NCBI GenBank assembly: GCA_963769215.1
Contig: CAVYKX010000029.1
Span: 34,058 to 98,057, forward strand
Source of the DNA: Candidatus Sulfomarinibacteraceae bacterium
GTDB taxonomy: Bacteria; Acidobacteriota; Thermoanaerobaculia; Thermoanaerobaculales; Sulfomarinibacteraceae
DNA length: 64,000 bases
Direction: 5' to 3'
Positions 1 through 64,000 of the stretch are shown here, one piece after another; position 1 is the first letter of the stretch, and every line of letters begins with the position of its first letter. The notes under the pieces were generated by a model. That model worked only from the letters and a program-made list of their open reading frames with translations. It was not told the origin of the DNA and did not search any database. The position numbers and the translations under genes were made by a program.

Positions 1-1246
1 GTTCCACGACACCGACGAGATGATCAAGGCGGCAATCGCCTTCTCCACCCAGGAGCCGCCGCGCGGCCGGCGCATCGGCATGATCACCAATACCGGCGGC
101 CCGGGCATCCAGGCGGTCGACGAGTCGGTCGACCGTGGGCTCGAGCTCGCGACCTGGTCGGAGCAGGGCCGAGCAAGGCTCGCCGAAAGCCTCTACGCCG
201 AGGCCAGCCTCGGCAATCCGGTCGATGTGGTGGCCACCGCCAACGCCGATCACTACCACGCGGCGGTCGAGACCCTCCTCGCCGAGGAAAACACCGACAT
301 GGTATTGGTGTTCTTCGTCACCGCGCCCTTCACCGATACCGAGGCCATCGCGCGACGCATCAAGGAAGCCACCGACGCCTCCGACAAGCCGGTTGTCGTG
401 GTAGTCGAAACCTACTCGGAGTTCTACGGCTTGATCGACAAGCTCAGGCAGTCGGATCTGCCGGTCTACGAGTTCGCCGAAGACGGCGCGCGGGCCCTGG
501 CCGCGATGACCCGCTACGCCGAGCTCAGAGATCGTGAGGTGGAAGATCCACCCGAACTCACGGTCGACCGCACCGCCGCCGAGCAGATCCTTTCCAGGCA
601 CGAGGGACGCGACGCCTATATCCCGCAGGACGACGCCTTCGCGGTTCTGTCGGCGTACGGGATCCCAGCGCCGAAGCTGCGTGCGGTGACCGGGTCGGAG
701 GAGCTCGCAGCAGCCTCCGCCGAGGTCGGCTTTCCGTGCGTGCTCAAGGTCGACTCGGTCGATGTGATCCACAAATCGGACGAGGGCGGGGTGGTGCTCG
801 GCATCGAGAACGGCGAAGCCCTGGAGGCGGCGTTTGCAGAGCTGACGGGTCGCTTTCCCGGCTCGGAGGCCAGCTTCCTCCTTCAGGAGCAGAAGCCGGC
901 CGGGCGCGAGATTATCATCGGCGCCACCGAGTCCCCCGGCCTCGGCCACCTCGTGATGTTCGGTCTCGGGGGGGTCTTTGTCGAGGTGATGCGGGACGTG
1001 GCTTTTGCACTCGCTCCCCTGAGCCGGCCCGAGGGGCGTACGCTGATACGCGAGATCAAAGGTTTCCCCATCCTCGAGGGCGTGCGCGGCGAACCCGGCG
1101 TCGATCTCGAGGCGATCGAGGATCTGTTGCTGCGGGTGTCGCGGATGGTCGCAGACCACCCGTCGATCACCGAACTCGACCTCAACCCGGTCCTGGCCAC
1201 ACCGGATGGCGCCTGCGCCGTCGACGTCCGTCTCAAGGTGCGCTGA
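1..1246 (+). CDS. ADP-forming acetyl-CoA synthetase / acetate--CoA ligase family protein, C-terminal part (5' end lies outside the window)
   Basis: Frame is open from the window edge. CoA-ligase-type domain (ITNTGGPGI) is followed by an ATP-grasp-like part (GFPCVLKVDS..HKSDEGGV..ELDLNPV). Confidence 0.8.
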   Translation, partial: FHDTDEMIKAAIAFSTQEPPRGRRIGMITNTGGPGIQAVDESVDRGLELATWSEQGRARLAESLYAEASLGNPVDVVATANADHYHAAVETLLAEENTDMVLVFFVTAPFTDTEAIARRIKEATDASDKPVVVVVETYSEFYGLIDKLRQSDLPVYEFAEDGARALAAMTRYAELRDREVEDPPELTVDRTAAEQILSRHEGRDAYIPQDDAFAVLSAYGIPAPKLRAVTGSEELAAASAEVGFPCVLKVDSVDVIHKSDEGGVVLGIENGEALEAAFAELTGRFPGSEASFLLQEQKPAGREIIIGATESPGLGHLVMFGLGGVFVEVMRDVAFALAPLSRPEGRTLIREIKGFPILEGVRGEPGVDLEAIEDLLLRVSRMVADHPSITELDLNPVLATPDGACAVDVRLKVR

Positions 1247-1254
1247 ACCAGTAG

Positions 1255-2658
1255 ATGATGAGCTGGATCCCGTTCGCCATCGTCGCCGTGTACGTGGTGG
1301 TGCTGTTTGCGGTAACCGGTTGGGCGCGACGGCTCACGACCAGGGGCGGCGGCGGAATCGTCGGCTATCTGCTCGCGGGACGGGGATTGCCGTACTGGGT
1401 TGCTGCGGCGTTGCTCGCCGGGCTCGCCGTGGGCGGGGTGTCGACCATCGGCACCGCCGAGTGGGCCTACACACGCGGCATCTCGGCCGGATGGTACAAC
1501 GCCGCCTGGGCGGCCGGCGCCTTCATTCTAGCCCTCGGCGCGGCACGGCGCTACCGCCGTTTCGAGATCACGACCCTGCCCGAGCTCTTCGAGCGGTACT
1601 ACGGCACCACCGCCCGGGTTCTCGGCGTGATCGGCCAACTCGTGATCCAGATCGTGATCACCTCCCTCCAGTACGTCGCCGGAGGGGCAATCCTGCGGGC
1701 GCTCCTGCCAGGGGTCTTCAGCCTGCAATCGGGAATGCTGGTCACCGCCCTGGTCTTCGTGGGCATCACGCTGATCGGCGGATTCTGGGCCGCCGGGCTG
1801 ACCAACGTGATCAACGTCGTCGTGATCTACGTCGGTATCTCCCTTGCCGCGGTCATGTGCGTGACAAGGGTCGGCGGCCTCAGTGGGCTCGAGGCGGGCC
1901 TGCCCGAAGCTCATCCCGGCTTCGACCTTTTCGCGATGGGCCCGGCGCTGATCGCCGCCTGGTTCCTCGTCATGATCACGACGACCCACTCGACCCAGGC
2001 AGTCATCCAGGTCGGTTTCGCGGCAAAGGACGAGGACCACGCCGCTCGCGCCTATCTGCTCGGCGGGCTCCTGATTCTGCCGGTCGGCTTCATCAGCGCG
2101 ATCGTCGGCATGGCGGCGGCGGTGAGCCACCCGGGAATCGTGGCGGCTGAGGCACTGCCGAGGATGGTGATGGACCTGCCCCCGCTCGCGGCGGGCATCA
2201 TCCTCGCCGGGCTGTGGGCTGCGGACGTCAGCACCGCGTCAGCCCTTCTCCTGGGCAGCGCCGCTCTGGTTTCGAACGACATCATCAAGCGCTTCTTCGC
2301 GCCCGATTTGAACGCCGCCCGGGATCAGGCAGTGTGCCGGGTCACGGTGGCGGTTCTCAGCGTCATCACCTTCGGACTCGCGCTCGCAGTCGAGGGCATT
2401 CTCAAGGCCCTGTTGGTGGGCCTCACCCTGACCACCGCCTACACCCTGGTGGTCTTGATGACCATGTTCTGTCCACGCCTGTGCCGTCGATCGTCCGCAA
2501 CCTGGACCCTATCGACGACAATGCTCGCCCTGGCCCTTTGGCTCATCGCACCCTCCGAGTGGCGGGTCCTGCCCCACCCGATCTACCTCGCGTGGTTGGT
2601 GAGCATCACGACCTTCCTCCTGGTCGCCGTCTTCGACCCGAGGAAAATCGAGGCCTGA
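1255..2658 (+). CDS. sodium:solute symporter (SSF) family transporter
   Basis: 467 aa, highly hydrophobic multi-pass protein. N-terminus (GYLLAGRGLPYW..GGVSTIGTAEWAY) is typical of SSF transporters. It starts 9 nt after the upstream CoA-ligase gene. Confidence 0.85.
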   Translation: MMSWIPFAIVAVYVVVLFAVTGWARRLTTRGGGGIVGYLLAGRGLPYWVAAALLAGLAVGGVSTIGTAEWAYTRGISAGWYNAAWAAGAFILALGAARRYRRFEITTLPELFERYYGTTARVLGVIGQLVIQIVITSLQYVAGGAILRALLPGVFSLQSGMLVTALVFVGITLIGGFWAAGLTNVINVVVIYVGISLAAVMCVTRVGGLSGLEAGLPEAHPGFDLFAMGPALIAAWFLVMITTTHSTQAVIQVGFAAKDEDHAARAYLLGGLLILPVGFISAIVGMAAAVSHPGIVAAEALPRMVMDLPPLAAGIILAGLWAADVSTASALLLGSAALVSNDIIKRFFAPDLNAARDQAVCRVTVAVLSVITFGLALAVEGILKALLVGLTLTTAYTLVVLMTMFCPRLCRRSSATWTLSTTMLALALWLIAPSEWRVLPHPIYLAWLVSITTFLLVAVFDPRKIEA

Positions 2659-2680
2659 ACCCAATTCTGTTCCTCAAATT

Positions 2681-2697
2681 GTGCGGGCATCCCGCAC
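2681..2697. terminator. GC hairpin between convergent genes (possible bidirectional terminator)
   Basis: GTGCGGG-cat-CCCGCAC, a 7 bp stem with A/T-rich flank (caaatt) on one side, between the symporter stop and the crotonase stop. Confidence 0.35.
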
Positions 2698-2736
2698 GCA
2701 CATGGCTGACCCGCAATTCTCACCCGGTGAGAATTG

Positions 2737-3480
2737 CTACCGGTGCTTCCACTCGGGGGGGCGGCGCTCTTCGAAGCTCTTGATTCCTTCCTCAACATCT
2801 TCCAGTCGGTAAAGTTCAGACATGAAGAGATCATTGAAGGATTCGAGAGGCCCGGCGTTGTCCTCGCGCACTCCCCGTGCCATGGCCGACTTGGTGAGCC
2901 TGAGAACCGGTGCGCTGAGTCCGTTGAACAGATCATCCAACTCCACCCACTCGTCCACGGGCAGAATCTTCTGCACCAGACCCATCGCCATTGCCCGTTC
3001 GGCAGGTAGATTTTCACCTGACATGATCGAAAATGCGGCGTTTTGATACCCCGTCAACCGGGGAAGCCGATGGACCGCCACGGGCGGGAAGAAGGCGAGC
3101 TTGATCTCAGGCTGGCCGAATACGGCATCCGGTGCCGCCACCACGAAGTCGCAGAACGAGATCAGCTCCATCGCCCCACCCAGACACGCACCGTGAACTG
3201 CGGCGATCACCGGCGCGGGGAAGGCGGGAAGGGCGAGGCATGCCTCAGAGAGAGCGGACAGCATCCCCTCGGCCTGGTCAGGCTTGTGCTCGGCCACCGA
3301 AGCACCGGCCGAGAAGCACTTGGCGTTTCCAGAAAGAACGACAGCCGCCACTGTCTCATCGGGCGCTAACGCTGCCAGACAATCGACCAGTTCGCCGAGA
3401 TTCGCCGCGTCGAGAACATTGACCGGCGGAGAATCGATCGTCAGGTGGACCACCCGCTCGTTTCGACTTTCTACGATCAC
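2737..3480 (-). CDS. enoyl-CoA hydratase/isomerase (crotonase) family protein
   Basis: 247 aa. Crotonase pattern: VVLSGNAKCFSAGASV, PVIAAVHGACLGGAMELISFCDF, and C-terminal KEGIKSFxEKR-like EEGIKSFEERRPP. Confidence 0.85.
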   Translation of the reverse strand: MIVESRNERVVHLTIDSPPVNVLDAANLGELVDCLAALAPDETVAAVVLSGNAKCFSAGASVAEHKPDQAEGMLSALSEACLALPAFPAPVIAAVHGACLGGAMELISFCDFVVAAPDAVFGQPEIKLAFFPPVAVHRLPRLTGYQNAAFSIMSGENLPAERAMAMGLVQKILPVDEWVELDDLFNGLSAPVLRLTKSAMARGVREDNAGPLESFNDLFMSELYRLEDVEEGIKSFEERRPPEWKHR

Positions 3481-3529
3481 CGCTGCCTCCCGTCTATTTC
3501 GTAACCACCGATGGCTTCGCCCCTCGGCC

Positions 3530-4519
3530 TCATGAATCGATCAGGTACTCGGGTATATCGTCGTCGTCGCGCGTTCCGTTTCTGATCTCCTGGGTCACGA
3601 TCGCGCTGGTGAAATAGGTATTGTGACCCACATCGACGCCCTGAAACATGTGGCCGATCTTGACGATCTTGCCGTTGATGAAATCGATCTCGGTTGGTCG
3701 TTTGTTTTTGAGGTCAAACCACATCGAGGGGTAGTGGTCGCCTCCCGCTTCGAGATATTCGATACATCTGTCGAGGGTGTCCTCACCGTAGTTGTAGCCA
3801 ACCAGGGCGGCCACCCTGAGGCCCTCTCGAAGCAGGACACGCGCCATTCGCCGCGTGTGCCTGAGGTGCATCGCGCGCGCCATCGTCAGGCCATGGGCCG
3901 CACACAGGGCATTGAGGGCGGAGTTGAGAATGGTTTTGAAGAACGCCGCCTTTTTCATCTCGTAGTGGGTCACGCCGAGAGTTGTGAGCCCGGTCTGGGA
4001 CAGGATCCCCGAGATTTCGCTCATACGTTCCGGCGGACGCTCGGTGGCTGGGCCGAGCAGGTTTGGAGGATGGAACCAGTTCATCGTGATCCATCCATCG
4101 GGACTGAGATTGCCGGCGAAGTTGATCACGCCCCGGCACACCCGTTCTTTGGAAATGAACTCGCCGACGAGATCCTCGGGCCCGATGCCGTTCATGGCCG
4201 CCACGACCCTGGTGCCCTCCGACCAATCGAGCTCGCAGAAATCTCTCATGACTCCAGACAAGGCCCAGGTCTTGGTGCAGAGAAAAACTACCGACAGGTC
4301 AGTGATCTCGGACAGCCCGGCCAGCGTCGTGAAGCATCGCTCGGGTTTCTCCTCGAGTTCGGCGAAACCACGGATGCGCAAGCCGTCCGCATTGACTTGT
4401 TCGGCTCGGGCCTCGTCCAGCTCGACCCCGTACACCTTCAATCCGCTGCGTGCGAAGTACGCTCCGAGAATCGAACCCACGGGACCAAGGCCGATGATTC
4501 CAACCTTGTGTTGCTTCAA
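3530..4519 (-). CDS. 2-dehydropantoate 2-reductase (ketopantoate reductase, PanE/ApbA) family oxidoreductase
   Basis: 329 aa with N-terminal Rossmann motif VGIIGLGPVGSILG and ApbA-like length and architecture. Confidence 0.7.
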   Translation of the reverse strand: MKQHKVGIIGLGPVGSILGAYFARSGLKVYGVELDEARAEQVNADGLRIRGFAELEEKPERCFTTLAGLSEITDLSVVFLCTKTWALSGVMRDFCELDWSEGTRVVAAMNGIGPEDLVGEFISKERVCRGVINFAGNLSPDGWITMNWFHPPNLLGPATERPPERMSEISGILSQTGLTTLGVTHYEMKKAAFFKTILNSALNALCAAHGLTMARAMHLRHTRRMARVLLREGLRVAALVGYNYGEDTLDRCIEYLEAGGDHYPSMWFDLKNKRPTEIDFINGKIVKIGHMFQGVDVGHNTYFTSAIVTQEIRNGTRDDDDIPEYLIDS

Positions 4520-4745
4520 GGCCCCCCCTTCCTTCGAGCCCTGACCTCTCTCAAATCCTCCGACAACAAACCTGCATGCTGACGTCGGTCAGTTTCTTCT
4601 CACGGAGTGCGTGCAACCTTCACTGAACGATCCATACTTATGACACGCAGAATTCTACCACCAGCGCTCCAGGAATCTGCGCCAGAATCTCAACTTCTTT
4701 ACTCGACAACAGAAGCCGAATCTCGATACGCCGCGGCAATTCGTC

Positions 4746-5267
4746 TCAATCTCTTTGATCGCCTCGTCGATTTCGGAATCGCTGCGCGACTAATCGAGAG
4801 ACGATTCGTCCGCAGGATCTTCCCGCCAGCGATCCCAGAACGCCCGACGCTCTTCGCCGCGCGGGCCCGGGCGCGATCAGATCGTGAACTTCGTCGAAGG
4901 TGGCCGCCCACGGACCGGGCGGCGGATCGTCGCCAACCACGAGCACGGTCGCCCGGTTGGGGTTGGCCGGCTCACCCACGAGAACCACTGGATCATCCAC
5001 CTCGCCCAGTTGCGGACTCCACAGCACGTGGGGCAGGAACGCCAGCTTCTGGTAGGTCCAAAGATAGTCGTCGAAGATCTGTCTCCGGCCCTCGTCGGCA
5101 ACCCACACGACGACTCGCGCGCGCGCTCGATGCAGGCGCTCCAGCAACACCGCCAGCTCGCCGGCGCGTTTTTCGGAACGCAAGGTGTGAAGCTCGAGAC
5201 GGGCCACGAAAAGGGATTCTACTAAAACGGCCACAACATTGCCTCGTTTGGTGCACCCCGATGCCAT
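4746..5267 (-). CDS. holC: DNA polymerase III chi subunit; 3' end possibly frameshifted
   Basis: Chi-like core (VVVWVADEGRRQIFDDYLWTYQKLAFLPHVLW). The last ~35 codons are Arg-rich junk-like. An alternative frame gives EERRAFWDRWREDPADESSLD with a stop at 4790-4792. Confidence 0.6.
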   Translation of the reverse strand: MASGCTKRGNVVAVLVESLFVARLELHTLRSEKRAGELAVLLERLHRARARVVVWVADEGRRQIFDDYLWTYQKLAFLPHVLWSPQLGEVDDPVVLVGEPANPNRATVLVVGDDPPPGPWAATFDEVHDLIAPGPARRRASGVLGSLAGRSCGRIVSRLVAQRFRNRRGDQRD

Positions 5268-5289
5268 TCGACGATGCTATGTTTTGAAC

Positions 5290-6602
5290 ATGAGCAATTC
5301 CTTCTGATGAACACTTCGCCTACGTAGTCCGCGGCGGCAGGCCAATCCAGGGCACGCTCGTCCCGGGCGGCAACAAGAATGCGGCCCTGCCGATGCTTGC
5401 CGCCACCCTCCTGGCCGAGGGTCCGGTCGAACTCTCCAATGTCCCGCAGATCCGGGATGTGGCGATGATGATCGAACTCCTTGCCGAACTCGGCGCGACG
5501 GTCGAAGAGACGGCGCCCTCGGCCTGGACGATCGACGCTTCGGCGGCGACCCCGAAACCGGTGCCCGCCCACCTGGCCTGCGAAATCCGGGCTTCATTTC
5601 TGCTCGCAGGGCCGTTGGTGGCGCGACACGGCCGAGCAGAACTTCCACGACCCGGGGGGGACCGCATCGGACGCCGTCCGCTCGACTCCCACATCCACGC
5701 CCTCCAGGCCCTCGGGGCTGAGGTCGAGGTGGGCCCGGAACAATATCTTCTGACCGCCCCCCACGGACTCAAAGGCGCCGACATCTTTCTCCATGAAATG
5801 AGCGTGATGGCGACCGAAAACACCGTCATGGCAGCCTCGCTCGCCACCGGCACGACCATCATTCGCAACGCCGCCTCGGAGCCCCATGTACAGGAACTCT
5901 GCCGGCTCATCAACGCCATGGGCGGCTCGGTCAATGGGGTCGGCACCAACACCCTCGAGGTCACTGGTAGCCCGAAGCTCGGCGGACGCGTCCGTGAAAA
6001 TCGGACCCGACCCGGTCGAGGTCGGGAGCTTCATCGGTCTCGCCGCGGTGACCGGCGGTGAACTGCGAATCGTCGACGCCGAACCCGAAAAGCACCACAG
6101 GATGACGGAACTCGCCTTTGGCAGACTCGGTATCTCATGGCGGGTCGAGGGGAACGACATCGTTGTTCCTGCCAACCAGCAGCTGAATATTCAGGACGAC
6201 TTTCACGGCGCCATTCCAAAAATCGATGACGGGCCATGGCCCGCCTTCCCGGCCGATCTGACGTCGATCTCGGTGGTCCTCGCAACCCAATCCCGGGGAA
6301 CGATTCTCATCCACGAGAAAATGTTCGAAAGCCGCCTCTTCTGGGTCGATCGCCTGATCGCAATGGGCGCGCGCATCGTGCTGTGCGATCCCCACCGGGC
6401 CGTTGTTGTCGGCCCGTCGCAGCTGCACGGCCAGAATCTGGCCAGCCCCGATATCCGCGCCGGTATGGCGCTGGTCATCGCCGCTCTCGTCGCCGACGGG
6501 CAAAGCGTCATTCACAATATCCGCCAGGTCGAGCGAGGCTACCAGAATCTCCACCGGCGGCTCCGCGATCTCGGCGCCGACGTGGAGCGTGTCGAAGAGT
6601 AG
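5290..6602 (+). pseudogene. murA: UDP-N-acetylglucosamine 1-carboxyvinyltransferase, reading frame broken twice in this sequence
   Basis: MurA signature [51 protein letters not shown] 5290 (MSNSF) is out of frame with the body, with a shift near 5302-5306. A second shift near 5985 lies between ..SPKLGG and [11 protein letters not shown]. Confidence 0.85.
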
Positions 6603-6639
6603 TCACCCACTTCCGCCGGCGGTCAACCGGGGACAGGGG

Positions 6640-7779
6640 CTATGCCTCCGCGATCGCGGTCAGGAAGTTGTCCCCGAGGACCTGCAGCCTCCAGCCCGTG
6701 AGACCTGCTTCGGCAAGATCATCGAGAGACGAGCACGGGGGTATGCTCGCAGCCACACTCTCTGCACAGCCCTTGGGGCAGAGTAATCCTGCCTGCAGGC
6801 CGAGAGCTTCGGCCTTTGCGTCACGGGCGGCCAGAACAGACTTGAGCCTGCGCCGCACCGCAGCTTCGGGTGCCGGAGTACGCTCCGGCCGAACCCGCTC
6901 GGGGGCTGATTTCGGCTTCTGGAGCAGACGAAGCAGATCTCGTCCCCAGCGCCGAACCGCGTGCGCGCCGACTCCATCGACCTTTCCGAGTGCATCGAGA
7001 TCTTCCGGCGGCTTCTGAGACATCGCGATGAGTGCCTGGTTGCCGAGAATTTTGAATGGGGGCACATCCTGAGAGCGCGCACGGCCCTCTCTCCACCCGT
7101 GAAGGGTAAATATCCGGTCGCGCTCTAATCCTCGGAGAGCCCGGGCGCCCTTGATGCGTTCAAAGGCCGCCGGATCAGGTTCTGACGAATTGTGGCGCAC
7201 AAGCTCCAGTTTCCCGAACTCCTCTTCAGCCCAAGAGAAACGACCCAGATCCTGGAGCCGTGCGCGGAGACGGACGGCGAGCGCCTCGAGGTAGGCGGTG
7301 TCGGCGGCGGCGTAGTCGATCTGCGCGGCTTTGAGCGGCCGTCTTCCCCAATCCGCCCTCTGGTAGCGCTTGTCAAGATGGACGTCCAACTCCTTTTCGA
7401 GGAGCGCCGCGAGACCCGTCTTTTCCTCTCCCAGAATCTGGGCCATGATCTGAGTGTCCACGAGTCCCCGCACCCTGGCCGCGTAGTCCCGGTCGAGCAC
7501 CCGGATGTCGTAATCCGCACCGTGCATGAAAACGGGAATCTCCGCATCGCCGACGACCGTCCATAACGGGTCGAGATCTGACGGGTCGAGAGCGAGCGGG
7601 TCGATGATCATGTGATGGTTGTCGGCCGTCAACTGAATCAGACAGACCTTGTGGAAGTAAGAATGCATCGAGTCGGCCTCGGTATCGAGAGCGAATCGGC
7701 CGGCGCGAGCACAGCGCTGCGCAGCGTCACGGACCCCTTCCGGTGTGTCGATCCAATGGGGACGAAGATCTTCGGACAT
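6640..7779 (-). CDS. rnd: ribonuclease D (3'-5' exonuclease + HRDC domain)
   Basis: 379 aa. DEDDy exonuclease motifs (ALDTEADSMHSY, MHGADYDIRVL, YAAADTAYL) with an HRDC-like C-terminal half. Confidence 0.85.
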   Translation of the reverse strand: MSEDLRPHWIDTPEGVRDAAQRCARAGRFALDTEADSMHSYFHKVCLIQLTADNHHMIIDPLALDPSDLDPLWTVVGDAEIPVFMHGADYDIRVLDRDYAARVRGLVDTQIMAQILGEEKTGLAALLEKELDVHLDKRYQRADWGRRPLKAAQIDYAAADTAYLEALAVRLRARLQDLGRFSWAEEEFGKLELVRHNSSEPDPAAFERIKGARALRGLERDRIFTLHGWREGRARSQDVPPFKILGNQALIAMSQKPPEDLDALGKVDGVGAHAVRRWGRDLLRLLQKPKSAPERVRPERTPAPEAAVRRRLKSVLAARDAKAEALGLQAGLLCPKGCAESVAASIPPCSSLDDLAEAGLTGWRLQVLGDNFLTAIAEA

Positions 7780-7806
7780 GGGTGGGGATGGTAGCAGAGT
7801 GCCGTT

Positions 7807-7866
7807 CCACCCTCCCGCCCATTTCGGAATTCTGAATTAGGAATTAGGAATGCCACCCGCCCACCC
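7807..7866. repeat. box + heptamer microsatellite module (C-box / AT-rich heptamers / C-box)
   Basis: CCACCCTCCCGCCC - atttcggaattctgaattaggaattaggaatg - CCACCCGCCCACCC. Confidence 0.85.
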
Positions 7867-7916
7867 GATACCCGATGGGTGGATTTCTCATCCTCGCTTC
7901 AACCAACGAGCCGTTG

Positions 7917-7990
7917 GCGGGCCCTGAAGGACCCGCCTACAAGAGGAGCGCGCTAGATTAACGTGTAGGCGCGTCCTTGAGGGCGTTCCA
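7917..7990. repeat. pair of inverted ~27 nt REP-like motifs
   Basis: ggcgggccctgaaggacccgcctacaag and, in inverse orientation, gtgtaggcgcgtccttgagggcgttcca. The first motif can itself form a 9 bp hairpin with one mismatch. Confidence 0.6.
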
Positions 7991-8047
7991 ACGTCAAGCA
8001 TGGCAGTCAACGACAACAACCGTTGAGTCGGTCTTTTTTGATTGAAC

Positions 8048-8096
8048 GGGTGGTGGGTTGGGAATTCCTAATTCCTCATTCCTACTTCCTCATTCG
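8048..8096. repeat. box + heptamer microsatellite module (G-box then AATTCCT-type heptamers), inverted relative to 7807-7866
   Basis: GGGTGGTGGGTTGGG followed by aattcctaattcctcattcctacttcctcattcg. Confidence 0.85.
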
Positions 8097-8115
8097 TTAT
8101 TGCTATTCTCTGCGT

Positions 8116-8974
8116 ATGGGCAAAGCAGAGTGGGGCGTCGATCCGGAGTTTTTCGGTCCGCGGCACGCACACCGTGAGGGTCGCATCACGGAGCGTTTGG
8201 AGCGTGTTGTTCCCGAGCCCGGTCTCCACCTCGAGTGTGCGGCAGGAGTCGGATCCCTGTCTCTCACGCTGGCGAAAAAAGGGACACACCGTTATCTCGG
8301 CTGATCGCTCGCTGCGCTCCCTCAGGGTGCTCGCCGCACGAGCCGCGTCGGCCGAGACGGCCGAAAGGGTCCTCCCGGTGGTTGCCGACATCACCGCTCT
8401 GCCGTTTTCCGACGGAGTTTTCTCGAGCGCCACCAGCGCGGAAACCCTGGAACATATCCCCGGCCACGAAGTTGCGGTCGCCCAGCTGGCTCGCGTGCTC
8501 GAGGAAGGAGGCTGGCTGATCGGCACGGTCCCGGCCGGACCACAACAATGGTCGGACTGGGACGCCTGGGCGGGTCACCTGAGGCGTTACTCACATGAAT
8601 CGATGGCTGTCCTTCTCGAGGGCGCCGGTCTCGACGCCGAGGTCGTTGTCTGGGGTTGGCCGATGCTGCGGCTGTACGACGACCTCTTTCTCAAGCGGAT
8701 CAACCGCCGCCGTTTGACTCAGCGAGGCTCTGTGGAGGATGACGCGACCTTGAACCGGATATCCAGTCTCGGCCGGCGCCGCCATCTCGTGGCCATCGTT
8801 CGATCCGTTTTCGGCTTCGACCGTCTCTTCGACGGTTCTCCATGGGGGGTTGGTTTGCTGTTTTCCGCTCAGAAAAAGGGCTCATCCGCGCGCGGGGAAG
8901 CCGCATTCGAGCGGCGCAACGGAGTTGATCGCGCTCTTCTGCAGAAGCGCTTCCCGCAAAGGAGCCACCTTTAG
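8116..8974 (+). pseudogene. class I SAM-dependent methyltransferase, frameshifted at an A-run
   Basis: N-terminal part (..LECAAGVGSLSLTLAKKG, SAM-binding GxGxG) is in frame 1 and the continuation (HTVISADRS..LPFSDGVFSS..LEHIP) is in frame 2. The switch is at A6 run 8275-8280. The 3' end of the ORF runs into a repeat element. Confidence 0.75.
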
Positions 8975-9046
8975 CATTGACCGACCAAAGGGTCAGGATT
9001 TTTTTTGCGGTAAGGCCCGGACAATGCAAAAGATGGCACCTCCGTC
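8927..9046 (-). repeat. inverted-repeat (MITE/REP-like) module, subfamily V1, reverse orientation
   Basis: Contains ggagccacctttagcattgaccg ... cggacaatgcaaaagatggcacctccg. Same arms as copies at 46841-46972 and 52423-52552. Confidence 0.8.
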
Positions 9047-9086
9047 GGGCGAGGGTCCGCGCCGAGATCCTTCAGATTCATGACAC

Positions 9087-9172
9087 GGGTGTGCGGGTGG
9101 GAATTCAAAAATAAGAACACAAAACTCAAAACTGATGCGGTGGGCGGGTGGCAATTCGGAATTCCGAATGGG
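9087..9172. repeat. double box + microsatellite module
   Basis: GGGTGTGCGGGTGGG - aattcaaaaataagaacacaaaactcaaaactgat - GCGGTGGGCGGGTGG - caattcggaattccgaatggg. Confidence 0.85.
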
Positions 9173-9189
9173 CCAAAAAGACACGCCGC

Positions 9190-9915
9190 CTAACGTCGAC
9201 TCCTCAGCTCGTCACGCATCTCGGATGGAAGGTACTTCGAACCCTCACGGAAGGTCAGTCCTGACACCTCATTGAGATGCAGGTTGAGGAAATCGTACGC
9301 CAACTGCGGACGTTTCTTGCTCACGTCGCGCAACACCCAACCTATCGCCTTGCGGATGAAAAACTCTTTCTCCGAAACCATCGTCGATGCAAACGATGCG
9401 AAGAGTTCGAAATCACCGCCTCCGGCACGCAGGGCGGGTAAAAGAGAGAGCATCGAGGCACGGCGGATCCAGAAATCACCGTCGATCGACCAGCGACGCA
9501 GGATCGGCTCCGCAACATCCGGTTCGCGCTCTATCAGCGGTGCCGCGATCTTGGTGCACAACCAGTCCACCAGCGCCCAGGTGTGGCTGCGGCGAAGCAG
9601 ATTCTCGACCAGATCCAGATCGATGACCTCGAGCTGCTTCACACGCCGTTCCAACAAGGCCACCGCCACCGCTTTCATCTCGAAGATGGGCGTCGACCAC
9701 AGCGCATGTACGAGCTGGATCAACTCGTCCCGGTCCATCGAAGGGTGTTTTTCGAGGAATGTTCGCGCCACAGCGCGCAGTGGTTTGGCCCCCACACCAT
9801 AAAACTCGAGGTCGCTTTTCAGATATGCTTTCGCGCCAGTTGCGCGCTCATCGTCATGCACAGCCCACAGCGCCGTCCTGAGTTCCTCTGCATGGCGAAG
9901 AGCATCGGTCTCCAC
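9190..9915 (-). CDS. DNA alkylation repair protein (AlkD-like HEAT-repeat family)
   Basis: 241 aa, all-helical, with hallmark stretches YLKSDLEFYGVGAKPLR, WALVDWL, FFIRKAIGWVLRD. Confidence 0.75.
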   Translation of the reverse strand: METDALRHAEELRTALWAVHDDERATGAKAYLKSDLEFYGVGAKPLRAVARTFLEKHPSMDRDELIQLVHALWSTPIFEMKAVAVALLERRVKQLEVIDLDLVENLLRRSHTWALVDWLCTKIAAPLIEREPDVAEPILRRWSIDGDFWIRRASMLSLLPALRAGGGDFELFASFASTMVSEKEFFIRKAIGWVLRDVSKKRPQLAYDFLNLHLNEVSGLTFREGSKYLPSEMRDELRSRR

Positions 9916-9943
9916 TTTCGCTCCGCCCGGTCGAAAACTCAGA

Positions 9944-11129
9944 TCACCTTGAGTTCCTTGCCGACCCTTTCGAAGGCTGCCACAGCTCTGTCAAGGTGCT
10001 CTTTCTCGTGGGCAGCGGATATCTGAACCCGGATCCTCGCCTGATCCGCGAGGCACCACCGGGAAACTGAAGCCGATGACGTAAATACCCTCTTCGAGCA
10101 TTGCGTCCGCGACCTGAGATGGCGAGGCGAGCGTCGTAGAGCATCACCGGCACGATCGCAGTTTCGCCATCGAGAACGTCGTAGCCGACCTTCGAGAGCT
10201 TGTCGCGGAAGTACCGGGTGTTCTCCATGAGTTTGTCCCGGAGAGCTGTCGTTGAAGACAGCATTCGAAAAACCTCGAGGCCGGCTGCGGCCAGGGACGG
10301 TGTCAGCGTATTCGAAAAAAGATAGGGGCGCGATCGCTGGCGCAGCAGGTCGATGATCTCTCGCCGGCCCGTTGTGTAGCCTCCGGAAGCGCCGCCAAGG
10401 GCCTTGCCCAGGGTCGACGTGATGATATCGACGCGACCCTGCACGCCACAGTGTTCGGGCGTTCCGCGGCCGGTGCGGCCGATATAGCCGGTGGCGTGGG
10501 AGTCATCGACCATCACCATGGCGTTGTACCGATCCGCGAGATCGCAGATTTCGTCGAGCTTGACCAGGTAGCCGTCCATGGAGAAGACGCCATCGGTGGC
10601 GATCAATCGCCGCCGGTGGTCCTGCGTCTTCTTGAGGATCGCCTCGAGCTCGTCCATGTCGGAGTTGGTATAACGGTATCGTTCGGCTTTGCACAAGCGA
10701 ATACCGTCGATGATCGAGGCATGGTTGAGCTGGTCGGAGATGATCGCGTCCTCGGCGCCGAGGAGGGTCTCGAAGAGTCCCGCATTGGCGTCGAAACACG
10801 ACGAGTAGAGGATCGTGTCATCGGTCCCGTTGAACTCGGCTGATCACCTCCTCGAGCTCCTTGTGCAAATCCTGCGTTCCGCAGATGAACCGCACCGAAG
10901 CCATGCCGAAGCCTCGCTGGTCGAGGGCCTCTTTGGCTTTGGCGATGATCTCCTGATTGTCGGCCAGACCGAGGTAGTTGTTGGCGCAGAAGTTGAGCAC
11001 TTCGCCCTGAGGCACGCTGATCGCCGCGCTCTGCGGCGACGAGATAACGCGCTCCTGCTTAAAGGTTCCCGCCTCTCGGATTCCTTCAAGCTCATCGCGG
11101 AATCCCGCCCGAAAGGTGTCAAACATCAT
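9944..11129 (-). pseudogene. kbl: glycine C-acetyltransferase (2-amino-3-ketobutyrate CoA ligase), about 3 frame disruptions
   Basis: Close collinearity with E. coli Kbl ([61 protein letters not shown]). Shifts lie near 10820-10850, about 10125 and about 10040. The restored tail reads [34 protein letters not shown]. Confidence 0.85.
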
Positions 11130-11219
11130 CGACCTCCCTTGATGCCCGTGGCGGGCTCCATACGCCGTTCAGGGTCACCGGAACCTCAGGTTGCGGATCG
11201 ATACCGCCACTGGTTCGAT

Positions 11220-11564
11220 TCAGTTTGGATCAAAGCTCGCGACTGCTTCAGCCTCGTCGTCAAAGACTTCGAGCAGCGGCAACAACTGAGTCAATTTCAG
11301 CGTCCGCTCGACCTGGGGGGCCGGACGAAGCAGCTTGACGGACGCTCCGAATCGTCCCGCCAGTTTCCACCCGGACACCACCTCTCCGATACCGGAGCTG
11401 TCGATGATGGTGACTTTCCTCAGATTGAGGAGGATCTTCTTCCAATCCTCGGCCACCAGCTCATTCATCACATCTCGCAGGAGTTCATCCCCCACGCCCA
11501 TCACCAAACGCCCCTCGATATCAACAATGATGACGTCGTCCACGTGCCGTACATCGACTTTCAT
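11220..11564 (-). CDS. STAS-domain anti-sigma-factor antagonist (SpoIIAA-like)
   Basis: About 114 aa from MKVDVRHVDDVIIVDIEGRL.. with IIDSSGIGEVV phosphorylation-loop-like motif. The longer ORF upstream of Met45 runs through repeats. Confidence 0.7.
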   Translation of the reverse strand: MKVDVRHVDDVIIVDIEGRLVMGVGDELLRDVMNELVAEDWKKILLNLRKVTIIDSSGIGEVVSGWKLAGRFGASVKLLRPAPQVERTLKLTQLLPLLEVFDDEAEAVASFDPN

Positions 11565-11580
11565 GGGCGGTATTCTACCA

Positions 11581-11816
11581 TCCACCCTCCCACGCAGCCG
11601 CAAGATGCAGGATGCAAAGATCCGCCCCCCACCCAGGAGAAACCGCAGATAACGCAGATGAACGCAGATTGTCGGAATTACACCGGCAGGATCCATCCAC
11701 CCGGAAAAGGGTCGCGGTACCCCGGTTCTTCATCTCGAATCTCGAATCTCGAATCTCGAATCTTGTATCTTGAATCTCGTATCTTGAATCTTGTATCTGG
11801 TGGGGTGGGTGGGTGG
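11581..11816. repeat. composite box/microsatellite tract
   Basis: C-box; gcaagat/gcaggat units; C-box; three ACGCAGATnn decamers (11641-11672); about 9 heptamers gaatctc/gtatctt (11731-11798); G-box GGTGGGGTGGGTGGGTGG abutting the stop of the downstream gene. Confidence 0.85.
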
Positions 11817-13049
11817 CTATCTGGTTTGCACGGGGTTCAGACCGGTCTCGTCGGCTCGATAGACCTGGTTCCGGCCGCCCTGCTTGGCTCGGTACAGCGC
11901 TTCGTCGGCGACACGCAGCAGTTCCACGGAATCGAGGGCATCATCCGGGAAACACGCGACGCCCCCACTGATGGTCACTCGGCCCAGCGGCTGCGTTGCT
12001 TCACCCTCGAACGGGAACTCCTCGATCCGCTTGCGGACCATCCCGGCCGCCGTCATCGCCTGCACCCCGGAGCGTCCCGGCATCACGAGCAGAAACTCCT
12101 CGCCCCCAAACCGCCCGAAGACATCGTCCGTGCGGACTGTTTCTTTGACCAGCTTCGCCAGCTGCGCAAGCAGCGTGTCGCCCATCAGATGGCCGTTCGT
12201 GTCGTTATAGACCTTGAAGTTGTCAAGATCGAAGATGAAAACCGAAGCTTTACCGCCGGTTTTGCGCGCTTCGTGAATGGCCAGCCCGAGACGGCGCAGC
12301 AGGGCGCCCTTGTTGAAAATCCCGGTCAACTTGTCGACCTCGGCCTCGACCTCTTTTGCCCGATAGGCCTCCACGTTCTTCCACGTCAGCGCGCCGATGC
12401 GCGCGATCATCTCGAGAACATCGCGCTCGGTGTTGTGGTGGCGATCGGGACGCGAGACGGCGAGCACACCAAGCGTCTTCTCGCCAGCCACCATCGGGGC
12501 GATGATGTCGTACTTCGGTTCGGAACTGACTCGGGACCGTTCGTAGTTCCACATCTGGTCCTGCTCGAAATCCTTCCGCACCATCACCTGCTGTCGGTCG
12601 GCAACGATCCCGACCTGGCCCTCGCCAATGCGAAACTCCGCGCCCTCTCTCAACATGCCCCTGGTCGAATGGAGCGCGGCGACCGACAGGCGGTCGGCCT
12701 CGTCCGAATGCGAATCCGGAGTCGATCGTCGCACCAGAACGGCTGCGACCTCCGGGCGATAGATTCTGACCATCGCTTTGAGAAGCGCCTTTGGAATCAT
12801 GCGGACCTGGCGCTCTTTGTGCATTTCGCCGAGAAGCGATGCAAAGACCTGGAAAAATTCGCGCTGAAAATCGAGGTCGTTTTCGAGACGCCGGAATTTT
12901 CGGTCGGACGCCTCTCTGACTTCCTTGATTTCTTTTTCCGCCGCGCGTCGGGCCACGGAATTCCGAATCAGCAGCATCAGGACAGCCGCCAGCAGCAGGA
13001 CCAGGGCAGGCACCAAAAATAGAGCGATGCTGCCGAGGGGAGTGCTCAA
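11817..13049 (-). CDS. diguanylate cyclase (N-terminal TM helix, GAF-like domain, GGDEF domain)
   Basis: 410 aa. DKLTGIFNKGA.., FDLDNFKVYND, active-site GGEEF, RAKQGGRNQV. Confidence 0.85.
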   Translation of the reverse strand: MSTPLGSIALFLVPALVLLLAAVLMLLIRNSVARRAAEKEIKEVREASDRKFRRLENDLDFQREFFQVFASLLGEMHKERQVRMIPKALLKAMVRIYRPEVAAVLVRRSTPDSHSDEADRLSVAALHSTRGMLREGAEFRIGEGQVGIVADRQQVMVRKDFEQDQMWNYERSRVSSEPKYDIIAPMVAGEKTLGVLAVSRPDRHHNTERDVLEMIARIGALTWKNVEAYRAKEVEAEVDKLTGIFNKGALLRRLGLAIHEARKTGGKASVFIFDLDNFKVYNDTNGHLMGDTLLAQLAKLVKETVRTDDVFGRFGGEEFLLVMPGRSGVQAMTAAGMVRKRIEEFPFEGEATQPLGRVTISGGVACFPDDALDSVELLRVADEALYRAKQGGRNQVYRADETGLNPVQTR

Positions 13050-13215
13050 GCCAGAACCTCCATTACCCGGTCCCTGCCATGCCCTGCGAACAGCGGTGAC
13101 TCTCAGAATGAGTGTTCATTGTCCTCATGATTGTACATCGAAACGAGACACAACCCCCGAACGAAGTTCCGCCTGGCGGCACTACCCGCCATCTGCACGT
13201 CAACGCATACGGGAG

Positions 13216-14214
13216 TCAATCCTGTCGATCAACTGGAGGAATCCTGAGCAGAAGCGTGCGGCTTTCGATCTGCGGAGGTCTGGGATCGTCAATCACGCCG
13301 GTGACCGCGTTGTCGGCGACAAGCCACAAGGCTCCGTCGTCCGCGACGGCAATTCCCTCGACGTTGTTGCTCCATCCCCTGGTCGCCAGCGACCTCAAGA
13401 GAGGGGTCATTTCGAGAACGACTGTGGTCTCACCCGTCGAGAGGTCCACGGCTACGATCTCGTAACGCTCCCCGGGAAACTGCGTTTTGAGCGCGATCAG
13501 CGACTCACCCCACCACGCGAGACCCGTGAGGCGCCAGTTACAGTCTTCCAATCCAATCACGAGCGGCTCGGCATCCGATATCAGCCGATCCGGGCCGCGG
13601 CGCAAACTGAAAATTTGAGAATCACACCCGGTCTCGGCGGTTCCTCTTCTCTCCAGCAGAAGGTAGATGCCGTCGTTGCGCGGGTTGGCCTCGATGCCCT
13701 CGAAACCAATCTTCCCCCCCACGACCTCGATACCTTCCAGGGCCAACTGTCGGGCCCCCACGGTCTGGGGATTCGTAGCCTCCACAGCGCCAGCCACCGT
13801 TTCAACCGACACCTCATAGACTGCGGCGTGAGCCTCATCGCACAGGAAAAGACTCGAACCGGCTGTGGCCACACCTTCCAACTCGGCGTGCCGTGGTACC
13901 CCAAGGGGAATGACTCTCGCAGCGAAATCGGATTCGGGATCAACCACCAGGATGCGGCTGTATTTCTCCGACGGTATGAGAAGGTCTCCCTTCAACACCG
14001 CAAGACCCGACGCTTCGAGCGCAAATTCCTGATCAAAAGCCGGGTCATCCGCCCGCCACTCAAACAGCTCGGCTCGGTCCACGTCCCACGCCGGTGCTAG
14101 CGGTCGATCCGGCGCCTCGGTCGACCGGCACCCGAGCCCCAGTGATAGGACAACCAATAAACTCAGCGCGCACACGGTTTGCCGGCTGGTACAACGATCG
14201 GAACGAACGTACAT
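13216..14214 (-). CDS. predicted lipoprotein, beta-propeller-like (SdiA-regulated / phytase-like esterase fold suspected)
   Basis: Signal peptide with lipobox LSLGLGC. Repeated strand-rich segments. Start chosen at Met7 (14214), just after the mtnA stop. No confident family assignment. Confidence 0.5.
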   Translation of the reverse strand: MYVRSDRCTSRQTVCALSLLVVLSLGLGCRSTEAPDRPLAPAWDVDRAELFEWRADDPAFDQEFALEASGLAVLKGDLLIPSEKYSRILVVDPESDFAARVIPLGVPRHAELEGVATAGSSLFLCDEAHAAVYEVSVETVAGAVEATNPQTVGARQLALEGIEVVGGKIGFEGIEANPRNDGIYLLLERRGTAETGCDSQIFSLRRGPDRLISDAEPLVIGLEDCNWRLTGLAWWGESLIALKTQFPGERYEIVAVDLSTGETTVVLEMTPLLRSLATRGWSNNVEGIAVADDGALWLVADNAVTGVIDDPRPPQIESRTLLLRIPPVDRQD

Positions 14215-14215
14215 T

Positions 14216-15328
<1,113 letters not shown>

Positions 15329-15350
15329 GAGAGTAACTATAGCGGGTCTC

Positions 15351-15493
15351 TCCCACCCACCCAGACGCCGGATGCCGGAGCGAATTCATCGATCGGCAGG
15401 TCCAGTTGTCAAGCAGATTCTGATCGTATCTGGTATCTGGGCGGACGGGTGGCTGGGCGGATCCGGTATCTGGGATCTGGGTGGGTGGCCGGG
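15351..15493. repeat. box + microsatellite tract
   Basis: CCCACCCACCCA; gccggat/gccggag units; gtatctg-type heptamers; G-boxes GCGGACGGGTGGCTGGGCGG and GTGGGTGGCCGGG. Confidence 0.8.
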
Positions 15494-15547
15494 TATACTG
15501 CACACGCGCGCAATCGAGCATTTTTTGCGCATATCAAAGGAGGGACA

Positions 15548-16882
15548 ATGACACGACGATCAACCATCCTGGCCCTGGTAGTGCTTGTCGGCCTCGCGGG
15601 AGGCTGTGCCAAACAGGACCAGACGACAACGGATCCGGCCGAAGAGGCCTTCGAGGCCCTGAGGACGGCATGGGGAGAAGCGGAGACGACCGAGGCGAAA
15701 GTTGCTCTCGCCGAGGGCTATCTCGCTGACTTCCCGGACACAGAACACAGCGGATCGATGGCTGGAGCCATCGTCTACTACCAGGGCCACGAGCTCGAGG
15801 ATCCCCAGGGCGCCTACGATGTGGTGTCTGCCGCCCTCGAGAAGATTGAAGATCCGGAGCAGCGTTTCACCGTAAGCATGGAGCTGCTGAGCCTCTCTGA
15901 CTCGGTGGATGTGCCTCTCGACGTAGCGAAGGTCGCGAGCGACCTCAGCGCGGTGCGAGCGTTGACGTACGGAGAGGCGCAACAAGTTGCTGAGACTGCA
16001 GCCGATCTCGAGGCGTGGTCAGTGGCCGGAGAGCACGCCGCCGCCGCGGCCGTTCTGGCAACCCCGGAGGCCTATCAGGCTGACTACCCGGACCGCGAGT
16101 TCTCCGACGATGAGTTGGCCGAGCGCGCGCAGCGCCGCAAAGCGGCGTCTCTCGCCTACGAAGGATGGGCGCTGTACAACCTCGGAGATACCGAGGCTGC
16201 GTTTTCCCGTTTCGCGGAGTCCAGCGACGCCGGCAGCGTTACCTATATGGGTTCGCCCATGAATCCCCTCAACATCTTCTGGGGCCGTGCTGCCCTGAAT
16301 GAGGGCGACAACGATACAGCCGTCAAACTGCTCGGCCTTGAGACCCTCTTTGGCGAGGATCCAGCCGGCGCCAAACCGTATCTTCGCGAGGCATACGTCG
16401 CCAAGAACGGCGACGAAGAAGGCTTTGACGAATTCATGTGGGCAACCCGCAACGAACTCGCGACTCCTGTCGACGACTTCGAGTTGCTCGACTATGAAGG
16501 CAACGCCCATCGTCTGTCCGACGCCAGTGGCAAGGTGACCCTGCTCGCATTCTGGTTCCCCACGTGAGGCGGCTGCCGCGTGGAGTTGCCACGCCTGCAA
16601 CCTCTGTACGAGAAGTACCGGGACCAGGGATTCGAGATCATTGCAGTTGACGGAAAGAACGACACCGAACGGGCCACCAAGTTCATCGAAGAAAACGGCC
16701 TCACCTACACCATGCTCGAAAATGCCGAGGGCGAAGACGAGATCGTGGGCAATGTCTTCAAGGTTCGCGGCTACCCGTCGTCGTTCCTGATCGATCGGGA
16801 AGGCAAGGTGATGTACTTCCACTTCGGATTCGAAGCCGGAGACGAGGAGCACCTCGAGGAGGAGATTCTGAGTCTCCTGTAG
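15548..16882 (+). CDS. TlpA/ResA-like thiol:disulfide oxidoreductase lipoprotein with in-frame TGA (candidate selenocysteine, U340) in a UGGC redox motif
   Basis: AGGAGG RBS before ATG 15548 and lipobox LAGGC. ORFs 14261..16567 and 16580..16882 are in the same frame, separated only by TGA 16565-16567. Read-through gives VTLLAFWFPT-U-GGCRVELPRLQPLYEKY, which matches the FWAxWCxxC thioredoxin-fold pattern. Confidence 0.7.
16574..16599 (+). promoter_or_regulatory. candidate bacterial SECIS hairpin
   Basis: Upper stem GCGUGG/CCACGC (16578-16583 and 16589-16594) with loop AGUUG. Lower 3 bp stem UGC/GCA across a small internal loop. The 17 nt upper stem-loop starts 10 nt after the UGA. Confidence 0.5.
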
Positions 16883-16883
16883 A

Positions 16884-16930
16884 AATTTCGGATTTCGGAT
16901 TTCGGATTTCGAATTTGCCCCCGCCCACCC
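16884..16930 (+). repeat. heptamer microsatellite (ATTTCGG)n + C-box
   Basis: aaatttcggatttcggatttcggatttcgaatttg followed by CCCCCGCCCACCC. Same subfamily as 17809, 46753 and 62637. Confidence 0.9.
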
Positions 16931-16947
16931 GGGCGGGGGTTGTTCTT
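16918..16947 (+). terminator. rho-independent terminator after the TlpA-like gene
   Basis: Perfect 9 bp GC stem CCCCCGCCC-accc-GGGCGGGGG followed by ttgttcttc. Confidence 0.6.
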
Positions 16948-17050
16948 CGGTACCCGCCCCGTCATTTCGTCATCTCAACTTTCAAACTTCCCGACGTTTC
17001 AACGTCAGGTTCATCCGGAATTGCATGAGATGAGCCGAAATATGGAGTGT

Positions 17051-17253
17051 CTCCAACCACCCACCCAAACACCTTGAACCACGAAGGCTCGAAGGACACG
17101 AAGAACTCACAAAGGTTTTCTCAATGTTTTCCTGACTCATCAGAAGGGCGAACTCTGAAAACGTGGAAATTCCTGCCTCCGCGAACGCTCGTGAGGTGAT
17201 GGGCCAAGAAACTCCTTTGTGTTCCCTTGGTGTCTTTGTGACTTCGTGGTTGC
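17051..17253. repeat. C-box plus inverted pair of CGAAGG-type microsatellites flanking about 100 bp
   Basis: ccaaccacccaccc. Left arm gaaccacgaaggctcgaaggacacgaagaactcacaaagg (17076-17115) and right arm cctttgtgttcccttggtgtctttgtgacttcgtggttgc (17214-17253) are imperfect reverse complements. Confidence 0.7.
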
Positions 17254-17381
17254 GACGGCAGCGATGTCGCCACTTGGGAGCTCTCTTCGTAATTCTCTTC
17301 GATTTCACGGAATTCCGGATGAGCCCAAAGTTCTAACGGTCAATCGTTCCAACGTTGGTCATTCTGCGCGACAATGTGTCC

Positions 17382-17804
17382 ATGCTCAGGATCAACGATG
17401 ATGTCGCGATTGACGAGGACGAGCTCCGGTACGAGTTCGCACGCAGTTCGGGCCCGGGCGGGCAGAACGTCAACAAGGTAGAGACCAAGGTCCGTCTGCT
17501 CTTCGACCTTCGAAATTCCCGTTCGCTGAGCACCGCGCAGCGCGCCCGGATCGAAGAGCAGCTGGCGACGCGTATCACCAAGGACGGCGTTTTTTACGTC
17601 TCGTCCCAGCGCCACCGCACCCGCGAGGCCAACCGGAAAGCGACCATCGAGCGCTTCATCGATCTGCTCGCCGAAGCTCTGGCCGAGGAGGAACCACGGG
17701 TGCGCACGAGGATCCCCAGGAACCAGCGCAAACGCAGGCTCGAGACCAAAAAACGGCGGTCACGGAAAAAGGCGCTGCGATCACGACCGCGCGAGGAAGA
17801 CTGA
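17382..17804 (+). CDS. arfB: alternative ribosome-rescue factor ArfB (peptidyl-tRNA hydrolase, GGQ motif)
   Basis: MLRINDDVAIDEDELRYEFARSSGPGGQNVNKVETKV.. with a basic C-terminal tail, collinear with E. coli YaeJ/ArfB. ORF-track start 17355 is probably too far upstream. Confidence 0.85.
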   Translation: MLRINDDVAIDEDELRYEFARSSGPGGQNVNKVETKVRLLFDLRNSRSLSTAQRARIEEQLATRITKDGVFYVSSQRHRTREANRKATIERFIDLLAEALAEEEPRVRTRIPRNQRKRRLETKKRRSRKKALRSRPREED

Positions 17805-17808
17805 CCAG

Positions 17809-17897
17809 AATTTCGATTAATTTCGGATTTCGGATTTCCGCCCTCCCGCTCACCGGAACAAGGCTTGAGGCGTGAGGCCTGGGGCTTGTGGGGCTCC
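17809..17897 (+). repeat. heptamer microsatellite + C-box, then degenerate (GGCTTGR)5
   Basis: tttcgattaatttcggatttcggatttcc-GCCCTCCCGC, then ggcttgaggcgtgaggcctggggcttgtggggctc, related to the array at 48763-48903. Confidence 0.8.
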
Positions 17898-17919
17898 GGA
17901 TAGCCACCCGGTAGACCGT

Positions 17920-18138
17920 CCGCAGAAGAGCACGTCCGGCGGAGGTGCCGTCTTCTGCATTGTCCGAATCGAAACGCCCAAAAAGAACCACGCGGTACAT
18001 CGCCCGCAGAAGAGCGCGCTCCTCGGAGCGTGCCAGTTTTCGCATTGTCCGGAGAGGCAAATTCAAGTAAATCGATCGGTCGGATCGGACAATGCGAAGG
18101 CTGGCAACTCTCGGGAAGCGCGTCTGCAGAAGGGCGCC
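17920..18138 (+). repeat. inverted-repeat module V1, about 1.5 copies
   Basis: CAGAAGAGCACG + left arm (ggaggtgccgtcttctgcattgtccg), then CAGAAGAGCGCG + second left arm (cgtgccagttttcgcattgtccg), then right arm cggacaatgcgaaggctggca + GGGAAGCGCG..CAGAAGGGCGCC. Confidence 0.8.
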
Positions 18139-18204
18139 TTGAGGACCGGCCGCCTCGAATCCGCAGCTCTCGTGATCCGACGGGGACGTCGGGACGGAAC
18201 GTGT

Positions 18205-18442
18205 TTACTCGAGCTCCGAGAACGTCGACGACCCGCCCCGGAAACCGATCGAGACCCGTTCGTGATCGGCAACGACCGGCAGGCGGTGTTCCCAGCTCAG
18301 ATCCCGCAGGCGATCCATCTCCTGCGGCTCCCGGCTGAGGTTGATCTCCCGATAGGCGACGCCCCGGCGATCGAAATCTGCGCACAGCTCGCGGCAGTGG
18401 GGACAGCCGTCGGCGGTGAAGACGAGGATGGTGTCGAGGGAC

Positions 18443-18453
<11 letters not shown>
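18205..18453 (-). CDS. glutaredoxin-family small redox protein (CPHC)
   Basis: ILVFTADGCPHCRELCADFDRRGVAYREINL..LPVV.. is a glutaredoxin/NrdH-like fold. The start is uncertain (GTG 18453 proposed) because the upstream part of the ORF is made of repeat sequence. Confidence 0.6.
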
Positions 18454-18581
<128 letters not shown>

Positions 18582-18584
18582 CAT

Positions 18585-19530
18585 TCATCGATTCTCGCGA
18601 AGATCATCATAATGCCCGCTGAGATCAGCGGTGCCGGGTTCCATCTCGATCAAGACACTCGGGTCGTCCCGCCACCGCGGGTGGACTTTGACCCTGAGCC
18701 CGAGATAGATCCTGATACCGAGCACCCTCTCGAGCTCCTCACGGGCCGCCTGACCCACCGACCGGATCATGCTGCCCACCCTTGCCGATGACGATGCCCT
18801 TCTGGCTCTTCCGCTCGACGTAGATCACGGCCTCGACGTGGAGCAGGTCGCTCGCTCTCCTCGAAGAGATCGACGACCACGCCGGTTGTGTAGGGAGCTC
18901 GTTCCGCGTCCTCTCGAGCAGCTTTTCGCGAACCACTTCGGCAACAAAGAACCGTTCGGTCTGGGTCGTTGTAGGTCCGTGGGATACAGCGGCGGACCCT
19001 CGGGAAGGCGGCGCGAACAACTCACCCATGAGACCCGAGGCCGTCACCCTTGAGCGCCGAGATCGGGACAACGGGAGTATCGGCGCGGCGCTGCGAGTAG
19101 CGCTCGATGAGACGGCAGCAAGATCCCCCTTGGCGCTTGACGAGATCGATTTTGGTCAGCACCCCGACGACCGTCGGCCTGCACGGACTCGAGGAGCTCG
19201 AAGAGGATAGTCCTCGCCGCCACCCCACGGTTCCGACGCGTCGAGGAGGTGGAGCACGACGTCGACCTCTTCGAGGGCGGATCGCACTTCCTGCATCATC
19301 CGAGCATTCATCTTGTGCAGGGGTTTGTGGACTCCGGGCAGGTCGAAGAAGACCGCCTGGCCGCGCTCCTCGGAGAGGATGCCGACGATCCGGTTGCGGG
19401 TGGTCTGGGGTTTGTCGGAGACGATGGCGATCTTGTCGCCGATCAGCGCGTTGAGCAGCGTGCTCTTGCCGGCGTTCGGCCGGCCGACGAGGGCGACCAT
19501 GCCGGAGCGAAGGCCGTTCCCGCGATCCAT
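18585..19530 (-). pseudogene. era: GTPase Era, at least 3 frame disruptions
   Basis: N-terminal piece has [26 protein letters not shown]. The middle (TKIDLV) and KH-domain pieces (VREKLLERTRNELP, IVIGKGG, LGLRVKVHPRWRDD) lie in other frames (ORFs 19156-19530, 19022-19228, 18739-19071, 18585-18779). Confidence 0.85.
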
Positions 19531-20789
<1,259 letters not shown>

Positions 20790-20793
<4 letters not shown>

Positions 20794-21222
20794 GAAAACA
20801 TCTCCTCCCGCATCTGCAGCTCGAGTCGCGTTCATTTCTCCTCGATCTCTCGCATGATCATATCCGAGAAGATGGAGCATTCCATGAAGCACCAGCTCCT
20901 CGAGATCTCGCGGACCTCGCCATGACCCAGGCTCTTCAGCCTGCCGTCGGGCGGCGTCGAGCGAAATGACGATCTCGCCCAGCAGCACCCGACGCCGGAC
21001 GGCAGCTCGTCGCCGTCGGGAAACGACAGGACGTCGGTCGCTCGATCCTGCTCCGCGATAACGCCGGTTGAGCTCGCGAATCCGTTCATCCCCGGTGAAC
21101 AGAACATGGACCTCCGCAGCCTCGCCCGCAGTCGATCCAAGCAGCTTCGAAATCACCCGACGCAGCGCTTCAGCGGTTGGCTGGGACGGTCTTCTCTCCC
21201 ACCTGAAGTGGACCCGAGTCAG
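20790..21222 (-). pseudogene. ybeY: endoribonuclease YbeY, at least 2 frame disruptions; start uncertain
   Basis: ELNRRYRG / DRATDVLSFP (other frame) / HGMLHLLGYDH zinc motif. The likely true stop is a TGA overlapping the corC ATG (ATGA at 20790-20793) in a shifted frame. Confidence 0.75.
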
Positions 21223-23510
21223 CTTTCTCTGCCTCCGGTTGAAGTCGAAACCCGGATAGTCGATTCGGTGATGATACATGTTGGTCAGCACCCACAGAAA
21301 GGCCGACGCCACCTTGTCGAGCTCCGAAAACGTGAGTTCGCGAATCGTCGAGTTGATCGTCCTCGAGCGCGTTCGAAAAGATCCTGTCGATCATCGCCTG
21401 GATCTTGGTCGGCGTCGGGTTGTCGAGGTCCGCGCCGCCGCCTCCACCGCGTCGGCAAGCAGCAGGATGCCCATCTCCTTGGTGTTGGGGCTCGGTCCTG
21501 GGTAGCGGTAGTCGCTCTCGCGCACCTCCTGATTTCTCGGGTCGCTTTCTTTCCTGGGCCTTGTTGAAGAAGTAGCGAATCAGCTTGGTGCCGTGATGGG
21601 TGGCGATGGCCTGCCGGATCGGCAGCGGGAGCTTTGCCTCGCGGGCCATCTCCAGACCCTCTTTGACGTGACTCTGGATCACCAGGGCGGACATCGATGG
21701 CGCAAGAGCAGTCGTGCGGATTGCCGCCGCGCTGATTCTCGACGAAGTACTCCGGCTTCACCAGCTTGCCGACGTCGTGGTAGTAGGCGCACACCCGCAG
21801 CAGCAGGGCAGTTGGCGCCGACGGCGTCGGCGCCGGCCTCGGCGAGATTGCCGACCGCCAGCGAGTGTTGATAGGTGCCCGGCGCCTCCAGGGACAGGCG
21901 TTTGAGAAGCGGCAGGTTCTGGTTGCGAGAGCTCGAGCAGCCGGGTGTCGGTGGTGATCCCGAAAAGACTCTCGAGGACCGGAAGCAGGAAGGACACGAC
22001 GCCCACGCGACAGGAATCCGCCCACCATCGCGCAACCGGCAGCAAAGCAACACGATCGACGGAGTTTCCGGAAGGCCGCGATAAAGCCCAGAATCAGCAT
22101 CAGGGCCACGTTCGCTCCACCGACGATAACGCCCACGCGGCTCAGTGACGGCCCGGTCCTTGGAGCGTTCAGCGGCGAGGGTCGCCGACCATCCCGAGGC
22201 CAGAGCGTAGACCGCGATCGAGAAATCGCCCCCCAGCAACACCCCGGCAATGCCCGCTGTGCAAACCGCAAAAAGCAGCGCGGGCTGGAATCCCATGAGC
22301 ATCATCACGGTCGAGCGGGCCGGCGGCGAACGGCAGGCCCCAGAGGTACGCTTCCACGGTTGACATAGCAGGCCCCTGGGCATTGAATGCGATGGCATCG
22401 CAAGGTACAGACCCAGCCGATTCGCCAGGGCGAAGACCAGGACCAGGATGTAGATCATCGACAGGCGGCGCCGCGCTTCGACGGGCTGCTGAGGCGTTCA
22501 CCAGACGGCCACCACCCGAGGATCAGCAATGCGACAACCAAGCCTATCCCTGCAACTCTCGCCGTCGTCGCGGTGTCTTGCCGCTGCCGCTGAAAGACCC
22601 GCAGGGTTTCCGCCACCTCCTCGGTGACCGTATCCCCCCGCCGGACAAGAACCTGCCCGCGCCTGAGGTTGCGGGATCTCGGGACCACCTTCTCGGCGGC
22701 CGCGCGGGTCCGCTCGCCGGTTTCCGCACGATTAAAAACGAGATTGGGCGAAATATTGGCCTCGAGAAAATCCGACCGTCGTCTTGATCCATCGGCGCGC
22801 AACCGCCGGCTGCTCGAGAAGCCGTCGCCTGCAGCAACCTGCTCGAGACCCGAACGCACATCGATCACTGCGGAGAGTTCGTTCAGCAGAACCAGCCGTT
22901 CGGCGCCCGAGTCCAAATTCCGTAACGCCACGCCCCGCGTACGCCCGGCGCTCGAGGTCGCGGCGGTCATCGGCGATCCGATCCCTGAAGACCTGTGCTC
23001 ACCACCTCGACCAAAGCCGCTCGAGCCGATCAGAGCATGCCAGACGACTCGAGAATGCGGGCAATCGGATCCGGTATCGCGAAGATCGGTGATGGCGCCG
23101 AGGCTCGCGACCGCATCTTCACCGAACTCCAGTCGGTCCCGGCACGCCGCGAACAGGATCGTAGAACTCTTCTTCGAGCTCCATCTCGCAGACGCGGTTC
23201 GAGATCGTAGACCGGGATAACCGAATCGCGAGCCTCATTGCTCGCTGTCTCTGTCGCCGACTCATCGGGCAGCGTCAGGTCCGACGGGATCACGACGTCG
23301 AAGGTGGCGACATCACCCGGTTGCCAGTCCGGCGGGCCGCTGCCGAGTCGAGGCAGCAGCAAACCACGTACATCCCACGATCGTAATCACCGCCCACAGG
23401 ACGGTATGATCCAGAAGGCCGTCCCACCAGCCGGCGCTCTCCTCGAGACCCCGCTGGATGCGGGTGCCCGAGGCCTTCGCGTCACCCTTGGGAGAACCGT
23501 TGGATTTCAT
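21219..23510 (-). pseudogene. 7TM-receptor HD-domain phosphohydrolase (PgpH/YqfF family), many frame disruptions
   Basis: Collinear fragments in all three frames: N-terminal anchor MKSNG..VLWAVITIVG, extracellular part (GDVATFDVVIPSDL.., VIPVYD), 7TM region, HD domain ([21 protein letters not shown]), and C-terminus NMYHHRIDYP. Confidence 0.75.
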
Positions 23511-24479
23511 GAACGACCGTCTTTCCCGTTCCGGTGAACGCTCTTCCCAGCGCGCATAACGGTCGACCACCTTTTGCACCAGCGGATGTCGAACCACGTC
23601 TCGATGTGTGAATTTGATGAATGCAAAGCCTTTGGCTCCCTCGAAAATATCGAGGGCTTCAACGAGCCCGGAGCTTCTGGCTCCCGGCAGATCGATCTGG
23701 GTGATGTCGCCGGTGATGACGGTTTTCGAGTGAAAGCCCATTCGGGTCAGGAACATCTTCATCTGCTCGTGGGTCGTGTTCTGCGCCTCGTCGAGGATGA
23801 TGAATGCGTCGTTGAGCGTGCGCCCGCGCATGAAGGCCAGAGGAGCGATCTCGATGACCTGCCGTTCGAGCAATTTCGAGACCTTGTCGTACCCGAGAAT
23901 GTCGTACAGAGCGTCGTAGACCGGGCGCAGGTAGGGGTTGACCTTTTCCACCATGTCGCCAGGGAGGAATCCGAGCCGTTCGCCAGCTTCGACGGCCGGC
24001 CGAACGAGCACGATGCGGCGGACTTCTTTGTCCATCAGCGCTGCAGCTGCGAGGGCCACCGCGAGGTAGGTCTTCCCGGTGCCCGCCGGCCCGGTCACAA
24101 ATACGTAGTCGTGGGAGTACACACGGCGGATGAAGAGCCTCTGGTTGAGGTTGCGAGGCATCACGTAATTCTTCAGCGAGCTCGGGATCGAGGCGTCGAG
24201 AAAGAACTCGACCAGATCGGTCTCGGGAGCATCTTCGAGGACCCGCACGCCGGTTCGGTACTCCTCCTTCGTGATGGCACCACCCGACGCCAGCATCTGA
24301 TCAAAGGACGCCAATATTCGGCCGGCAATGGTCTCGGCGTCGCCATCGCCGGACAGCTGGATCTCCGGACCGCGGGCGCGGACTGTGATCCCGAGACGTT
24401 CTTCCAGATAGCGGAGATTTTCGTCCCGCGTCCCGAAGAGTTGCTCGAGATTGGCTTCGTTGACGGTCACGCGCTGCAT
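23507..24479 (-). CDS. phoH: PhoH-like ATPase; stop codon not resolved
   Basis: MQRVTVNEANLEQLFG.., Walker A GPAGTGKTYLAV, ILDEAQN, RHPLVQKVV. The ORF continues in frame into the PgpH N-terminus (to 23313). An ATGA stop/start overlap exists at 23507-23510 in a neighbouring frame. Confidence 0.8.
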
Positions 24480-24756
24480 ATTTATTGCGCCCTTCGCCCG
24501 CCAACAAAAACGCCGCACATCGTCAAACACCCGATTCTCGTGTTCTCGACGAAGGATCGTCTCACGCGATGGTGTACGAAGGCCGTGAGCGAACAAAACC
24601 CACCGAAGAATAGCGAAGCACAACTCTCCCTACAGGTGGTTGGTATCTCGAGATAATACGGCGGTTGTGGGGCTCTCATACTTTTCCAGCCTCGGCGCGG
24701 CGCCGGGTTGAATCGTTCACCTTAGAACCTCTTCGTCACAGCGTCAATTCCAGACC

Positions 24757-25305
24757 CTAGTCCCCGGTCTTCGGACGCCACTCGGTTTCCGGAATTCCGG
24801 ACACGGCGTTGACGTATCGAGCCAGGGTGAACAGAGCATCCGACAAACGGTTCAGGTAGGGGAGCAGGCCGTCGGGCACTTCTCCTCCGGCACCACGGAG
24901 CGCGATGACGCGCCGCTCTGCCCGTCGGCACACAGTACGGGCGACATGCGCGACCCCCGCCGCACGGGCGCCACCGGGGAGGATGAACGATCGAAGTGGT
25001 TCGAGCTTTGCCTCCATGGCATCGATCCACTCTTCCAGAGCCTTCGAATCCCATGAACCCGGCGTAACAGACAATTTGTTTTCGCTGTCCGCGAGGGCGC
25101 TGCCGACCGCGAAAAGGGACTCCTGGATGTGTACCAGCTTCGACTCGATGCCATCCGGCAGATCTTCACATCGAAGATGACCCAGGATCGAACTCAACTC
25201 GTCTACCGTTCCATAGGCCTCGATTCGGATGTGGTCTTTGCCGACCCGCCCACCGGAGAATAGCGAGGTCTCACCCGCATCTCCTGTTTTGGTGTAGATC
25301 TTCAT
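24757..25305 (-). CDS. ATP:cob(I)alamin adenosyltransferase, PduO type
   Basis: 182 aa. MKIYTKTGDAGETSL..G.RV.K....IEAYGTVDEL.., ..FILPGG.. and LNRLSD motifs. Confidence 0.85.
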   Translation of the reverse strand: MKIYTKTGDAGETSLFSGGRVGKDHIRIEAYGTVDELSSILGHLRCEDLPDGIESKLVHIQESLFAVGSALADSENKLSVTPGSWDSKALEEWIDAMEAKLEPLRSFILPGGARAAGVAHVARTVCRRAERRVIALRGAGGEVPDGLLPYLNRLSDALFTLARYVNAVSGIPETEWRPKTGD

Positions 25306-25478
25306 CCGAGCATTCTACTAAAATCACATTTCCAATCGGCGAGATTTTGCATCCATCGGCACTCACGAGCGCGACCTGACGCTGCTGAACGCGGACGTCC
25401 GGAAGCCCTTCTTGGCGATCGGCATCACCATGTCATGCTAATCTTGAAATGGTCCTTTGGGACTCAGGAGGAGTATCG

Positions 25479-26924
25479 GTGGAGCTGAAAGAACTACTGA
25501 TGTTCATGACGAAGAAGGGGGCATCCGATCTTCATCTGAAGCCTATGAGGCCGCCTCTTTTGCGAATTCAGGGCCGCCTCATTCCGATCAAGGCGAACCC
25601 CCTCAAACCTGACGAGGTCGAGCAGATGCTCGGCGAGTTGATGACGCCTGTCCAGAAAGCGCGCTTCGAATCGAATCAGGCGGTGGACATGGGATACGGC
25701 GTCCCCGGAGTGGCCAGGTTCCGCTGCAATATTTTCCTGCAACGCGGCACCATGGCCGCTGTTTTTCGACGGGTTCCCTTCGATATTCTCGGGATCGAGG
25801 ACCTCAACCTTCCGACGGTGATCGAGTCTTTCACGGACTACCCGAGCGGCCTGGTTCTGATCACCGGCCCGACCGGCTCCGGCAAATCGACCTCGCTGGC
25901 CGCGATGATCAACCTCATCGCCAGCGCCCGTCCTTGTCACGTGGTCACCATCGAAGACCCCATCGAGTTCCTCTTCAACGACGACAAGGCGACGATCTCA
26001 CAAAGAGAAGTTGGCACCGACACCCCGTCGTTCGAAGAAGCTCTTCGAAACTGCGTGCGCCAGGACCCGGATGTGATCATGGTCGGTGAGATGCGAGATC
26101 TCGAAACCATGTCGACCGCCATCACCGCCGCCGAAACCGGCCACCTCGTCTTCTCGACCCTCCATACCAACAGTGCGGCACAGACCGTGGACCGGATCAT
26201 CGATTCCTACCCGCCGGACCAGCAGGTCCAGATCCGCAGCCAGCTCGCCCTGGTACTCAGAGCCATCGTTTCGATTCAGCTGATCCAGGACAAGGACGGA
26301 AACCAACGTCTGCCGGCGTGCGAGATCCTTCTCAACTCACCCAAAATCTCAAAACATGTCGAAAACGGCGAGATCAAAGAGATTCATGAGGAAATGGAGA
26401 AATCGGTCAACTTCTATCATATGCAGAGTATGAATCAGTCGTTGATCGCGCTCCTCGCACACAATCGAATTACCTACGAGCAAGCCATTGAGTCCTCGAG
26501 TGATCCGGACGATCTCTCCCTGAAACTGAGAGAGATGTTTCCGACCATCGAGGAACGTTTCAGGGAGGGTGATATGTCACCGTCGCCCGCGGATTTTTCC
26601 CAGATCACCGAACTATTGGAAACCAAACGTCTGTACGAGGAAATGGAGGAGCGCCACAGATCGAAGCTGTCTGAAAAGGACGAGCAGATCGAGGCCCTCG
26701 AAGCCGACCTCACCGCCCTCCGGGAACAGATGCAGGAGACCAACACCGGCACCGACGATCTGCGTCGCGAAGCCGAAATCGCCCGTTCCGAAGTCCAAAG
26801 AGCGCGCGAGGAAGCCCAGCAGAAGATCAACGCGCTCAACGAGCGGATCCGCGATCTCAACCAGCAGCTTCAGAATGGTGGAGGGGGCTCGGCGAAGGGC
26901 AACTCGGGGTTCTTCAAGCGCTGA
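25479..26924 (+). CDS. PilT-like type IV pilus retraction ATPase with about 130 aa C-terminal coiled-coil extension
   Basis: Aligns from VELKELLMFMTKKGASDLHL (compare PilT MDITELLAFSAKQGASDLHL). Walker A GPTGSGKST, Asp box, Walker B VIMVGEMRD, His box TGHLVFSTLHT. AGGAGGA lies 6 nt before GTG 25479; the ORF-track ATG 25449 is an alternative. The tail 26560-26924 is heptad-like and E/R/Q-rich. Confidence 0.8.
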   Translation: MELKELLMFMTKKGASDLHLKPMRPPLLRIQGRLIPIKANPLKPDEVEQMLGELMTPVQKARFESNQAVDMGYGVPGVARFRCNIFLQRGTMAAVFRRVPFDILGIEDLNLPTVIESFTDYPSGLVLITGPTGSGKSTSLAAMINLIASARPCHVVTIEDPIEFLFNDDKATISQREVGTDTPSFEEALRNCVRQDPDVIMVGEMRDLETMSTAITAAETGHLVFSTLHTNSAAQTVDRIIDSYPPDQQVQIRSQLALVLRAIVSIQLIQDKDGNQRLPACEILLNSPKISKHVENGEIKEIHEEMEKSVNFYHMQSMNQSLIALLAHNRITYEQAIESSSDPDDLSLKLREMFPTIEERFREGDMSPSPADFSQITELLETKRLYEEMEERHRSKLSEKDEQIEALEADLTALREQMQETNTGTDDLRREAEIARSEVQRAREEAQQKINALNERIRDLNQQLQNGGGGSAKGNSGFFKR

Positions 26925-26987
26925 CCGTTTCTGCGCCCGTACGGTCGAGATCTATTCGCGCTCGTCGCGACGATCGTGCCCGAGTCC

Positions 26988-27021
26988 TTCGTTCAAACGT
27001 TAGAACGTTCCGACGTTTTCG
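26988..27021. repeat. AACGTT-containing short tandem repeats
   Basis: ttcgttcaaacgttagaacgttccgacgttttcg. Related tracts occur at 16962-17010 and 28488-28523. Confidence 0.7.
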
Positions 27022-27118
27022 ATCAGACCCGGGCTCACCTCATCGAAGGCCAAAATTCCGGTTGATAAAGAGATCGCGGAAGTTCGGCTCTGCTGTAAGA
27101 TAGCTGGCTGGAGGCATT

Positions 27119-28474
27119 TTGAGCGAGGAATCCGGCGAGCGCGCCTTGATCCAGGAGCTGCACGCCCTGCTCCACGACGGGGAAGAGGATGCCCTGCAGA
27201 TCTTTCTGCAACTGGTGCGTCCGGAGGACATCGCCGACTGGCTCGATCTCCTGAACGTCGATGATCGCCAACGGATTGTCAGCGCTCTGGACCACGAAGC
27301 GGCGGGTACCGTCCTCACCGATACCACCGTCTCGATCCGCGCCGAACTCGTCGACGACATCGAGCCCGAGCGGCTCGCGCGAATTGCCGAGGCCCTCCCA
27401 GCTGATGAAGCGGCGGACCTCATCGGCGAGCTTGAAGTAGCCGACTCCGAACAGGTCCTCCACCACATCTCCGCCGAAGACGAAGAAATCCTGCGCACCC
27501 TCCTGACCTACCCGGAGGACACCGCCGGCGGCATCATGAACCCCGAAGTGGTGGCGATGCAGCCCGTCGACACCGTTGACGACGCCATCAGGTTTTTCCG
27601 GTCGGCCGACGAAGACACGGTGACCGCCGCGGTGTACGTCGTGGACGAGGACCATCGCCTGCAGGGATATGTTCGCCTCCGCAGCATGGTGACGGCGAGG
27701 CAGGCGGCGAGGCTCGGCGACATCATGTCGACTGACGTGATCTCGGTTGCCGTCGATGCCGACCAGGAAGAGGTCGCGGACCTCGTCGACAAGTACGACT
27801 TCATGGCGATACCCGTGGTCGATGCATTCAACCGGCTGCTGGGGGCGGTGACGGTAGACGACGTTCTCGACGTCATCGAGGAAGAAGCCACCGAGGACAT
27901 CTACAAGATGGCCGGTTCCTCAGCCGAGGAAGAGGAATCAGAGTCGATACTGCACGTCGCCCGGTATCGGCTCCCATGGCTTCTCGTCTGTTTGGCCGGC
28001 ACCCAACTCTCGTCGTTCGTGCTGGTTTTTGCGTCCCGCGAAGTCAACCTCTACGAACAGATGTCTGTGTTCACGGCAGCGATCATGGCGATGGCCGGCA
28101 ACACTTCACTTCAGTCGTCCACCACGACCGTGCGCCGCCTGGCTCTCGATACGCTCCCCCGGTCGCGCTTCCTGCGACACGTCTTTCGGGAGATCGCTGT
28201 AGCCCTGCTGATGGGCATCGTCTGCGGCGCGGTCGCCACGCTGCTGGCGATCCTGTTCCACAATAATCCGCTCATCGGACTCGCTCTCGGCCCGGCCATG
28301 GCAATCGGCATGTCGGCGGCGAGCATGCTTGGAACCGCCATGCCGATGGTCCTCGACCTTGCCGGCGTCGACCCCGCCGTTGCTTCGGGGCCACTGGTTT
28401 CCACCATCAACGACTCTCTCGCGCTTGCGGTCTACTTCTCGGTTGCAACCGGGATGCTCTTATGGATCGGTTGA
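27119..28474 (+). CDS. mgtE: magnesium transporter MgtE
   Basis: 451 aa. MgtE N-domain, CBS pair (IMNPEVVAM.., IPVVD..LLGAVTVDDVLDVIEEE), and 5-TM C-domain with conserved PLVSTINDSLAL-like segment. Confidence 0.9.
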   Translation: MSEESGERALIQELHALLHDGEEDALQIFLQLVRPEDIADWLDLLNVDDRQRIVSALDHEAAGTVLTDTTVSIRAELVDDIEPERLARIAEALPADEAADLIGELEVADSEQVLHHISAEDEEILRTLLTYPEDTAGGIMNPEVVAMQPVDTVDDAIRFFRSADEDTVTAAVYVVDEDHRLQGYVRLRSMVTARQAARLGDIMSTDVISVAVDADQEEVADLVDKYDFMAIPVVDAFNRLLGAVTVDDVLDVIEEEATEDIYKMAGSSAEEEESESILHVARYRLPWLLVCLAGTQLSSFVLVFASREVNLYEQMSVFTAAIMAMAGNTSLQSSTTTVRRLALDTLPRSRFLRHVFREIAVALLMGIVCGAVATLLAILFHNNPLIGLALGPAMAIGMSAASMLGTAMPMVLDLAGVDPAVASGPLVSTINDSLALAVYFSVATGMLLWIG

Positions 28475-28487
28475 CCGTCTCCGAGCA

Positions 28488-28523
28488 CAACGTTTCAACG
28501 TTTAAACGTTCAACGTTGCGTTC
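28488..28523. repeat. AACGTT octamer tandem repeat between convergent genes
   Basis: caacgtttcaacgtttaaacgttcaacgttgcgttc. Contains the 14 nt perfect palindrome aacgtttaaacgtt, bracketed by ccgagc/gctcgg. Confidence 0.8.
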
Positions 28524-29784
28524 AGACAGGCTCGGGATACCCGAAGAAATAGCCCTGCTGCAGCTCGATGCCGAGTTCCAGGAGGACCTCGGCCTCGGTT
28601 TCAGTCTCGACGCCCTCGGCGATCACGACCGATTGGCTCTCCCGTGCAAAGCCGATGATGGCGGACACCAGATTGCGCTTGATCGGCTCATCCGGCAGGT
28701 CGCGCACCAACATCTTGTCGAGCTTGATGAAATCGGGCTGAAGCTCCGCCAAGACGTGCAGCGAGCTGTACCCGGTCCCCATGTCGTCGATCGCTATACG
28801 GAATCCGTTCTTCCGCAGTTCGGCTACCCGTTCCCGCAAGCGACTCGCACTCTCGGCATAGGTTCTTTCCGTGATCTCGAGCACACACTCGGCTGGCGAT
28901 CGGCCCGCATCCTCGACCCGTCCAGTGAGCCCGCGGCTCTCCGACTCGATGAACTCGAGACCCAGCATCGAGAGGTTGATGAACAGAATCGCGCCGTCCG
29001 GCAGACCTGTGGCGTTCAGGAGCGCGCGATCAACGCACAACAGTTCGACTTCGCCCAAGGTTCCTGCACGTTCGGTGAAGCCGAACAGATTTTCTGCCGA
29101 CTCGAGATAACTGCCTTCCGGCCCACGACTCAGCGCCTCGAATCCGAGGGTTTCCCGATCGGGGACCTTGACGATCGGCTGGAATAGAGTGCGTACGGAA
29201 CCGTTCCGCAGGATCTTCCGAACCTCGTCCAGTCTCGCCTGGTCGAGCGCTTCACCACGGCGATGGAAGTCCTGGCGAGCTTCGAGAATTCCGTTGTAGA
29301 TGGTCCGCTCAACCCGCAGGGCGGGCCGCATCTTGATGACTCCCTGGCCCACCCGGACCGCAATCGACTCGCTTCCGCCGACATCATCGGTGATGGTGAT
29401 GCCTTCGACCAGTGTGTCGTGCAATCGCCCCGCTTCGAAATGGTCTCCGAGAATGACGAGAAAAATATCTCCGCGGACGTTTTCCTGACAGAGCAGGCCC
29501 CCGGAGCCCGCAGCTGCTTCGAGCAATCCGCTGAGGTGCCCCGCGACGCTGCGCAACACCGCGTCGTATCGCTCCCAGCCCACGATCCGCTCGAGGTTCT
29601 GCTCGTGCTCGATCCGGACCAGGAGCACCTGGAGCGCTCCACGCTCGTCCAACATGCGCCGTATCCGATCGATCACTACCGGAAGCGTAGGGAGCTTGGT
29701 CACCGGATCGAAGAGACTGGCGCGATACTGGAGGATTCTCGTCTGTAGCTCGACGGGGTCGGTAGGGGAAAACCTGTTATGCAA
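28522..29784 (-). CDS. c-di-GMP phosphodiesterase: degenerate GGDEF-like domain + EAL domain
   Basis: EALSRGP, LFINLS, EITER, DDMGTGYSSL, KLDK, AEGVETE, QGYFFGYP. Proposed TTG start at 29784 overlaps the response-regulator stop; the longer ORF to 29946 overlaps that gene. Confidence 0.8.
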   Translation of the reverse strand: MHNRFSPTDPVELQTRILQYRASLFDPVTKLPTLPVVIDRIRRMLDERGALQVLLVRIEHEQNLERIVGWERYDAVLRSVAGHLSGLLEAAAGSGGLLCQENVRGDIFLVILGDHFEAGRLHDTLVEGITITDDVGGSESIAVRVGQGVIKMRPALRVERTIYNGILEARQDFHRRGEALDQARLDEVRKILRNGSVRTLFQPIVKVPDRETLGFEALSRGPEGSYLESAENLFGFTERAGTLGEVELLCVDRALLNATGLPDGAILFINLSMLGLEFIESESRGLTGRVEDAGRSPAECVLEITERTYAESASRLRERVAELRKNGFRIAIDDMGTGYSSLHVLAELQPDFIKLDKMLVRDLPDEPIKRNLVSAIIGFARESQSVVIAEGVETETEAEVLLELGIELQQGYFFGYPEPV

Positions 29785-30166
29785 CGGTCTCACCTCGGGA
29801 TGCCGCCAGGAGCTGCCGAACCTGGCGCACGAGCTCGCGGGGTGAGAAGGGCTTGCAGATATAAGCGTTGGCTCCGAGCTGCAGGGTTCCGAGTTGGTCC
29901 TGATGTCCGCTGCGCGCGCTGACCACCAGTACCGGGACCGACGCACCTTTGGGATCGATCCTGAGAAGCTTGAGAAGTTCCATTCCGTCGAGGTCCGGCA
30001 TCATCAGGTCGAGCAGAACCAAATCGGGAGGATCGTCCAATAAGCGGGCGAGGGCGGAGCGCCCATCGGTATCCGTGTCCACCTCGAACCCGTCCGACTT
30101 CAAAATCGTCGCCAGCAGGTCCACCATGTCAGGTTCGTCATCAACCACGAAAACGCGCGCCATCAC
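29777..30166 (-). CDS. single-domain response regulator (CheY-like receiver)
   Basis: VFVVDDEPDM.., LVLLDLMMPDLDG (phospho-acceptor Asp), VLVVSA, YICKPFSP. Confidence 0.85.
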   Translation of the reverse strand: MMARVFVVDDEPDMVDLLATILKSDGFEVDTDTDGRSALARLLDDPPDLVLLDLMMPDLDGMELLKLLRIDPKGASVPVLVVSARSGHQDQLGTLQLGANAYICKPFSPRELVRQVRQLLAASRGETVA

Positions 30167-31800
30167 GCCTCCCCAACCGCACCGCGGCCAACGCCGGCAC
30201 CTTCGAGTCTATCAGAGGGTCGTGCCTCGGCAGCCTCTCGGGCCGAGCCCGACCTCGGCAACCAGACAAAGAACGATGAGCCCATCCCCTCTTCACTTTC
30301 TGCCCAGACAGCCCCTCGATGAGCCTCGACGATACTGCGTACCAACGACAACCCGAGGCCCATTCCTCCATATCGTCGACGCGAACTGGGATCCACCTGA
30401 TGGAATCGATCGAAAATCCGAATCAGCTCCGACTGTGGAATCCCAACGCCCGTGTCTTGCACCCGAATCAGCACCCCTTCACGCCCATCGTATTCGCAGG
30501 CCTCAACAGCAACCATGACGGTACCCCCGTCGGGTGTGAACTTGACCGCGTTGTCGAGGACGTTGAGGAGCACGCGCTCCACCTGTTCGGGGTTGATCTC
30601 GAGGGGCGGAAGATCCGCCTCCGCTTGAAGAACGAACTGGGCGCCGCTCTCTTCGAAGCGCGGGCGAAAGGTGTCGATGACACCCTCGAGCAGGGACTCC
30701 AAAGCCACCTCTTCTCGGGCGGTATCGAGGGCGGAGAACCGGTCAAGACGCGAAAGCTGGACGAGCTCTTCAACTCGAAGCGAGAGGCGCTGGACGTTCT
30801 TCCGGCAGATGTCGACCGCCCGCTGTCCCTCGTCGGATATCTCGCCGAGGTCGCCGTCAGACATTAATTCAAGATAGCCGCGCAGAGCGGTGAGAGGCGT
30901 CTTCAGCTCATGGGAAACGTTGGCTACGAGATCGGCTTTGGTCTGATCCAAGGTCTCCAGCTCTCGGTTGGCTTCTCGCAACCTGCGGATGGTGGCCAGC
31001 AATTCGTCAGCCATCACATTGAACGCTTCGGCGAGCTCCTCGATCTCGTCGCGGGAATTCACCGAAACCCGCTCCTCCAGATGACCTTCCTGAATTCGCA
31101 GCACACCTGCGCGAAGCTTCTCCACGCCTCGGGTAATGCCTCCGGCGAGCGTCACCGAGACCCAGTGTGTCAACCCGAGCCCGACGGCCAGGATCAGCGC
31201 TGACAGCCACAGCGAGCTTCTGAGCTGACGGTCGACGCTCTCATAGCTGAATGTGCCGACCAGGGAGTACATGTGTCCTCCCCACTGCTTGACCACCGGG
31301 GCGACCACCCGGTAGGCGCGATCACCGTTGAGCTCGGAGACTCTCTCGGCAGTCGCTTCGAGCCCGGAAATCGCGCGCAGGAGATCGCGGTCGGTGATCG
31401 CCGGTGGATCGACACCATCCCCGAAGACGAATACCTGGCCGCCCTCCGCTCGGAGCACAACGTCTCCGCGAACATCGACTATCTCGAGACGCACGACATC
31501 AGGATTGAGTTCCCGCAACCGGGCGACCTGTTGATCGAGGATTCCCTGACCGGAGGAACCGAGAAAAACCACCAGGGTCGCCAGGGGTTCGCTGACCAGC
31601 GAGGCGTAGGTGCGGGCCGAGCGCTCCATGCCCCTTTGCAGGGAACGGTGGCGAAATACCACCAGAACCAGAGCGCTCAAAACCAGGCTGACCACAACCG
31701 CAAAGGCGATATGACGAGCGATCCTGGTCTGTAGCCGGCCGTTCCTCCGACTCATGAAAACGCCGCCCTCCAGCACATCCTCAGTGCCACCACCGATCAT
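30163..31800 (-). CDS. sensor histidine kinase (TM, HAMP, HisKA, HATPase_c)
   Basis: H-box ANVSHELKTPLTAL, N-box LLNVLDNAVKFTP, G-boxes DTGVGI and GGMGLGLS. There is a 4 nt overlap with the downstream receiver gene. The start may be the internal Met at 31755. Confidence 0.85.
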   Translation of the reverse strand: MIGGGTEDVLEGGVFMSRRNGRLQTRIARHIAFAVVVSLVLSALVLVVFRHRSLQRGMERSARTYASLVSEPLATLVVFLGSSGQGILDQQVARLRELNPDVVRLEIVDVRGDVVLRAEGGQVFVFGDGVDPPAITDRDLLRAISGLEATAERVSELNGDRAYRVVAPVVKQWGGHMYSLVGTFSYESVDRQLRSSLWLSALILAVGLGLTHWVSVTLAGGITRGVEKLRAGVLRIQEGHLEERVSVNSRDEIEELAEAFNVMADELLATIRRLREANRELETLDQTKADLVANVSHELKTPLTALRGYLELMSDGDLGEISDEGQRAVDICRKNVQRLSLRVEELVQLSRLDRFSALDTAREEVALESLLEGVIDTFRPRFEESGAQFVLQAEADLPPLEINPEQVERVLLNVLDNAVKFTPDGGTVMVAVEACEYDGREGVLIRVQDTGVGIPQSELIRIFDRFHQVDPSSRRRYGGMGLGLSLVRSIVEAHRGAVWAESEEGMGSSFFVWLPRSGSAREAAEARPSDRLEGAGVGRGAVGEA

Positions 31801-31838
31801 ACCGTGAACCGGTCGAGCATGCCCTCTGAGGCACGATC

Positions 31839-32735
31839 TTACTCCAGGTTCTGGACCTGTTCACGGACCCGCTCAGCCGCGGATTTTGCGTCCACCAGAC
31901 GGTCCGCAACTCCGATTTCCCGACACTTCGATCCGAGGGTGTTGAGTTCACGGTGGATTTCCTGGCACATGAAATCCAGAGCGCGTCCGACGGTTCCACC
32001 CGCAGCGAGACGTTCTGCAAAGGTCACGAGATGAGCCCGGAGACGAACAACTTCCTCGGCGACGTCGGCCCGGTCCGCCACCATCGCAGCCTCCTGCACC
32101 ACCCGCTCCGGATCGATCGCCGCCGAGCCATCGACAACGGCATTGACTCGTTCACGAATCCTGTCCAATATGAGGCGCCGGAATTCGGGCATCCTGGGTT
32201 CGAACCAGTCAACGAAAGCACCAACTTCCGCCAATTCCGTGTCGATCTGCTTTGCCAGGTGCTCGCCCTCGCCACGACGCATCTCGACAGCCGCATTCAC
32301 CGCCTCGTCAGCGATCGAGCGAAGAGCCGCCCTTTCGTCGTCGTCGAGGATGGTTTCGGGTGACGCAACCGAGATCAAGCCAGGCACCGCCAGCACATCA
32401 CCGAGTCCAACCTGGTTGGCAACACCGTCCGGCAGGTCGATCCGGGAAAGCTGGTCCAGAACATCGCCGACCGCTTCGACGTTGACCACTGCTTCGACGC
32501 CGCCGACACGCGTGCGTTCGAGGTTAAGCTGAACGGTCACCCTGCCCCTTTGGAACCGCTTGCCGACCGCAGATCGCGCGAGCGCCTCGATCTCGGGCGC
32601 TTCCTCGCGAAGGTTGGTTCGAACCTGAATATCCAGATACCGATGATTGACCGATCGGACAACGATAGATACCGCGAATCGCTCCGAGAGCTGTCCTCGA
32701 GCGCGTCCGAAGCCGGTCATGCTGGTCAAGGTCAT
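31839..32735 (-). CDS. yicC: YicC-family stress-induced protein
   Basis: MTLTSMTGFGRA.., SVNHRYLDI.., and C-terminal DUF1732-like EIHRELNTLGSK... Confidence 0.85.
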   Translation of the reverse strand: MTLTSMTGFGRARGQLSERFAVSIVVRSVNHRYLDIQVRTNLREEAPEIEALARSAVGKRFQRGRVTVQLNLERTRVGGVEAVVNVEAVGDVLDQLSRIDLPDGVANQVGLGDVLAVPGLISVASPETILDDDERAALRSIADEAVNAAVEMRRGEGEHLAKQIDTELAEVGAFVDWFEPRMPEFRRLILDRIRERVNAVVDGSAAIDPERVVQEAAMVADRADVAEEVVRLRAHLVTFAERLAAGGTVGRALDFMCQEIHRELNTLGSKCREIGVADRLVDAKSAAERVREQVQNLE

Positions 32736-32822
32736 GGGAATTCCCCTCTCTTGAAGTCGAGAGCTTCAGGTTAGCATTTCAGTTCCGTCAGTCTCTCGCC
32801 GCTGCCTCACGCAAGGAGCGAA

Positions 32823-33436
32823 TCAGCCGTCAAATACCGGTTTCCGCTTTTCGAGAAAAGCGCGAGCGCCCTCCGCGGGTTCTCCCGCAGCAAACAGAAG
32901 TCTGAAGGACGCCAATTCGAGACCCAGGCCGGGAGGACCGGAGACGGATGCTCTCATCAAGTCACGGGCAGCGGTCAGCGACGCGATCGACGGTTTGGAC
33001 GGCAAGGGCAACGGAGCACCGTCCGCCACGATCCCCTGGACAATCCCGAGATCCACAGCATCGATACCGGAGACCGGGGAGCGATCCAGCAGTCCGCGGC
33101 TGAGAGCCGCCCGTCCGGCCCGCCCAAGGGCCCAGATCACCCCAGGCGGTGGCGGCGACGACGACAGCGACAGTGAAAAATTGCACCTTCGCGCAGATAG
33201 ACGAGATCTGCACACAGAGCCACATCCAGTGCCGGCGGCGCGAGATCGGATCTGATATCCGCCACCGTTACCGCTCGGGTTCTGGTCCACGGTTCGAGAT
33301 CCGACCACGGTAGGCCAGGACCTCCCCCCCCTCCGTCGAACTCAACGACCAGGTATCCGAGTTCGCGGGCCATGTCGCACAAGCCGGAGATCTGTCCGGC
33401 CGGGTCTTTTTCGTGATTCCATTGCACCGTCTGCAT
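32823..33436 (-). pseudogene. short crotonase-like (enoyl-CoA hydratase family) protein, one frame disruption
   Basis: N-part (..LDVALCADLVYLREGA) and C-part (..GVIWALGRAGRAALSRGLL..GIVQGIV..EGARAFLEKRKPVFDG) are in different frames. The switch is near A5 run ~33180. The N-terminus is atypical. Confidence 0.45.
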
Positions 33437-33491
33437 GTCCACAGTGTACCGATTCAATCGCGCTGTTCTGCGGATGCGTTCCCGCGAAGTT

Positions 33492-33600
33492 GCCACCCTT
33501 GACGATCTGACCGACCCGAGCCCTCACGACTTAGTTGCGTTGACTCCCAAAATCGTCAAAGATGGCACGCCCGACCAACGCGCTCTCCTGCGGGCGCCTT
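33492..33600 (-). repeat. inverted-repeat module, subfamily V2
   Basis: cccTTGACGATctg ... cccaaaATCGTCAAagatggcacgcccgaccaacgcgctctcctgcgg. Aligns with the reverse complement of 62783-62896. Confidence 0.8.
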
Positions 33601-33621
33601 GCTGAAATCCTTCGGGTTCAT

Positions 33622-33728
33622 GGGCGTGTGGGTGGAATCCCCTTTCTCCTTTTCTCCTTTTCTTCTTTTCAAGTACGGGCGGGTGGGCGGAAATCCAAAA
33701 TCTAAATTCCAAAATCTGAAATTTTCTC
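33622..33728. repeat. double box + microsatellite module
   Basis: GGGCGTGTGGGTGG - ctttctcc/ttttctcc units - GGGCGGGTGGGCGG - aaatccaaaatctaaattccaaaatctgaaatttt. Same layout as 9087-9172. Confidence 0.85.
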
Positions 33729-33786
33729 GGCCTACCTCACGGGACGCTGGATGGGCCAAATGTTGTCAATCGATTAGTATGGGTTC

Positions 33787-34344
33787 ATGGAATCCAAGGT
33801 CCTCGCGCAGCGAATCGAGGGACGCTGCACCCTCCAGGCCGTACTCGGCGACATGACGTGCGAACGCGTTGATGCGATCGTCAACGCCGCGAACTCGAAC
33901 CTCGCCCACCTCGGCGGTCTCGCCGGAGCGATCGTCGATCGTGGCGGTCTCATCATCCAAGAGGAGTCCAGCCAACTCGCACCGGTGGCTGTGGGCAAGG
34001 CGGTGGTCACCTCGGCGGGAGATCTCCCGTGCCGCTGGGTGATCCACGCCGTCGGGCCGATTTGGGGCAGCGGCGACGAAGAGGCGGCGTTGCGTTCCGC
34101 CGTGCGCTCAAGCCTCGACCACGCGAACGCTCTGGGTGCCACGTCCGTTGCTCTGCCCGCCATCTCCACGGGCATCTTCGGCTATCCGAAACAGGAAGGC
34201 GTTCATTGCATCATTGACGAGGCGACTCATTGGTTGCGCACACACCCGGCGACATCGGTCACAACCCTGCGATTCACAGCTTTCGACAACTCGACTGCGG
34301 ATCTCTTCGCAGCAGAGGTCCGTGTCGACCAATCGCAGACCTAG
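33787..34344 (+). CDS. macro-domain protein (ADP-ribose / O-acetyl-ADP-ribose hydrolase family)
   Basis: GDMTCERVDAIVNAANSNLAHLGGLAGAI, VIHAVGP, ALPAISTGIFGYP. Confidence 0.85.
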   Translation: MESKVLAQRIEGRCTLQAVLGDMTCERVDAIVNAANSNLAHLGGLAGAIVDRGGLIIQEESSQLAPVAVGKAVVTSAGDLPCRWVIHAVGPIWGSGDEEAALRSAVRSSLDHANALGATSVALPAISTGIFGYPKQEGVHCIIDEATHWLRTHPATSVTTLRFTAFDNSTADLFAAEVRVDQSQT

Positions 34345-34752
34345 AAATCGATGTTCATCCGGAAAACCGTGAGGTCACAGATCTCCCGTTGCCGCCTCCG
34401 TGCCCGAAAACCTGAATCCAGGCCATCCGCTCCTGTCCGTCTGGACGCTGTCGCTGAAGACTGCGGCTGACGCCGCCTTCTGCCGCTGTTGCTGGTCACC
34501 ATGGCCGTCACTGACAAATCGGACTCACCTCATGGGATTCTGAACGAACCGTAATAGGAATTTGAGACGAAACCATTTGTTCCTGGGTGGAGCCGGCTCT
34601 AGCAACCTTCGTGCCCACATCGAGATTTCGGTCCCGAAATTTCCTTCAATTTCGTCACAAAGCTTTTTTTTTCAATACTTTATAAGGTCATTCGCCGAAT
34701 GTGCTACAATTCGCGGCCGAATTGACCGATTAGGGAGGATTGACCTCACTTT

Positions 34753-36243
34753 ATGGCAGATCTTCACCAGTTTCGCACCGCCCCCGAAGAACCACTTGAC
34801 TGTATCTACATTCTTCAGTGCAGTGACAGCGATCCGATCGGCGGCCTCGAGTTCTCGGCCAAAGAGCGGAAGGCACTGCGCGCGAAGGCCAAAGCCCTCG
34901 GTCCACGAGGAGAAGAGGGTGAGTTGATCTCAGGCGAATGTCCGCTTGATTTCGCCCACCGGGTCACGTTCGTGGGCCTCGGAGAAGAGAAGAAGCTCAC
35001 CCACGCCGCGCTCCGCGAGGCGCTGAAAGGCGTCATGCGCCAGGCCACAAAAAACCGCGAGTACCAGATCGGTCTCTGCGTGCCGGTGCGCGTGGCCGGG
35101 ATGACGGCCGCTGAATCGCGTGTCTTTGCCCTGCGAGAGGCTTCGATTGCGGACTATACCTACGATGTCTTCAAGTCGAAGAAGAACGAGTTCGAGAAAA
35201 TCGACGGTCTCCACATATTCCCTCTCTCCAAGGAATCCGAGGAGGATCTCGAGGGTCGGCTCGTGAAAGTCCGTCTTTTGCGGACCTCCCAACAACTCGC
35301 GCGCGACCTCGGCAATCGACCGGCCAACGACCTGACTCCGGATGCCTTTGCCACTGCGGCAAAAGAGATGGCCGAAGAGGTCAGCGGCTTGCGAGTCACC
35401 ATCCTTGGCATGAAGGAAATCCAGAAAGAGAAGATGGGTGGCCTTCTTGGCGTCAGCCAGGGTTCGGCCGAAGAACCCCGTGTGATCGTCATCGAGCACC
35501 GGCCCAAGAAACCGAAGAAGTCGGTGGTCCTTGTCGGCAAGGGCGTGACCTTCGATTCCGGTGGCATCTCGCTCAAGCCGTCAAAGGGCATGGGTTGGAT
35601 GAAATACGACATGTGCGGCGCGGCCACAGTCATGGGCGTGATGCGAGCTGTTGCCGATCTCGATCTGCCGATCAAGGTCGTGGGAATCATCCCGGCAACC
35701 GAAAACCTCCCGTCCGGCACTGCGACAAAACCGGGAGACGTCCTGACCATGGCCAACGGAAAGACGGTCGAAGTCGACAACACCGACGCCGAGGGGCGTC
35801 TGATCCTCGCGGACGCGCTCCATTTCTCGGCTCGATTCAACCCGGATATCGTGATCGACTATGCCACGTTGACCGGCGCCTGCGTCGTTGCCCTCGGCCA
35901 CGAGGCCGCAGGAATGATGGGCAACGACAACGATCTCCTCGAAACACTTCAGAAGCTCGGCGAAGACGTCGGCGAGCGTGTCTGGCCGATGCCGTTGTAC
36001 GAGGAGTACCTGAGCTACATCAAGAGCGAGTGGGCGGACATGAAGAACGCCGGATCGCGATGGGGTGGCGCCGTCACTGCGGGCACCTTCCTCAAACAGT
36101 TTGTTCCCGAAAAGGTCTCCTGGGCCCACCTCGATGTCGCCGGCGTGGCGTACAACGAGTCGGACCACAACGGCCTGCCGATGGGGGCTTCCGGCTTTGG
36201 AGTCGTGCTCACGGTGACCTTCCTGGAAAACCTGCTGAAATAA
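34753..36243 (+). CDS. pepA: leucyl aminopeptidase (M17)
   Basis: 496 aa. VGKGVTFDSGGISLKP, MKYDMCGAA, NTDAEGRLILADAL. Confidence 0.9.
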   Translation: MADLHQFRTAPEEPLDCIYILQCSDSDPIGGLEFSAKERKALRAKAKALGPRGEEGELISGECPLDFAHRVTFVGLGEEKKLTHAALREALKGVMRQATKNREYQIGLCVPVRVAGMTAAESRVFALREASIADYTYDVFKSKKNEFEKIDGLHIFPLSKESEEDLEGRLVKVRLLRTSQQLARDLGNRPANDLTPDAFATAAKEMAEEVSGLRVTILGMKEIQKEKMGGLLGVSQGSAEEPRVIVIEHRPKKPKKSVVLVGKGVTFDSGGISLKPSKGMGWMKYDMCGAATVMGVMRAVADLDLPIKVVGIIPATENLPSGTATKPGDVLTMANGKTVEVDNTDAEGRLILADALHFSARFNPDIVIDYATLTGACVVALGHEAAGMMGNDNDLLETLQKLGEDVGERVWPMPLYEEYLSYIKSEWADMKNAGSRWGGAVTAGTFLKQFVPEKVSWAHLDVAGVAYNESDHNGLPMGASGFGVVLTVTFLENLLK

Positions 36244-36267
36244 TGCCTCTCGCTTTTCGGATCCACA

Positions 36268-36292
36268 AACGCCGCGCTTGCCGCGGCGTTTT
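36268..36292 (+). terminator. rho-independent terminator after pepA
   Basis: AACGCCGCG-cttgc-CGCGGCGTT followed by tt(cc). Confidence 0.6.
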
Positions 36293-36313
36293 CCGTATCG
36301 GGGTCCATTGGTG

Positions 36314-37453
36314 ATGTCTGCGCCCAGCCCACCGACGACGCTCGAGATCGGTTCAATCGAGGTGTCGCCGCCGATTGTCCTGGCTCCCATGGCCGGGGTG
36401 ACGAACTACCCCTTTCGGTCCATCTGTCGAGACTTCGGTGCGGGACTCTTCATCAGCGAGATGATCACAGCACGACCGCTGGTCGAGGGCCGCGAAAAAA
36501 CTCTCCGGCTTGCGGGCTTCGGTCCCGGAGAGTCGCCGCGGAGCCTCCAGCTCTACGGAGTTGATCCGGTATTCGTGGGCGAGGCCGTGTGCCGGCTCGT
36601 TGGAGAGGGCCGGATCGACCACCTTGATCTCAACTTCGGCTGTCCGGTACGCAAGGTCACCCGCAAGGGCGGCGGCGCAGCGCTCCCCGCCAAGCCGCGT
36701 CTCCTTGCGGCAATCATTCGCGCCGCGGTGCAGGCGGCCGAACACGTGCCGGTGACCGCCAAGTTCAGGCTCGGCATCGACGACGGCCATCTCAATTACC
36801 TCGAGTCGGGACGAATCGCCGAAGAGGAGGGATGTTCGGGCGTCACCCTCCACGCACGCACCGCGGCCCAGCTCTACGACGGTCACGCACGTTGGGAGGC
36901 AATCGGCGAGCTCAAACAGTCTCTGACCTCAATTCCAGTTATCGGCAACGGAGATATCTGGGTCGCCGAGGACGCTTTACGTATGGTTCGGCAGACAGGC
37001 TGTGACGGGGTCGCTGTGGGACGCGGCTGCCTCGGAAGGCCGTGGCTCTTTCGCGAACTCGCCGACGTTTTTGCAGGCCGAGAGCCGACGTCACCTCCGA
37101 ATTTCGGCGAAGTCGCCGACATCATGATCGAACACGCCCGGTTGCTGGTCGATTGGTTTGGCGAACGGCAGGCCATGCTTTCTTTTCGAAAGCACGGCGG
37201 CTGGTACACCCGCGGATTTCCGTCCAGCGCCCGTCTTCGTGATCGACTGATGCGCGTACAGAATCTGCTCGAACTCGAAGAAGCTCTTGCCGACATCAAC
37301 CGGGAGGAGCCTTTCCCGGAACACGGCCATCTGGTGCGCCGCGGCAAACGGAGCGGAACTCAGAAGGTCGTCCTGCCGAAAGGCTTTTGGGACGATCCCG
37401 ACGACGACACCCCACCCGACGCCGACGCGGAAACGCTTGTATCAGGTGGATAA
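36314..37453 (+). CDS. tRNA-dihydrouridine synthase
   Basis: LAPMAGVTNYPFR, DLNFGCPVRKV, HARTAAQLY. Start taken at ATG 36314. Confidence 0.85.
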   Translation: MSAPSPPTTLEIGSIEVSPPIVLAPMAGVTNYPFRSICRDFGAGLFISEMITARPLVEGREKTLRLAGFGPGESPRSLQLYGVDPVFVGEAVCRLVGEGRIDHLDLNFGCPVRKVTRKGGGAALPAKPRLLAAIIRAAVQAAEHVPVTAKFRLGIDDGHLNYLESGRIAEEEGCSGVTLHARTAAQLYDGHARWEAIGELKQSLTSIPVIGNGDIWVAEDALRMVRQTGCDGVAVGRGCLGRPWLFRELADVFAGREPTSPPNFGEVADIMIEHARLLVDWFGERQAMLSFRKHGGWYTRGFPSSARLRDRLMRVQNLLELEEALADINREEPFPEHGHLVRRGKRSGTQKVVLPKGFWDDPDDDTPPDADAETLVSGG

Positions 37454-37461
37454 GGAAGGCT

Positions 37462-37575
37462 GAATTCTCAGTTCTCAATTCTTCATTCTCAAATCCCTGC
37501 CACCCTCCCATGAGATGGAGGATTGCCGGCAATTCAAAATTGAGAATTCAGAACAGGGATGGACTGGGAGGCTGG
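37462..37575. repeat. box + microsatellite tract
   Basis: gaattctcagttctcaattcttcattctcaaat - CCCTGCCACCCTCCC - .. aattcaaaattgagaattcagaac - agggatggactgggaggctgg. Confidence 0.8.
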
Positions 37576-37738
37576 ACGTTTCGGTTTCACAGCTCCCGAG
37601 ATCTTTGCCCTCAGAGGCACACGTACAGCTTGGACCGCCACATGATCCGCGGAGGCTGCGCCCGGTGAAAAGGACGCCCATGGCCATCAACAGGATGGCG
37701 ATCAGGAAAAGAGCGAAGGTCAATACGAGAGTCTGCAT
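37475..37738 (-). CDS. nqrM: (Na+)-NQR maturation protein NqrM; 3' end runs into repeat sequence
   Basis: Single TM helix followed by GSCGGPSCTC, compared with the NqrM/DUF539 motif GSCGG..C.C. It sits directly after apbE at the end of the nqr locus. Confidence 0.7.
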   Translation of the reverse strand: MQTLVLTFALFLIAILLMAMGVLFTGRSLRGSCGGPSCTCASEGKDLGSCETETSSLPVHPCSEFSILNCRQSSISWEGGRDLRMKN

Positions 37739-37746
37739 GATCTACC

Positions 37747-38832
37747 TTAGTGAACCCCGGAATCGCCGCCAGTATTCTCGACCAACGCCGTCCAAACGCG
37801 GGTTGGTCTTTCCTCAAATCCGCCTTCTGCGGTGCGGAGGAGGAAAAGGGCTGGAATCTCGAGCCGTTCGGCCAGGGCCACGCCCTCCTCGGGACCGAGC
37901 ACCTCGAATGCCGTCGCGAGCGCGTCCGCAGTCATGCAGCTCGCATGAATCACCGAAACCGAAGCCAGATTGTGGGAGATTGGATATCCGGTGCGTGGAT
38001 CGATGGTGTGAGAAATCCGCCGGCCATCACGGATGACAAAATTCCGGTAATCGCCGGAAGTGGCGAGCGCCAGATTGGCGAGCGGGATCGCCAACTGAAC
38101 TGTCCGGCCGCCAACTTCCGGCCGCTCGATACCGATCCGCCACACCTCTGCCGGCGCCGTTCCGGCCGTGACACCGCACTTCGCCGCCCACTTCGACCAT
38201 GAAGTCGGCAAACCCTCTGCTTCGAGAAGTCCGCAACTTCGTCAACGGCGAAACCCTTGGCGATCGCAGAAAGATCGATCCGACAGTCCGACCTCGCCTT
38301 GCGGAGAACTCGGTCCTCGACATCGACCGAGAGCTGCTCGTAGCCTGTGAGGGCCACGAGTTCTTCGAGCGCCTGATCATCGGGCGCCTCGGTGGGACCC
38401 AGAAGGCCCGAAGCCCCACATATCCACCAACGGTCCAACCGTGATGTCAAAGGCTCCCGAGGTGAGACGAGCCACTCTCTGTGCTTCGGCGACGACCTCG
38501 ACGAAATCTGCCGAGGCCTCGAAGGTCTCCGTACCGGACCGGTTGAACCTCTCGATCTCGGAGTCGGTCTTGTAGGTGGACATCGCGAAATCCACGCCGT
38601 CCAAGACCCCCTGCACCTGCTGCCCGAGCGGTCCTTTCGCCGCCTCATCGAAGCCCTCCGGCACCACCTTGACCGTGTACGTGGTGCCCATGGTCGCCCC
38701 CTTCAACACCCAAACGTCGGCCTCCACCGGCGTCGGCGGTTGGCGAAAGAACACGACCGCGAAAAGGCCGGCTACGAACAGGCCCGGCACAATCAGCCTT
38801 CTGAGCGACGGAGTAGATTTTGAAGGGGGCAT
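37747..38832 (-). pseudogene. apbE: FAD:protein FMN transferase ApbE, at least 2 frame disruptions
   Basis: [70 protein letters not shown], spread over three ORF fragments in different frames. Confidence 0.8.
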
Positions 38833-38856
38833 TCCGGCCCTCCTGGTTTCCAGGCT

Positions 38857-40086
38857 TTATCCGCCGAAATCGTCGAGCATGATGTTCTCGGGCTCGACGC
38901 CGAGGTCGAGGAGCATGTTGATGACCGCCTGGTTCATCATCGGCGGCCCGCACATGTAGTACTCGACGTCTTCGGGCGCCGGGTGGTCCTTGAGGTACTT
39001 GTCGAGCACCACCTGGTGGATGAAGCCGGTGTGGCCGTCCCAGTTGTCTTCGGGCAGCGGCTCCGAGAGCGCCAGGTGCCACTCGAAGTTGTCGTTCTCG
39101 GCCTGCGATGCGTCGAAGTCCTCCTCGTAGAACGCCTCGCGCAGGCTGCGGGCGCCGTACCAGAAGGAGACCTTGCGGTCGGTGTGGAGGCGCTTGAACT
39201 GGTCGAAGATGTGCGAGCGCATGGGCGCCATGCCGGCGCCGCCGCCGATGAAGACCATCTCGTTGTCGGTCTCCCGGGCAAAGAACTCGCCGAAGGGCCC
39301 GGAGATGGTGACCTCGTCGCCGGGCTTGAGGTTGAAGATGTAGGACGACATGATGCCCGGCGGCACATCCGGCATGTTCGGCGGCGGCGAGGCGATGCGG
39401 ACGTTGAGCATGATGATGCCCTTCTCCTCCGGGTAGTTGGCCATCGAGTAGGCGCGGCTGACCGGCTCGTCGACCTTCGAGACGAAGCGCCACAGGTCGA
39501 ACTTGTCCCAGTCCTCGCGGTACTCGTCCTCGATGTCGAAGTCCGTGTAGTCGCACGTCGTGCGGCGGGCACTCGATCTGGATGTAGCCGCCGGCGCGGA
39601 ACGGCACCTCTTCGCCCTCGGGCAGCTCGAGCACCAGCTCCTTGATGAAGGTGGCCACGTTGTGGTTCGAGCGCACCTGTGCAATGTCCACTTGCGGACG
39701 CTGAAGATCTCCGGCTCGATCTCGATCTTCATGTCCTGCTTGACCTTGACCTGGCAGGACAGCCGAGCACCCTCGCGGGCCTCGCCGCGGCTGATGTGCG
39801 ACGTCTCGGTCGGCAGCAGTGCGCCGCCGCCCTCGTGCACGTCGACCTTGCAGACCCCGCAGGTGCCCTTGCCGCCGCAGGCCGAGGGGATGAAGATCTT
39901 GCTGCGCCGAAAGCGTATTGAGCAGGGTGTCGCCGGCGGCCGTGACGATCGCCTTGTCGGGGTCGTCGTTGATGGTGATCGTCACGTCGCCCGACGGCAC
40001 CAGCTTCGCCTTGGCGACATGAGCACCACCACCAGGGCCACGATCACGACGACGAAGACGACAACTCCGAGGATGATAGTCAACAT
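38857..40086 (-). pseudogene. nqrF: Na+-translocating NADH:quinone oxidoreductase subunit F, at least 4 frame disruptions, all in the 5' ~560 nt
   Basis: TM anchor; 2Fe-2S region ([14 protein letters not shown] implied across frames); FAD/NAD domain intact from about 39540 ([38 protein letters not shown]). Confidence 0.85.
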
Positions 40087-40098
40087 CGATTCACCTAC

Positions 40099-40713
40099 CT
40101 ACAGCTGGATCCCGGCGAAGGCCATGAATCCGATGGCCATCAGCCCGGTGACGATGAAGGTGATGCCGAGACCGCGCAGGGCGGGCGGAACGTTGCAGTA
40201 GCGCATCTTCTCGCGGATCGCGGCCAGCGCGACGATGGCCAGCCGCAAGCCGATGCCCGAGCCGAAACCGAAGACCGCGCTCTCGCCCAGCGTGTAGTCG
40301 CGCTCCACCATGAAGAGCGACGCGCCGAGGATGGCGCAGTTGACCGCGATCAGCGGCAGGAAGACGCCGAGCGCCGCGTAGAGCTTCGGCGCGTATCGAT
40401 CGAGGGTCATCTCGACGATCTGCACCGACGCGGCGATGGTGCCGATGAACGCGAGGAACGCAGGAAGCAGAGATCGACGCCGGCAAGGCCCGGGCTGAGC
40501 CAGGTCAGCGCCCCTCCTTGAGGAGGTAGTTGTAGATGAGGTTGTTGAGCGGCGTGGTCACCGTCAGCACGAAGGTCACGGCAGCTCCGAGACCGAGCGC
40601 GGTGTCGACCTTCTTGGAACGGCCAGGAAGGAGCACATGCCCAGGAAGAAGGCCAGGGCCATGTTCTCGACGAAGATCGCTTTGACGGCGAGGCTGAGGT
40701 AGTGTTCGAGCAT
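40099..40713 (-). pseudogene. nqrE: Na+-NQR subunit E, at least 2 frame disruptions
   Basis: [32 protein letters not shown].. then ..[34 protein letters not shown].. in other frames. Confidence 0.8.
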
Positions 40714-40714
40714 C

Positions 40715-41341
40715 TCAGTCCTCCTCGCAGTTCGGGCTTCCAGGTGCGCAGGACCCAGATGAAGATTCCGATCAGGAAGAACGCACCCGGGGCGAGCACC
40801 ATCAGGCCGTTCGGCTGGTACCAGCCGCCTTCGGTGATCGAGCGGCAGGACCTGGACGCCGAAGAGCTTGCCGGAGCCGAGCAGCTCGCGGAAGAAGCCG
40901 ACGACGATCAGGATCAATGCTGTAGCCGAGGCCGTTGCCGAGGCCGTCGAGAAAACTCGCGCATCGGCGGGTTCTGCATCGCGAAGGCCTCGGCCCGGCC
41001 CATGACGATGCAGTTGGTGATGATCAGGCCGACAAAGACCGAGAGCTGCTTCGAGATGTCGAAGACGAAGGCCTTCAGGACCTGATCGGTGACGATCACC
41101 AGCGACGCGATGATCGTCAGCTGCACGATGATGCGGATCGACGGCGGGATCAGGTTGCGGATCGACCGACACCGAGAGATTCGACAGCGACAGCACGGCG
41201 ATCACCGCGATCGACATGACCACCGCGGTCTCCATCTTGGTCGTCACCGCCAGCGCCGAACAGATGCCCAGCACCTGGGCCGCGATCGGGTTGTCGTTGA
41301 ACAGGGGATCGAGAAGGGCGTCTCTTGTACTTGGTGTTCAT
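40715..41341 (-). pseudogene. nqrD: Na+-NQR subunit D, at least 3 frame disruptions
   Basis: MNTKYKR.., [65 protein letters not shown], in different frames. Confidence 0.8.
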
Positions 41342-42132
41342 GCGCTGCTCCCTTCCGCCCGGCAGCTTGCTCGAGGTACGGTCCGAAGCCGTTCTCGCCG
41401 AGCCAGAACTGCACGAGGTTGGTCACGCCGCGGCCGGTGAGCGTCGCGCCCGACAGGCCGTCGACCCGGTACGGGTCTTCGTCCGGCGGACCGGCCGCGC
41501 CCTTGATGACCTCGATCGCCGGCCGCCAGTTCTCGTCGAAGGCCTTGCGCCCCGGCCAGAGCGCCTTCCAGCTCGGGTTGTCGACTTCGCCGCCGAGCCC
41601 CGGCGTCTCGCCGTGCTCGTAGAAGGTGATGCCGACGATCGTCGTCGTGTCCGGCGCCAGCGCCAGAAAGCCGTAGAGCGTCGACCACAGGCCCTTGCCC
41701 TCGATCGGCAGGATGATCAGCTCGACCGCGCCGTCCTCGACCCGCTGGTAGACCAGCGCCTTGTTCGGGCAGACGCGTCAACCCGGCGTTGTTCTCCGGC
41801 GCCTCGCTGGCTCAGCGCCGGGTCCTTGGTCGCCTTGCGCTGGTCGTAACGTCGCGGCGTCCGACTCCAGTCGTCGTACTCGCCGGTCTCGAGATCGACG
41901 ATCTTGGCGACGATGTTGCTCTCGAAGAGCTGCCTCGACCTCTTGCGGCGGTTGCCGCCTGGCCCTCCTCGAGCAGACCCGCCACGACCAGGACCTTCTT
42001 CTGGCGGTCGAGGACCTTGTTCGGTCCTGGCGCTCGCTGCAGCGCCACCGCGGAGGTCGAAACCACGATCGAGCACACGAGGCAGACCGCGGCGGCGAAG
42101 CCGATGATGTAGCCGTTACTGTACGCTCGCAT
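41338..42132 (-). pseudogene. nqrC: Na+-NQR subunit C, at least 3 frame disruptions
   Basis: MRAYSNGYIIGFAAAVCLVCSIVVS.., KVLDRQKKVL, FMN-attachment region (SGATLTGRGV implied), NLVQFWLGENGFGPYL. ATGA overlap with nqrD. Confidence 0.8.
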
Positions 42133-42138
42133 TGCGCG

Positions 42139-43352
42139 CTACCTCCGCTTGATGTTCGCCTGCACAAAGAAGTGGTCGATGAGCGGCGCGAACATGTTCA
42201 TGAACAGGATCGCCAGCATCATGCCCTCGGGGTAGGCCGGGTTGACCACCCGGACCAGGATCACCATCACGCCGATGCCGAATCCGTAGATCAACTTGCC
42301 CTTCTCGGTGAAGGCCGAGGACACCGGATCGGTGGCCATGAAGACGGTGCCGAAGGCCCAGCCGCCGAGGACGATGTGCCACTAGAACGGCACGCCGAAC
42401 ATCGGGTTGGTGTCCGAGCCGACGAGTTGAGCAGGGTTGCCATGGCGACGGTGCCGACGGTGACGCCGACCATCGTCCGCCACGATCCGACCCGGGTGGC
42501 GATCAAGATGAACGCTCCGAGCAGGCACAGCGCCGCCGACGTCTCGCCCATCGAGCCCGGGATGAAGCCCAAGAAGGCCTGCCACCACAACTCGTTCGCC
42601 GAACTGGCCGAGCGCCGTCGAGCCGTCCGAGGCGGCCCGGGCCAGCAGGGTGGCGCCGGAGAACCCGTCGACGCCGGCGAAATCGGCAGCGATCCACGGC
42701 TTGTCGCCGGAGATCTCCGCCGGGTAGGCGAAGAACAGGAATGCGCGCGCCGTGAGCGCCGGGTTGAGGACGTTCATGCCGGTGCCGCCGAAGATCTCCT
42801 TGCCGATCAGCACGCCGAAGATCGCGCCCGACGCCACCTGCCACAGCGGGATCGTCGGCGGCAGGGTCAGCGGCAGCAGGAAGCCCGTCACGAAGAAGCC
42901 CTCGTTGATCTCGTGCTCGCGCACGCAACGCGAAGATGACCTCGACCGTCGCCGCCCGCTGCAAACGTGACCACGAAGATCGGGAGGAAGTAGAGCGCGC
43001 CGTGAACGAAGCAGGACCAGAAGTCCGGTGTGAAGCTCGAAACCCATGGCCTCGAACAGGCGCGTCTGCCAGGTGTTCAAGGGCTGGCGCTCCGGCCGCG
43101 ATCGCCCGCATGCGCCTGCAGGCCGGTGTTGTACATGGCGATAAAGACGATCGGGATCAATCCGGCGACGACCACCGTCATCATGCGCTTGAGATCGAGA
43201 CCGTCGCGCACGTGGGTCGTGCCGGCGGTGACCTTGTCTGGGGTGTAGAGCAGCGTGTCTACCGCTTCGAAGAGCGGATACAAGCGATCCAGCTTCCCAC
43301 CGGATTCAAAACGCTCTTCTTGCGTATCCAGGAAGTTGCGGAGGATTCGCAT
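42139..43352 (-). pseudogene. nqrB: Na+-NQR subunit B, at least 4 frame disruptions
   Basis: [89 protein letters not shown], in several frames. Confidence 0.8.
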
Positions 43353-44734
43353 CAGCCTTCCCTCCAAATCTCGAAGAGGTTGCGTCGCAGATGCGGACCA
43401 TAGTCCTCCTTGCCGGGGCTGACAAACGAGCACAGCGCGAGGTCTTCCTCGTCGAGCTCCAGACAGCCGAGAGCCTCGGCGCGCTCCAGATCATCGGCCA
43501 ACAGCGATCGCAGCAGGAATGTCGGCATGATGTCGAGCGGCATCACGCGTTCGAACATCCCGATCGGCACCATGGCCCGGTGACCTCCCTGGTTGTCCGT
43601 GGTGAAACTGTACCTGGTCGACTTGCTCCGCAGACACGACAAGTATGCCCGCGTTGTGGAGAATTTGTTGAATCCGGGCAACATCCAACCGAGGAACGTC
43701 CTCCGGTGGTTTTCAGCGATACACGAGATCTGGTTCGCATAGCGGCCGAGGAATCCCCAGACTTTACCCATCGCGACCTGCCCGCACAGAACAGATCCTG
43801 AAATCACCCGCCTGCCGCCGGGGTACAACTCGTAATCCATGAACGCATCGATCTCCGCACCGAGTCGGAGTTTCAGAAGCCTCGGTTTCCTGACCAACGG
43901 CCCTCCGAAAGCAACCACCCTCTCGACATCGATGCGGCCGGTGGCGAACAAACGGCCAATCGCGACGACATCCTGGTAGCCGACGTACCACGCCGTTTTC
44001 CTGCGGTGCACGGGATCGAGGGTGTGAATGTGGGTTCCCACGAGCCCGGCAGGGTGCTTGCCCCTGAACTCGTCGACCTGAACACTCGAAATGCTCCCTC
44101 CGTCCAGCGTCGAACCCTCGCCGCGGCACAGATAGACGGTACCGTCGGTGAGCTTCGAGACGGCAGCCAGGCCGAGGTGAAAATCTTCCCGCTTGGTTTC
44201 GAGCACGGCCTCGGGATCCGCGCCGAGCGGGTTGGTGTCAATCGCGGTGACAAAGATCGAATGACAGTCGGTGTCCGGTGCCGGGACTTTTGAAAACGGC
44301 CTTTGCCGGATCGCAGTCCAAAGCCCGGATTCCACCAGGAGATCGCGCACTGCCTCCCGGTCGAGGTCGGAAATTTCACGTCCGCTGAAACTGGAGAAGA
44401 CCTGGTGATCGTCATCACCGGTCGTTCCGTCACGTTCCGCCGAATTCAGCTCGATGACAATCGACTGCAGCGCCCTGCGCGCCCCTCGGTTGATCGCCAC
44501 GATTTCGCCCGCTCCGGGCGACGTGAACCTGACACCCTCGGTCTTTCGGTCCTCGAACAGCAGCTGACCTCGTTTGACCCGTTCGCCAATTTCGACGTGC
44601 ATCCTCGGCTTCATGAACGGATAATCGTCCGCGAGGATTGCCACCCGTTCTGGAGCCTGCACCGAGTCGATGCTCTGCACCGGCTCCCCGGCGATCGGCA
44701 GGTCGAGCCCCTTCTTGATGACGTGTACTGCCAT
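43352..44734 (-). CDS. nqrA: Na+-NQR subunit A (intact)
   Basis: 460 aa uninterrupted. MAVHVIKKGLDLPIAGEP.., with a one-base stop/start overlap with nqrB at 43352. Confidence 0.9.
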   Translation of the reverse strand: MAVHVIKKGLDLPIAGEPVQSIDSVQAPERVAILADDYPFMKPRMHVEIGERVKRGQLLFEDRKTEGVRFTSPGAGEIVAINRGARRALQSIVIELNSAERDGTTGDDDHQVFSSFSGREISDLDREAVRDLLVESGLWTAIRQRPFSKVPAPDTDCHSIFVTAIDTNPLGADPEAVLETKREDFHLGLAAVSKLTDGTVYLCRGEGSTLDGGSISSVQVDEFRGKHPAGLVGTHIHTLDPVHRRKTAWYVGYQDVVAIGRLFATGRIDVERVVAFGGPLVRKPRLLKLRLGAEIDAFMDYELYPGGRRVISGSVLCGQVAMGKVWGFLGRYANQISCIAENHRRTFLGWMLPGFNKFSTTRAYLSCLRSKSTRYSFTTDNQGGHRAMVPIGMFERVMPLDIMPTFLLRSLLADDLERAEALGCLELDEEDLALCSFVSPGKEDYGPHLRRNLFEIWREG

Positions 44735-44891
44735 GGCTTGCCCTTTTCCGCCCGAAGCGGCGCAACTCCGCTTCTGGGCGCACAGAGGATACCAAGGACG
44801 TCAAGCAGAGGGAATAACCGAGTTGCTCAAACCTGCACGAGCAATGTTAAGCTTTGGGAAATGATATCGACCCTTGTTGGGAGGTGCGCCG

Positions 44892-45422
44892 GTGGCAAAG
44901 ACCCCTATCGTCCGTAGTTTCATGAAGAAGGCCTCGCGCACCTTTCGTGTCGATGACTCGATGGCGGATTGTATGAGCGCCCTGGCACGTTCGTCTTTTG
45001 CGGCTATTCCGGTGAATGACGAGAGAGGCCACGTCGTCGGTCTGTTGAGCGAGAAAGACGTCCTCCGAACCATCATCGAATGGGCCTACGATGAAAGGGC
45101 GGGGGGAGTGGTGGGCGACTACATGTCATCACTCGAGGTCATCGTGACACCTGACATGGACTTGTTGACTGCGGCGCGAGCCTTTCTGGAGTGCGACTTC
45201 TCCTGCCTTCCAGTGATGGAAGGCGAGCGACTCGTCGGCCGCGTCACGCGCCACGACGTGCTGAAGGGTATCGAGCGGTGGGCGACCGAAATCAACAAGG
45301 AACGGGCGGGCCGAATGACCCAGACCTCGGGCCACGAAAGGCCTTCTGCCATGGGGGAGATCCAGAAGGTCGCGGCTTCCCACACTCGCGAGCAGCTGTC
45401 GCAGATTTTCCGGAAGAACTGA
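44892..45422 (+). CDS. CBS-domain pair protein
   Basis: Two CBS motifs (AIPVNDERGHVVGLLSEKDVL; CLPVMEGERLVGRVTRHDVL). GTG 44892 follows GGAGGT by 6 nt; the ORF-track start 44874 is an alternative. Confidence 0.7.
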   Translation: MAKTPIVRSFMKKASRTFRVDDSMADCMSALARSSFAAIPVNDERGHVVGLLSEKDVLRTIIEWAYDERAGGVVGDYMSSLEVIVTPDMDLLTAARAFLECDFSCLPVMEGERLVGRVTRHDVLKGIERWATEINKERAGRMTQTSGHERPSAMGEIQKVAASHTREQLSQIFRKN

Positions 45423-45542
45423 GGCGGCGCAGAACGATTCAGCAGCTGAATTCGTGATCGATCCGGAACGAGAAATTCAGATACTTCCGATATCGCAAAA
45501 TGTGGCGCGAATCATGCATCCTGCAACCGCGAGGAGAGGTCC

Positions 45543-46109
45543 ATGATGAAACGAACCGCCACCGGCGCCGTAGTCCTCATAACAGTCGTTTTCGTACTTT
45601 CGTGCTCCTCGAGCTCAATGCAGACTGACCATGACCACCAGGCAGATTTCAGCACCTACTCCTCATTTGCCTGGTTCTCGAACGCCGACAACGAACAGCC
45701 GTCGCCAACCGGCACGAATCAGATCATCGACCAACGCATCCGCCGTGCGATCGCTGCGAATGTCCTCTCCAAGGGGCTCACGCAGGCACCGCCCGAAAGC
45801 GCAGACCTCCTTGTCACCTACTATGTCTCCCTGAACCAACAATTGAGGATGTACTCCACCAGTTGGGGATACGGGTGGGGCTGGGGCGGGCCACACTGGG
45901 GATACGGATACGCATTCTGGCCCGGGTGGGGCCACACAACCGTTTCCACCTATCACGAAGGCTCGATCATCGTTGACATCGTCGATCGCGAGAAGGAGCA
46001 ATTGGTGTGGCGAGGGGTCGCAACCCGGGTCCTTGGCAAAAAGAGCTCATCCGAAGAGGAAATCGGCCAAACAGTAGAGCGGCTGATGTCTGATTTTCCC
46101 CCGATGTGA
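45543..46109 (+). CDS. DUF4136-like lipoprotein (paralog 1)
   Basis: Lipobox VLSC. Conserved frame DHD.QADFS.YSSFAW .. DLLVTYY .. EGSIIVDIVDREKEQLVWRG, with a W/G/Y-rich insert WGYGWGWGGPHWGYGYAFWPGWG. Confidence 0.6.
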   Translation: MMKRTATGAVVLITVVFVLSCSSSSMQTDHDHQADFSTYSSFAWFSNADNEQPSPTGTNQIIDQRIRRAIAANVLSKGLTQAPPESADLLVTYYVSLNQQLRMYSTSWGYGWGWGGPHWGYGYAFWPGWGHTTVSTYHEGSIIVDIVDREKEQLVWRGVATRVLGKKSSSEEEIGQTVERLMSDFPPM

Positions 46110-46126
46110 TGTGACAACCAATCAAC

Positions 46127-46162
46127 CTCGAGATACGTCAGATACTCGAGATACGTCAGATA
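46127..46162. repeat. exact 18 bp tandem duplication
   Basis: ctcgagatacgtcagata x2 between the two DUF4136 paralogs. Confidence 0.9.
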
Positions 46163-46180
46163 CCGGAGAGGAAGAGACTC

Positions 46181-46711
46181 ATGAGGCAAACCCTGCAGCT
46201 CATCCTGGCGGCCGCCCTTCTATCGTCGGCCATCGGTTGCTCGACCATGACGGTCCGCGCCGACCACGATTCTCAGATCGATTTCGGCTCCTACTCGACG
46301 TTTGCCCTCTTCGAACGCCAGGAAAAGCAGAACCGACGGCCTCAGATGAGCCCTCTGGTCGATCGCCGGATCGCTTCGTCAATGGCCGACGATCTCAAGA
46401 GCAAAGGACTCCGTTCCGCCACCGCGAGGGAGTCCGACATTCTGGTTACCTTCTACACCGCGGTTCGAGAGCGGGTGGTGATCAACCGGGCAGGCTGGTA
46501 CGGCTGGGGGAGATGGGGCTGGCACGGCGGCGCATCCTGGGTCAACAGTTTCCCCGAGGGGACCCTTGTCATCGACATCATCGATCGCCGCAAGCGTGAG
46601 CTGGTGTGGCGAGGTGTCGGCCAGGGCGCCTTCAGTTCCTCCAACCCGTCGGACGAAAAGGTCGCAAAAAGAGTGGCGAAGATACTGCGGAGCTTCCCGC
46701 CGGCAGGATAG
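46181..46711 (+). CDS. DUF4136-like lipoprotein (paralog 2)
   Basis: Lipobox AIGC. DHDSQIDFGSYSTFAL .. DILVTFY .. EGTLVIDIIDRRKRELVWRG, with insert GWYGWGRWGWHGG. Confidence 0.6.
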   Translation: MRQTLQLILAAALLSSAIGCSTMTVRADHDSQIDFGSYSTFALFERQEKQNRRPQMSPLVDRRIASSMADDLKSKGLRSATARESDILVTFYTAVRERVVINRAGWYGWGRWGWHGGASWVNSFPEGTLVIDIIDRRKRELVWRGVGQGAFSSSNPSDEKVAKRVAKILRSFPPAG

Positions 46712-46713
46712 AT

Positions 46714-47058
46714 CCACCCAACCGCCCGGATGCCGGATGCCGGATACCGGCCCATTTCGGATTTCGGATTTCGGATTTCCGCCCACCCTCCCGGTGGAGA
46801 AACCGCAGATCACGCAGATTGACGCAGATAACTCTGTCGGCAGAAAAGCGCGTTGACCGGAGGTGCCATCTTTTGCATTGTCCGAGCCTCAGCGTGCAAT
46901 CCGGCCCGGTCAACCGGTCGGTCAATGCTAAAGGTGGCTCCTTGGCGGGAAGCGCGCACACAGAAGAGCGCGAACAACTCGAGGAGCGCCACGCGAACCC
47001 CGTGAGTTTCCCGCGAGACTGGCACTCGACCGACTTATCGGGAACGGGATCGGGATCG
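46714..47058 (+). repeat. mosaic intergenic element, full copy E1
   Basis: Order: C-box, (GCCGGAT)3, (ATTTCGG)3-4, C-box GCCCACCCTCCC, three CGCAGATnn decamers, CAGAAAAGCGCG, V1 inverted-repeat arms (46859-46884 and 46919-46941), CAGAAGAGCGCG, GGAGCGCCA tail, (GGGATC) repeats. Confidence 0.85.
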
Positions 47059-47159
47059 AAAGCGCCACGCTTCCTTCACCGGAACATCACAGGCGAATTT
47101 GAGGTTGCACCTATTGGTACTCTCTGTGTTCGAAAACAAAAAAGACAAGGAGCGAGAAT

Positions 47160-48761
47160 ATGAGCGCAGAACGCCTGTACAGCAGCTATGGCATCGACAA
47201 CAACGGCATCACCAATGTCCGCAAGATCCACTGGAACCACAACACCCCTCTCTTGTACGAAGATGTCATCAATAACCGCGAAGGCCACATCACCCATCTC
47301 GGCCCCATCATCACCCGCACCGGCCTCCACACCGGGCGCGCGGCCAAGGACAAGTTCATCGTCGAGGAAGAGCTGACCAAAGAACACATCTGGTGGGGCG
47401 ACGTCAACAAATCGGTGTCGCCTGCGACCTTCGAAAACATGTTCCGCCGTCTCCAGGCCTACCTCCAGGATCGCGACGTCTGGGTACAGGACTGTTTTGC
47501 CGGCGCCGATCCTCGCTACCGGCTTCCGGTGCGGGTCATAACCGTCCGTGCCTGGCACTCTCTCTTTGCACGAAACATGTTCATCCAAGCGAAGCCCGAG
47601 GAACTGACAGACCACGTCCCCGAATTCACCATCCTGCACGTTCCGAGCTTCCAGGCAATCCCCGAGGTCGACGGCACCAACTCCGAAGCATTCATTCTGC
47701 TCAACCTCCGCCGCAAGCTGGTGCTCATCGGCGGCACCTCATATGCCGGCGAAATCAAGAAGTCCATCTTCACGGTGCTCAACTACCTCTTGCCCGAAAA
47801 ACGGGTCCTTCCCATGCACTGCAGCGCCAACATCGGCGGCGAAAACGACGTGGCGATCTTCTTCGGTCTCTCCGGCACCGGAAAGACCACCCTGTCGGCC
47901 GATCCCAACCGGCGGCTGATCGGCGACGACGAGCACGGATGGTCGGATGACGGAGTTTTCAATTTCGAAGGCGGTTGCTACGCCAAGGTCATCAAGCTGA
48001 GTCCCGAATCCGAGCCCGAGATCTTCGCCACGACCAGGATGTTCGGCACCATCCTCGAAAATGTGGGCTACGACGTCATCACCCGCCAGCTCGATCTCGA
48101 CGACGACAGCCTGACCGAAAATACCCGCGCCGCGTACCCGTTGAGCCATATCCCGAACACCGTCGAAAGCGGCATGGCAGGCCACCCCCGCAACATCATC
48201 ATGCTGACGGCCGACGCATTCGGCGTCCTGCCACCGATCTCCAGGCTCACACCCACCCAGGCCATGTACCACTTCGTGTCCGGCTACACGGCAAAAGTCG
48301 CAGGAACTGAAGCCGGCGTCACCGAGCCTACGGCGACTTTCTCCGCGTGTTTCGGCGCCCCATTCATGGTTCGCCCGCCGTCGTTCTACGCCGAACTCCT
48401 GGCCGAGAAGATCACAGCGCACGATTCGGATTGCTGGCTGGTCAACACCGGGTGGACCGGAGGGCCTTACGGCACCGGGCACCGGATGCCGATCGACCAC
48501 ACCCGTGCTCTGCTCAACGCGGCCCTCGACGGATCGCTGGCATCCGCCGATTTCGAGGAGGATCCGGTCTTCGGTGTCCGAGTGCCGACATCGTGTCCCG
48601 GAGTACCGAGCGAGATCCTCCGCCCCCGCGACACCTGGGCCGACCCGGAGGCCTACGACGCCAAGGCCCGCGAGCTCGCCGGCCTGTTCCACGCAAACTT
48701 CGAGCAGTTTGCCGACGACTCGTCGAAGGAAATCATGGAGGCGGGACCGCGACGGTTCTGA
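47160..48761 (+). CDS. pckA: phosphoenolpyruvate carboxykinase (ATP)
   Basis: 533 aa. AAKDKFIV, FFGLSGTGKTTLS, IGDDEHGW, GGCYAK, NTGWTGGPYG. Confidence 0.9.
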   Translation: MSAERLYSSYGIDNNGITNVRKIHWNHNTPLLYEDVINNREGHITHLGPIITRTGLHTGRAAKDKFIVEEELTKEHIWWGDVNKSVSPATFENMFRRLQAYLQDRDVWVQDCFAGADPRYRLPVRVITVRAWHSLFARNMFIQAKPEELTDHVPEFTILHVPSFQAIPEVDGTNSEAFILLNLRRKLVLIGGTSYAGEIKKSIFTVLNYLLPEKRVLPMHCSANIGGENDVAIFFGLSGTGKTTLSADPNRRLIGDDEHGWSDDGVFNFEGGCYAKVIKLSPESEPEIFATTRMFGTILENVGYDVITRQLDLDDDSLTENTRAAYPLSHIPNTVESGMAGHPRNIIMLTADAFGVLPPISRLTPTQAMYHFVSGYTAKVAGTEAGVTEPTATFSACFGAPFMVRPPSFYAELLAEKITAHDSDCWLVNTGWTGGPYGTGHRMPIDHTRALLNAALDGSLASADFEEDPVFGVRVPTSCPGVPSEILRPRDTWADPEAYDAKARELAGLFHANFEQFADDSSKEIMEAGPRRF

Positions 48762-48762
48762 A

Positions 48763-48949
48763 GGCCTGGGGCTTGAGGCTTGGGGCTTGAGGCTTGGGGC
48801 TTGAGGCTTGGGGCTTGGGCTGGGCTTGGGGCTTGAGGCTTGGGGCTTGAGGCTTGGGGCTTGAGGCTTGGGGCTTGAGGCTTGGGGCTTGAGGCTTGAG
48901 GGGATCAATGGGTGGGTGACATTCCGAATTCCGAATTCCGAATTCTCAC
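48763..48949. repeat. 14 bp (GGCTTGA+GGCTTGG) tandem array of about 9-10 units, G-box, (AATTCCG)n
   Basis: ggcttgaggcttgg repeated from directly after the pckA stop to about 48903 with one irregular unit (gggcttgggctggg). Then gggatcaatGGGTGGGTGac and attccgaattccgaattccgaattc. Confidence 0.9.
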
Positions 48950-48971
48950 TACCTGCTAAAGTGCGGCCCCA

Positions 48972-49712
48972 ATGGAGTGGTGGTACTTCCTCCTGCTCGC
49001 GGTAACGGGGGTCGTTGTCGGCTTCCTCAACGTGATGGCCGGCGGGGGGTCTCTGATTTCCCTCCCGATACTGATTTTCCTCGGTCTCGATCCAGCGATG
49101 GCCAACGGCACCAACCGTGTGGCCATTCTGATCCAGAACATCACCGCAGTCTCGAGCTTCCGGAAACAGGGGTACTCAGCTATTCGACAGAGCCTCGGTC
49201 TCGCCCTGTGCACGGTACCGGGCGCGGTGGCGGGGGCTGTCGCCGCGGTGGTTATCGACCCGATTGTGTTCAAGCGAATCCTGGGGGCCGTTCTGGTCGC
49301 TGCGGTGATTCTGATCCTTCGCCGAAAACCAACACCTGCGGACGACGACACTCGCGCCGACCGGCCCGTTCTCGCCCATCTCGCAATGGTCGGCGTCGGA
49401 TTCTGGGGCGGTTTCATTCAAGCCGGTGTCGGCTTTCTCATCATGCCAGTTCTCTACCAGCTGTTGAACCTCGACCTGGTCCGGGTCAACATGCACAAGG
49501 TTTTCATCGTCGGCGTCTTCACCATCCCCGCCCTCCTGGTTTTCGCTGTTTCCGGCAACGTCTGGTGGCTCGGCGGATTCGCGCTGGCGATTGGCAACGC
49601 TTCCGGCGCCTGGATTGCGACACGCGTCACGATTTCTCATGGGGACGCCGTGATTCGGGTCATTTTCGTCGCCGCAGTCATCGCCATGGCCTTGAAGTTG
49701 ATCATCGCATAG
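48972..49712 (+). CDS. TauE/SafE (DUF81) family anion exporter membrane protein
   Basis: 246 aa, polytopic. GFLNVMAGGGSLISLPILIFLGL..ANGTNRV and a repeated second half. Confidence 0.8.
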   Translation: MEWWYFLLLAVTGVVVGFLNVMAGGGSLISLPILIFLGLDPAMANGTNRVAILIQNITAVSSFRKQGYSAIRQSLGLALCTVPGAVAGAVAAVVIDPIVFKRILGAVLVAAVILILRRKPTPADDDTRADRPVLAHLAMVGVGFWGGFIQAGVGFLIMPVLYQLLNLDLVRVNMHKVFIVGVFTIPALLVFAVSGNVWWLGGFALAIGNASGAWIATRVTISHGDAVIRVIFVAAVIAMALKLIIA

Positions 49713-49795
49713 GCGGCGGTTGTGAAAAATGCCCTTCTCAGCGGATATTTCTGTATTATGTGGCACGAGCGTTAGCGATCGGTGGAGGTGGAGTC

Positions 49796-50962
49796 GTGAA
49801 ATCCGTGAACTACCCGGCAAAAATGCTGTTCAGTCTTGCCGCAATCATCGTTCTTTCTGCGTGCGGTAAGAGTCCTGTGGTCGGCGTCCTTTTGCCAATG
49901 ACCGGAACTGCAAGCACCTACGGCGACTCCATGAAGAAGGGTATCGATGTCGCACTCGACCACGAGAAGGCCAATCTTCCGAAGGGTTTCAAGGTCATCT
50001 GGGGCGATACCGCGAGCGACATCGCGACCGCGGAAGCCGAACTCAGGCGCATGGCATCCGAGGGCGCCGGTTTGATCGTCGCCGGTACCACGAGCGGCAC
50101 GGCGCGCGCCCTTCTACCGATTCTCGAAGAAACCGATACCATCGCCGTCTCGCCCTCCGCTTCGGCGCCGAGCCTGACCAAGGACTCGAGACGATTCTTC
50201 AGGGTCTTCGCGTCGGACGAACTCGAAGGGCGCCGCGCCGGACGATTTCTCTACGACGACCAGGACAAGACATCGGTCCTGATCTACGCCGAAGACTCGG
50301 ATCAGGCCCGAGGTATCGAGCCTCCATTCCGGCAGGTCTTCGAGCAGGCCATGGGCGGCGAAATCGTCGGCCGGGTCATGATCAACAGCAGTGACTGGGA
50401 ACAGGAATCGGCCGACCTTTTAGCGGCCGGCAATCCTTCTTCGGTGTACATCATCGGTTACGGCGAAGCCACCATCGACGTCCTGCGACACCTGCGGGAA
50501 AAGGGCTTCGAGGGGCCGATCTGTGCGAGCTCCGCCTTCTACACCAGCCAGATCGTCGAGGACTACCCGGAGCTTCTGGAGGGCGTGTTCTTCCCGCAGC
50601 CGGCATTCGACGTCAGAACAGAGGGCCAGTTGGCGCAGGATTTCGTTGCCAACTACCGGCAGCGTTACCAGGACGAGCCTGACATCTATGCGGCGCACGC
50701 CTATGACGCCATGCGAGTCGTCATCTTTGTCGCAAACGAATCAAAGAACTTCACGGCTTCCGAAAATCGAAGGGTTCTGGCATTCGGGGTCAAGGAGTTT
50801 CCGGGCGTGACAGGGATCATTCAGTTCAACGACTACGGCGACGTGCACCACAACCCGATCATGTTCATCGTCAAGGGCGGTGAAGTGCTGAACTACGAAC
50901 GGTACGTCCAGGAAGAACGAGCCAAGATCACTGCGCGGATCAAGAAGCTGATGAACGGCTGA
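49796..50962 (+). CDS. periplasmic substrate-binding lipoprotein, Leu/Ile/Val-binding (PBP type 1) family
   Basis: Lipobox LSAC followed by GVLLPMTGTASTYG.. and AHAYDAMRV... The long N-terminal extension in the ORF track (from 48977) overlaps the preceding gene in another frame and is rejected. No permease or ATPase genes are adjacent. Confidence 0.7.
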   Translation: MKSVNYPAKMLFSLAAIIVLSACGKSPVVGVLLPMTGTASTYGDSMKKGIDVALDHEKANLPKGFKVIWGDTASDIATAEAELRRMASEGAGLIVAGTTSGTARALLPILEETDTIAVSPSASAPSLTKDSRRFFRVFASDELEGRRAGRFLYDDQDKTSVLIYAEDSDQARGIEPPFRQVFEQAMGGEIVGRVMINSSDWEQESADLLAAGNPSSVYIIGYGEATIDVLRHLREKGFEGPICASSAFYTSQIVEDYPELLEGVFFPQPAFDVRTEGQLAQDFVANYRQRYQDEPDIYAAHAYDAMRVVIFVANESKNFTASENRRVLAFGVKEFPGVTGIIQFNDYGDVHHNPIMFIVKGGEVLNYERYVQEERAKITARIKKLMNG

Positions 50963-51021
50963 TCCGACTGCTCTTGGTACAGACCTGAGACCATCTCCGC
51001 GAAATACGCTGAGGAACAATC

Positions 51022-52317
51022 GTGCGCGTTCGTTTAGAATCTATCGGCTGCCGCCTCAATATCGGTGAGATCGAAGCAATGGCGCGCGGCCTTACGGCGT
51101 CGGGCCACCGGGTTGTCGGCCCCGGCGAAAACGCCGAACTGTACATCCTGAATACCTGCTCCGTCACTTCCATCGCATCGAAAAAGTCCCGCCAGTTAGT
51201 CCGGCAGCTCAAGCGAGCCAACCCGGCGGCTGCTCTTATCGTCACCGGCTGCGACTCCGAGCTCACGCCAAACGAGATGGAGAAAATCGGTGTTGACCTG
51301 ATCGTCGGCAATGCCGACAAAGAAAATCTCCTCGGTCTCGCGGCGGAGCAGGGCCTGCTCCGCGAGCCCGAACCCGATCTCGACGCCGATTCAGTTTTCG
51401 GACCTGGAGGCGCATCTCGGACGAGAGCGTTCCTCAAGGTTCAAGACGGTTGCGACAATCGGTGCACGTTCTGTGTCACAACCATTGCCCGCGGCGCCGG
51501 TCGTTCGGTGCCGCAGGAAACGATTCTGGAAGAGGTCGGCAAAGTCCTGCGCCTCGGCTATCGAGAAATCGTTCTGAGTGGCGTCCATCTCGGATCCTAC
51601 GGCCACGATTTTGGCGACCGCCGCGGCCTGCAGCTTCTCGTCGAACGAATTCTCACCGAGACCGACATCCCGCGGCTTCGGCTGTCGTCTCTCGAACCGT
51701 GGGACCTCGACGCCGCTTTTTTCGAGCTCTTTGCGGATCCGAGGTTGTTGCCGCACATCCACCTCCCGCTCCAGAGCGGCTGCGACGCCACGCTCCGGAG
51801 GATGGCCCGTCGAACGGACCGCAAGGATTACTCAGAGCTTCTCGGACACGCCCGCAGGGCTGCTCCCGATCTCGCAGTCTCGACCGACCTCATTGTCGGG
51901 TTTCCCGGCGAGAACGACACCGAATTCGAAGAGTCCATCTCCTTCGTCGAGGAAATGGGGTTTTCGCGCCTTCACATCTTTCGATACTCGAAGCGTGAAG
52001 GAACCCTCGCCGCCACGATGCCCGGCCAGGTCCACGGACCCACGGCGCGGGAACGCAGCCGTCGACTGCACGAACTCGGCGCGGATCTCGAGCGAAGCTT
52101 CGCCACCCGGTTTGTCGGAAGGACCGTGGACGTTCTCTGGGAGACGGCCGAGGATCACGGCAGCGCCCTCAAATGGAGCGGGTTGACACCCCACTACGTG
52201 CGCGTCGCCACGACCACCCCGCCGGATAAAGATCTCCTCAACATCGTGACGCCCACCGAGATCGTCGAGGTAGTGCCGGGAGGAGTCGTTGGGAGAATTC
52301 GGAATTCGGAATTCTGA
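51022..52317 (+). CDS. mtaB: radical-SAM methylthiotransferase, MtaB/MiaB-like
   Basis: UPF0004 N-domain (GCRLNIGE..NTCSVT), radical SAM CDNRCTFC, TRAM-like C-terminus. The last ~8 codons (GRIRNSEF) and the stop lie inside a heptamer repeat. Confidence 0.8.
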   Translation: MRVRLESIGCRLNIGEIEAMARGLTASGHRVVGPGENAELYILNTCSVTSIASKKSRQLVRQLKRANPAAALIVTGCDSELTPNEMEKIGVDLIVGNADKENLLGLAAEQGLLREPEPDLDADSVFGPGGASRTRAFLKVQDGCDNRCTFCVTTIARGAGRSVPQETILEEVGKVLRLGYREIVLSGVHLGSYGHDFGDRRGLQLLVERILTETDIPRLRLSSLEPWDLDAAFFELFADPRLLPHIHLPLQSGCDATLRRMARRTDRKDYSELLGHARRAAPDLAVSTDLIVGFPGENDTEFEESISFVEEMGFSRLHIFRYSKREGTLAATMPGQVHGPTARERSRRLHELGADLERSFATRFVGRTVDVLWETAEDHGSALKWSGLTPHYVRVATTTPPDKDLLNIVTPTEIVEVVPGGVVGRIRNSEF

Positions 52318-52580
52318 ATTCGGAATATCCCACCCGCCCACCCGAGAGCGCCCACAGATCACCCAGATTGACCCAGACGACCCTGTTGCTCGCAGAAGAA
52401 CAGGCTGAACGGGCGTGCCATCCGCAGAAAAGCGCGTTCGGCGGAGGTGCCATCTTTTGCATTGTCCGAATCCAAACGTGCAAACGGGTACTGACCGCAG
52501 GTCGGTCAATGCGAAAGGTGGCTCCTTTGCGGGAAGCGCGTCCGCAGAAGAGATCGTTGAACTCGAAGCGCCAAGCCGCG
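52293..52580 (+). repeat. mosaic intergenic element, full copy E2
   Basis: (GGAATTC)n, C-box CCCACCCGCCCACCC, three CCCAGATnn-type decamers, CAGAAAAGCGCG, V1 arms (52443-52527), CGCAGAAGAG, GAAGCGCCAAGC tail. Confidence 0.85.
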
Positions 52581-52641
52581 TCCGCGGTGGCGGACACAGA
52601 CACGGGAAGAGGGGTACACTACCGGCTTCAGTGGAGGTGCT

Positions 52642-53217
52642 GTGGATCGAATCGCTGAATTCTTGTTCGAGGTCGGAATGCTCAAGAGGACGCCGCGATC
52701 GGGCTGGCAGTTTCTCGGGGCCGGATCGGAGTCGGTAGCGGAGCATGTCTTCCGCGCCGCGATGATCGCCTTCGTGCTGGCGCGTATGGATGGAAAGATC
52801 GACGCCGACAAGGTGCTTCGCCTCGCTCTGGTCCACGATCTTCCCGAAACCCGCACCGGCGACCTCAACTACGTCAACCAGAAGTACGTCCACGCCGACG
52901 AGGCGCAGGCGGCCAAAGACATGAGCGCGGGTCTTCCGTTCTGCGACGAACTGCGCGATCTGCTGTCCGAGTACCGTGAAGAGAGGACGTCCGAAGCGAT
53001 TCTCGCGCACGACGCGGACCAGCTTGAAATGCTCCTCCAGCTCAAGGAGCACATGGACGGAGGCAGCCCGGCCGCCGAGGATTGGACGCCATTCGTCCTC
53101 CGCCGACTCCGGACCGATATCGCACGCGACCTGGCCAAACGTATTCTCGATCAAGATTCAGCGGCATGGTGGTTCGATCAGGACTCCGACTGGTGGATTC
53201 GCGGCGGCAAAGGCTGA
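52642..53217 (+). CDS. HD-domain phosphohydrolase (YfbR-like 5'-nucleotidase family)
   Basis: LKRTPRSGW.., ESVAEHVF.., LVHDLPETRTGD.., AHDADQLE. Confidence 0.8.
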   Translation: MDRIAEFLFEVGMLKRTPRSGWQFLGAGSESVAEHVFRAAMIAFVLARMDGKIDADKVLRLALVHDLPETRTGDLNYVNQKYVHADEAQAAKDMSAGLPFCDELRDLLSEYREERTSEAILAHDADQLEMLLQLKEHMDGGSPAAEDWTPFVLRRLRTDIARDLAKRILDQDSAAWWFDQDSDWWIRGGKG

Positions 53218-53384
53218 GTTCGGTGGAATGTACCCCTTGACTCGTGGACCCGGATCACCGATTCTCGAGTCCCAAAAACCGCAGCGCAGGACGGATGGAT
53301 GGAGCCCGTCGGGTACGATAGAAGGAGGAGGCCGATGATCAAAATTGCGATCCCTTTGACGTTGGCTGGAGAGATTCCTTGAAA

Positions 53385-55985
53385 ATGACCCCGATGCTCC
53401 GCCAGTATTTCGAACTCAAGGAACAGGCCGGTTCCGCCCTCCTCCTCTACCGCATGGGCGACTTCTACGAACTGTTCTTCGAGGACGCCCAACAGGCCGC
53501 GCCGATTCTCGGGATCACCCTGACCCGACGGCGCCAGAACGATTCCGTGGATGCACCGATGTGCGGCGTCCCGCACCACGCATTCGACGGCTATCTGGGC
53601 AAGCTGCTCGATGCCGGATTCCGGGTCGCAGTCGCCGAACAGGTCGAGGATCCGGCGACCGCCAAAGGCCTCGTGCGGCGCGAGATCATCCGCACCCACA
53701 CGCCGGGAACGGTCTCCGATACGGAGCTTCTCGACGGTTCGGAACACTGCTACCTTGCGGCATTCGCTGGAGACGAGGAAGGGTCAGCACTGGCCTGGAT
53801 CGAGGTCAGCACCGGCACGTTCGAAGGAATCCGAATCAGCGAGACCGAGAGCTTGACCGAGCATCTCGCTCGGATTCGCCCGCGGGAGCTCCTGGTCGCG
53901 GAGGACTGGGACGGGTGGGAAAAGGTGTGGCCGCCGGAGATCCCACGTCCAACACTGACGCCGGTCTCAACCGACGCCTTTTCCACATCGGCAGGCGAAC
54001 AACGTCTGCGGCGGGTGCTCGGCGTCGCCTCACTCCGCGGTTTTGGACTCGATTCCGGAGAACCCCTCGTGGGCATGGCTGGAGCTCTGCTCGCTTATGT
54101 GGAAGACACCCAGAAGGGCGCCCTCAAACACCTGACCGCGTTTGTTTGTCGTGACGCCGGGGAGGCGATGGTCGTCGACCGATCCACCATTCGCAACCTC
54201 GAGATCGAACGGTCCGCAGACGGTACCCGAAAAGGCTCGTTGATCGACATTCTCGACCACACCCGAACTCGCATGGGCGCGCGGTTGATTCGCGACTACC
54301 TGGTGCGGCCCAGCATCGACCTCGAAGAAATCGGCGAGCGACAGCGTGCGGTGAGCGAGTTGCACGACAATCCGGAGCTCCTCGACGGCCTTCGGTCGGC
54401 GTGCGAGAACCTCCCCGATCTCGAACGGCTTGCCGCTCGCGTCGGTCTCGGCCAGGCCACACCGCGAGAGCTCCACGGGTTGCGAGCCGGGCTCGACATG
54501 CTCCCGGGCATTCTTGACGCCGGTCGGCCGGCGACATCCTCCCGCCTCCATTGGCTGATCGACAGTCTCGATCCCATGGCGGACCTCGCCGAACTCTTGC
54601 ACCTCCGCCTCGCCGCCGAGCCGGCTCAAGTTGCGGGAGCCGGGGTCATGGCCGGCGGATGGGACGAGGAGCTCGACGAGCAGAGGGGCCTCGCCCGCGG
54701 AGGCAAGGAGCTTCTCGCCGGGATCGAGATCGCCGAACGGAAACGAACCGGGATCGGATCCCTCAAAGTCCGTTACAACAAGGTCTTTGGCTACTTCATC
54801 GAGGTCAGCAAGGCGAACCTCGACCGGGTCCCCGACGACTACGACAGGCGCCAGACGCTGACCAACGCCGAGCGTTTCGTCACCGCGGAGCTCAAGGAAC
54901 TCGAATCGAAAATCCTGTCAGCCGAGGAACGCGCCACGGCCCGCGATCGCACGCTTTTCCAGGAGCTGGTTGAGGAACTCTCAAATCACGCTCCGAGAAT
55001 CGCCGCCACAGCGAACACAGTCGCCCGAATTGACGTGCTCGCAGCCTTCGCGGACCGCGCAAGAAGGTGCAGCTATTGCAGACCCGTTATGGCCGAGGAC
55101 GCCGGGATTTCGATCAAAGAAGGTCGACATCCGGTCCTCGAGGCCCTTCAGCGCGATCCCCCATTCATCCCGAACGATTGCAGTCTCGACCCGGAATCGG
55201 GCCAGATCGTGCTGCTCACGGGCCCCAATATGGGTGGGAAATCGACCTATCTCCGGCAGGTCGCCCTGATCACTCTCATGGCCCACGCGGGCTCGTTCGT
55301 CCCCGCCGGCGAGGCGGTGATCGGCCTCACCGATCGCATCTTCACACGAGTCGGAGCGTCAGACATGCTCGCCAAAGGCGAGTCGACCTTCATGGTGGAG
55401 ATGACCGAGACCGCCAACATCCTCCACCACGCCACTCCCCGCTCGCTGGTGATCCTCGATGAGGTGGGCCGGGGCACCGCCACCTTCGACGGCCTGTCTC
55501 TGGCCTGGGCGATCGTCGAGTTCCTCCACGACCGGGGGGAACACGCCGCTCTCGTGCTCTTCGCGACCCACTACCACGAGCTCACCGACCTCGGACGGAT
55601 GTTGCCGAGATTGGTCAATCGGTCGATGGCGGTCAAGGAATGGCGGGGCTCGATTCTGTTTCTCCACCGCGTGGTGGAGGGGCCGGCAGACCACTCCTAC
55701 GGGATTCACGTCGCCCGGCTCGCGGGCGTTCCGGACGAGGTATGCGAGCGGGCGGAACAGGTATTGAGCAATATCGAGCGCCACGAATTGAACGTGGCCG
55801 GCGACCCGGTCATGCAGATGCCCTCCGGCACAACTGCCGAGCGGATCAATCAGCTGGATCTCTTTCGATCACCGTCGGATGAAATCACCGACCGGCTCCG
55901 CCGGCTCGACCTCGACGGCATGAGCCCGCTCGACGCTCTGATCCTCCTTTCCGAGCTCCAGACCAAGGTGCACGGTGAAGATTGA
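53385..55985 (+). CDS. mutS: DNA mismatch repair protein MutS
   Basis: TPMLRQYFELK, MGDFYELF, Walker A GPNMGGKSTYLRQ, DEVGRGT, THYHEL. Intact over about 866 aa. Confidence 0.9.
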   Translation: MTPMLRQYFELKEQAGSALLLYRMGDFYELFFEDAQQAAPILGITLTRRRQNDSVDAPMCGVPHHAFDGYLGKLLDAGFRVAVAEQVEDPATAKGLVRREIIRTHTPGTVSDTELLDGSEHCYLAAFAGDEEGSALAWIEVSTGTFEGIRISETESLTEHLARIRPRELLVAEDWDGWEKVWPPEIPRPTLTPVSTDAFSTSAGEQRLRRVLGVASLRGFGLDSGEPLVGMAGALLAYVEDTQKGALKHLTAFVCRDAGEAMVVDRSTIRNLEIERSADGTRKGSLIDILDHTRTRMGARLIRDYLVRPSIDLEEIGERQRAVSELHDNPELLDGLRSACENLPDLERLAARVGLGQATPRELHGLRAGLDMLPGILDAGRPATSSRLHWLIDSLDPMADLAELLHLRLAAEPAQVAGAGVMAGGWDEELDEQRGLARGGKELLAGIEIAERKRTGIGSLKVRYNKVFGYFIEVSKANLDRVPDDYDRRQTLTNAERFVTAELKELESKILSAEERATARDRTLFQELVEELSNHAPRIAATANTVARIDVLAAFADRARRCSYCRPVMAEDAGISIKEGRHPVLEALQRDPPFIPNDCSLDPESGQIVLLTGPNMGGKSTYLRQVALITLMAHAGSFVPAGEAVIGLTDRIFTRVGASDMLAKGESTFMVEMTETANILHHATPRSLVILDEVGRGTATFDGLSLAWAIVEFLHDRGEHAALVLFATHYHELTDLGRMLPRLVNRSMAVKEWRGSILFLHRVVEGPADHSYGIHVARLAGVPDEVCERAEQVLSNIERHELNVAGDPVMQMPSGTTAERINQLDLFRSPSDEITDRLRRLDLDGMSPLDALILLSELQTKVHGED

Positions 55986-57009
55986 GTTGATGCCGCTCAT
56001 CGTCGGGGTGCCCGGGACGACCCTGAGTTCGGATGAACTCTCCGTATTGGAGAGAGTCCAGCCCGCAGGCGTGATTCTCTTTTCGCGCAACATCGAGACC
56101 GCCGAGCAGACCAGGAATCTCGTCGCCGAGTTCAGGCAACTCGAACCACGTCCCTTTGTCGCCGTCGATCTCGAGGGCGGTCTCGTCAACAGACTCTCAG
56201 CTGTATGGGGAGATCTCCCAACACCCGCCGCCGCCGGAGCGGCCGGCGAGCGTGCGGTCCGCGCTCTCGGTCAAGCGGCCGGGGCCGCCTGTCGAAACCT
56301 CAGCATCGATCTCGACCTGGCACCTGCGGTGGATCTCTCCTGCCCGGGCGGCTGTCTGTGTGAACAGGAGCGCTGTCTGAGCGATGACCCCAACCGCGCC
56401 GGCGAGCTCGCAAAGGTGTTTGTCGAAGGTCTCGCCGAGTGGGGTGTCACAGGCTGTGCCAAGCACTTTCCCGGCCTCGGGCCCGTGCCCGGTGACACCC
56501 ACGAGGAGCTTCCGGTGCTCGATCTCAATGCCGAAGAACTCCAGCGCCACCTCTCGGTTTTCGAGGAACTCGGGCCGATAATCCCGGTGGTCATGGTGGG
56601 TCACGTTGTGGTGCCCGGACTCGGAGAAGCCGACAGGCCCGCATCCCTGTCGCGGACGGTCGTTGAACGCGCCGCCACTCTCCCCGGATCTCCCGTCGTC
56701 ATCGCCGACGACCTCGAGATGGGTGCTCTCGACAATTACGGATCGATGGCCGAACGTGTCGAAGCGGCGATCCATGCGCGCAACCACGGCGTCCTGATCT
56801 GCAACGCGTTCGACCAGCTCGAGCCCATCATGGCTCACCTCACCGAACTCGGAGGCGTCGATTCAACCATCTCCACGCGAATGCAGGAGATGTCGGCTCG
56901 CATGGGGACACTGCGAACCGAGGTCCGACAGCGCGCCGCCGCCGTTCCTGCGCCCAGCGACTCCACGGTCGAAGAACTGTGGCAGCACGCGCGCCGCGAA
57001 GCCCGCTGA
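55975..57009 (+). CDS. nagZ: beta-N-acetylhexosaminidase (GH3, NagZ-like)
   Basis: [41 protein letters not shown]. The start may be the internal ATG 55990. Confidence 0.8.
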
Positions 57010-57020
57010 CGCCACTCCGC

Positions 57021-57190
57021 GGATTCTGGATTTCAGATTTTAGATTTCAGATTTGCCCCCACCCACCCCCGTCGTTCGAGGACAAAGGCTGGCCAGATTC
57101 ATGGGCGGTGCGGTCGGGAAATCTGAAATCCAAATTCTACAATCCAAAATTCATGAATGGGCGGCATTCCTCATTCCTCATTCCTAATTC
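57021..57190. repeat. box + microsatellite tract (three microsatellites, three boxes)
   Basis: ggattct/ggatttc/agatttt/agatttc units, CCCCCACCCACCCCC; then ..agattcatGGGCGGTGCGGTCGGG, aaatctgaaatccaaattctacaatccaaaatt, GGGCGG, cattcctcattcctcattcctaattcc. Confidence 0.85.
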
Positions 57191-57215
57191 CCCGTTCCTC
57201 TGCCAAAATGTTCCC

Positions 57216-57905
57216 ATGACTGAATCCCGTGCCGTCATCCTGCTTTCGGGTGGTCTCGACTCAACCACCGTCCTCGCTATCGCCCTGTCCGAAGGACTGG
57301 AGTGCCACTGCCTGACGGTGGACTACGGCCAACGGCATCGCATCGAACTGGAGGCGGCGACCAGGGTGGCGAAATTCCTCGGCGCCGCATCTCAACGCGT
57401 CATCACCCTCGGTCTCAGAACAATCGGCGGTTCGGCACTCACCGATGATATCGACGTACCCAAGGACCACGAGCCGGAGTCGGCTGGGGTTCCCGTGACC
57501 TACGTTCCCGCCCGCAATACCGTGATGCTCTCGCTCCTGCTCGGCCTGGCCGAAGTGGTCGGCGCCGATCAGCTCTTCATCGGCGCCAATGAGGTCGACT
57601 ACTCAGGCTATCCCGACTGTCGTCCGGAATTCCTCGAGGCGTTCGAGTCTCTTGCCGAGTTGGCGACCGTTGCGGGTGCGGAGCACGGTGTCAAGTTCCG
57701 AGTGAGGGCGCCGCTTCTCGAACTCTCGAAGGCTGAGATCATCCGCCGCGGTGTCGATCTCGGAGTCGACTACAGCCTCACCTGGTCGTGCTACGACCCC
57801 ACTCCCGAAGGCATGGCCTGCGGTCACTGCGATTCGTGCCAGCTGAGGCGAAGAGGCTTCGCAGAGGCTGAGGTTGAGGATCCGACAGCCTACGCACCAC
57901 TGTAA
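57216..57905 (+). CDS. queC: 7-cyano-7-deazaguanine synthase
   Basis: [24 protein letters not shown], and zinc cluster C..CGHCDSC. Confidence 0.9.
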
Positions 57906-57910
57906 ATCCA

Positions 57911-58023
57911 GGGGATGAGGGGTGTGGGGACGAGGGCCTGCCCACCCAACCTTTCTGAATTCACAAACCATCCATCACGTTCAAGTCCCACAAACCCCCA
58001 TTCCCTCACACCCTCATCCCCTC
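57911..58023. repeat. inverted pair of G-rich/C-rich heptamer tracts flanking a C-box
   Basis: ggggatgaggggtgtggggacgaggg (left) versus ccccattccctcacaccctcatcccctc (right), with cccacccaacc between them. Confidence 0.7.
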
Positions 58024-58028
58024 TTTTC

Positions 58029-58063
58029 TTGACAAACTACCTCGGTAGTATTACCTTGGTAGT
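58029..58063 (+). promoter_or_regulatory. candidate promoter with two adjacent 14 bp palindromic operators upstream of the BlaI-like repressor gene
   Basis: TTGACA at 58029-58034 and a possible -10 TACCTT at 58052-58057 (17 nt spacer). ACTACC-tc-GGTAGT (58036-58049) is a perfect palindrome; ATTACC-tt-GGTAGT (58050-58063) has one mismatch. Confidence 0.5.
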
Positions 58064-58083
58064 TGCAAGCACAAGGAGGACCG

Positions 58084-58470
58084 ATGGGCAAGCACACACT
58101 CGGGGAACTGCAACACGCCATCATGCGGATTCTCTGGCAGCGGTCCGAGGCGACGGTTGCCGAGGTGCACGAAGCGCTCCGAGAGGAGCGCGGGCTCGCC
58201 CCCACAACCATCGCCACCATGCTGCGTAAGATGGAGGACAAGGGCGTGGTCGACCACCACGTGCAAGGCCGGCACTTCGTCTACCGGCCGACGGTCAGCG
58301 AGGACGAGGTTCGATCGTCGATGGTCGGCGAGTTGCTCGACCGCCTCTTCGCGGGCGATCCTGCGGCGTTGGTATCGCACCTGGTGGCCGACCATGATCT
58401 CGAAGACACCGAAATGGACCGTCTTCGCGCTCTCCTAGACGCCGCAGAGGCAAAGGACAGACAACAATGA
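58084..58470 (+). CDS. BlaI/MecI/CopY-family winged-helix transcriptional repressor
   Basis: LGELQHAIMRILW..ATVAEVHEAL..APTTIATMLRKMEDKG.. Preceded by AAGGAGGA. There is a 4 nt overlap with the next gene. Confidence 0.85.
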   Translation: MGKHTLGELQHAIMRILWQRSEATVAEVHEALREERGLAPTTIATMLRKMEDKGVVDHHVQGRHFVYRPTVSEDEVRSSMVGELLDRLFAGDPAALVSHLVADHDLEDTEMDRLRALLDAAEAKDRQQ

Positions 58471-60239
58471 CCGCTCCAACCGTCGCATCTTGGCTGCTCA
58501 CCTATCTCATCCACAGCACGGTCCTGCTCGGCGCGGCCTGGCTCGTCTCGCGCACTCTCGGAGATCGTCACCTCCAGTTGCAGGAGTCACTCCTCCGGTT
58601 TGCCTTGATGGGCGGTCTCCTCACCACGACTCTACAATTGGGGCTCGGCGTCCAACCTCTGGCCGGCGCTTTCTCGATCGAGTCATCAGTATCTCGCACG
58701 TCATCAGCTGTCCCGGCAGTGGTCACGAACGGCCCCATCTCCATCGACGCCGGTCCTCAGATCCCGGTTCCCGGCACCAATATCACGTGGGCAGTCGCCC
58801 TCCTCGCGACCTGGTGCCTGGGTTCGTTGCTCGCATTGCTCGCCCTCAGCCGATCCATCTTCGATCTCAGGCTTCTACTACACACACGCCGTTTTCAGCC
58901 CACCGGCCGGATTGTCGAGCGCCTCGCCACCGCCATGGGTCTACGCCGCGAGGTTCGGCTGAGTACCTCCAAAGCGATCGCCATACCCTTTGCCACCGGC
59001 ATCAGACAGCCGGAGATTTGCTGTCCCGAACGGGTGTGCGAGCTCGCAACCGAGCACCAGACCAGTCTCTTCGCACACGAGCTGGCTCACATCGCCCGCT
59101 GCGACCCCGCATGGCAGCTGTCCTACCGCATCGGCGAAGCCATCATGTGCCTGCAACCACTCAACAAATTGGTGCGTCGGCGGCTCGAAGAAATCGCCGA
59201 GCACCTGACCGACGAGCGCGCCGTTTCCTGCACTGGCAACCGGCTCGGCCTCGCGCGGTGTCTCGTCGTGCTCGCTCACTGGGGCACATCGCACAGGTTG
59301 GGCGTTCCGGCCGCGGCCCTCGCCGCCGGCCCTCGTCTGGATCGAAGAGTCAGCAGATTACTGGAGGGAAGAATGGACGCAATGAAACCGTCACGGTGGT
59401 TGACACCCATTTTCGTATGTCTCCTTGGCGGAGCGGCTCTAATTCTGCCCGCGGTCGCCTCGGATTCCGCTGACTCCACAACTGTGATCGGGGAAAAAAC
59501 CTGGTCGACCACCGAAGACTCGCCCGCCAACGCACCCGCGGCGCCCGAACAGCCCGGGCCACCGCCAGCGCGCGCTCCAGAGACCCCGCCCGCAGCGCCC
59601 GAGCCGGAAGCCGTGCCGGCACCCGCAGCCATTCCGGACCAGGAGGCATTACCGCAACCTGCTGCCGCGCCTGCCCCATCTGCTGAGCCGGCGCCCGTTA
59701 CCCAACCCGTGCAGCCCGCGCCATCGGCTCCCGAGACTCCGCCGTCATCGGAGGAGGAAGTTCGCGAACGGCACGCCCGTGAGCGTGCCGAGCGCGCCGC
59801 CGAGGCTCGAGAACGAGCCGAGGAGCGTTTCCGGTGCGGGGCGGAAGAGGCTGCCCGACGCTCCGAACTTGCGCGCCGGCGCGCGGAGGAAACCGCCCAC
59901 AGAGCACAGATGTCGGACGAGCGGCGCCGGGAGATCGAAGAGCGGGTGGTCCGGATGCAAGCTGAAGCCGAATTCAGGGCGCAGGAGCGCGCGTACCGCA
60001 TGCACGAAGAAAGGCAGGCGGATCTTGGGCGGATCGAAGCCAGAGAGAGGCGGATTCAAGAACGCGCGGAGGCCCTGGCCAGGGATGCCGAAAAACGGTC
60101 GGCGGAAGCCCGCGTGAGAGCCGAGGACCGCGCCATCTCGATAGAAGCACAGGCTCGCGCCATGGCTGAACAGGCACGAAGGTTGGCCGAAGAAACCGAA
60201 CGGCAGGCCCTCGAAAAGCGCAATCAGAAACAGGACTGA
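58467..60239 (+). CDS. BlaR1/M56-family membrane metalloprotease-like signal transducer with Pro/Ala-rich linker and Arg/Glu-rich C-terminal region
   Basis: N-terminal TM segments, HELAH zinc motif (HELAHIARCD), further TM. PAPEQPGPPPARAPETPPAAPEPEAVPAPAA.. is followed by about 170 aa of ER-rich predicted coiled coil. No penicillin-binding sensor domain was recognised. Confidence 0.75.
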   Translation: MTAPTVASWLLTYLIHSTVLLGAAWLVSRTLGDRHLQLQESLLRFALMGGLLTTTLQLGLGVQPLAGAFSIESSVSRTSSAVPAVVTNGPISIDAGPQIPVPGTNITWAVALLATWCLGSLLALLALSRSIFDLRLLLHTRRFQPTGRIVERLATAMGLRREVRLSTSKAIAIPFATGIRQPEICCPERVCELATEHQTSLFAHELAHIARCDPAWQLSYRIGEAIMCLQPLNKLVRRRLEEIAEHLTDERAVSCTGNRLGLARCLVVLAHWGTSHRLGVPAAALAAGPRLDRRVSRLLEGRMDAMKPSRWLTPIFVCLLGGAALILPAVASDSADSTTVIGEKTWSTTEDSPANAPAAPEQPGPPPARAPETPPAAPEPEAVPAPAAIPDQEALPQPAAAPAPSAEPAPVTQPVQPAPSAPETPPSSEEEVRERHARERAERAAEARERAEERFRCGAEEAARRSELARRRAEETAHRAQMSDERRREIEERVVRMQAEAEFRAQERAYRMHEERQADLGRIEARERRIQERAEALARDAEKRSAEARVRAEDRAISIEAQARAMAEQARRLAEETERQALEKRNQKQD

Positions 60240-62159
60240 TTACGAAAACAGGGCATAGGTGATCCGGCCGGCAACACTGACGACGACCGCGACTGCGAAC
60301 GAAAACGCGACGATCCAGCCCGTGTCCTTCCAACCGAGTTCCTTCGCGATCACGGCGATGGTCGCCACGCACGGAACGTAGAACACCACGAAGAGGGTGA
60401 AGGTCAGCATCTGGCCGGTCGTCATGACGGTGTGCAGGTGGGTCGTTCCCAATGCCTGGACCAGCATGACCAGCGTCAGCTCTTTGCGAAGAATCCCGAA
60501 GACCAACGTCATTCCAACCGCCGCCGGCAACCCGAGGAGGAAGACCGTGAGCGGTGACAGCAGAGCGTTGACGGAATCGGCGGCATCGGCCCACTCGAGC
60601 AGTCCGAGCACCACCGACGAGGCTACCAGCAGCGGCCATGCGATGGTGATGAACTCCTTTAATGTCAGCCAGGTCTTTGCCAGCAAGGTCTTCAGACTCG
60701 GCAGCTGAAGCTCCGGAATCTCGAGAATCAGCCCGGGCGATGCCCCCTTCATGGTTCGCGCGAGGACATTGCCGAGAAACACGACAATTACCAGGTTGAG
60801 AATGTAGATGGCCATCGCCCACCACGGCCCCATATAGGCGGCCACCAGACCGAAAATCACGATGGTGCGCGCCGAGCAGGGTATGAATGATGCGAGGATC
60901 GCCGTGATCCTCCGGTCACGCACGGATGGCAGGATCCTGGCAGACATGATGGCGGGCACCGAGCAGCCATACCCGAGAATCAACGGCAGCACCGATTTGC
61001 CGTGAAGACCGATACGGTGCATGAAGTTATCCAGAATGTACGCCATTCTCGGCAGGTACCCGGTGTCTTCGAGAACCGCCAACCCGAGCAGAAAGGGCAG
61101 GAGATAAGGCAGCACGATGGCGACGCCGCCGGCGATTCCGGTCAAGGCTCCACTCGCGAGAGTCCCGATCAACGTATCCGGTGGCAGCCGTTCGGCGAGG
61201 CCTGCACCCAGTTGGGTCGCCAGCTCCACCAGGGGCATTTCGAGTTTCTGACCGACCCGGAAGACCAGCCAGAACAGCAACCCCAGAATCATCACCATGA
61301 CCGGACCACCGGTCCACGGATGGAGGAGAATCCGATCCGCCCACTCCCGCCACCCGAGCTGCGGCCGGCCCATGGTGACCGCCTGTTCTTCGATACAGTG
61401 GGCGACCGCGTGGCGGCTGCCAGAGATCACCTGGTCGGCACTCCACCCGTGGGCCTTCTGCAGCACCGCCGCCACCCCGCGCACCTTGCGCTTGAAGTCC
61501 GGGTGATCGGTGTACACCAGATACTCGAAGTGGGAATCACGCTCGAGCAGTTTTTCGGCCGCAAAGCGGCGAGGCACGCCGGTCTCGATACCCCGCTCCT
61601 TGAGAAGATCGACGATCTGCCCCGCCGCCTCCTCGACCTCTCGGTCGAGGGTCACGCCAAGGGCCGCCTCGCCCATGTGTGCGTGCTGCAAAGCGACGCG
61701 AAAAAGCTCCTTCAACCCGAGGCCACGCCGTCCGACGGTCGGTACGACAGGCACACCGAGGTCCCGCGAAAGGGCTCCGTGATCGACCTCCATGCCACTG
61801 CGGGTCGCCTCGTCCATCATGTTCAGCGCAATGATCATCGGCCGTTCCAACTCGAGGAGTTGAAGGGTCAACTCGAGCGAACGCCCGAGCCGGCTCGCAT
61901 CCATCACGTTGATAATGAGGTCGTAGTCCTCTTCCAGGAGGTAGGCTTCCGCCGTTCCCGCCTTCGCCTTGGACGACGTGAGCGAATACAGGCCGGGGAG
62001 ATCCACGACCTCCACCTCGCGGCCGAGGATCAGCGATTTGCTGACGGTGAAGGAAACGGACGATCCGGGGAAATTGGCCGTGGCCGATTTGTAGCCTGCA
62101 ATGGAGTTGAAGATGGTGCTCTTGCCGGAGTTCGGCTGCCCGGCGAGGACAAACCTCAT
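60240..62159 (-). CDS. feoB: ferrous iron transporter FeoB
   Basis: 639 aa. G-domain GQPNSGKSTIFN, DLPGLYSL, NMMD, followed by a polytopic membrane domain. Confidence 0.9.
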   Translation of the reverse strand: MRFVLAGQPNSGKSTIFNSIAGYKSATANFPGSSVSFTVSKSLILGREVEVVDLPGLYSLTSSKAKAGTAEAYLLEEDYDLIINVMDASRLGRSLELTLQLLELERPMIIALNMMDEATRSGMEVDHGALSRDLGVPVVPTVGRRGLGLKELFRVALQHAHMGEAALGVTLDREVEEAAGQIVDLLKERGIETGVPRRFAAEKLLERDSHFEYLVYTDHPDFKRKVRGVAAVLQKAHGWSADQVISGSRHAVAHCIEEQAVTMGRPQLGWREWADRILLHPWTGGPVMVMILGLLFWLVFRVGQKLEMPLVELATQLGAGLAERLPPDTLIGTLASGALTGIAGGVAIVLPYLLPFLLGLAVLEDTGYLPRMAYILDNFMHRIGLHGKSVLPLILGYGCSVPAIMSARILPSVRDRRITAILASFIPCSARTIVIFGLVAAYMGPWWAMAIYILNLVIVVFLGNVLARTMKGASPGLILEIPELQLPSLKTLLAKTWLTLKEFITIAWPLLVASSVVLGLLEWADAADSVNALLSPLTVFLLGLPAAVGMTLVFGILRKELTLVMLVQALGTTHLHTVMTTGQMLTFTLFVVFYVPCVATIAVIAKELGWKDTGWIVAFSFAVAVVVSVAGRITYALFS

Positions 62160-62437
62160 CGCTGTTCGGCCGGCGATTCCGGGGCCTGTCGCACCAGCGG
62201 CTCCAGGTTGCCGTCACTGTCGACCTGGATCTTGGAGGCAATTCCGCGGCCGAGGGCAAGCCGCGTGCCGTTGATCTCCACCAAAACGGGACCGCGAAAC
62301 GGTGCTCGCTCGACGACCGTCAGCCAATCACCGATGTGAATGCCGAGGGTATTGAGGTGCGTCCGAACGCGATGGCCGCCATCGATCAGGATCACGCGAA
62401 CCTGACGTCTGATACCGACTGTGTCGAGGGCCATCAT
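62156..62437 (-). CDS. feoA: FeoA-family small protein
   Basis: SH3-like FeoA pattern (RVILIDGG....HLNTLGIHIGDWLTVVERAPFRGPVLVEINGTRLALGRGIASKI). There is a 4 nt overlap with feoB. Start at Met23 of the ORF, with GGAGGAGG upstream. Confidence 0.8.
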   Translation of the reverse strand: MMALDTVGIRRQVRVILIDGGHRVRTHLNTLGIHIGDWLTVVERAPFRGPVLVEINGTRLALGRGIASKIQVDSDGNLEPLVRQAPESPAEQR

Positions 62438-62636
62438 GAGGCGCCGCCTCCTCCAAGAGTTGAATGTTATCCGATTGTGATTGAAATTGCGAACAATATG
62501 CAACGTTCCGGTTAGTGATTTTCCTCGAGTACTTTAGCCCTCTCCCGGAAGGCTCAACAGGCACATATGTCATTGCAGGATCTCGACACAAATCGAGATT
62601 CAGGATCGTGCCCACCACAACTCTCGACCACATTCC

Positions 62637-63096
62637 AGGATTTCGGATTTCGGATTTCGGATTTCCACCCACCCGCCCCCGGAGGAACCACAGAGACACA
62701 GAGGGCACGGAGAGAATCACAGAGATCATCTTGACCGTTGTCCTGGAATCCCCCGGTAAAAACTCTGGCGTCAGGCTCCAGGTGGGAAGCTCGTCTGCAG
62801 AACAGCGCATTGATCGGACGTGCCGTCCTTGACGATTTTGGGAGTACCAGCTTCCAAGTCGGGAGCGCATTGGGTCCATAAGATCGTCAAGGGGGGTCAA
62901 ACCGCCGGTGGCTGCGATCTGCGGCCCAGGATTTGTCTTCAGACGAATCCATGGGACGCCCGCAGGCGACGGTGCTTCACGGCGGCCAAAGGCCGCCGGT
63001 AATCACGCGGTGTCGCGTTCGCAAAAGAGCGCGACCAACCGTGGAGCGCCAAGCCATCGATCTCGGCCGTCGGGAACGGGATCGGGATCGGGTTCG
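62637..63096 (+). repeat. mosaic intergenic element, full copy E4 (V2 inverted-repeat subfamily)
   Basis: (GGATTTC)4, C-box CCACCCACCCGCCCCC, CACAGAG-type short repeats, GGGAAGCTCG..CAGAACAGCGC, V2 arms ccttgacgat (62827-62836) and atcgtcaagg (62883-62892), CAAAAGAGCGCGACCAAC..GGAGCGCCAAGC tail, (GGGATC) repeats 63070-63096. Confidence 0.85.
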
Positions 63097-63128
63097 GACG
63101 GGTTTACAATGACCCTCCGGAGGATGAG

Positions 63129-64000
63129 ATGAGCGAAGCCGTACTCACTGTCGAACTGACCGAGCTACCGGAGACCAAGGAATTCGAGCCGGGGATCCGA
63201 CGCGCGCCGAACCGTGGTTACGAACTCAACCGGCGCGACACAATCGTGGCGCTCAAAAACGCCCTGCGCTACATCCCGTCGGAGCATCACGAGATCGTCG
63301 CGCCCGAGTTCCTCGAAGAGCTGCGCACCATGGGCCGGATCTACGGCTATCGCTACCGGCCGGCCGGGCGGCTGTCGGGAAGGCCAATCGACAGCTACAT
63401 CGGACGCATCACCGAAGCCAAGGCGATGCAGGTGATGATCGAAAACAATCTCGATTTCGACGTGGCTCTGTATCCGTATGAGCTGGTCACCTACGGCGAG
63501 TCGGGCCAGGTCTGCCAGAACTGGATGCAATATCTGCTGATCAAACGCTACCTGGAGATCATGGACCACAACCAGACCCTGGTGGTCAGCTCGGGCCACC
63601 CTCTCGGCCTCTTCCCCTCCCGCCCCGAAGCACCCCGCGCCATCATCACCAACGGGCTGATGGTCGGGATGTTCGATACTCCCGAGGATTTCCAACGCCT
63701 CGCCGCTCTCGGCTGCGTCAACTACGGCCAGATGACCGCCGGCGGCTGGATGTACATCGGGCCCCAGGGCATCGTCCACGGCACCTACATCACGCTCCTC
63801 AACGCGGGACGTCTCTACCTCGGCGTACCCGAAGACGGCAATCTTGCCGGCAAGACCTTCGTCACCTCCGGTCTCGGTGGCATGTCGGGCGCACAACCCA
63901 AGGCACTGGAGATCTCCGGTGGCGCCGGTATCGTCGCCGAGGTCGATCCCTCGCGAGTGGAAACCCGACACTCGCAGGGCTGGGTGTCCAAGGTCAGCGA
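63129..64000 (+). CDS. hutU: urocanate hydratase, N-terminal about 290 aa (3' end outside window)
   Basis: My own translation from ATG 63129 is stop-free to the window end: ..YELVTYGESGQVCQNWMQY..TLVVSSGHPLGLF..YGQMTAGGWMYIGPQGIVHGTY..SGLGGMSGAQP. It is absent from the ORF track because no stop is reached. The listed antisense ORF 63165-63971 is rejected. Confidence 0.85.
   Translation, partial: MSEAVLTVELTELPETKEFEPGIRRAPNRGYELNRRDTIVALKNALRYIPSEHHEIVAPEFLEELRTMGRIYGYRYRPAGRLSGRPIDSYIGRITEAKAMQVMIENNLDFDVALYPYELVTYGESGQVCQNWMQYLLIKRYLEIMDHNQTLVVSSGHPLGLFPSRPEAPRAIITNGLMVGMFDTPEDFQRLAALGCVNYGQMTAGGWMYIGPQGIVHGTYITLLNAGRLYLGVPEDGNLAGKTFVTSGLGGMSGAQPKALEISGGAGIVAEVDPSRVETRHSQGWVSKVS

Follow-up and report, generated by a model that had tools for sequence, protein, structure and literature searches.

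We confirmed a repeat family in the intergenic DNA of the window (the whole stretch of DNA analysed, 64,000 nucleotides), in which G-boxes are joined to 7-nt microsatellites. A single module consists of a (GGGN)3-4 tract, referred to here as the box, and adjoining tandem A/T-rich heptamers, usually 2-10 units. The modules very probably form a lineage-specific family of composite simple-sequence repeats of intergenic DNA. From their sequence layout, we tentatively suggest that those lying between transcription units may have a boundary or terminator function.

Composition and distribution of the modules

The preliminary description had listed 16 loci, and inspection of the sequence found the described content at all of them. 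A box paired with heptamers was present at 15; at 17051-17075 (minus strand), a C-box was followed by a 10-nt periodic array without heptamers, with an inverted partner at 17214-17251. Two arrays were weak, namely CAAAACT at 9105-9133 (68% matches) and TTTCTCC at 33643-33670 (period 8 in TRF). TRF reported period-7 arrays of 2.1-8.6 copies at the places described and an AGGCTTG array of 20.4 copies at 48762-48901. Across the window, head-to-tail heptamers were recovered as TRF period-7 arrays of 2.1-20.4 copies and as 15 lag-7 arrays.

GGGTGGG occurred 33 times in the window compared with 10.6 ± 3.1 times in shuffled sequences. Intergenic DNA made up 11.3% of the window (curated genes) and contained 14 of the 15 lag-7 arrays, scattered from 7.8 to 62.7 kb, and 19 of the 26 strict GGGNGGG-type boxes. 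When the intergenic DNA was concatenated, 18 boxes were observed, whereas a Markov model predicted 1.08 ± 0.98. A strict box lay within 12 nt of 9 of the 15 arrays, compared with 2.24 when the arrays were re-placed at random in intergenic DNA, and none of 5000 permutations reached 9. The association of boxes with microsatellites, as proposed in the preliminary description, was thus far above chance. Arrays numbered 2.34 per 10 kb in the window, whereas unrelated bacterial loci totalling 1.27 Mb had 0.10 per 10 kb. Among heptamer arrays of other lineages, boxes were found beside 0 of 13 and 3 of 188, indicating that the coupling of box and array is lineage-specific, since arrays elsewhere lack boxes. 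Rfam (gathering thresholds) and tRNA scans of the window gave no matches, and a search of the literature on Acidobacteria and repeats found no earlier description of such modules. A PEPCK-based scan of GTDB genomes returned only relatives of at most 65% identity, from many phyla and without synteny. Two named RNase D homologues carried the labels Acidobacteria and Acidobacteriota, and the window therefore probably stems from an uncultured sediment member of the Acidobacteriota. The genes flanking the modules are housekeeping genes, among them RNase D, PEPCK, queC, dus, and mtnA.

The box had been regarded as a constant anchor; instead, it is a short tetranucleotide repeat in its own right, (GGGN)3-4, and varies in sequence and length. 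The heptamer unit does differ from locus to locus, as had been stated, but most units are not unrelated sequences and vary a single theme, which in the direction of the C-box reads A(A/T)TTC(G/C)G. At one locus, the unit was kept across species (GAATGAG/GAATTAG in the window and in the relative L085).

Logan short-read contigs from several sediment metagenomes spanned the arrays with unique flanks on both sides, and an X1 contig covered 48858-50000 without gaps. These contigs were obtained independently, indicating that the arrays are not an assembly artefact; the collapse of the tracts on re-assembly, raised earlier as a sign of such an artefact, did not occur. Contigs of three runs lacked 14 nt, or two units, at 11732, which bore out the suggested slippage-type dynamics and unit-number polymorphism. 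In two runs, a 33-nt deletion between GGTATCTGGG direct repeats removed the inner G-box of 15426-15493. In every metagenome tested, word depth was 100-6000x at the modules versus 3-8x for the flanking genes; this depth sums many related genomes in the sample and therefore does not give copies per genome. Short-read contigs ended at the repeats, and the glutaredoxin ORFs were extended through the arrays, implying that the repeats inflate ORF calls. The repeats thus break short-read assemblies of abundant sediment Acidobacteriota, and the arrays could serve as strain markers.

Arrangement of the modules around genes

The first module (7807-7866, minus strand) lies upstream of the RNase D gene (6640-7779, -) and is the left arm of an inverted pair (I2). 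On the minus strand, it reads G-box GGGTGGGCGGGTGG, CATTCCT/AATTCCT/AATTCAG/AATTCCG, G-box GGGCGGGAGGGTGG, 13 nt, TACCAT, 8 nt, and ATG. Its counterpart at 8048-8096 (plus strand) consists of G-box GGGTGGTGGGTTGGG and (AATTCCT)4.7; the array directly adjoins TGcTATTCT, followed by 6 nt and the ATG of a methyltransferase gene (8117-8974). The inverted pair proposed at 7807-8096 was recovered with arms at 7826-7854 and 8061-8089 (29 nt, 83% complementary), and the REP-like pair inside it with arms at 7912-7941 and 7964-7993 (30 nt, 83% complementary). This REP-like doublet (7912-7993), in which GTAGGCG..GTCCTT..AGGGC heads face each other, is a member of a separate high-copy family, with a word depth of up to 2344x versus about 5x.

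At 9087-9172 (plus strand), two G-boxes accompany the weak CAAAACT array and units of GGAATTC. The minus strand presents this locus as a C-type module right behind the stop of the DNA-alkylation-repair gene (9190-9915, -), and a copy of a hairpin element of about 150 nt comes next. At 11578-11634 (minus strand), C-boxes on the plus strand surround GCATCCT/GCATCTT heptamers; the module is G-type in the sense of the STAS gene (11220-11564, -), and its box adjoins TAGAAT, followed by 7 nt and the ATG of that gene. A 10-nt periodic array, (CGCAGATNNA)x2.7, joined to a C-box was detected by TRF at 11635-11669; its 10-mers are the most repeated words of the region (depth 1600-2700x). (ATCTCGA/ATCTTGT)x9.6 with G-box GGTGGGGTGGGTGGGTGG occupies 11732-11816 (plus strand), right behind the stop of the GGDEF gene (11817-13013, -). 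C-box CCCACCCACCC and GCCGGAT units lie at 15351-15385 (minus strand), which in the sense of mtnA reads G-box, 9 nt, TATAGT, 7 nt, and ATG, and the plus-strand module at 15426-15493, composed of (GTATCTG)n, an inner G-box, (GGATCTG)n, and G-box GGGTGGGTGGCCGGG, adjoins the TATACT of the gene at 15548.

Right behind the stop of an AhpC-like gene, 16884-16950 (minus strand) carries (ATTTCGG)4.6, GCCCCCGCCC-ACCC-GGGCGGGGG, and TTGTTCTTC. (ATTTCGG)2.7 and a C-box follow the stop of an RF-1-domain gene (17809-17850, minus strand), and GGCTTGA-like units and then the hairpin element come next. Between era and a glutaredoxin gene, the best palindrome of the window has as its left arm C-box, (AATTCGG)4.7, and C-box (18442-18514, minus strand), and as its right arm G-box GGGGGGCGGGGG and (AATTCCG)4.6 (18534-18581, plus strand). 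A G-box, the TTTCTCC(T) array, G-box GGGCGGGTGGGCGG, and AAATCCA/AAATCTA units (33622-33728, plus strand) were located upstream of a leaderless macro-domain gene (TAGTAT, 6 nt, ATG at 33787). The weak pair at 37462-37575 consists of (AATTCTC)n and a C-box behind the dus stop, then (AATTCAG)n and a weak G-box. Behind the stop of a DUF4136 gene, 46714-46792 (minus strand) reads C-box, (CCGGATG)3.6, (ATTTCGG)3.7, and C-box, and is followed by GGAGAAAC(CGCAGATNNA)3 and then the hairpin element.

At 48762-48949 (plus strand), (AGGCTTG/GGGCTTG)x20.4 behind the PEPCK stop precedes G-box GGGTGGGTG and (ATTCCGA)3.6, upstream of TAAAGT, 9 nt, and the ATG of a TauE gene. (GAATTCG)4.6 and C-box CCCACCCGCCCACCC were found at the 3' end of a radical-SAM gene (52293-52343, minus strand); a 10-mer array and the hairpin element come next, and CCCACCCGCCCACCC is the only box with four G3 runs (n = 24). 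The pair at 57021-57191 comprises (GGATTTC/AGATTTC)n and a C-box, a 37-nt spacer, and a G-box with (GAAATCT/AAATCC)n as the complementary arm; GGGCGG and (CATTCCT)n come next, upstream of queC. Finally, (GGATTTC)4 and C-box CCACCCACCCGCCCCC (62637-62680, minus strand) lie in the divergent region of feoA and urocanase, with a 10-mer-like array and then the hairpin element next to them. TTCATG beside several G-boxes was considered as a gene start and rejected after alignment placed it within a repeated element.

The G strand read toward the nearest gene end for 21 of the 24 boxes of the window (binomial 2.8e-4, Fisher 0.0027), and the same polarity was found for 37 of 46 boxes in five syntenic relatives (Fisher 3e-5). 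In the window, boxes near 5' gene ends had G in sense in 11 of 12 cases, and boxes near 3' gene ends had C in sense in 10 of 12. With this fixed orientation, intergenic regions read 5' C-box ... G-box 3' on both strands. G-type modules adjoined -10 elements at 6 of 7 leaderless genes compared with 2 of 17 SD-led genes (Fisher 0.0013). The preliminary description had mentioned neither the gene-end polarity nor the fact that modules are placed against the extended -10 of leaderless genes. Boxes lay from 0 to about 75 nt away from the -10. We also considered the G-box as a -35-like promoter element, but this was rejected on account of the variable distance and of the STAS promoter of the relative L086, which lacks a box. 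Arrays were located upstream of -10 elements or behind stop codons, and not in reading frames or -35/-10 spacers.

About half of the modules form inverted pairs, in which complementary stretches of 25-47 nt in the two arms (box and heptamers) would produce long hairpins or cruciforms. In the best palindrome (18442-18581), 47-nt arms were 89% complementary (fold z -8.2), and in the pair at 57021-57191, 48-nt arms were 75% complementary (fold z -3.7). Fold z averaged about -3.7 for module-bearing intergenic regions versus about 0 for module-free ones; single pairs gave -8.2, -9.6, -4.1, -3.7, and -3.4 (DNA parameters). At 6 of 7 loci, the best match of an arm was its own partner (diagonal mean 18.7 versus 6.8 off the diagonal). 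The unit varies between loci and species, yet the two arms of one locus match. This inverted pairing with locus-specific complementarity is an organising feature absent from the preliminary description. In sense orientation, the arm mismatches showed no G.U bias (8 sense G.U-type, 9 antisense, 18 other). They thus carry no RNA-specific signature, and the complementarity could reflect origin or DNA-level conversion and not selection.

Syntenic relatives (L082, L083, L085, L086, and L087; RNase D identity 66-84%) were compared with the window. A module was present upstream of RNase D in 6 of 6 genomes, in the GGDEF-STAS region in 4 of 5, and at the 3' end of the AhpC-like gene in 3 of 3, and module-free regions such as phytase-GGDEF remained mostly module-free. 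Modules therefore recur at the same intergenic regions, but their length and sequence vary. No module was found in the DNA-alkylation/methyltransferase region of L082 (84% identity). L086 kept the STAS promoter (TAGAAT, 7 nt, ATG) without a module, implying that modules are dispensable at least at STAS.

A candidate boundary function and its rivals

The best terminator-like site of the window (16917-16940) is built from a box. At 16917-16950, the box forms the 5' arm of a canonical intrinsic-terminator hairpin, with a GC-rich stem and a T-tract behind the stop codon, and the layout of stop, heptamers, CCCCCNCCC/GGGNGGGGG, and TTTTT recurs in L085 and L086. Other canonical terminators were scarce (4 versus 14.4 expected in 44.5-63.5 kb). 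Most other modules have long loops and lack a T-tract, and several are solitary. Modules of the same polarity also occur in the divergent intergenic regions 7780-8116, 15329-15547, 33443-33786, and 62438-63128. Since no transcript should read through these regions, an RNA hairpin can at most be part of the explanation.

We tentatively suggest that the modules mark and insulate the boundaries of transcription units. Behind a stop codon, the transcript would carry the heptamers and the C-box. Where a G-box comes next, the GC boxes would pair at the tip of a hairpin whose base the AU-richer heptamers would lengthen, and the resulting stem may act as a terminator or protect the 3' end, as the stem and T-tract of the AhpC-like gene in three species would suggest. 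The G-type arm would then directly precede the next promoter, in many cases an extended -10 (TGnTAnnnT) that is separated by 6-9 nt from the ATG of a leaderless gene. An extended -10 needs no -35, so the space upstream of it would be free for a module. RNA polymerase leaving a gene in either direction would transcribe the C arm first and meet the G tract on its template, a polarity expected to favour hairpin folding over G-rich RNA structures. The arrays would change by gain or loss of whole units, the unit drifting or being replaced between loci and species. Taken as a whole, the descriptive part and the boundary/terminator role make up the best explanation that we can offer, which we regard as having a nearly even prospect of being correct.

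A bolder version of this proposal seems doubtful to us. It holds that the modules are genome-wide polar boundary elements, with inward-pointing modules bracketing every transcription unit of this Acidobacteriota lineage. They would stop RNA polymerase both ways through the template G tract and the C-first hairpin and, as cruciforms, absorb transcription supercoils between back-to-back leaderless promoters, while intra-palindrome conversion would keep the arms matched as the unit drifts. If true, this would amount to an insulator code built from microsatellites.

The alternative that survives best, possible although rather unlikely in our opinion, is that the modules are a non-functional by-product tolerated in intergenic DNA. 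Lineage-specific slippage (4-, 7-, 8-, and 10-nt units) would generate the arrays and fold-back template switching would copy them into inverted arms, polarity and pairing being footprints of the mechanism and not of a function. The whole-unit polymorphisms between strains, the lack of a G.U bias in arm mismatches, and the absence of modules at some orthologous sites (STAS of L086 and the DNA-alkylation/methyltransferase region of L082) all accord with this. Other short-period arrays (10-mers, AACGTT 8-mers, GGGAWC hexamers, and AGCTATC/CCAGTAG heptamers) are present in the same intergenic regions and in relatives, (GGATTTC)n alone is common in unrelated metagenome contigs of 32-70% GC, and the heptamer excess of bacteria has been ascribed to polymerase slippage (PMC4692102). 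Slippage, however, does not predict a gene-end polarity replicated in relatives, and at protein identities of only 66-70% the same regions carry modules while neighbouring regions are free of them. Moreover, other lineages with heptamer arrays lack the coupling of box and array.

It is improbable that the modules are mobile or once-mobile non-autonomous elements (MITE/REPIN-like), with box and heptamers as the ends of larger dispersed composites. The high word depth at the modules would fit such elements, but that depth sums many related genomes. Contig joints show many other loci arranged as arm, about 35 nt, and arm, and ATTTCC-C-box-GGAGAAAC(CGCAGATNNA)3 is near-identical at 11621, at 46779, and in an unrelated JGI contig (L154). 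In addition, a C-box in one orientation comes before each of the six copies of the hairpin element, a genuine REP doublet lies between the modules of the first pair, and close relatives differ in the presence or absence of modules. In contrast, no module showed defined termini or target-site duplications on inspection by eye. Each locus has its own unit sequence and copy number and is not a copy of a master, and orthologous positions are kept over large divergence.

The boxes had also been thought capable of forming G-quadruplexes, and regulatory switches of G-quadruplex or i-motif type at promoters were weighed on that basis. The boxes are (GGGN)n tracts with 1-nt loops, shortly upstream of many promoters their G strand is the non-template one, and GGGAATC and GGGGAYT repeats form both structures in vitro (PMC4692102). 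However, the 24 intergenic boxes contain four G3 runs in 1 case, three in 13, and two in 8, so only 1 of 24 matches the canonical motif (G3+N1-7)x4 within one tract, and single boxes usually could not form a canonical three-tetrad G4. The variable distance to the -10, the same boxes at 3' gene ends, the nearby complementary arm favouring duplex or hairpin, and the STAS promoter kept without a box in L086 likewise disfavour such switches, which we consider very unlikely.

Loading of Rho in the 3' UTR by the C-box and pyrimidine-containing heptamers is hardly credible. The strand assignment of this rut reading was right, as sense RNA carries the C-type version for 10 of the 12 boxes that lie closest to a 3' gene end. 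Much of the window also has few canonical intrinsic terminators. Nevertheless, the C tract is only 10-18 nt long, the adjoining heptamers (GGAUUUC, AAUUCGG) carry at least as much G as C, and modules occur equally in divergent regions, upstream of promoters, where there is no mRNA. Periodic YC dinucleotides were considered as a means of Rho loading and rejected, since C does not exceed G in the heptamers and the 10-mers have few YC steps.

Almost nothing is left of the idea that the modules are phase-variable contingency loci or an artefact of assembling low-complexity sequence: the window does show hints of single-base indel errors (split genes; 1-nt differences from short-read contigs at 18232-18972), but the spanning contigs have already refuted the artefact, the same architecture recurs in five other assemblies, and the housekeeping neighbours and the position of the arrays outside ORFs and promoter spacers argue against phase variation.

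Comparison with known repeats and terminators

Rho-independent terminators, including bidirectional and I-shaped ones, have a GC-rich stem directly behind the stop codon. The box pair and T-tract at 16917-16950 and its orthologues correspond to a textbook terminator of this kind. Most module pairs differ, with loops of 20-180 nt, stems lengthened by 20-35 nt of heptamers, and no U-tract, and unlike terminators, modules also occur where nothing needs terminating.

The REP/BIME and REPIN sequences of proteobacteria are high-copy, intergenic, palindromic mosaics with motifs in alternating orientation. They often lie between a stop codon and the next promoter, and roles in termination, mRNA stabilisation, and supercoiling have been proposed for them. 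REPs are fixed imperfect palindromes of 20-40 nt with a GTAG head, whereas the modules lack a conserved head, are tandem, and have internally repetitive, locus-specific arms; only the doublet at 7912-7993 fits REP. Phase-variable contingency SSRs are located in ORFs or in the -35/-10 spacers of surface or restriction genes, unlike the arrays of the window.

Intergenic heptamer excess in cyanobacteria, Xanthomonas, and Beggiatoaceae has been known for decades without explanation. The STRR sequences described by Mazel and colleagues in 1990 reportedly comprise several tandem heptamer families in one genome, located in intergenic DNA. The window resembles Calothrix STRR in having several different intergenic heptamer arrays in one genome, but the unit sequences are unrelated, and we know of no G/C box, fixed polarity, or systematic arm pairing described for STRR. 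These heptanucleotide repeats are documented in the cyanobacterium Calothrix PCC 7601 (cited in PMC4692102). TAACTGA direct repeats occur in marine Beggiatoaceae, cyanobacteria, and Bacteroidetes (MacGregor 2015, PMC4679880). They lie a few nucleotides upstream of start codons, with a proposed translational role, and unlike the modules they have one fixed unit, are almost never inverted, and lack a box (PMC4679880).

The tandem heptamers of Xanthomonas, (GGGAATC)n, and of Nostoc/Anabaena, (GGGGAYT)n, comprise 2-26 units, are about 90% intergenic, and number hundreds per genome (PMC4692102). Many form inverted pairs able to fold into stem-loops or cruciforms, and the same genes, with housekeeping functions, flank them in related species while length and sequence vary (PMC4692102). 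The heptamers of the window are likewise intergenic, dispersed, often paired in inverted orientation, and found at the same regions in relatives, and GGGAATC resembles the units GGAATTC and GGATTTC. The host phylum differs, however, and Xanthomonas and Nostoc have one unit type per genome, whereas the window contains many locus-specific units. Their every unit carries a G3/G4 run, with four units preferred, so the array itself is a G4 motif. In contrast, units of the window (AATTCGG, ATTTCGG, AATTCCT, ATCTCGA, and similar) contain no G3 run, and the G runs are confined to the separate (GGGN)3-4 tract. The polarity is also opposite: in Xanthomonas and Nostoc, the G-rich strand is non-coding upstream and coding downstream, with convergent pairs (Rehm et al. 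2015, PMC4692102), whereas in the window the coding strand carries G upstream and C downstream. The separate G tract, the gene-end polarity replicated in relatives, and the arms that co-vary at each locus are regularities that known heptamer repeats lack or show in another form, and they narrow the hypotheses to a hairpin/cruciform boundary function versus a directional mutational mechanism.

Box and heptamer modules in the window

The preliminary description listed 16 loci where boxes adjoin heptamer microsatellites, and this content was found at 16 of 16, with minor exceptions. At 17051-17075 the C-box was present but a 10-nt periodic array took the place of the heptamers, and two other listed arrays, although repeated, proved weak (CAAAACT) or of period 8 (TTTCTCCT). 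GGGTGGG occurred 33 times in the window (10.6 expected). Lag-7 arrays (14 of 15) and strict boxes (19 of 26) lay mostly in the 11.3% of the window that a curated gene map leaves as intergenic DNA. Joined end to end, the intergenic segments contained 18 boxes against 1.08 expected. The proposed association of box and microsatellite exceeded chance: a strict box lay within 12 nt of 9 of the 15 arrays, compared with 2.24 when arrays were re-placed randomly within intergenic DNA (0 of 5000 permutations reached 9). Period-7 arrays were 23 times denser in the window (2.34 per 10 kb) than across unrelated bacterial loci totalling 1.27 Mb (0.10).

The suspicion that such tracts are assembly artefacts was not borne out. 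Logan short-read contigs from independent metagenome runs ran through arrays and boxes into unique sequence at either end (48858-50000 in run X1; 11640-12955 in X4, X5, and X7), and five other assemblies showed the same module architecture. Most short-read contigs broke at modules. Metagenome word depth was 100-6000x in modules and 3-8x in flanking genes, indicating that module words are massively repeated in these communities, and contig "joints" revealed many further loci in which about 35 nt separate two arms.

The box had been regarded as a constant anchor; it is instead a variable (GGGN)3-4 tetranucleotide tract, usually G3-N-G3-N-G3-N-G2, and TRF called repeats on boxes themselves (CCAC x4.8 at 18442-18460; CCCACCCG x2 at 52329-52344). 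Heptamer units did differ between loci, as claimed, but most were variants of one theme. Oriented so that the adjoining box is C-type, this theme reads AATTCGG, ATTTCGG, AATTAGG, GATTTCA, or AGATTCG, with A(A/T)TT as the usual array end directly against the box; a minority (GGATGCC, GGCTTGR, TTTCTCC, GTATCTG) lay off the theme. The longest array, (AGGCTTG/GGGCTTG)x20.4, occupied 48762-48901, immediately 3' of the PEPCK stop. A GGCTTGA-type unit recurred after the C-box at 17855 (17855-17890) and, as its complement, in the relative L086 (16350-16385).

The window (59-67% G+C) carries housekeeping genes (RNase D, methyltransferase, DNA-alkylation repair protein, GGDEF protein, STAS, mtnA, PEPCK, TauE, queC, dus, feoAB, urocanase, and the nqr operon); a tRNA scan and an Rfam search of it gave no matches. 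Conserved genes (aminotransferase, era, corC, ybeY, 7TM-HD, nqr subunits, and apbE) were broken into several ORFs, with frameshift splits in the aminotransferase (9944-11129), the era-corC-ybeY region at 18.6-23.3 kb (18620-23290), and nqr at 37.7-43.3 kb (37700-43340). Aligned to the window, short-read contigs showed 1-nt indels at 18232, 18238, 18774, 18847, 18892, and 18972. The splits can therefore probably be attributed to homopolymer-type single-base assembly errors rather than pseudogenes; such errors do not affect the box/heptamer repeats. Glutaredoxin ORF calls ran on through a heptamer/G-box module (18205-18588(-) and L086:145-489), giving array-derived extension peptides ('EFRIPNSEF...'), and the conserved protein begins near 18453; arrays inflate ORF predictions.

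Paired arms, polarity, and gene starts

About half of the modules formed inverted pairs. The focal modules in the RNase D/methyltransferase intergenic region indeed faced each other (7826-7854/8061-8089; arms of 29 nt, 83% complementarity), as did 18467-18513/18534-18580 (47 nt, 89%), 57010-57057/57116-57163 (48 nt, 75%), and 15353-15379/15462-15488 (27 nt, 85%). Pairs in syntenic relatives were L085:9865-9911/9931-9977 (47 nt, 85%), L087:2463-2506/2548-2591 (44 nt, 77%), and L083:3145-3173/3273-3301 (29 nt, 90%). The left arm's best reverse-complement match was the right arm of its own locus in 6 of 7 loci, and this matching persisted despite wholly different units between loci: RNase D/methyltransferase arms were CCAGTAG/TACTGGT in L087 and GAATGAG/CATTCCT in L085 and the window, and GGDEF/STAS arms were AGATACA/TGCATCT. 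Arm mismatches showed no G.U bias (8 sense, 9 antisense, 18 other). Relative to dinucleotide shuffles, fold z of module-bearing intergenic regions averaged about -3.7 (minimum -8.1), module-free regions spread about 0, and the best pairs folded with DNA parameters reached -8.2 and -9.6.

On the + strand, C-boxes lay toward the left of intergenic regions and G-boxes toward the right (Mann-Whitney p = 0.005). Boxes nearest a gene 5' end were G-type on the sense strand in 11 of 12 cases and those nearest a 3' end C-type in 10 of 12, so that 21 of 24 boxes in the window followed the rule (binomial 2.8e-4, Fisher 0.0027), as did 37 of 46 in five syntenic relatives (Fisher 3e-5). Viewed on the + strand, modules 3' of + gene stops were C and those 3' of - gene stops were G; polarity tracks gene orientation rather than one DNA strand. 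Four of the nine exceptions in relatives were the conserved CCATCCCCACCC between the RNase D -10 element and ATG, a feature distinct from the boxes.

Start regions fell into two exclusive classes, with either a Shine-Dalgarno GGAG 7-14 nt upstream or, without one, a hexamer TAnnnT, in many cases TGnTAnnnT, that stops 6-9 nt short of the ATG. The pattern at these starts (7779(-), 8117, 11564(-), 15328(-), 25305(-), 33787, and 48972; also in L083 and L085-L087) suggests that leaderless genes driven by extended -10 promoters may be numerous in this lineage. A G-type module stood directly upstream of the -10 in 6 of 7 putative leaderless genes, compared with 2 of 17 SD-led genes (Fisher 0.0013). 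The box-to--10 distance ranged from 0 to about 75 nt. Since this distance varies and one orthologue has no module, the box is ruled out as a fixed promoter element.

Consensus sigma-70 promoter-like sites numbered 0-1 (about 3 expected) and terminator-like sites in 44.5-63.5 kb numbered 4 (14 expected); the top terminator-like site of 7-19 kb was built from a box. Within the long feoA leader (62470-62530(-)), the inverted, A/T-rich segment gcatattgttcgcaatttcaatcacaatcggataacattc is similar to a Fur-box region.

Conservation, lineage range, and neighbouring repeats

RNase D gene order was kept in L082 (84% protein identity), L083/L084 (69%), and L085/L086/L087 (66-68%), with modules upstream of RNase D in 6 of 6 genomes. 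The promoter-start segment ctgcTACCAT-N8-ATG was conserved; units and arrangement farther upstream varied. The GGDEF-STAS region read C-box/heptamers ... heptamers/G-box/TAGAAT in 4 of 5 genomes; upstream of STAS, L086 had no module yet kept TAGAAT, 7 nt, and ATG. At the 3' end of the AhpC-like gene, stop-(heptamer)4-CCCCCNCCC/GGGNGGGGG-T-tract was found in all three genomes covering it. The phytase-GGDEF region was free of box modules in every genome compared, and the DNA-alkylation/methyltransferase region was 58 nt and module-free in L082 versus 215 nt with modules in the window.

The unit-number polymorphism to be looked for was observed: contigs of three runs lacked exactly two units (14 nt) of (ATCTCGA)n. 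A 33-nt segment with the inner G-box, between two GGTATCTGGG repeats, was absent from two runs, and the 18-nt tandem repeat CTCGAGATACGTCAGATA x2.1 at 46127-46163 had one unit fewer in 4 of 4 runs examined. These between-run differences therefore show whole-unit gain and loss directly between strains.

Near-identical sequence occurred in about twenty metagenome runs from sediment, soil, and estuary. RNase D homologues numbered hundreds at 65-84% identity, two under the NCBI names 'Acidobacteria' and 'Acidobacteriota bacterium', which makes an uncultured Acidobacteriota MAG the most likely source of the window; GTDB genomes scanned with PEPCK gave only distant matches (<=65%) and no synteny. 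A metagenome scan with (GGATTTC)3 found arrays of 3-5 units on contigs (L088-L167) that spanned 32-70% G+C and came from highly diverse habitats, and GGATTNC-type heptamers seem widely over-represented. Such arrays often adjoined related ones (GCGGATT, CCGCAAT, GGGATTT). Only 3 of 188 arrays in these loci were box-coupled, and the exceptions (e.g., L154 and L142) shared the window's composites. Coupling was 9 of 15 arrays in the window, separately 9 of 15 in relatives, and 0 of 13 in unrelated loci. Arrays of heptamers occur widely by themselves, but their module with a box characterises this clade.

The REP-like hairpin pair noted between the focal modules was recovered as a doublet at 7912-7993 with GTAG heads (GTAGGCGGGTCCTTCAGGGCCCGCC/GTAGGCGCGTCCTTGAGGGCGTTCC); its word depth of up to 2344x indicates a separate REPIN-like high-copy family. 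Six copies of a ~150-nt hairpin element, with core GGAGGTGCCATCTTTTGCATTGTCCGA ... TCGGTCAATGCGAAAGGTGGCTCC and CGCAGAAGAGCGCG-like boxes on its flanks, lay at 46836-46992, 52408-52562, 17990-18150, and 62793-62960 (+) and at 8912-9062 and 33470-33620 (-). Its stem is ~20 bp. Compensatory changes affect 10 of 31 predicted pairs, and two copies carry a variant arm, TTGACGAT/ATCGTCAA. All six copies follow a C-box in the same orientation, mostly one with heptamers, and run in the adjacent gene's sense direction. Word depth was high in metagenomes; candidate identities for the element are a structured RNA and a MITE.

Arrays of 10-nt period (CGCAGATNNA, CCCAGATNNA, CACAGAGNNN, ACGAAGNNNN) immediately followed C-boxes at 11635-11669 (the highest word depth seen, 1600-2700x), 46796-46829, 52344-52383, 62681-62720, and 17076-17115 (partner 17214-17251). 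Those at 17077-17251 formed an inverted pair, with similar pairs in L085 (14330-14440) and L087 (13620-13700). Other short-period intergenic arrays, of AACGTT-containing 8-mers and GGGAWC/GGGGAC hexamers, occurred at 28488-28517, 26985-27010, 47037-47058, 63070-63097, and L083:14890-15045; the L083 hexamers formed an inverted pair (CCCGTA.../...GGGAAC).

Possible function and relation to known repeats

The modules are a clade-specific composite-microsatellite family that builds polar, often palindromic, intergenic structures. We favour the reading that they may serve as hairpins, terminators or insulators, at transcription-unit boundaries, because they sit from stop codon to next promoter, a clear terminator case is conserved in three species, fold signals are strong, modules persist at orthologous regions, and polarity is C-first on both strands. 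We only infer this function, since divergent regions also carry modules, arm mismatches lack a G.U bias, and some orthologous sites have no module; the main rival is a purely mutational or selfish origin. The proposed G-quadruplex reading of the boxes, of which 1 of 24 intergenic examples had four G3 runs and 13 had three, and the rut reading of the C-boxes are weakly supported.

Our literature search found no description of the box-heptamer family in Acidobacteria. The closest described case is the intergenic heptamer repeats GGGAATC of Xanthomonas and GGGGAYT of Nostoc, which resemble the modules in size class, in their bias to intergenic DNA, in often forming inverted pairs, in sites that are conserved but vary in length, in having housekeeping genes as neighbours, and in the lack of an assigned function (PMC4692102). 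In contrast to those repeats, G runs here lie in a separate box that usually does not reach the four-run G4 motif, unit types are many, arms co-vary per locus, and gene polarity is the opposite of that reported (PMC4692102). The Calothrix STRR repeats and the TAACTGA repeats of Beggiatoaceae (PMC4679880) are more distant analogues, and REP/BIME elements are a functional analogue.

Follow-up and report, generated by a model that had tools for sequence, protein, structure and literature searches.

Selenoproteins of the thioredoxin fold with a UxxC motif are common, and Acidobacteria are known users of selenocysteine (Sec), with selenoproteins on record for this phylum (Acidobacteriota; PMC1794560, Table 2; PMC12013277, Table 2). 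In the established class of UxxC TlpA/Prx-like selenoproteins, which belong to the domain families PF00578, PF08534 and PF13905, Sec is the first residue of UxxC, the SECIS element lies within the coding region right after the UGA, and Cys-form homologs exist. The ResA-like selenoprotein NF041054 combines a ResA/TlpA-like fold with an active-site Sec in a U-G-C (UxC) motif that follows WAxx. The Cys-based thiol-disulfide reductases with this fold (PF00578/PF08534, cd02966), namely, ResA (Bacillus), TlpA (Bradyrhizobium) and DsbE/CcmG, are extracytoplasmic and share the W-x-x-C-x-x-C context of the active site. The SECIS of E. coli fdhF is a minimal 17-nt upper stem-loop with a bulged U in the stem and the loop GGUC. 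[quoted passage not shown]

When examining a 64-kb stretch of DNA (64,000 nucleotides; hereafter, the window) from a bacterium of the Sulfomarinibacteraceae, we observed two open reading frames, 14261..16567 and 16580..16882, that share one frame and are parted by a TGA at 16565-16567, as the original prediction had it and as is apparent from both the ORF list and the translation. This 'stop' almost certainly encodes Sec at the active site of a thiol-disulfide reductase that is exported. More specifically, with a probability of about 0.88, positions 15548-16882 comprise one gene, the product of which is a thiol-disulfide oxidoreductase that is exported, anchored by a lipid and employs Sec as the catalytic nucleophile. 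The features of the locus are as follows.

15537..15543, + strand: Shine-Dalgarno-like AAGGAGG, 4 nt ahead of ATG 15548 (direct reading of the sequence)
15548..16882, + strand: probable selenoprotein gene of 444 codons, Sec at codon 340, stop TAG at 16880-16882 (translation; in-frame continuation kept in 63 loci)
15548..15607, + strand: predicted signal peptide with lipobox L-A-G-G-C, Cys20 being the predicted lipidated residue (sequence pattern; C20 invariant in 25 homologs)
15635..16459, + strand: all-helical TPR-like N-terminal domain, approximately residues 30-304 (AlphaFold models; JGI names of relatives)
16466..16852, + strand: TlpA/ResA/DsbE-type thioredoxin-fold domain, residues 307-435 (Pfam; NCBIfam scores below the cut-off; PDB 3gl3, 4nmu, 1st9 and 1jfu)
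16565..16567, + strand: UGA, almost certainly encoding U340, the nucleophilic first position of U-G-G-C (TGA in 64/64 aligned sequences; alignment with the first Cys of CxxC)
16574..16576, + strand: predicted resolving cysteine C343, codon TGC (Cys in 64/64)
16578..16594, + strand: putative SECIS core, 6-bp stem GCGUGG/CCACGC with apical loop AGUUG (pairing and covariation)
16571..16602, + strand: possible lower stem, 16571-16576 with 16597-16602 (about 81% of cells paired; weak)
16885..16950, + strand: 3' end of the transcription unit, an array of 4.6 ATTTCGG heptamers followed by a terminator-like GC hairpin (16917-16940) and a T-rich tail (TRF; terminator scan)

The frame that starts at ATG 15548 translates as MTRRSTILALVVLVGLAGGC... 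and runs to ...LLAFWFPT before the TGA, past which it continues unbroken as GGCRVELPRLQ...; the scan for terminators detected no terminator-like site between the TGA and the 3' portion of the gene. With U replaced by C, the joined 444-residue protein matches AhpC-TSA (2.5e-20; 73 bits against a cut-off of 26), Redoxin (58.8 against 26.6) and Thioredoxin_8 in Pfam. The N-terminal fragment of the protein (residues 1-339) is modeled by AlphaFold as all-helical and TPR-like with a pLDDT of 86, a full-length Cys-form relative reaches a pLDDT of 95, and 'TPR repeat protein' is the JGI name on relatives. The predicted fusion to a helical N-terminal lipoprotein domain is borne out by the lipobox and the model, and the signal peptide pattern together with the invariant Cys20 suggests an extracytoplasmic location. 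Foldseek searches with the N-terminal fragment yielded generic TPR superhelix matches alone (E ~1e-3, TM 0.3-0.44), so no specific function can be assigned from them.

In its domain families, the position of Sec, the placement of the SECIS and the existence of Cys forms, this protein resembles the UxxC TlpA/Prx-like class; it differs by the additional TPR-like N-terminal domain of about 300 residues and the lipoprotein signal, by the dominance of the Sec form in the N-domain family (about 134 Sec-type against 5 Cys-type listed representatives), and by the near invariance of the SECIS sequence across phyla. The present protein may belong to one of the listed families of the class (e.g., MGB1650493.1, HEU0032618.1, WP_010940744.1). 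It is not a member of NF041054, scoring 42.6 bits where the cut-off is 300, and has the motif FWFPT-U-G-G-C (UxxC) in place of UxC. The fold and the active-site context are shared with ResA, TlpA and DsbE/CcmG (the Cys-form relative gives Foldseek target TM-scores of 0.83-0.91 to 3gl3, 4nmu and 1st9); in contrast to these proteins, Sec takes the place of the nucleophilic Cys, a TPR-like domain is present, and the predicted anchor is a lipid, not a transmembrane helix. By the curated NCBIfam cut-offs, it is not an ortholog of ResA (82.2 against 170), TlpA (48.4 against 230) or DsbE (45.6 against 123).

The related loci were retrieved with two peptide patterns, one of which was LLAFWFPT itself, so that the set is biased toward the motif but not toward TGA over TGC. 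In all 63 loci that reach the site (18-72% identity), TGA follows LLAFWFPT and is always succeeded by the in-frame conserved domain of approximately 100 residues. These loci come from metagenome-assembled genomes of Thermoanaerobaculia/Sulfomarinibacteraceae, Holophagae, Krumholzibacteriia, Latescibacteria, Gemmatimonadota, Fibrobacteraceae and Glassbacteria; such recurrence across several phyla establishes the TGA as genuine. At the same time, TGA is the most frequent ordinary stop of the window ORFs and, therefore, the genetic code is not reassigned. An exhaustive profile search returned 344 clusters, of which 150 were listed, 139 of these with complete representatives; among the 150, about 134 stop precisely at the UGA codon, another 5 extend over the full length and have Cys in its place, and the remainder are fragmentary, so that the Sec type accounts for at least 96% of the complete representatives among the clusters listed (~134/139). 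The best 120 database matches of the N-terminal part all terminate in FWFPT or FWVPT at ~338 residues, and the best 120 matches of the C-terminal part are fragments of 92 or 100 residues, all but one starting with M/VELPRLQ.

The UGA had been proposed to occupy the first Cys position of a TlpA-like CXXC motif. Indeed, the first Cys of CxxC in DsbE-like, ResA and TlpA structures (PDB) coincides with position 340, and the five full-length relatives, which combine the same two domains, have CGPC, CIGC or CAFC at the site. The UGA is located exactly at the catalytic Cys, and these relatives have Cys there, a combination that is characteristic of Sec/Cys exchange. One conserved reading frame runs across the UGA and is accompanied by a Sec/Cys pair.

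The 17-nt stem-loop that had been noticed 10 nt past the UGA, GCGUGG (16578-83)-AGUUG (16584-88)-CCACGC (16589-94), fits all constraints of the bSECIS model (5-nt loop, 6-bp stem, spacing of 16 nt at 16568-16583, and -9.0 kcal/mol for the core alone; -19.5 kcal/mol for 46 nt). In the comparison of 64 sequences, the core stem is paired in each of the 384 cells, with compensatory double changes at three of the six pairs (10 cells); RNAalifold predicts the core hairpin as the sole helix, and the AGUU positions of the loop are invariant. The variant stems are GCGCGG/CCGCG[CU] in loci L034, L037 and L052, UCGUGG/CCACGA in L049, UUGCGG/CCGCAA in L060, and GUGUGG paired with CCACAC or CCAUAC in L061, L062 and L064. 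The synonymous sites within the hairpin are frozen, in contrast to those of the flanking codons, which vary freely: Val is encoded by GTG in 60/60 cases (background 34%), Leu by TTG or TTA in 62/62 (background 8%), and Pro by CCA in 60 of 64 (background 8%), the four CCG cases coinciding with the opposite GCG change. A natural negative control is provided by four Cys-form genes, which encode the same CRVELP with GTT/GTC, CTG/CTT and CCG codons; the equivalent region folds with -0.6 to -5.2 kcal/mol, compared to -9.0 kcal/mol in the window, and the strong hairpin is absent. The RNA hairpin is under selection and is tied to the UGA forms.

The folding of the window sequence alone is not significant (z = -0.68 for 16560-16625 and z = -1.64 for 16565-16610), so the case for the hairpin rests on the 64-sequence comparison, which is far beyond chance. 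No Rfam model matched the window at the gathering score, and none matched at E <= 10 within 16400-16800. An alternative helix between the upstream CCACG (16560-64) and GCGUGG, which is favored by the minimum free energy when the upstream segment is included, was rejected because the Thr codon varies (ACG, ACC, ACT) and because the U to C change of the stem in L034, L037 and L052 is compensated by the downstream, not the upstream, partner. As for the original prediction of a stem-loop extended by a 3-bp lower stem, the core stands, whereas the extension, which could form by UGC/GCA pairing below the hairpin, is mismatched in many sequences. Compared to the fdhF SECIS, which is also a short GC-rich hairpin ~10-11 nt past the UGA with G-U in a small apical loop, the present hairpin lacks the bulged U in the stem and has the loop AGUUG.

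Conceivably, the UGA could be read through without selenium, with the hairpin promoting decoding by a near-cognate or suppressor tRNA (Trp, Cys or Gly), so that residue 340 would not be Sec; the comparative results demonstrate continued translation and a selected hairpin and do not by themselves identify the inserted residue. We consider this scenario improbable: the UGA coincides with the catalytic Cys of the redox motif CxxC, where the Cys-form relatives have Cys, and Trp or Gly at position 340 would inactivate the enzyme. The agreement of the hairpin with the bSECIS model, including the loop G-U and the spacing (PMC13188914), and the abundance of UxxC thioredoxin-fold selenoproteins along with Sec usage in Acidobacteria (PMC1794560, PMC12013277) also speak for Sec at this position, which we infer along with the binding of SelB.

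Read-through without selenium draws additional support from the search for the Sec machinery. No selA, selB or selD was detected among the long ORFs of the window, nor by tblastn, with queries validated against PDB SelD, SelA and SelB, in the window and 64 related loci (1.03 Mb; flanks of up to 10 kb per side). No tRNA-Sec was reported by ARAGORN either for the window, with zero tRNAs in total, or for the 60 related loci scanned, which yielded tRNA-Cys and two tRNA-Arg only. Ten window ORFs of SelA/SelB/SelD-like length were rejected as candidates, with NCBIfam pointing to other functions (solute symporter, EAL phosphodiesterase, NqrA, MgtE, FeoB, NqrF, PanE-like, NagZ-like) and two of the ten having no match. 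Since the sel genes and tRNA-Sec were not found in the DNA searched, that is, the window and ~1 Mb of flanks, the Sec-decoding trait of the lineage, sel machinery included, would follow from the gene itself. The screen of the window for coding signal and in-frame TGAs detected no second selenoprotein gene, and the cross-locus screen for conserved in-frame TGAs and the screen for SECIS-like hairpins both returned the target gene only. A glutaredoxin-like gene of the Uxx-star family at 18205-18588 contains no TGA and was discarded as evidence of Sec usage.

Even less probable is the presence of two genes, one for a 339-residue lipoprotein ending at the TGA and the other for a 100-residue protein starting from GTG 16580, with the hairpin contributing to translational coupling or to the stability of the mRNA. 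Gene callers and NCBI annotate all the relatives seen in just this manner, as a 338-residue protein ('hypothetical' or 'peroxiredoxin family') plus a 100-residue 'peroxiredoxin' fragment, and a GAGG is located 10 nt upstream of the GTG. Against such a split, neither half is a complete fold, as already argued in the original prediction: the first stops within strand beta-1/active-site loop, and the second lacks the CxxC. Furthermore, all 64 sequences keep the frame through the four codons that separate the TGA from the GTG; one of these encodes the invariant C343, varies synonymously (TGC in 49, TGT in 15) and, therefore, is translated despite its position between the 'stop' and the alleged start. 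Five relatives are fused via a Cys codon, the full-length Cys form is predicted to be a single compact two-domain protein (pTM 0.89), and no relative with a genuine stop and an independent downstream gene was found. Finally, a sequencing or assembly error (with TGC or TGT as the true codon) or a pseudogene, for which one could invoke the apparent frameshifts in nqrF and two other genes that make the base-level quality of the window imperfect, is already effectively refuted by the comparative data, given that the TGA is shared by 63 independent assemblies and >130 protein clusters, that the downstream domain is under purifying selection, and that the errors seen in the rest of the window are indels rather than substitutions.

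Under the single-gene, Sec-encoding interpretation, the hairpin would serve as a bacterial SECIS, with its apical loop 16 nt 3' of the UGA presenting the invariant G-U; SelB-GTP-Sec-tRNA(Sec) would bind the hairpin and bring Sec to the A site, yielding the full-length protein. Once exported and lipidated at Cys20, the protein would be active outside the cytoplasm through its TlpA/ResA/DsbE-type domain. Judging from what is known of the family, U340 would attack a substrate disulfide or oxidized thiol, C343 would resolve the mixed selenenylsulfide to form an intramolecular Se-S bond, and this bond might be re-reduced by a CcdA/DsbD-type membrane electron shuttle; the likely role of the TPR-like solenoid of ~275 residues is to hold the substrate or a partner protein. 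This account of the catalytic cycle is conjectural, as is the identity of its electron donor and substrate. The conserved neighbors with names are mtnA and arfB; no CcdA/DsbD, ccm/res or maturation genes were recognized among the flanking clusters shared across loci, most of which have no annotation.

The gene apparently is an uncurated, Sec-dominant member of the UxxC TlpA/Prx-like selenoproteins. A stronger proposal, which we advance tentatively and regard as somewhat doubtful, is that it represents an uncatalogued selenoprotein family, a TPR-like solenoid joined to a U-G-G-C TlpA-like lipoprotein, with Sec as the default and a near-identical 17-nt SECIS core in at least six phylum-level lineages (by record titles, Acidobacteriota, Gemmatimonadota, Fibrobacterota and the candidate Krumholzibacteriia, Latescibacteria and Glassbacteria). 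If so, few bacterial SECIS elements would be as conserved as this core, which could readily mark the Sec trait in genomes of these poorly known lineages. All public copies seen, those from NCBI PGAP included, are split in two, and several hundred protein clusters would be fixed by a curated model that allows for the Sec exception. The near-invariant hairpin, with its clean compensatory changes and the natural Cys-form control, lends itself as a compact test case for studying what determines SECIS recognition by SelB. The gene implies Sec decoding in Thermoanaerobaculia/Sulfomarinibacteraceae and other sediment lineages, along with an extracytoplasmic, selenol-based reductase, which would matter for the redox physiology of these uncultured sediment bacteria and for their demand for selenium.

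The reading frame that opens at ATG 15548 (MTRRSTILALVVLVGLAGGC... up to ...GKVTLLAFWFPT) arrives at a TGA at codon 340 and, translated past it, continues with GGCRVELPRLQPLYEKY... until TAG 16880-16882. The mechanical ORF list holds the two parts as separate pieces in one frame (14261..16567 and 16580..16882), so that the original prediction of two ORFs parted only by this TGA is borne out, and the hairpin that it placed 10 nt past the TGA is present in the sequence. The elements of the gene are as follows.

15537-15543 (+): Shine-Dalgarno-like box AAGGAGG, 5' of the ATG, read from the sequence
15548-16882 (+): gene of the 444-residue lipoprotein
16565-16567 (+): TGA, candidate selenocysteine (Sec) codon
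16578-16594 (+): hairpin GCGUGG-AGUUG-CCACGC, candidate SECIS core

Residues 1-20 fit a lipoprotein signal pattern, with Cys20. The N-terminus, MTRRSTIL (15548-15571), is similar to a twin-arginine (Tat) motif; many relatives have RK rather than RR.

Used as a protein query, the joined sequence yielded 231 relatives, and the best 120 of these (63-100% identity, the 100% match being the window's own product) all terminate in FWFPT or FWVPT, nearly all at lengths of 337-343 residues; an alignment of 25 relatives agrees on these termini. The best 120 matches to the thioredoxin domain alone were exclusively fragments of 92 or 100 residues, 119 of which start with M/VELPRLQ, the downstream piece as delimited by gene callers. 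In NCBI, the entries for the halves go by 'hypothetical protein' or 'peroxiredoxin family protein', with 338 residues each. When one genome of each species was scanned, 64 loci came up; their MAGs carry the labels Thermoanaerobaculia/Sulfomarinibacteraceae, Holophagae, Krumholzibacteriia, Latescibacteria, Gemmatimonadota, Fibrobacteraceae and Glassbacteria, and the N-domain identities are 18-72%. TGA is the next codon in 63/63 loci that reach the site and is followed, in every one, by in-frame x-x-C-R-V-E-L-P and a conserved domain of ~100 residues, and then by a stop. Because LLAFWFPT itself was one of the two scan patterns, the locus set is biased to that motif, not to TGA over TGC.

Since both the TGA and the downstream frame are kept in these 63 loci and the database relatives are cut at the same point, a read error or a pseudogene is ruled out. 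Reassignment of the genetic code is ruled out as well, given that TGA serves as an ordinary stop in more window ORFs than any other stop codon. In two MAGs the gene occurs twice (loci L039, ~10965-11280, and L045, ~2038-2350); the second copies keep the TGA and the SECIS, have a frameshifted thioredoxin domain and are either decaying paralogues or products of assembly indels.

If the UGA encodes Sec, homologues are expected to carry cysteine at position 340, and such homologues were found. In phmmer searches of solved structures, the UGA position falls opposite the first CxxC cysteine in the DsbE-like 3gl3 (5.6e-23), in 2l5o (FWFPsCpgC) and in ResA 4nmu; there are also matches to ResA 1st9 of Bacillus subtilis and to TlpA 1jfu. 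When the N-domain was used as a profile in an exhaustive search, 344 clusters were obtained at E <= 1e-3, and among the 150 of these that were listed, ~134 end right before the UGA position, ~11 are fragments and 5 are full-length, at 432-470 residues, and share the two-domain layout, with Cys at the site (FWFPT-CGPC-RVELP, FWYPT-CIGC-RVELP, CAFC). The Cys forms are a minority in the N-domain family; in most selenoprotein families, Cys forms outnumber Sec forms.

In a gap-free alignment of 64 sequences, from the TGA to +57, RNAalifold recovered a single helix, exactly the 6-bp stem of the original prediction. All 384/384 stem cells are paired, with no pair ever broken, compensatory double changes occur in 3/6 stem pairs (10 cells), and the loop bases AGUU are invariant, the fifth being the sole variable one. 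Synonymous codon choice is frozen inside the element: 60/60 Val codons are GTG (34% over the remainder of these genes), 62/62 Leu codons are TTG or TTA (8%) and 60/64 Pro codons are CCA (8%), the 4 CCG cases being precisely the sequences in which the opposite codon is changed to GCG. Many synonyms occur at the adjacent conserved codons (Leu -8, Leu -7, Ala -6, Thr -1). In four Cys-form genes the CRVELP peptide is encoded by GTT/GTC, CTG/CTT and CCG codons, and their equivalent of the 17-mer folds at -0.6 to -5.2 kcal/mol, compared to -9.0 in the window. The covariation, the frozen codons and the weak fold in the Cys forms thus show selection of the hairpin at the RNA level, coupled to the UGA forms.

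The bacterial SECIS model calls for a loop of 3-9 nt starting with G and then G/U, a stem of 4-16 bp, a UGA-loop distance of 16-37 nt and an MFE <= -7.5 (PMC13188914, Fig. 2 legend). With a 5-nt loop, a 6-bp stem, 16-nt spacing and an MFE of -9.0 for the core (-19.5 over 46 nt), the hairpin here agrees with every constraint of that model. The predicted geometry stands for the 6-bp core; the 3-bp lower stem is less secure, with ~81% of its cells paired among the 64 sequences. Folding of the window hairpin as a single sequence gave no significance, Rfam models gave no match to it, and an alternative pairing with an upstream CCACG lacks covariation support. Overall, the proposal of Sec at the first CxxC position with a downstream hairpin is supported by the invariant TGA, the Sec/Cys pair and the selected hairpin, and we estimate the probability that UGA 16565-16567 is decoded as Sec at roughly 0.88.

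With the TGA replaced by Cys, residues 307-435 match Pfam AhpC-TSA, Redoxin and Thioredoxin_8. The top NCBIfam matches are ResA, TlpA and DsbE, each under its own cut-off, and the protein scores 42.6 bits on the WAxxUGC ResA-like selenoprotein model, compared to a cut-off of 300. The model of a full-length Cys-form relative (pLDDT 95, pTM 0.89) consists of fifteen helices and, C-terminal to them, a thioredoxin fold that resembles DsbE-like, ResA and TlpA structures (target TM-score 0.83-0.91 for 3gl3, 4nmu and 1st9); in the model of the N-terminal fragment from the window (residues 1-339; pLDDT 86), the likeness to a TPR superhelix is only generic. The protein is a member of the TlpA/Prx-like superfamily that belongs to no curated family, and we infer its likely substrate and electron donor from family knowledge.

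The genes near the Sec gene include the following.

14216-15328 (-): mtnA, upstream of the Sec gene in 34 related loci
17355-17804 (+): arfB, directly downstream in 36 related loci; 145.6 bits, cut-off 100
18205-18588 (-): gene for a glutaredoxin-like protein (CPHC motif), at a distance of ~1.3 kb

The two named conserved neighbours, mtnA and arfB, are both housekeeping genes. The arfB product is an alternative ribosome-rescue peptidyl-tRNA hydrolase, and to relate this linkage to inefficient UGA decoding would be purely speculative. Among the other conserved neighbour clusters, themselves unannotated, no gene for CcdA/DsbD or cytochrome maturation was recognised. The NCBIfam model NF041212, 'Uxx-star family glutaredoxin-like (seleno)protein' (cut-off 66), gives the glutaredoxin-like protein 63.5 bits; its gene ends in GFRGGSSTFSELE-TAA, without a TGA, and so encodes a non-Sec relative of that selenoprotein family.

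Tandem arrays of 7-nt units (ATTTCGG, AATTCGG, AATTCCG, ATCTCGA, AGGCTTG x20, GGATTTC) occupy many inter-ORF gaps, often right 5' of a GC-rich terminator-like hairpin, and similar repeats lie 3' of the Sec gene in many related loci (post-stop translation KISNF, RISNF or EFGIR). These arrays, among others, and the nqr genes are located as follows.

11732-11798, 16885-16916, 17820-17838, 18468-18500, 18548-18579: heptamer arrays
46754-46779, 48762-48901, 52295-52326, 62638-62665: heptamer arrays
38857-39840 (-): nqrF, Na+-translocating NADH:quinone reductase gene
43352-44734 (-): nqrA, Na+-translocating NADH:quinone reductase gene

The last two are probably the two ends of an nqr operon (38857-44734, -), a region of unusually high GC3 (0.93-0.94). 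The nqrF region (38857-40200, -) shows at least 2 apparent frameshifts, and the genes at 18740-20543 (-) and 21171-23363 (-) are split into four ORFs each, with intact relatives of median 329 and 775 residues, which suggests assembly indel errors (perhaps of long reads) or recent pseudogenes. The window also encodes feoB and mgtE, listed with 60240-62159 (-) and 27119-28474 (+), and the c-di-GMP genes GGDEF (11817-13049) and EAL (28522-29946).

Searches with Escherichia coli SelA, SelB and SelD, queries that were checked against SelD, SelA and SelB in the PDB, detected no selA, selB or selD in the window or in the related loci with their flanks of up to 10 kb, nor was tRNA-Sec found there, and no second selenoprotein gene was found in the window and related loci. 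Prx-like, TlpA-like and redoxin-type UxxC thioredoxin-fold selenoproteins are long-established predicted families (PMC2398784; PMC9312934; PMC13188914), some of them with known fusions to domains of unknown kind. This kind of protein would not surprise a specialist. The family may be the same as the listed 'Redoxin family protein' or 'Thiol-disulfide isomerase-like protein'. Compared to the known UxxC families, it stands out by its TPR-like lipoprotein architecture, by its predominant Sec form, by its wide phylum spread with an almost invariant SECIS, and by the splitting of the gene in every public annotation seen. As the sel genes and tRNA-Sec did not turn up in the window and the related-locus flanks searched, we infer the Sec-decoding trait of this lineage from the gene itself, with indirect support from the selenoproteins on record in Acidobacteria/Acidobacteriota (PMC1794560 Table 2; PMC12013277 Table 2; PMC13582414).

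Follow-up and report, generated by a model that had tools for sequence, protein, structure and literature searches.

The window, the whole stretch of 64,000 nucleotides that was analysed, carries ordinary housekeeping genes, including pckA, mtaB, mutS, feoB, the nqr operon, rnd, ybeY, phoH, dus and the gene for urocanase. Its G+C content is 58–67%, and no tRNA or tmRNA gene is present in it. Many of its intergenic regions are occupied by members of a family of mosaic repeats; the 64 kb contain seven or more hairpin cores along with some 17 heptamer/C-box units. The elements are extragenic and multi-copy, and they are clustered with other conserved motifs in recurring arrangements. Seven of them are described here as elements A to G.

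Element A is located on the + strand, and its 5′ modules (46712–46792) begin immediately after the stop codon of a DUF4136 gene. They consist of a C-box-like sequence (CCACCCAACCGCCC), the heptamer arrays (CCGGATG)3.6 and (ATTTCGG)3.7, and a C-box (CCGCCCACCCTCCC). These are followed at 46796–46829 by GGAGAAAC and three repeats of 9–10 nt, (CGCAGATNN)3. The V1 unit (46840–46972) contains box1 (46840–46852), the left arm of the hairpin (46859–46884), the loop, the right arm (46919–46941), box2 (46947–46956) and box3 (46960–46972). The 3′ part (46983–47057) is formed by the tail GGAGCGCCACGC (46983–46994) and the hexamer tract GGGAACGGGATCGGGATC (47040–47057).

Element B is also on the + strand. 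Its 5′ modules (52295–52383) are (GAATTCG)4.6, the C-box CCCACCCGCCCACCC (52329–52343) and (CCCAGATNN)3. The stop codon of mtaB (52315–52317) falls within the heptamer array, and the same arrangement is found in a relative whose MtaB is 84% identical. A truncated unit (52391–52422), comprising a box and GGGCGTGCCATC, precedes the complete V1 unit, with box1 at 52424–52436, arms at 52443–52468 and 52503–52525, box2 at 52531–52540 and box3 at 52544–52556. The tail is at 52565–52576 (+). In element C (+ strand), the 5′ modules (62638–62730) are (GGATTTC)4, the C-box CCACCCACCCGCCCCC and (CACAGAGNN)n. The core belongs to subfamily V2 (62783–62896), with a box2-like sequence at 62784–62793, a box at 62797–62809, a left arm that starts at 62817 and a right arm, ATCGTCAAGGGGGG, that ends at 62896. 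A nested hairpin module of 104 nt (62897–63000) splits the right flank of this unit. The remainder (63001–63095) contains the V2 right flank AATCACGCGGTG, a box (63021–63033), the tail GGAGCGCCAAGC (63043–63054) and a hexamer tract (63072–63095).

Elements D and G are on the – strand. Element D (8927–9172) follows the stop codon of an alkD-like gene (9190–9915, – strand). It has a heptamer array and C-box at 9142–9172, a second C-box-like sequence near 9085–9100, and a V1 unit with its left arm at 9018–9044, right arm at 8961–8983, box2 at 8946–8955 and box3 at 8930–8942. The 3′ part of this element overlaps the end of a convergent methyltransferase ORF (8174–8974). Element G (33456–33728) has heptamers at 33690–33723, a C-box at 33677–33690, (GGAGAAAA)n and a second C-box-like sequence. 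Its hairpin is of type V2a, with box1 at 33579–33591, the left arm running downwards from 33568, the right arm ATCGTCAAGGGTGGCA at 33491–33506 and box3 at 33459–33471.

Element F (17809–18138, + strand) follows the stop codon of a gene for an RF-1-domain protein, with (ATTTCGG)2.7, a C-box, (GGCTTGR)n and a box. It contains a V1 half core joined to a V2-type right flank (17941–17982), a box at 18006–18018, and then a full V3 hairpin with arms at 18027–18051 and 18086–18110, box2 at 18113–18122 and box3 at 18127–18138. Element E (11581–11816) has no core. On its + strand are C-boxes, (GCAAGAT/GCAGGAT) repeats and (CGCAGATNN)3. On the opposing side are (ATCTCGA)8.6 and a G-box (11799–11816), the latter being a – strand C-box directly after the stop codon of a GGDEF gene.

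The three full copies and the partial copies described in a sequence-only reading of this DNA are present at their positions, with the qualification that one partial copy (element E) contains C-box, heptamer and CGCAGAT modules only and that the core at 17945 is a half core. The census of partial copies in that reading was too short, as core-less heptamer/C-box units are far more numerous and occupy many other intergenic regions of the window (7807–7866, 8045–8095, 15353–15488, 16885–16940, 17057–17066, 18450–18580, 37454–37553, 48762–48960 and 57007–57200). In the divergent intergenic region at 7807–8095, the + strand unit at 7807–7866 faces an inverted unit at 8045–8095, and a GTAG-type REP doublet lies between them (7912–7993). 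Such doublets are a further module of the mosaic and are found in the related locus L027 as well. The unit at 18450–18580 is paired, with the order C-box, (AATTCGG)4.7, C-box, 20 nt, G-box and (AATTCCG)4.6; its arms are 47 nt long and 89% complementary. The modules are thus separable, and in another related locus (L001) the core stands without any of them.

Shared blocks were recovered with repeat finders, every module was mapped with regular expressions, and dinucleotide shuffles of the window served as the baseline for enrichment. The 22-nt core arm GTGCCATCTTTTGCATTGTCCG, with up to 3 mismatches, has 5 matches in the window against 0.00 expected. For the 13-nt box GCAGAAGAGCGCG, allowing 1 mismatch, the counts are 9 observed and 0.35 expected, and for the C-box pattern CCNCCCNCCC they are 31 and 5.4. 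These comparisons rule out chance as the source of the repeats.

Across the 46 distinct cores collected in the window and in about 40 metagenome contigs, the modules hardly vary in order or polarity. From 5′ to 3′ they are the heptamer array, the C-box, (CGCAGAT)3, [box-hairpin-box2]n, a box, the tail and (GGGAYC)n. Within 300 nt of 46 distinct V1-type cores, counted in the orientation of the core, the C-box is found 26 times upstream and never downstream, the heptamer array 25 times upstream and once downstream, and the CGCAGAT triplet 13 times upstream and never downstream. On the other side, the tail is found 11 times downstream and twice upstream, and the hexamer tract 11 times downstream and never upstream. 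The shared order first noticed in three copies thus holds with near-absolute flank polarity inside as well as outside the window. The metagenome copies match this order and lengthen it. Their 5′ end has the form (C-box)-heptamer array-C-box, sometimes doubled, followed by GGAGAAAC and (CGCAGATNN)3. The middle contains one to three units composed of GCAGAAGAGCGCG, N8, the hairpin, UUUG, CGGGAAGCGC and N4. The 3′ end has a closing GCAGAAGAGCGCG, the tail GGAGCGCCAAGC and the (GGGAYC)n tract.

The core is a hairpin of about 85 nt, with a stem of 20–26 bp and a loop of about 35 nt. Each of the 41 pattern matches either has its arms about 85 nt apart or is truncated. The mean pairwise identity among 34 V1 copies is 0.99 for the left arm, which is the search pattern itself, and 0.97 for the right arm, which was not used in the search. 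It is 0.95 for box2, 0.78 for box1 and 0.77 for box3, and falls to 0.52 in the loop and 0.40 in the spacer. As in a MITE, inverted arms (97–99% conserved) bound a short non-coding interior (52%). The constrained unit of about 120 nt, GGGAAGCGCG-N4-GCAGAAGAGCGCG-N8-[hairpin], is the old part of the mosaic. The arms begin with GGAGGTGCC or GGTGCCA, and in the predicted folds the palindromic halves of the boxes (CTGCAG, GCGCGC) lengthen the helix outwards.

The loops of truly orthologous copies (L036 and L006) diverge no more than their flanks, with 2 of 34 loop positions differing between L036 and the window, which indicates that the loops are neutral rather than hypervariable. A CRISPR-type array does not fit, as the conserved arms are inverted and not direct, and the loops retain a residual shared consensus and behave in a neutral-like manner between strains.

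At least six subfamilies of the core can be distinguished, where two had been proposed. V1 to V4 are joined by V5 and V6 in the related locus L042, the core at 18030 belongs to V3, and an additional related hairpin is found in L047. The V2 stem, previously given as 10 bp, is 15–16 bp long (UGCCAUCUUUGACGAU / AUCGUCAAGGGUGGCA). The base of the stem, GCCA/UGGC, is common to all subfamilies, and higher up the stems differ by compensatory changes. The same U·U mismatches recur in the V1 arms, as the sequence-only reading had noticed, and the nucleotide opposite one of them varies freely (T, G, A or C). That the arms are conserved in the sequence itself, beyond their pairing, holds true within V1. 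Across subfamilies it is the structure that is conserved, except for the invariant base.

Compensatory change was assessed with 13 representatives of V1–V6 and the L047 hairpin. The helix is kept across subfamilies, with 96.6% of the cells paired, and 11 of 16 pairs are changed on both sides. The covariation score is 0.526, compared to 0.186 in shuffles (none of 500 reaches 0.526) and at most 0.156 with slid partners; the arms were chosen as inverted repeats, and co-evolving terminal repeats would look alike in this score. Covariation of the arms is equally expected of terminal inverted repeats that bind one protein.

The two strands are not equivalent. With the sense strand defined by the module order, the wobble cells comprise 18 U-G pairs, with U always in the 5′ arm, and 2 C·A cells, which correspond to wobbles of the opposite strand. 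The sense fold is the more stable one in 13 of 16 representative stems and in all six window copies, where the difference amounts to 5 to 21 kcal/mol. The model scores for sense and antisense are 152 and 45 bits for element B, 143 and 41 for element A, 135 and 49 for element D, and 111 and 38 for element F; element G scores 64 bits. The wobble asymmetry and the better folding of the sense strand favor selection on one strand, either in a transcript or in a single-stranded DNA intermediate. Shared descent or strand-biased mutation could account for part of the asymmetry.

Cores prefer the 3′ ends of genes, and the elements often begin at a stop codon. With crude gene calls, 10 cores are between convergent genes, 6 between tandem genes in the same orientation as the core, 3 between tandem genes in the opposite orientation and 1 between divergent genes. 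The tandem pairs (6 to 3) lend weak support to an orientation along transcription. The window copies at 62.8 kb and 33.5 kb are in divergent regions and have no co-oriented gene upstream.

Neither a sigma-70 consensus promoter nor a canonical intrinsic terminator was found in the intergenic regions that were scanned, and the terminator scan had no match on any core. The loop of the core is about 35 nt, compared to 3–8 nt in an intrinsic terminator, and the stem is followed by CUCCUUUGCGGG, which is not a U-tract. The surroundings of the elements had been called terminator-like; in the canonical sense this does not hold, since a stem without a following U-tract is not a classical terminator. 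Canonical terminators do exist elsewhere in the lineage (L001 and L026).

A scan for the core arm in one genome per species gave a single match, in the MAG 'Acidobacteria bacterium Ww181', where the core stands alone after a classical terminator. A metagenome scan gave 40 contigs, 39 of them from one JGI sample series (Ga0316187–Ga0316201). In at least 13 of the 40, the contig end lies no more than 150 nt from the core, which fits a repeat that breaks assemblies. The named relatives of MtaB are from Acidobacteriota MAGs, at about 72–73% identity.

Related hairpins are found at the 3′ ends of the same genes (mtaB and pckA) in relatives with 73–88% protein identity. The gene order pckA-tauE-mtaB-HD-mutS is kept in L042 (PckA 88% identical) and L043 (81%). 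A long hairpin is located 3′ of mtaB in the window (V1), in L048 (84% identical MtaB), in L042 (V6b) and in L043, where it has a unique stem of 26 bp. At this site, L048 combines heptamers with a C-box and a core arm. L042 has V5/V6 hairpins upstream and downstream of pckA as well as 3′ of mtaB, and is devoid of heptamers and C-boxes. L043 has unique hairpins 3′ of pckA, mtaB and mutS, with stems of 21–28 bp, loops of 31–36 nt and wobbles on the sense strand, and it has its own (GGGAYC)n-G-box-heptamer units. The presence of hairpins with different sequences at the same gene ends indicates that the hairpin is older and more widely spread than the V1 sequence or the outer modules. At the loci examined in L045, L046 and several other relatives nothing comparable was found, and in several relatives the space after pckA is too small for such a hairpin, which limits the feature to one clade.

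There are marked differences among closely related strains. At one orthologous site, with flanks 94% identical, L003 has V3 plus V1 in place of the single V2 of the window. L026 is 94–100% identical to the window up to the left arm, and the homology stops within the hairpin loop. From the loop onward, its modules are of the same kinds but represent another allele, and the gene that follows them is not the one in the window, which places a rearrangement breakpoint within the core. In L006, another module takes the place of the interior between the two heptamer/C-box units at 7807–7866 and 8045–8095. Relative to L013, the window has lost sequence at 17945, where the resulting half core joins a V1 loop to a V2-type flank, and L014 has tandem V1 units. 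A V4 unit of L016 has the nested 104-nt insert of element C in the identical place, and the V2 units of L013 and L004 lack it. Comparison of orthologous sites thus revealed replacement, deletion, and presence or absence of a nested module, whereas a simple pair of empty and filled sites for the core itself was seen in none of the strain comparisons. Target-site duplications that vary by site were likewise absent from these comparisons, and the flanks are the same GCAGAAGAGCGCG box everywhere. An apparent insertion of about 500 bp in L036 proved to be a gene deleted in the window, and not an element. The cassette swaps, the nested site-specific insert and the synteny break in the core show mobility or recombination at the DNA level. 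The same arms at many sites within one genome require homogenisation or replacement.

Database searches did not identify the family. With the whole window as query, Rfam has no match at the gathering score, and permissive thresholds yield only generic hairpins (E-value of at least 0.28). A Pfam search with about 50 window ORFs finds housekeeping genes only, with no transposase or integrase, and no RAYT-type motif is present in six-frame translations of the window and all loci, in agreement with the earlier remark that the window encodes no transposase. The sequences have no match among viral contigs and plasmids, and a full-text sequence search found no paper that contains them. The description as an uncatalogued repeat family resembling BIMEs, REPs or MITEs stands, as the elements are extragenic, multi-copy, modular, variable between strains and absent from Rfam.

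Several known signals were considered for individual motifs and rejected. GGTGCCA is not enriched (8 occurrences against 7.8 expected), which disposes of a DUS/USS-type uptake signal. TGGCAC/TGGCTC...TTGC has, by inspection, the wrong spacing for a sigma-54 promoter, and the CGCAGAT repeats do not fit the sequence of a DnaA box. An IS66-like GTAAGCG end in the flanks of L042 has no inverse copy at the other end. A role of the 5′ modules as Rho rut sites is a minor possibility, given a C/G ratio of merely 0.76–1.31 and with only the C-box itself being C-rich.

The compensatory changes, the wobbles on one strand and the recurrence at orthologous 3′ ends favor a hairpin that is selected in single-stranded form, most simply as a transcript. 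The explanation that we tentatively prefer is that the family is a lineage-specific intergenic mosaic, similar in kind to BIMEs, BOX and Correia elements, of an uncultured marine-sediment lineage that probably belongs to the Acidobacteriota, and that its hairpin is probably a co-transcribed and selected 3′-end structure that also recombines or moves. The unit would be transcribed with the upstream gene and would fold in the 3′ UTR. There, a helix of two turns may set or protect the 3′ end of the mRNA, as a barrier to 3′ exonucleases, as a target of a double-strand-specific RNase, or as a non-canonical structure for pausing or termination. A simple exonuclease barrier does not explain why the loop is held at about 30–40 nt. 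At the DNA level, the units may multiply in tandem, become homogenised and be exchanged between sites, through ectopic recombination, through gene conversion, or through an enzyme that acts in trans and is encoded outside the window. Insertion of modules at preferred positions within other modules could then give rise to the fixed polar order. An unlikely extension of this idea is that the polar grammar of microsatellite array, G-quadruplex/i-motif box, phased 9–10-mers, constrained hairpin and G-rich hexamer tract is a composite system for non-canonical termination and mRNA 3′-end processing that has largely replaced intrinsic terminators, kept uniform by a dedicated enzyme that recognises the GCCA/UGGC foot; the family would then be domesticated by the host, rather than junk or a plain MITE.

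The sequence-only reading had left a choice among a mobile element, a structured RNA and an array of protein-binding sites, and the present data narrow this choice without settling it. The main alternative, possible though less likely, is that the core moves as a non-autonomous element (MITE, REPIN or Correia-like) with the help of a transposase that is encoded elsewhere in the genome and binds specifically to the hairpin or to its arms. One candidate would be a Y1 HUH enzyme of the RAYT or TIRYT type; the module order would reflect target preference, and any effects on RNA would be by-products. The many copies with near-identical arms and divergent interiors are consistent with this possibility, as are the discrete subfamilies, the contigs that break at copies, the exchange of cassettes between 94%-identical strains, and the variable presence of the 104-nt insert at one precise position in two subfamilies. 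GTAG-type REP doublets lie within the same mosaics, Acidobacteria are reported to possess Y1 transposases with terminal inverted repeats that form repeat families (PMC3733652), and a single-stranded DNA intermediate would also account for the wobble bias. On the other hand, no transposase was found in the window or among related loci totalling about 190 kb, the same 13-mer flanks every site in place of a variable target-site duplication, and no copy has a gene between its arms. Moreover, near-randomised loops together with intact arms in every copy point to constraint on each copy or to conversion, and not to a recent burst, and the unique, non-repeated hairpins of L043 at the same gene ends are beyond the reach of a sequence-specific transposase. 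A selected 3′-end structure and a mobile element would be compatible with each other, as REPs show.

Two further explanations place the function elsewhere. The strand asymmetry and the compensatory changes indicate pairing within a single strand, and the stem sequence changes freely between subfamilies, unlike a fixed duplex binding site. Together with the failure to find a candidate binding protein, this makes it quite unlikely that the family is a DNA-level array of structure-forming or protein-binding sites (for a nucleoid protein, gyrase, or a binder of G-quadruplexes or cruciforms) that organises supercoiling, replication or transcription boundaries. Some features would suit such an array. 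The C-box, (C3N1)3–4, is a G-quadruplex motif with one-nucleotide loops on the opposite strand, (GGGAYC)n is the same on the sense strand, and the window has 13 G4-like motifs, compared to about 6 in shuffles. Box2 and the stem base are conserved as sequence, the CGCAGAT repeats are phased at 9–10 nt, and a need for long palindromes to escape cruciform cleavage would account for the constant loop length of about 35 nt. The BIMEs of E. coli bind gyrase and IHF. It is very improbable that the units act singly as small RNA genes or, in cis, as regulatory leaders of the genes that follow them. In favor of this, the hairpin shows stability and conservation, elements A, B and C point the same way as their downstream gene, and the GGAGGUG of V1, paired with CUCC at the stem base, resembles a sequestered Shine-Dalgarno sequence. 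However, GGAGG is confined to V1 and missing from V2–V6, by which small ORFs were discarded as well, most copies face a convergent gene, there is neither promoter-like sequence upstream nor a terminator downstream, and no Rfam family matches.

Mosaic extragenic repeats are known almost entirely from a small number of Proteobacteria and Firmicutes, and the family described here is an unusually dense and strictly ordered version. It is of interest for the structural selection on its hairpin, for the occurrence at the same gene ends across relatives and as a hot spot of rearrangement between strains. If the hairpin does have a role in RNA, it would show how such bacteria end and stabilise transcripts without classical terminators. 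In practical terms, the family breaks metagenome assemblies, and it could provide a lineage marker and a covariance model for annotation.

The overall organization resembles that of the BIMEs (REP/PU) of E. coli and its relatives. Like these, the present family is an extragenic mosaic of high copy number, with imperfect palindromes and other short conserved motifs taking turns in set patterns; both lie mostly at gene 3′ ends and are themselves sites of rearrangement. Co-transcription, with effects on mRNA stability or attenuation, would be a further likeness, and GTAG-type REP doublets even occur as one module here (7912–7993 and L027). REPs are short imperfect palindromes of 20–40 nt with an unpaired GTAG or CGTC tag at the foot. 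In comparison, the core described here is a hairpin of 85 nt with arms of 20–26 bp and a loop of about 35 nt, and has neither tag. It is accompanied by microsatellite arrays and G4-type C-boxes in a strict 5′-to-3′ polarity, and the RAYT of REPIN-RAYT systems was not found in the window or related loci.

Correia/NEMIS elements of Neisseria, with ERIC and RUP as similar MITEs, share a layout in which inverted arms of about 26 bp enclose an interior that is less conserved, the division into subfamilies and the differences between strains. They form long hairpins if co-transcribed, as is predicted here, and the hairpins of Neisseria are cut by RNase III. The present family differs from them in that it has no TA target duplication, no sequence similarity and no known parent IS, and in that its units are in tandem with conserved direct-repeat boxes. 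The BOX elements of Streptococcus pneumoniae (boxA, n boxB, boxC) are likewise modular, with a fixed order, a variable number of internal modules and predicted stable RNA structures. Their modules are unrelated in sequence to those described here, which have a long hairpin as the internal module, with microsatellites and C-rich boxes on the outside.

The outer modules have counterparts of their own. TAACTGA heptamer repeats are located in intergenic regions of Beggiatoaceae (PMC4679880), and these and the STRR of cyanobacteria resemble the present arrays as 7-nt tandem repeats near gene ends, with copy numbers that vary between strains. However, the heptamer differs here by site (ATTTCGG, AATTCGG, CCGGATG, AGGCTTG and others), and the array is coupled to a C-box as merely the outer module of a larger mosaic. 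Within the same phylum, the terminal inverted repeats that flank the Y1 (TIRYT) transposases of Acidobacteria also form repeat families (PMC3733652). These are moderately abundant, unrelated to GTAG REPs and arranged in dimers or clusters, a likeness by description and not by comparison of the terminal repeat sequences; no TIRYT gene could be linked to the arms described here. The kind of element is thus already known from E. coli, pneumococcus and Neisseria. What is new is the way in which microsatellites, G4-type boxes and a long hairpin under constraint are tied together by one strict polar grammar, in a phylum that has been little studied.

The heptamer array of one mosaic, the ordered series of intergenic repeat modules, extends into a coding region. 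The final six codons of mtaB, together with its stop codon, are supplied by the array itself (..IRNSEF*, 52295-52317), and this array-encoded end is conserved in a relative from a different metagenome with 84% protein identity (L048:1667-1686). Changes in the length of the array could therefore alter the C-terminus of the mtaB product.

Another heptamer array, with about 20 copies of AGGCTTG and a 14-mer super-unit of AGGCTTGGGGCTTG, is located directly 3' of the pckA stop codon (48762-48901). Next come GGGGATC, a G-box (the short C-rich module known as the C-box, on the opposite strand) and, in inverted orientation, an (ATTCCGA)3.6 array reaching the start of tauE. The local gene order around pckA-tauE-mtaB-HD-mutS is maintained in the more distant relatives L042 and L043, and in both of them a hairpin is found at the pckA 3' site in place of the AGGCTTG array.

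The gene content of this region also varies. A tandem pair of DUF4136 lipoprotein paralogues (45543-46109 and 46181-46711) lies between the CBS gene and pckA. Neither paralogue is present at this position in L042, and in L043 a single DUF4136 gene lies at another location, following the HD gene. Separately, only the first ~11 codons of a DUF4136-like small lipoprotein gene remain at 53336-53383. The near-identical strain contig L036 carries the whole gene (593-1093) and is longer here by ~500 bp, with the junction of the deletion in the window at the microhomology GACGTTGGCTG.

The C-boxes have the form (C3N1)3-4 (for example 52329-52343, 7853-7866 and 33677-33690), which reads on the opposite strand as a G-quadruplex motif whose loops are one nucleotide long. 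On the sense strand, the (GGGAYC)n tract (63072-63092) forms a quadruplex motif of the G3N3 type. Motifs of these two types number 13 in the window, compared to ~6 in shuffled sequences.

In scans of all intergenic regions of the window, sigma-70 consensus promoters numbered no more than one per 20 kb, where chance would give 3.2-3.4, and convincing intrinsic terminators were not found. Canonical terminators are present in the related contigs L001 (about 790-815) and L026.

A further inverted-repeat element was observed in L043 (81% protein identity), with two copies within 7 kb (9500-9660 and 16100-16255). It consists of an AT-rich center between two microsatellite arms with hexamer units, (CCCGTN)n and (GGGACN)n.

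Classical GTAG-tagged REP doublets (REPIN-like) are one module among the mosaics, at 7912-7993 of the window and in another related contig (L027:8810-8890). In the strain contig L006, an inverted CGCAGAT module replaces the REP doublet of the window.
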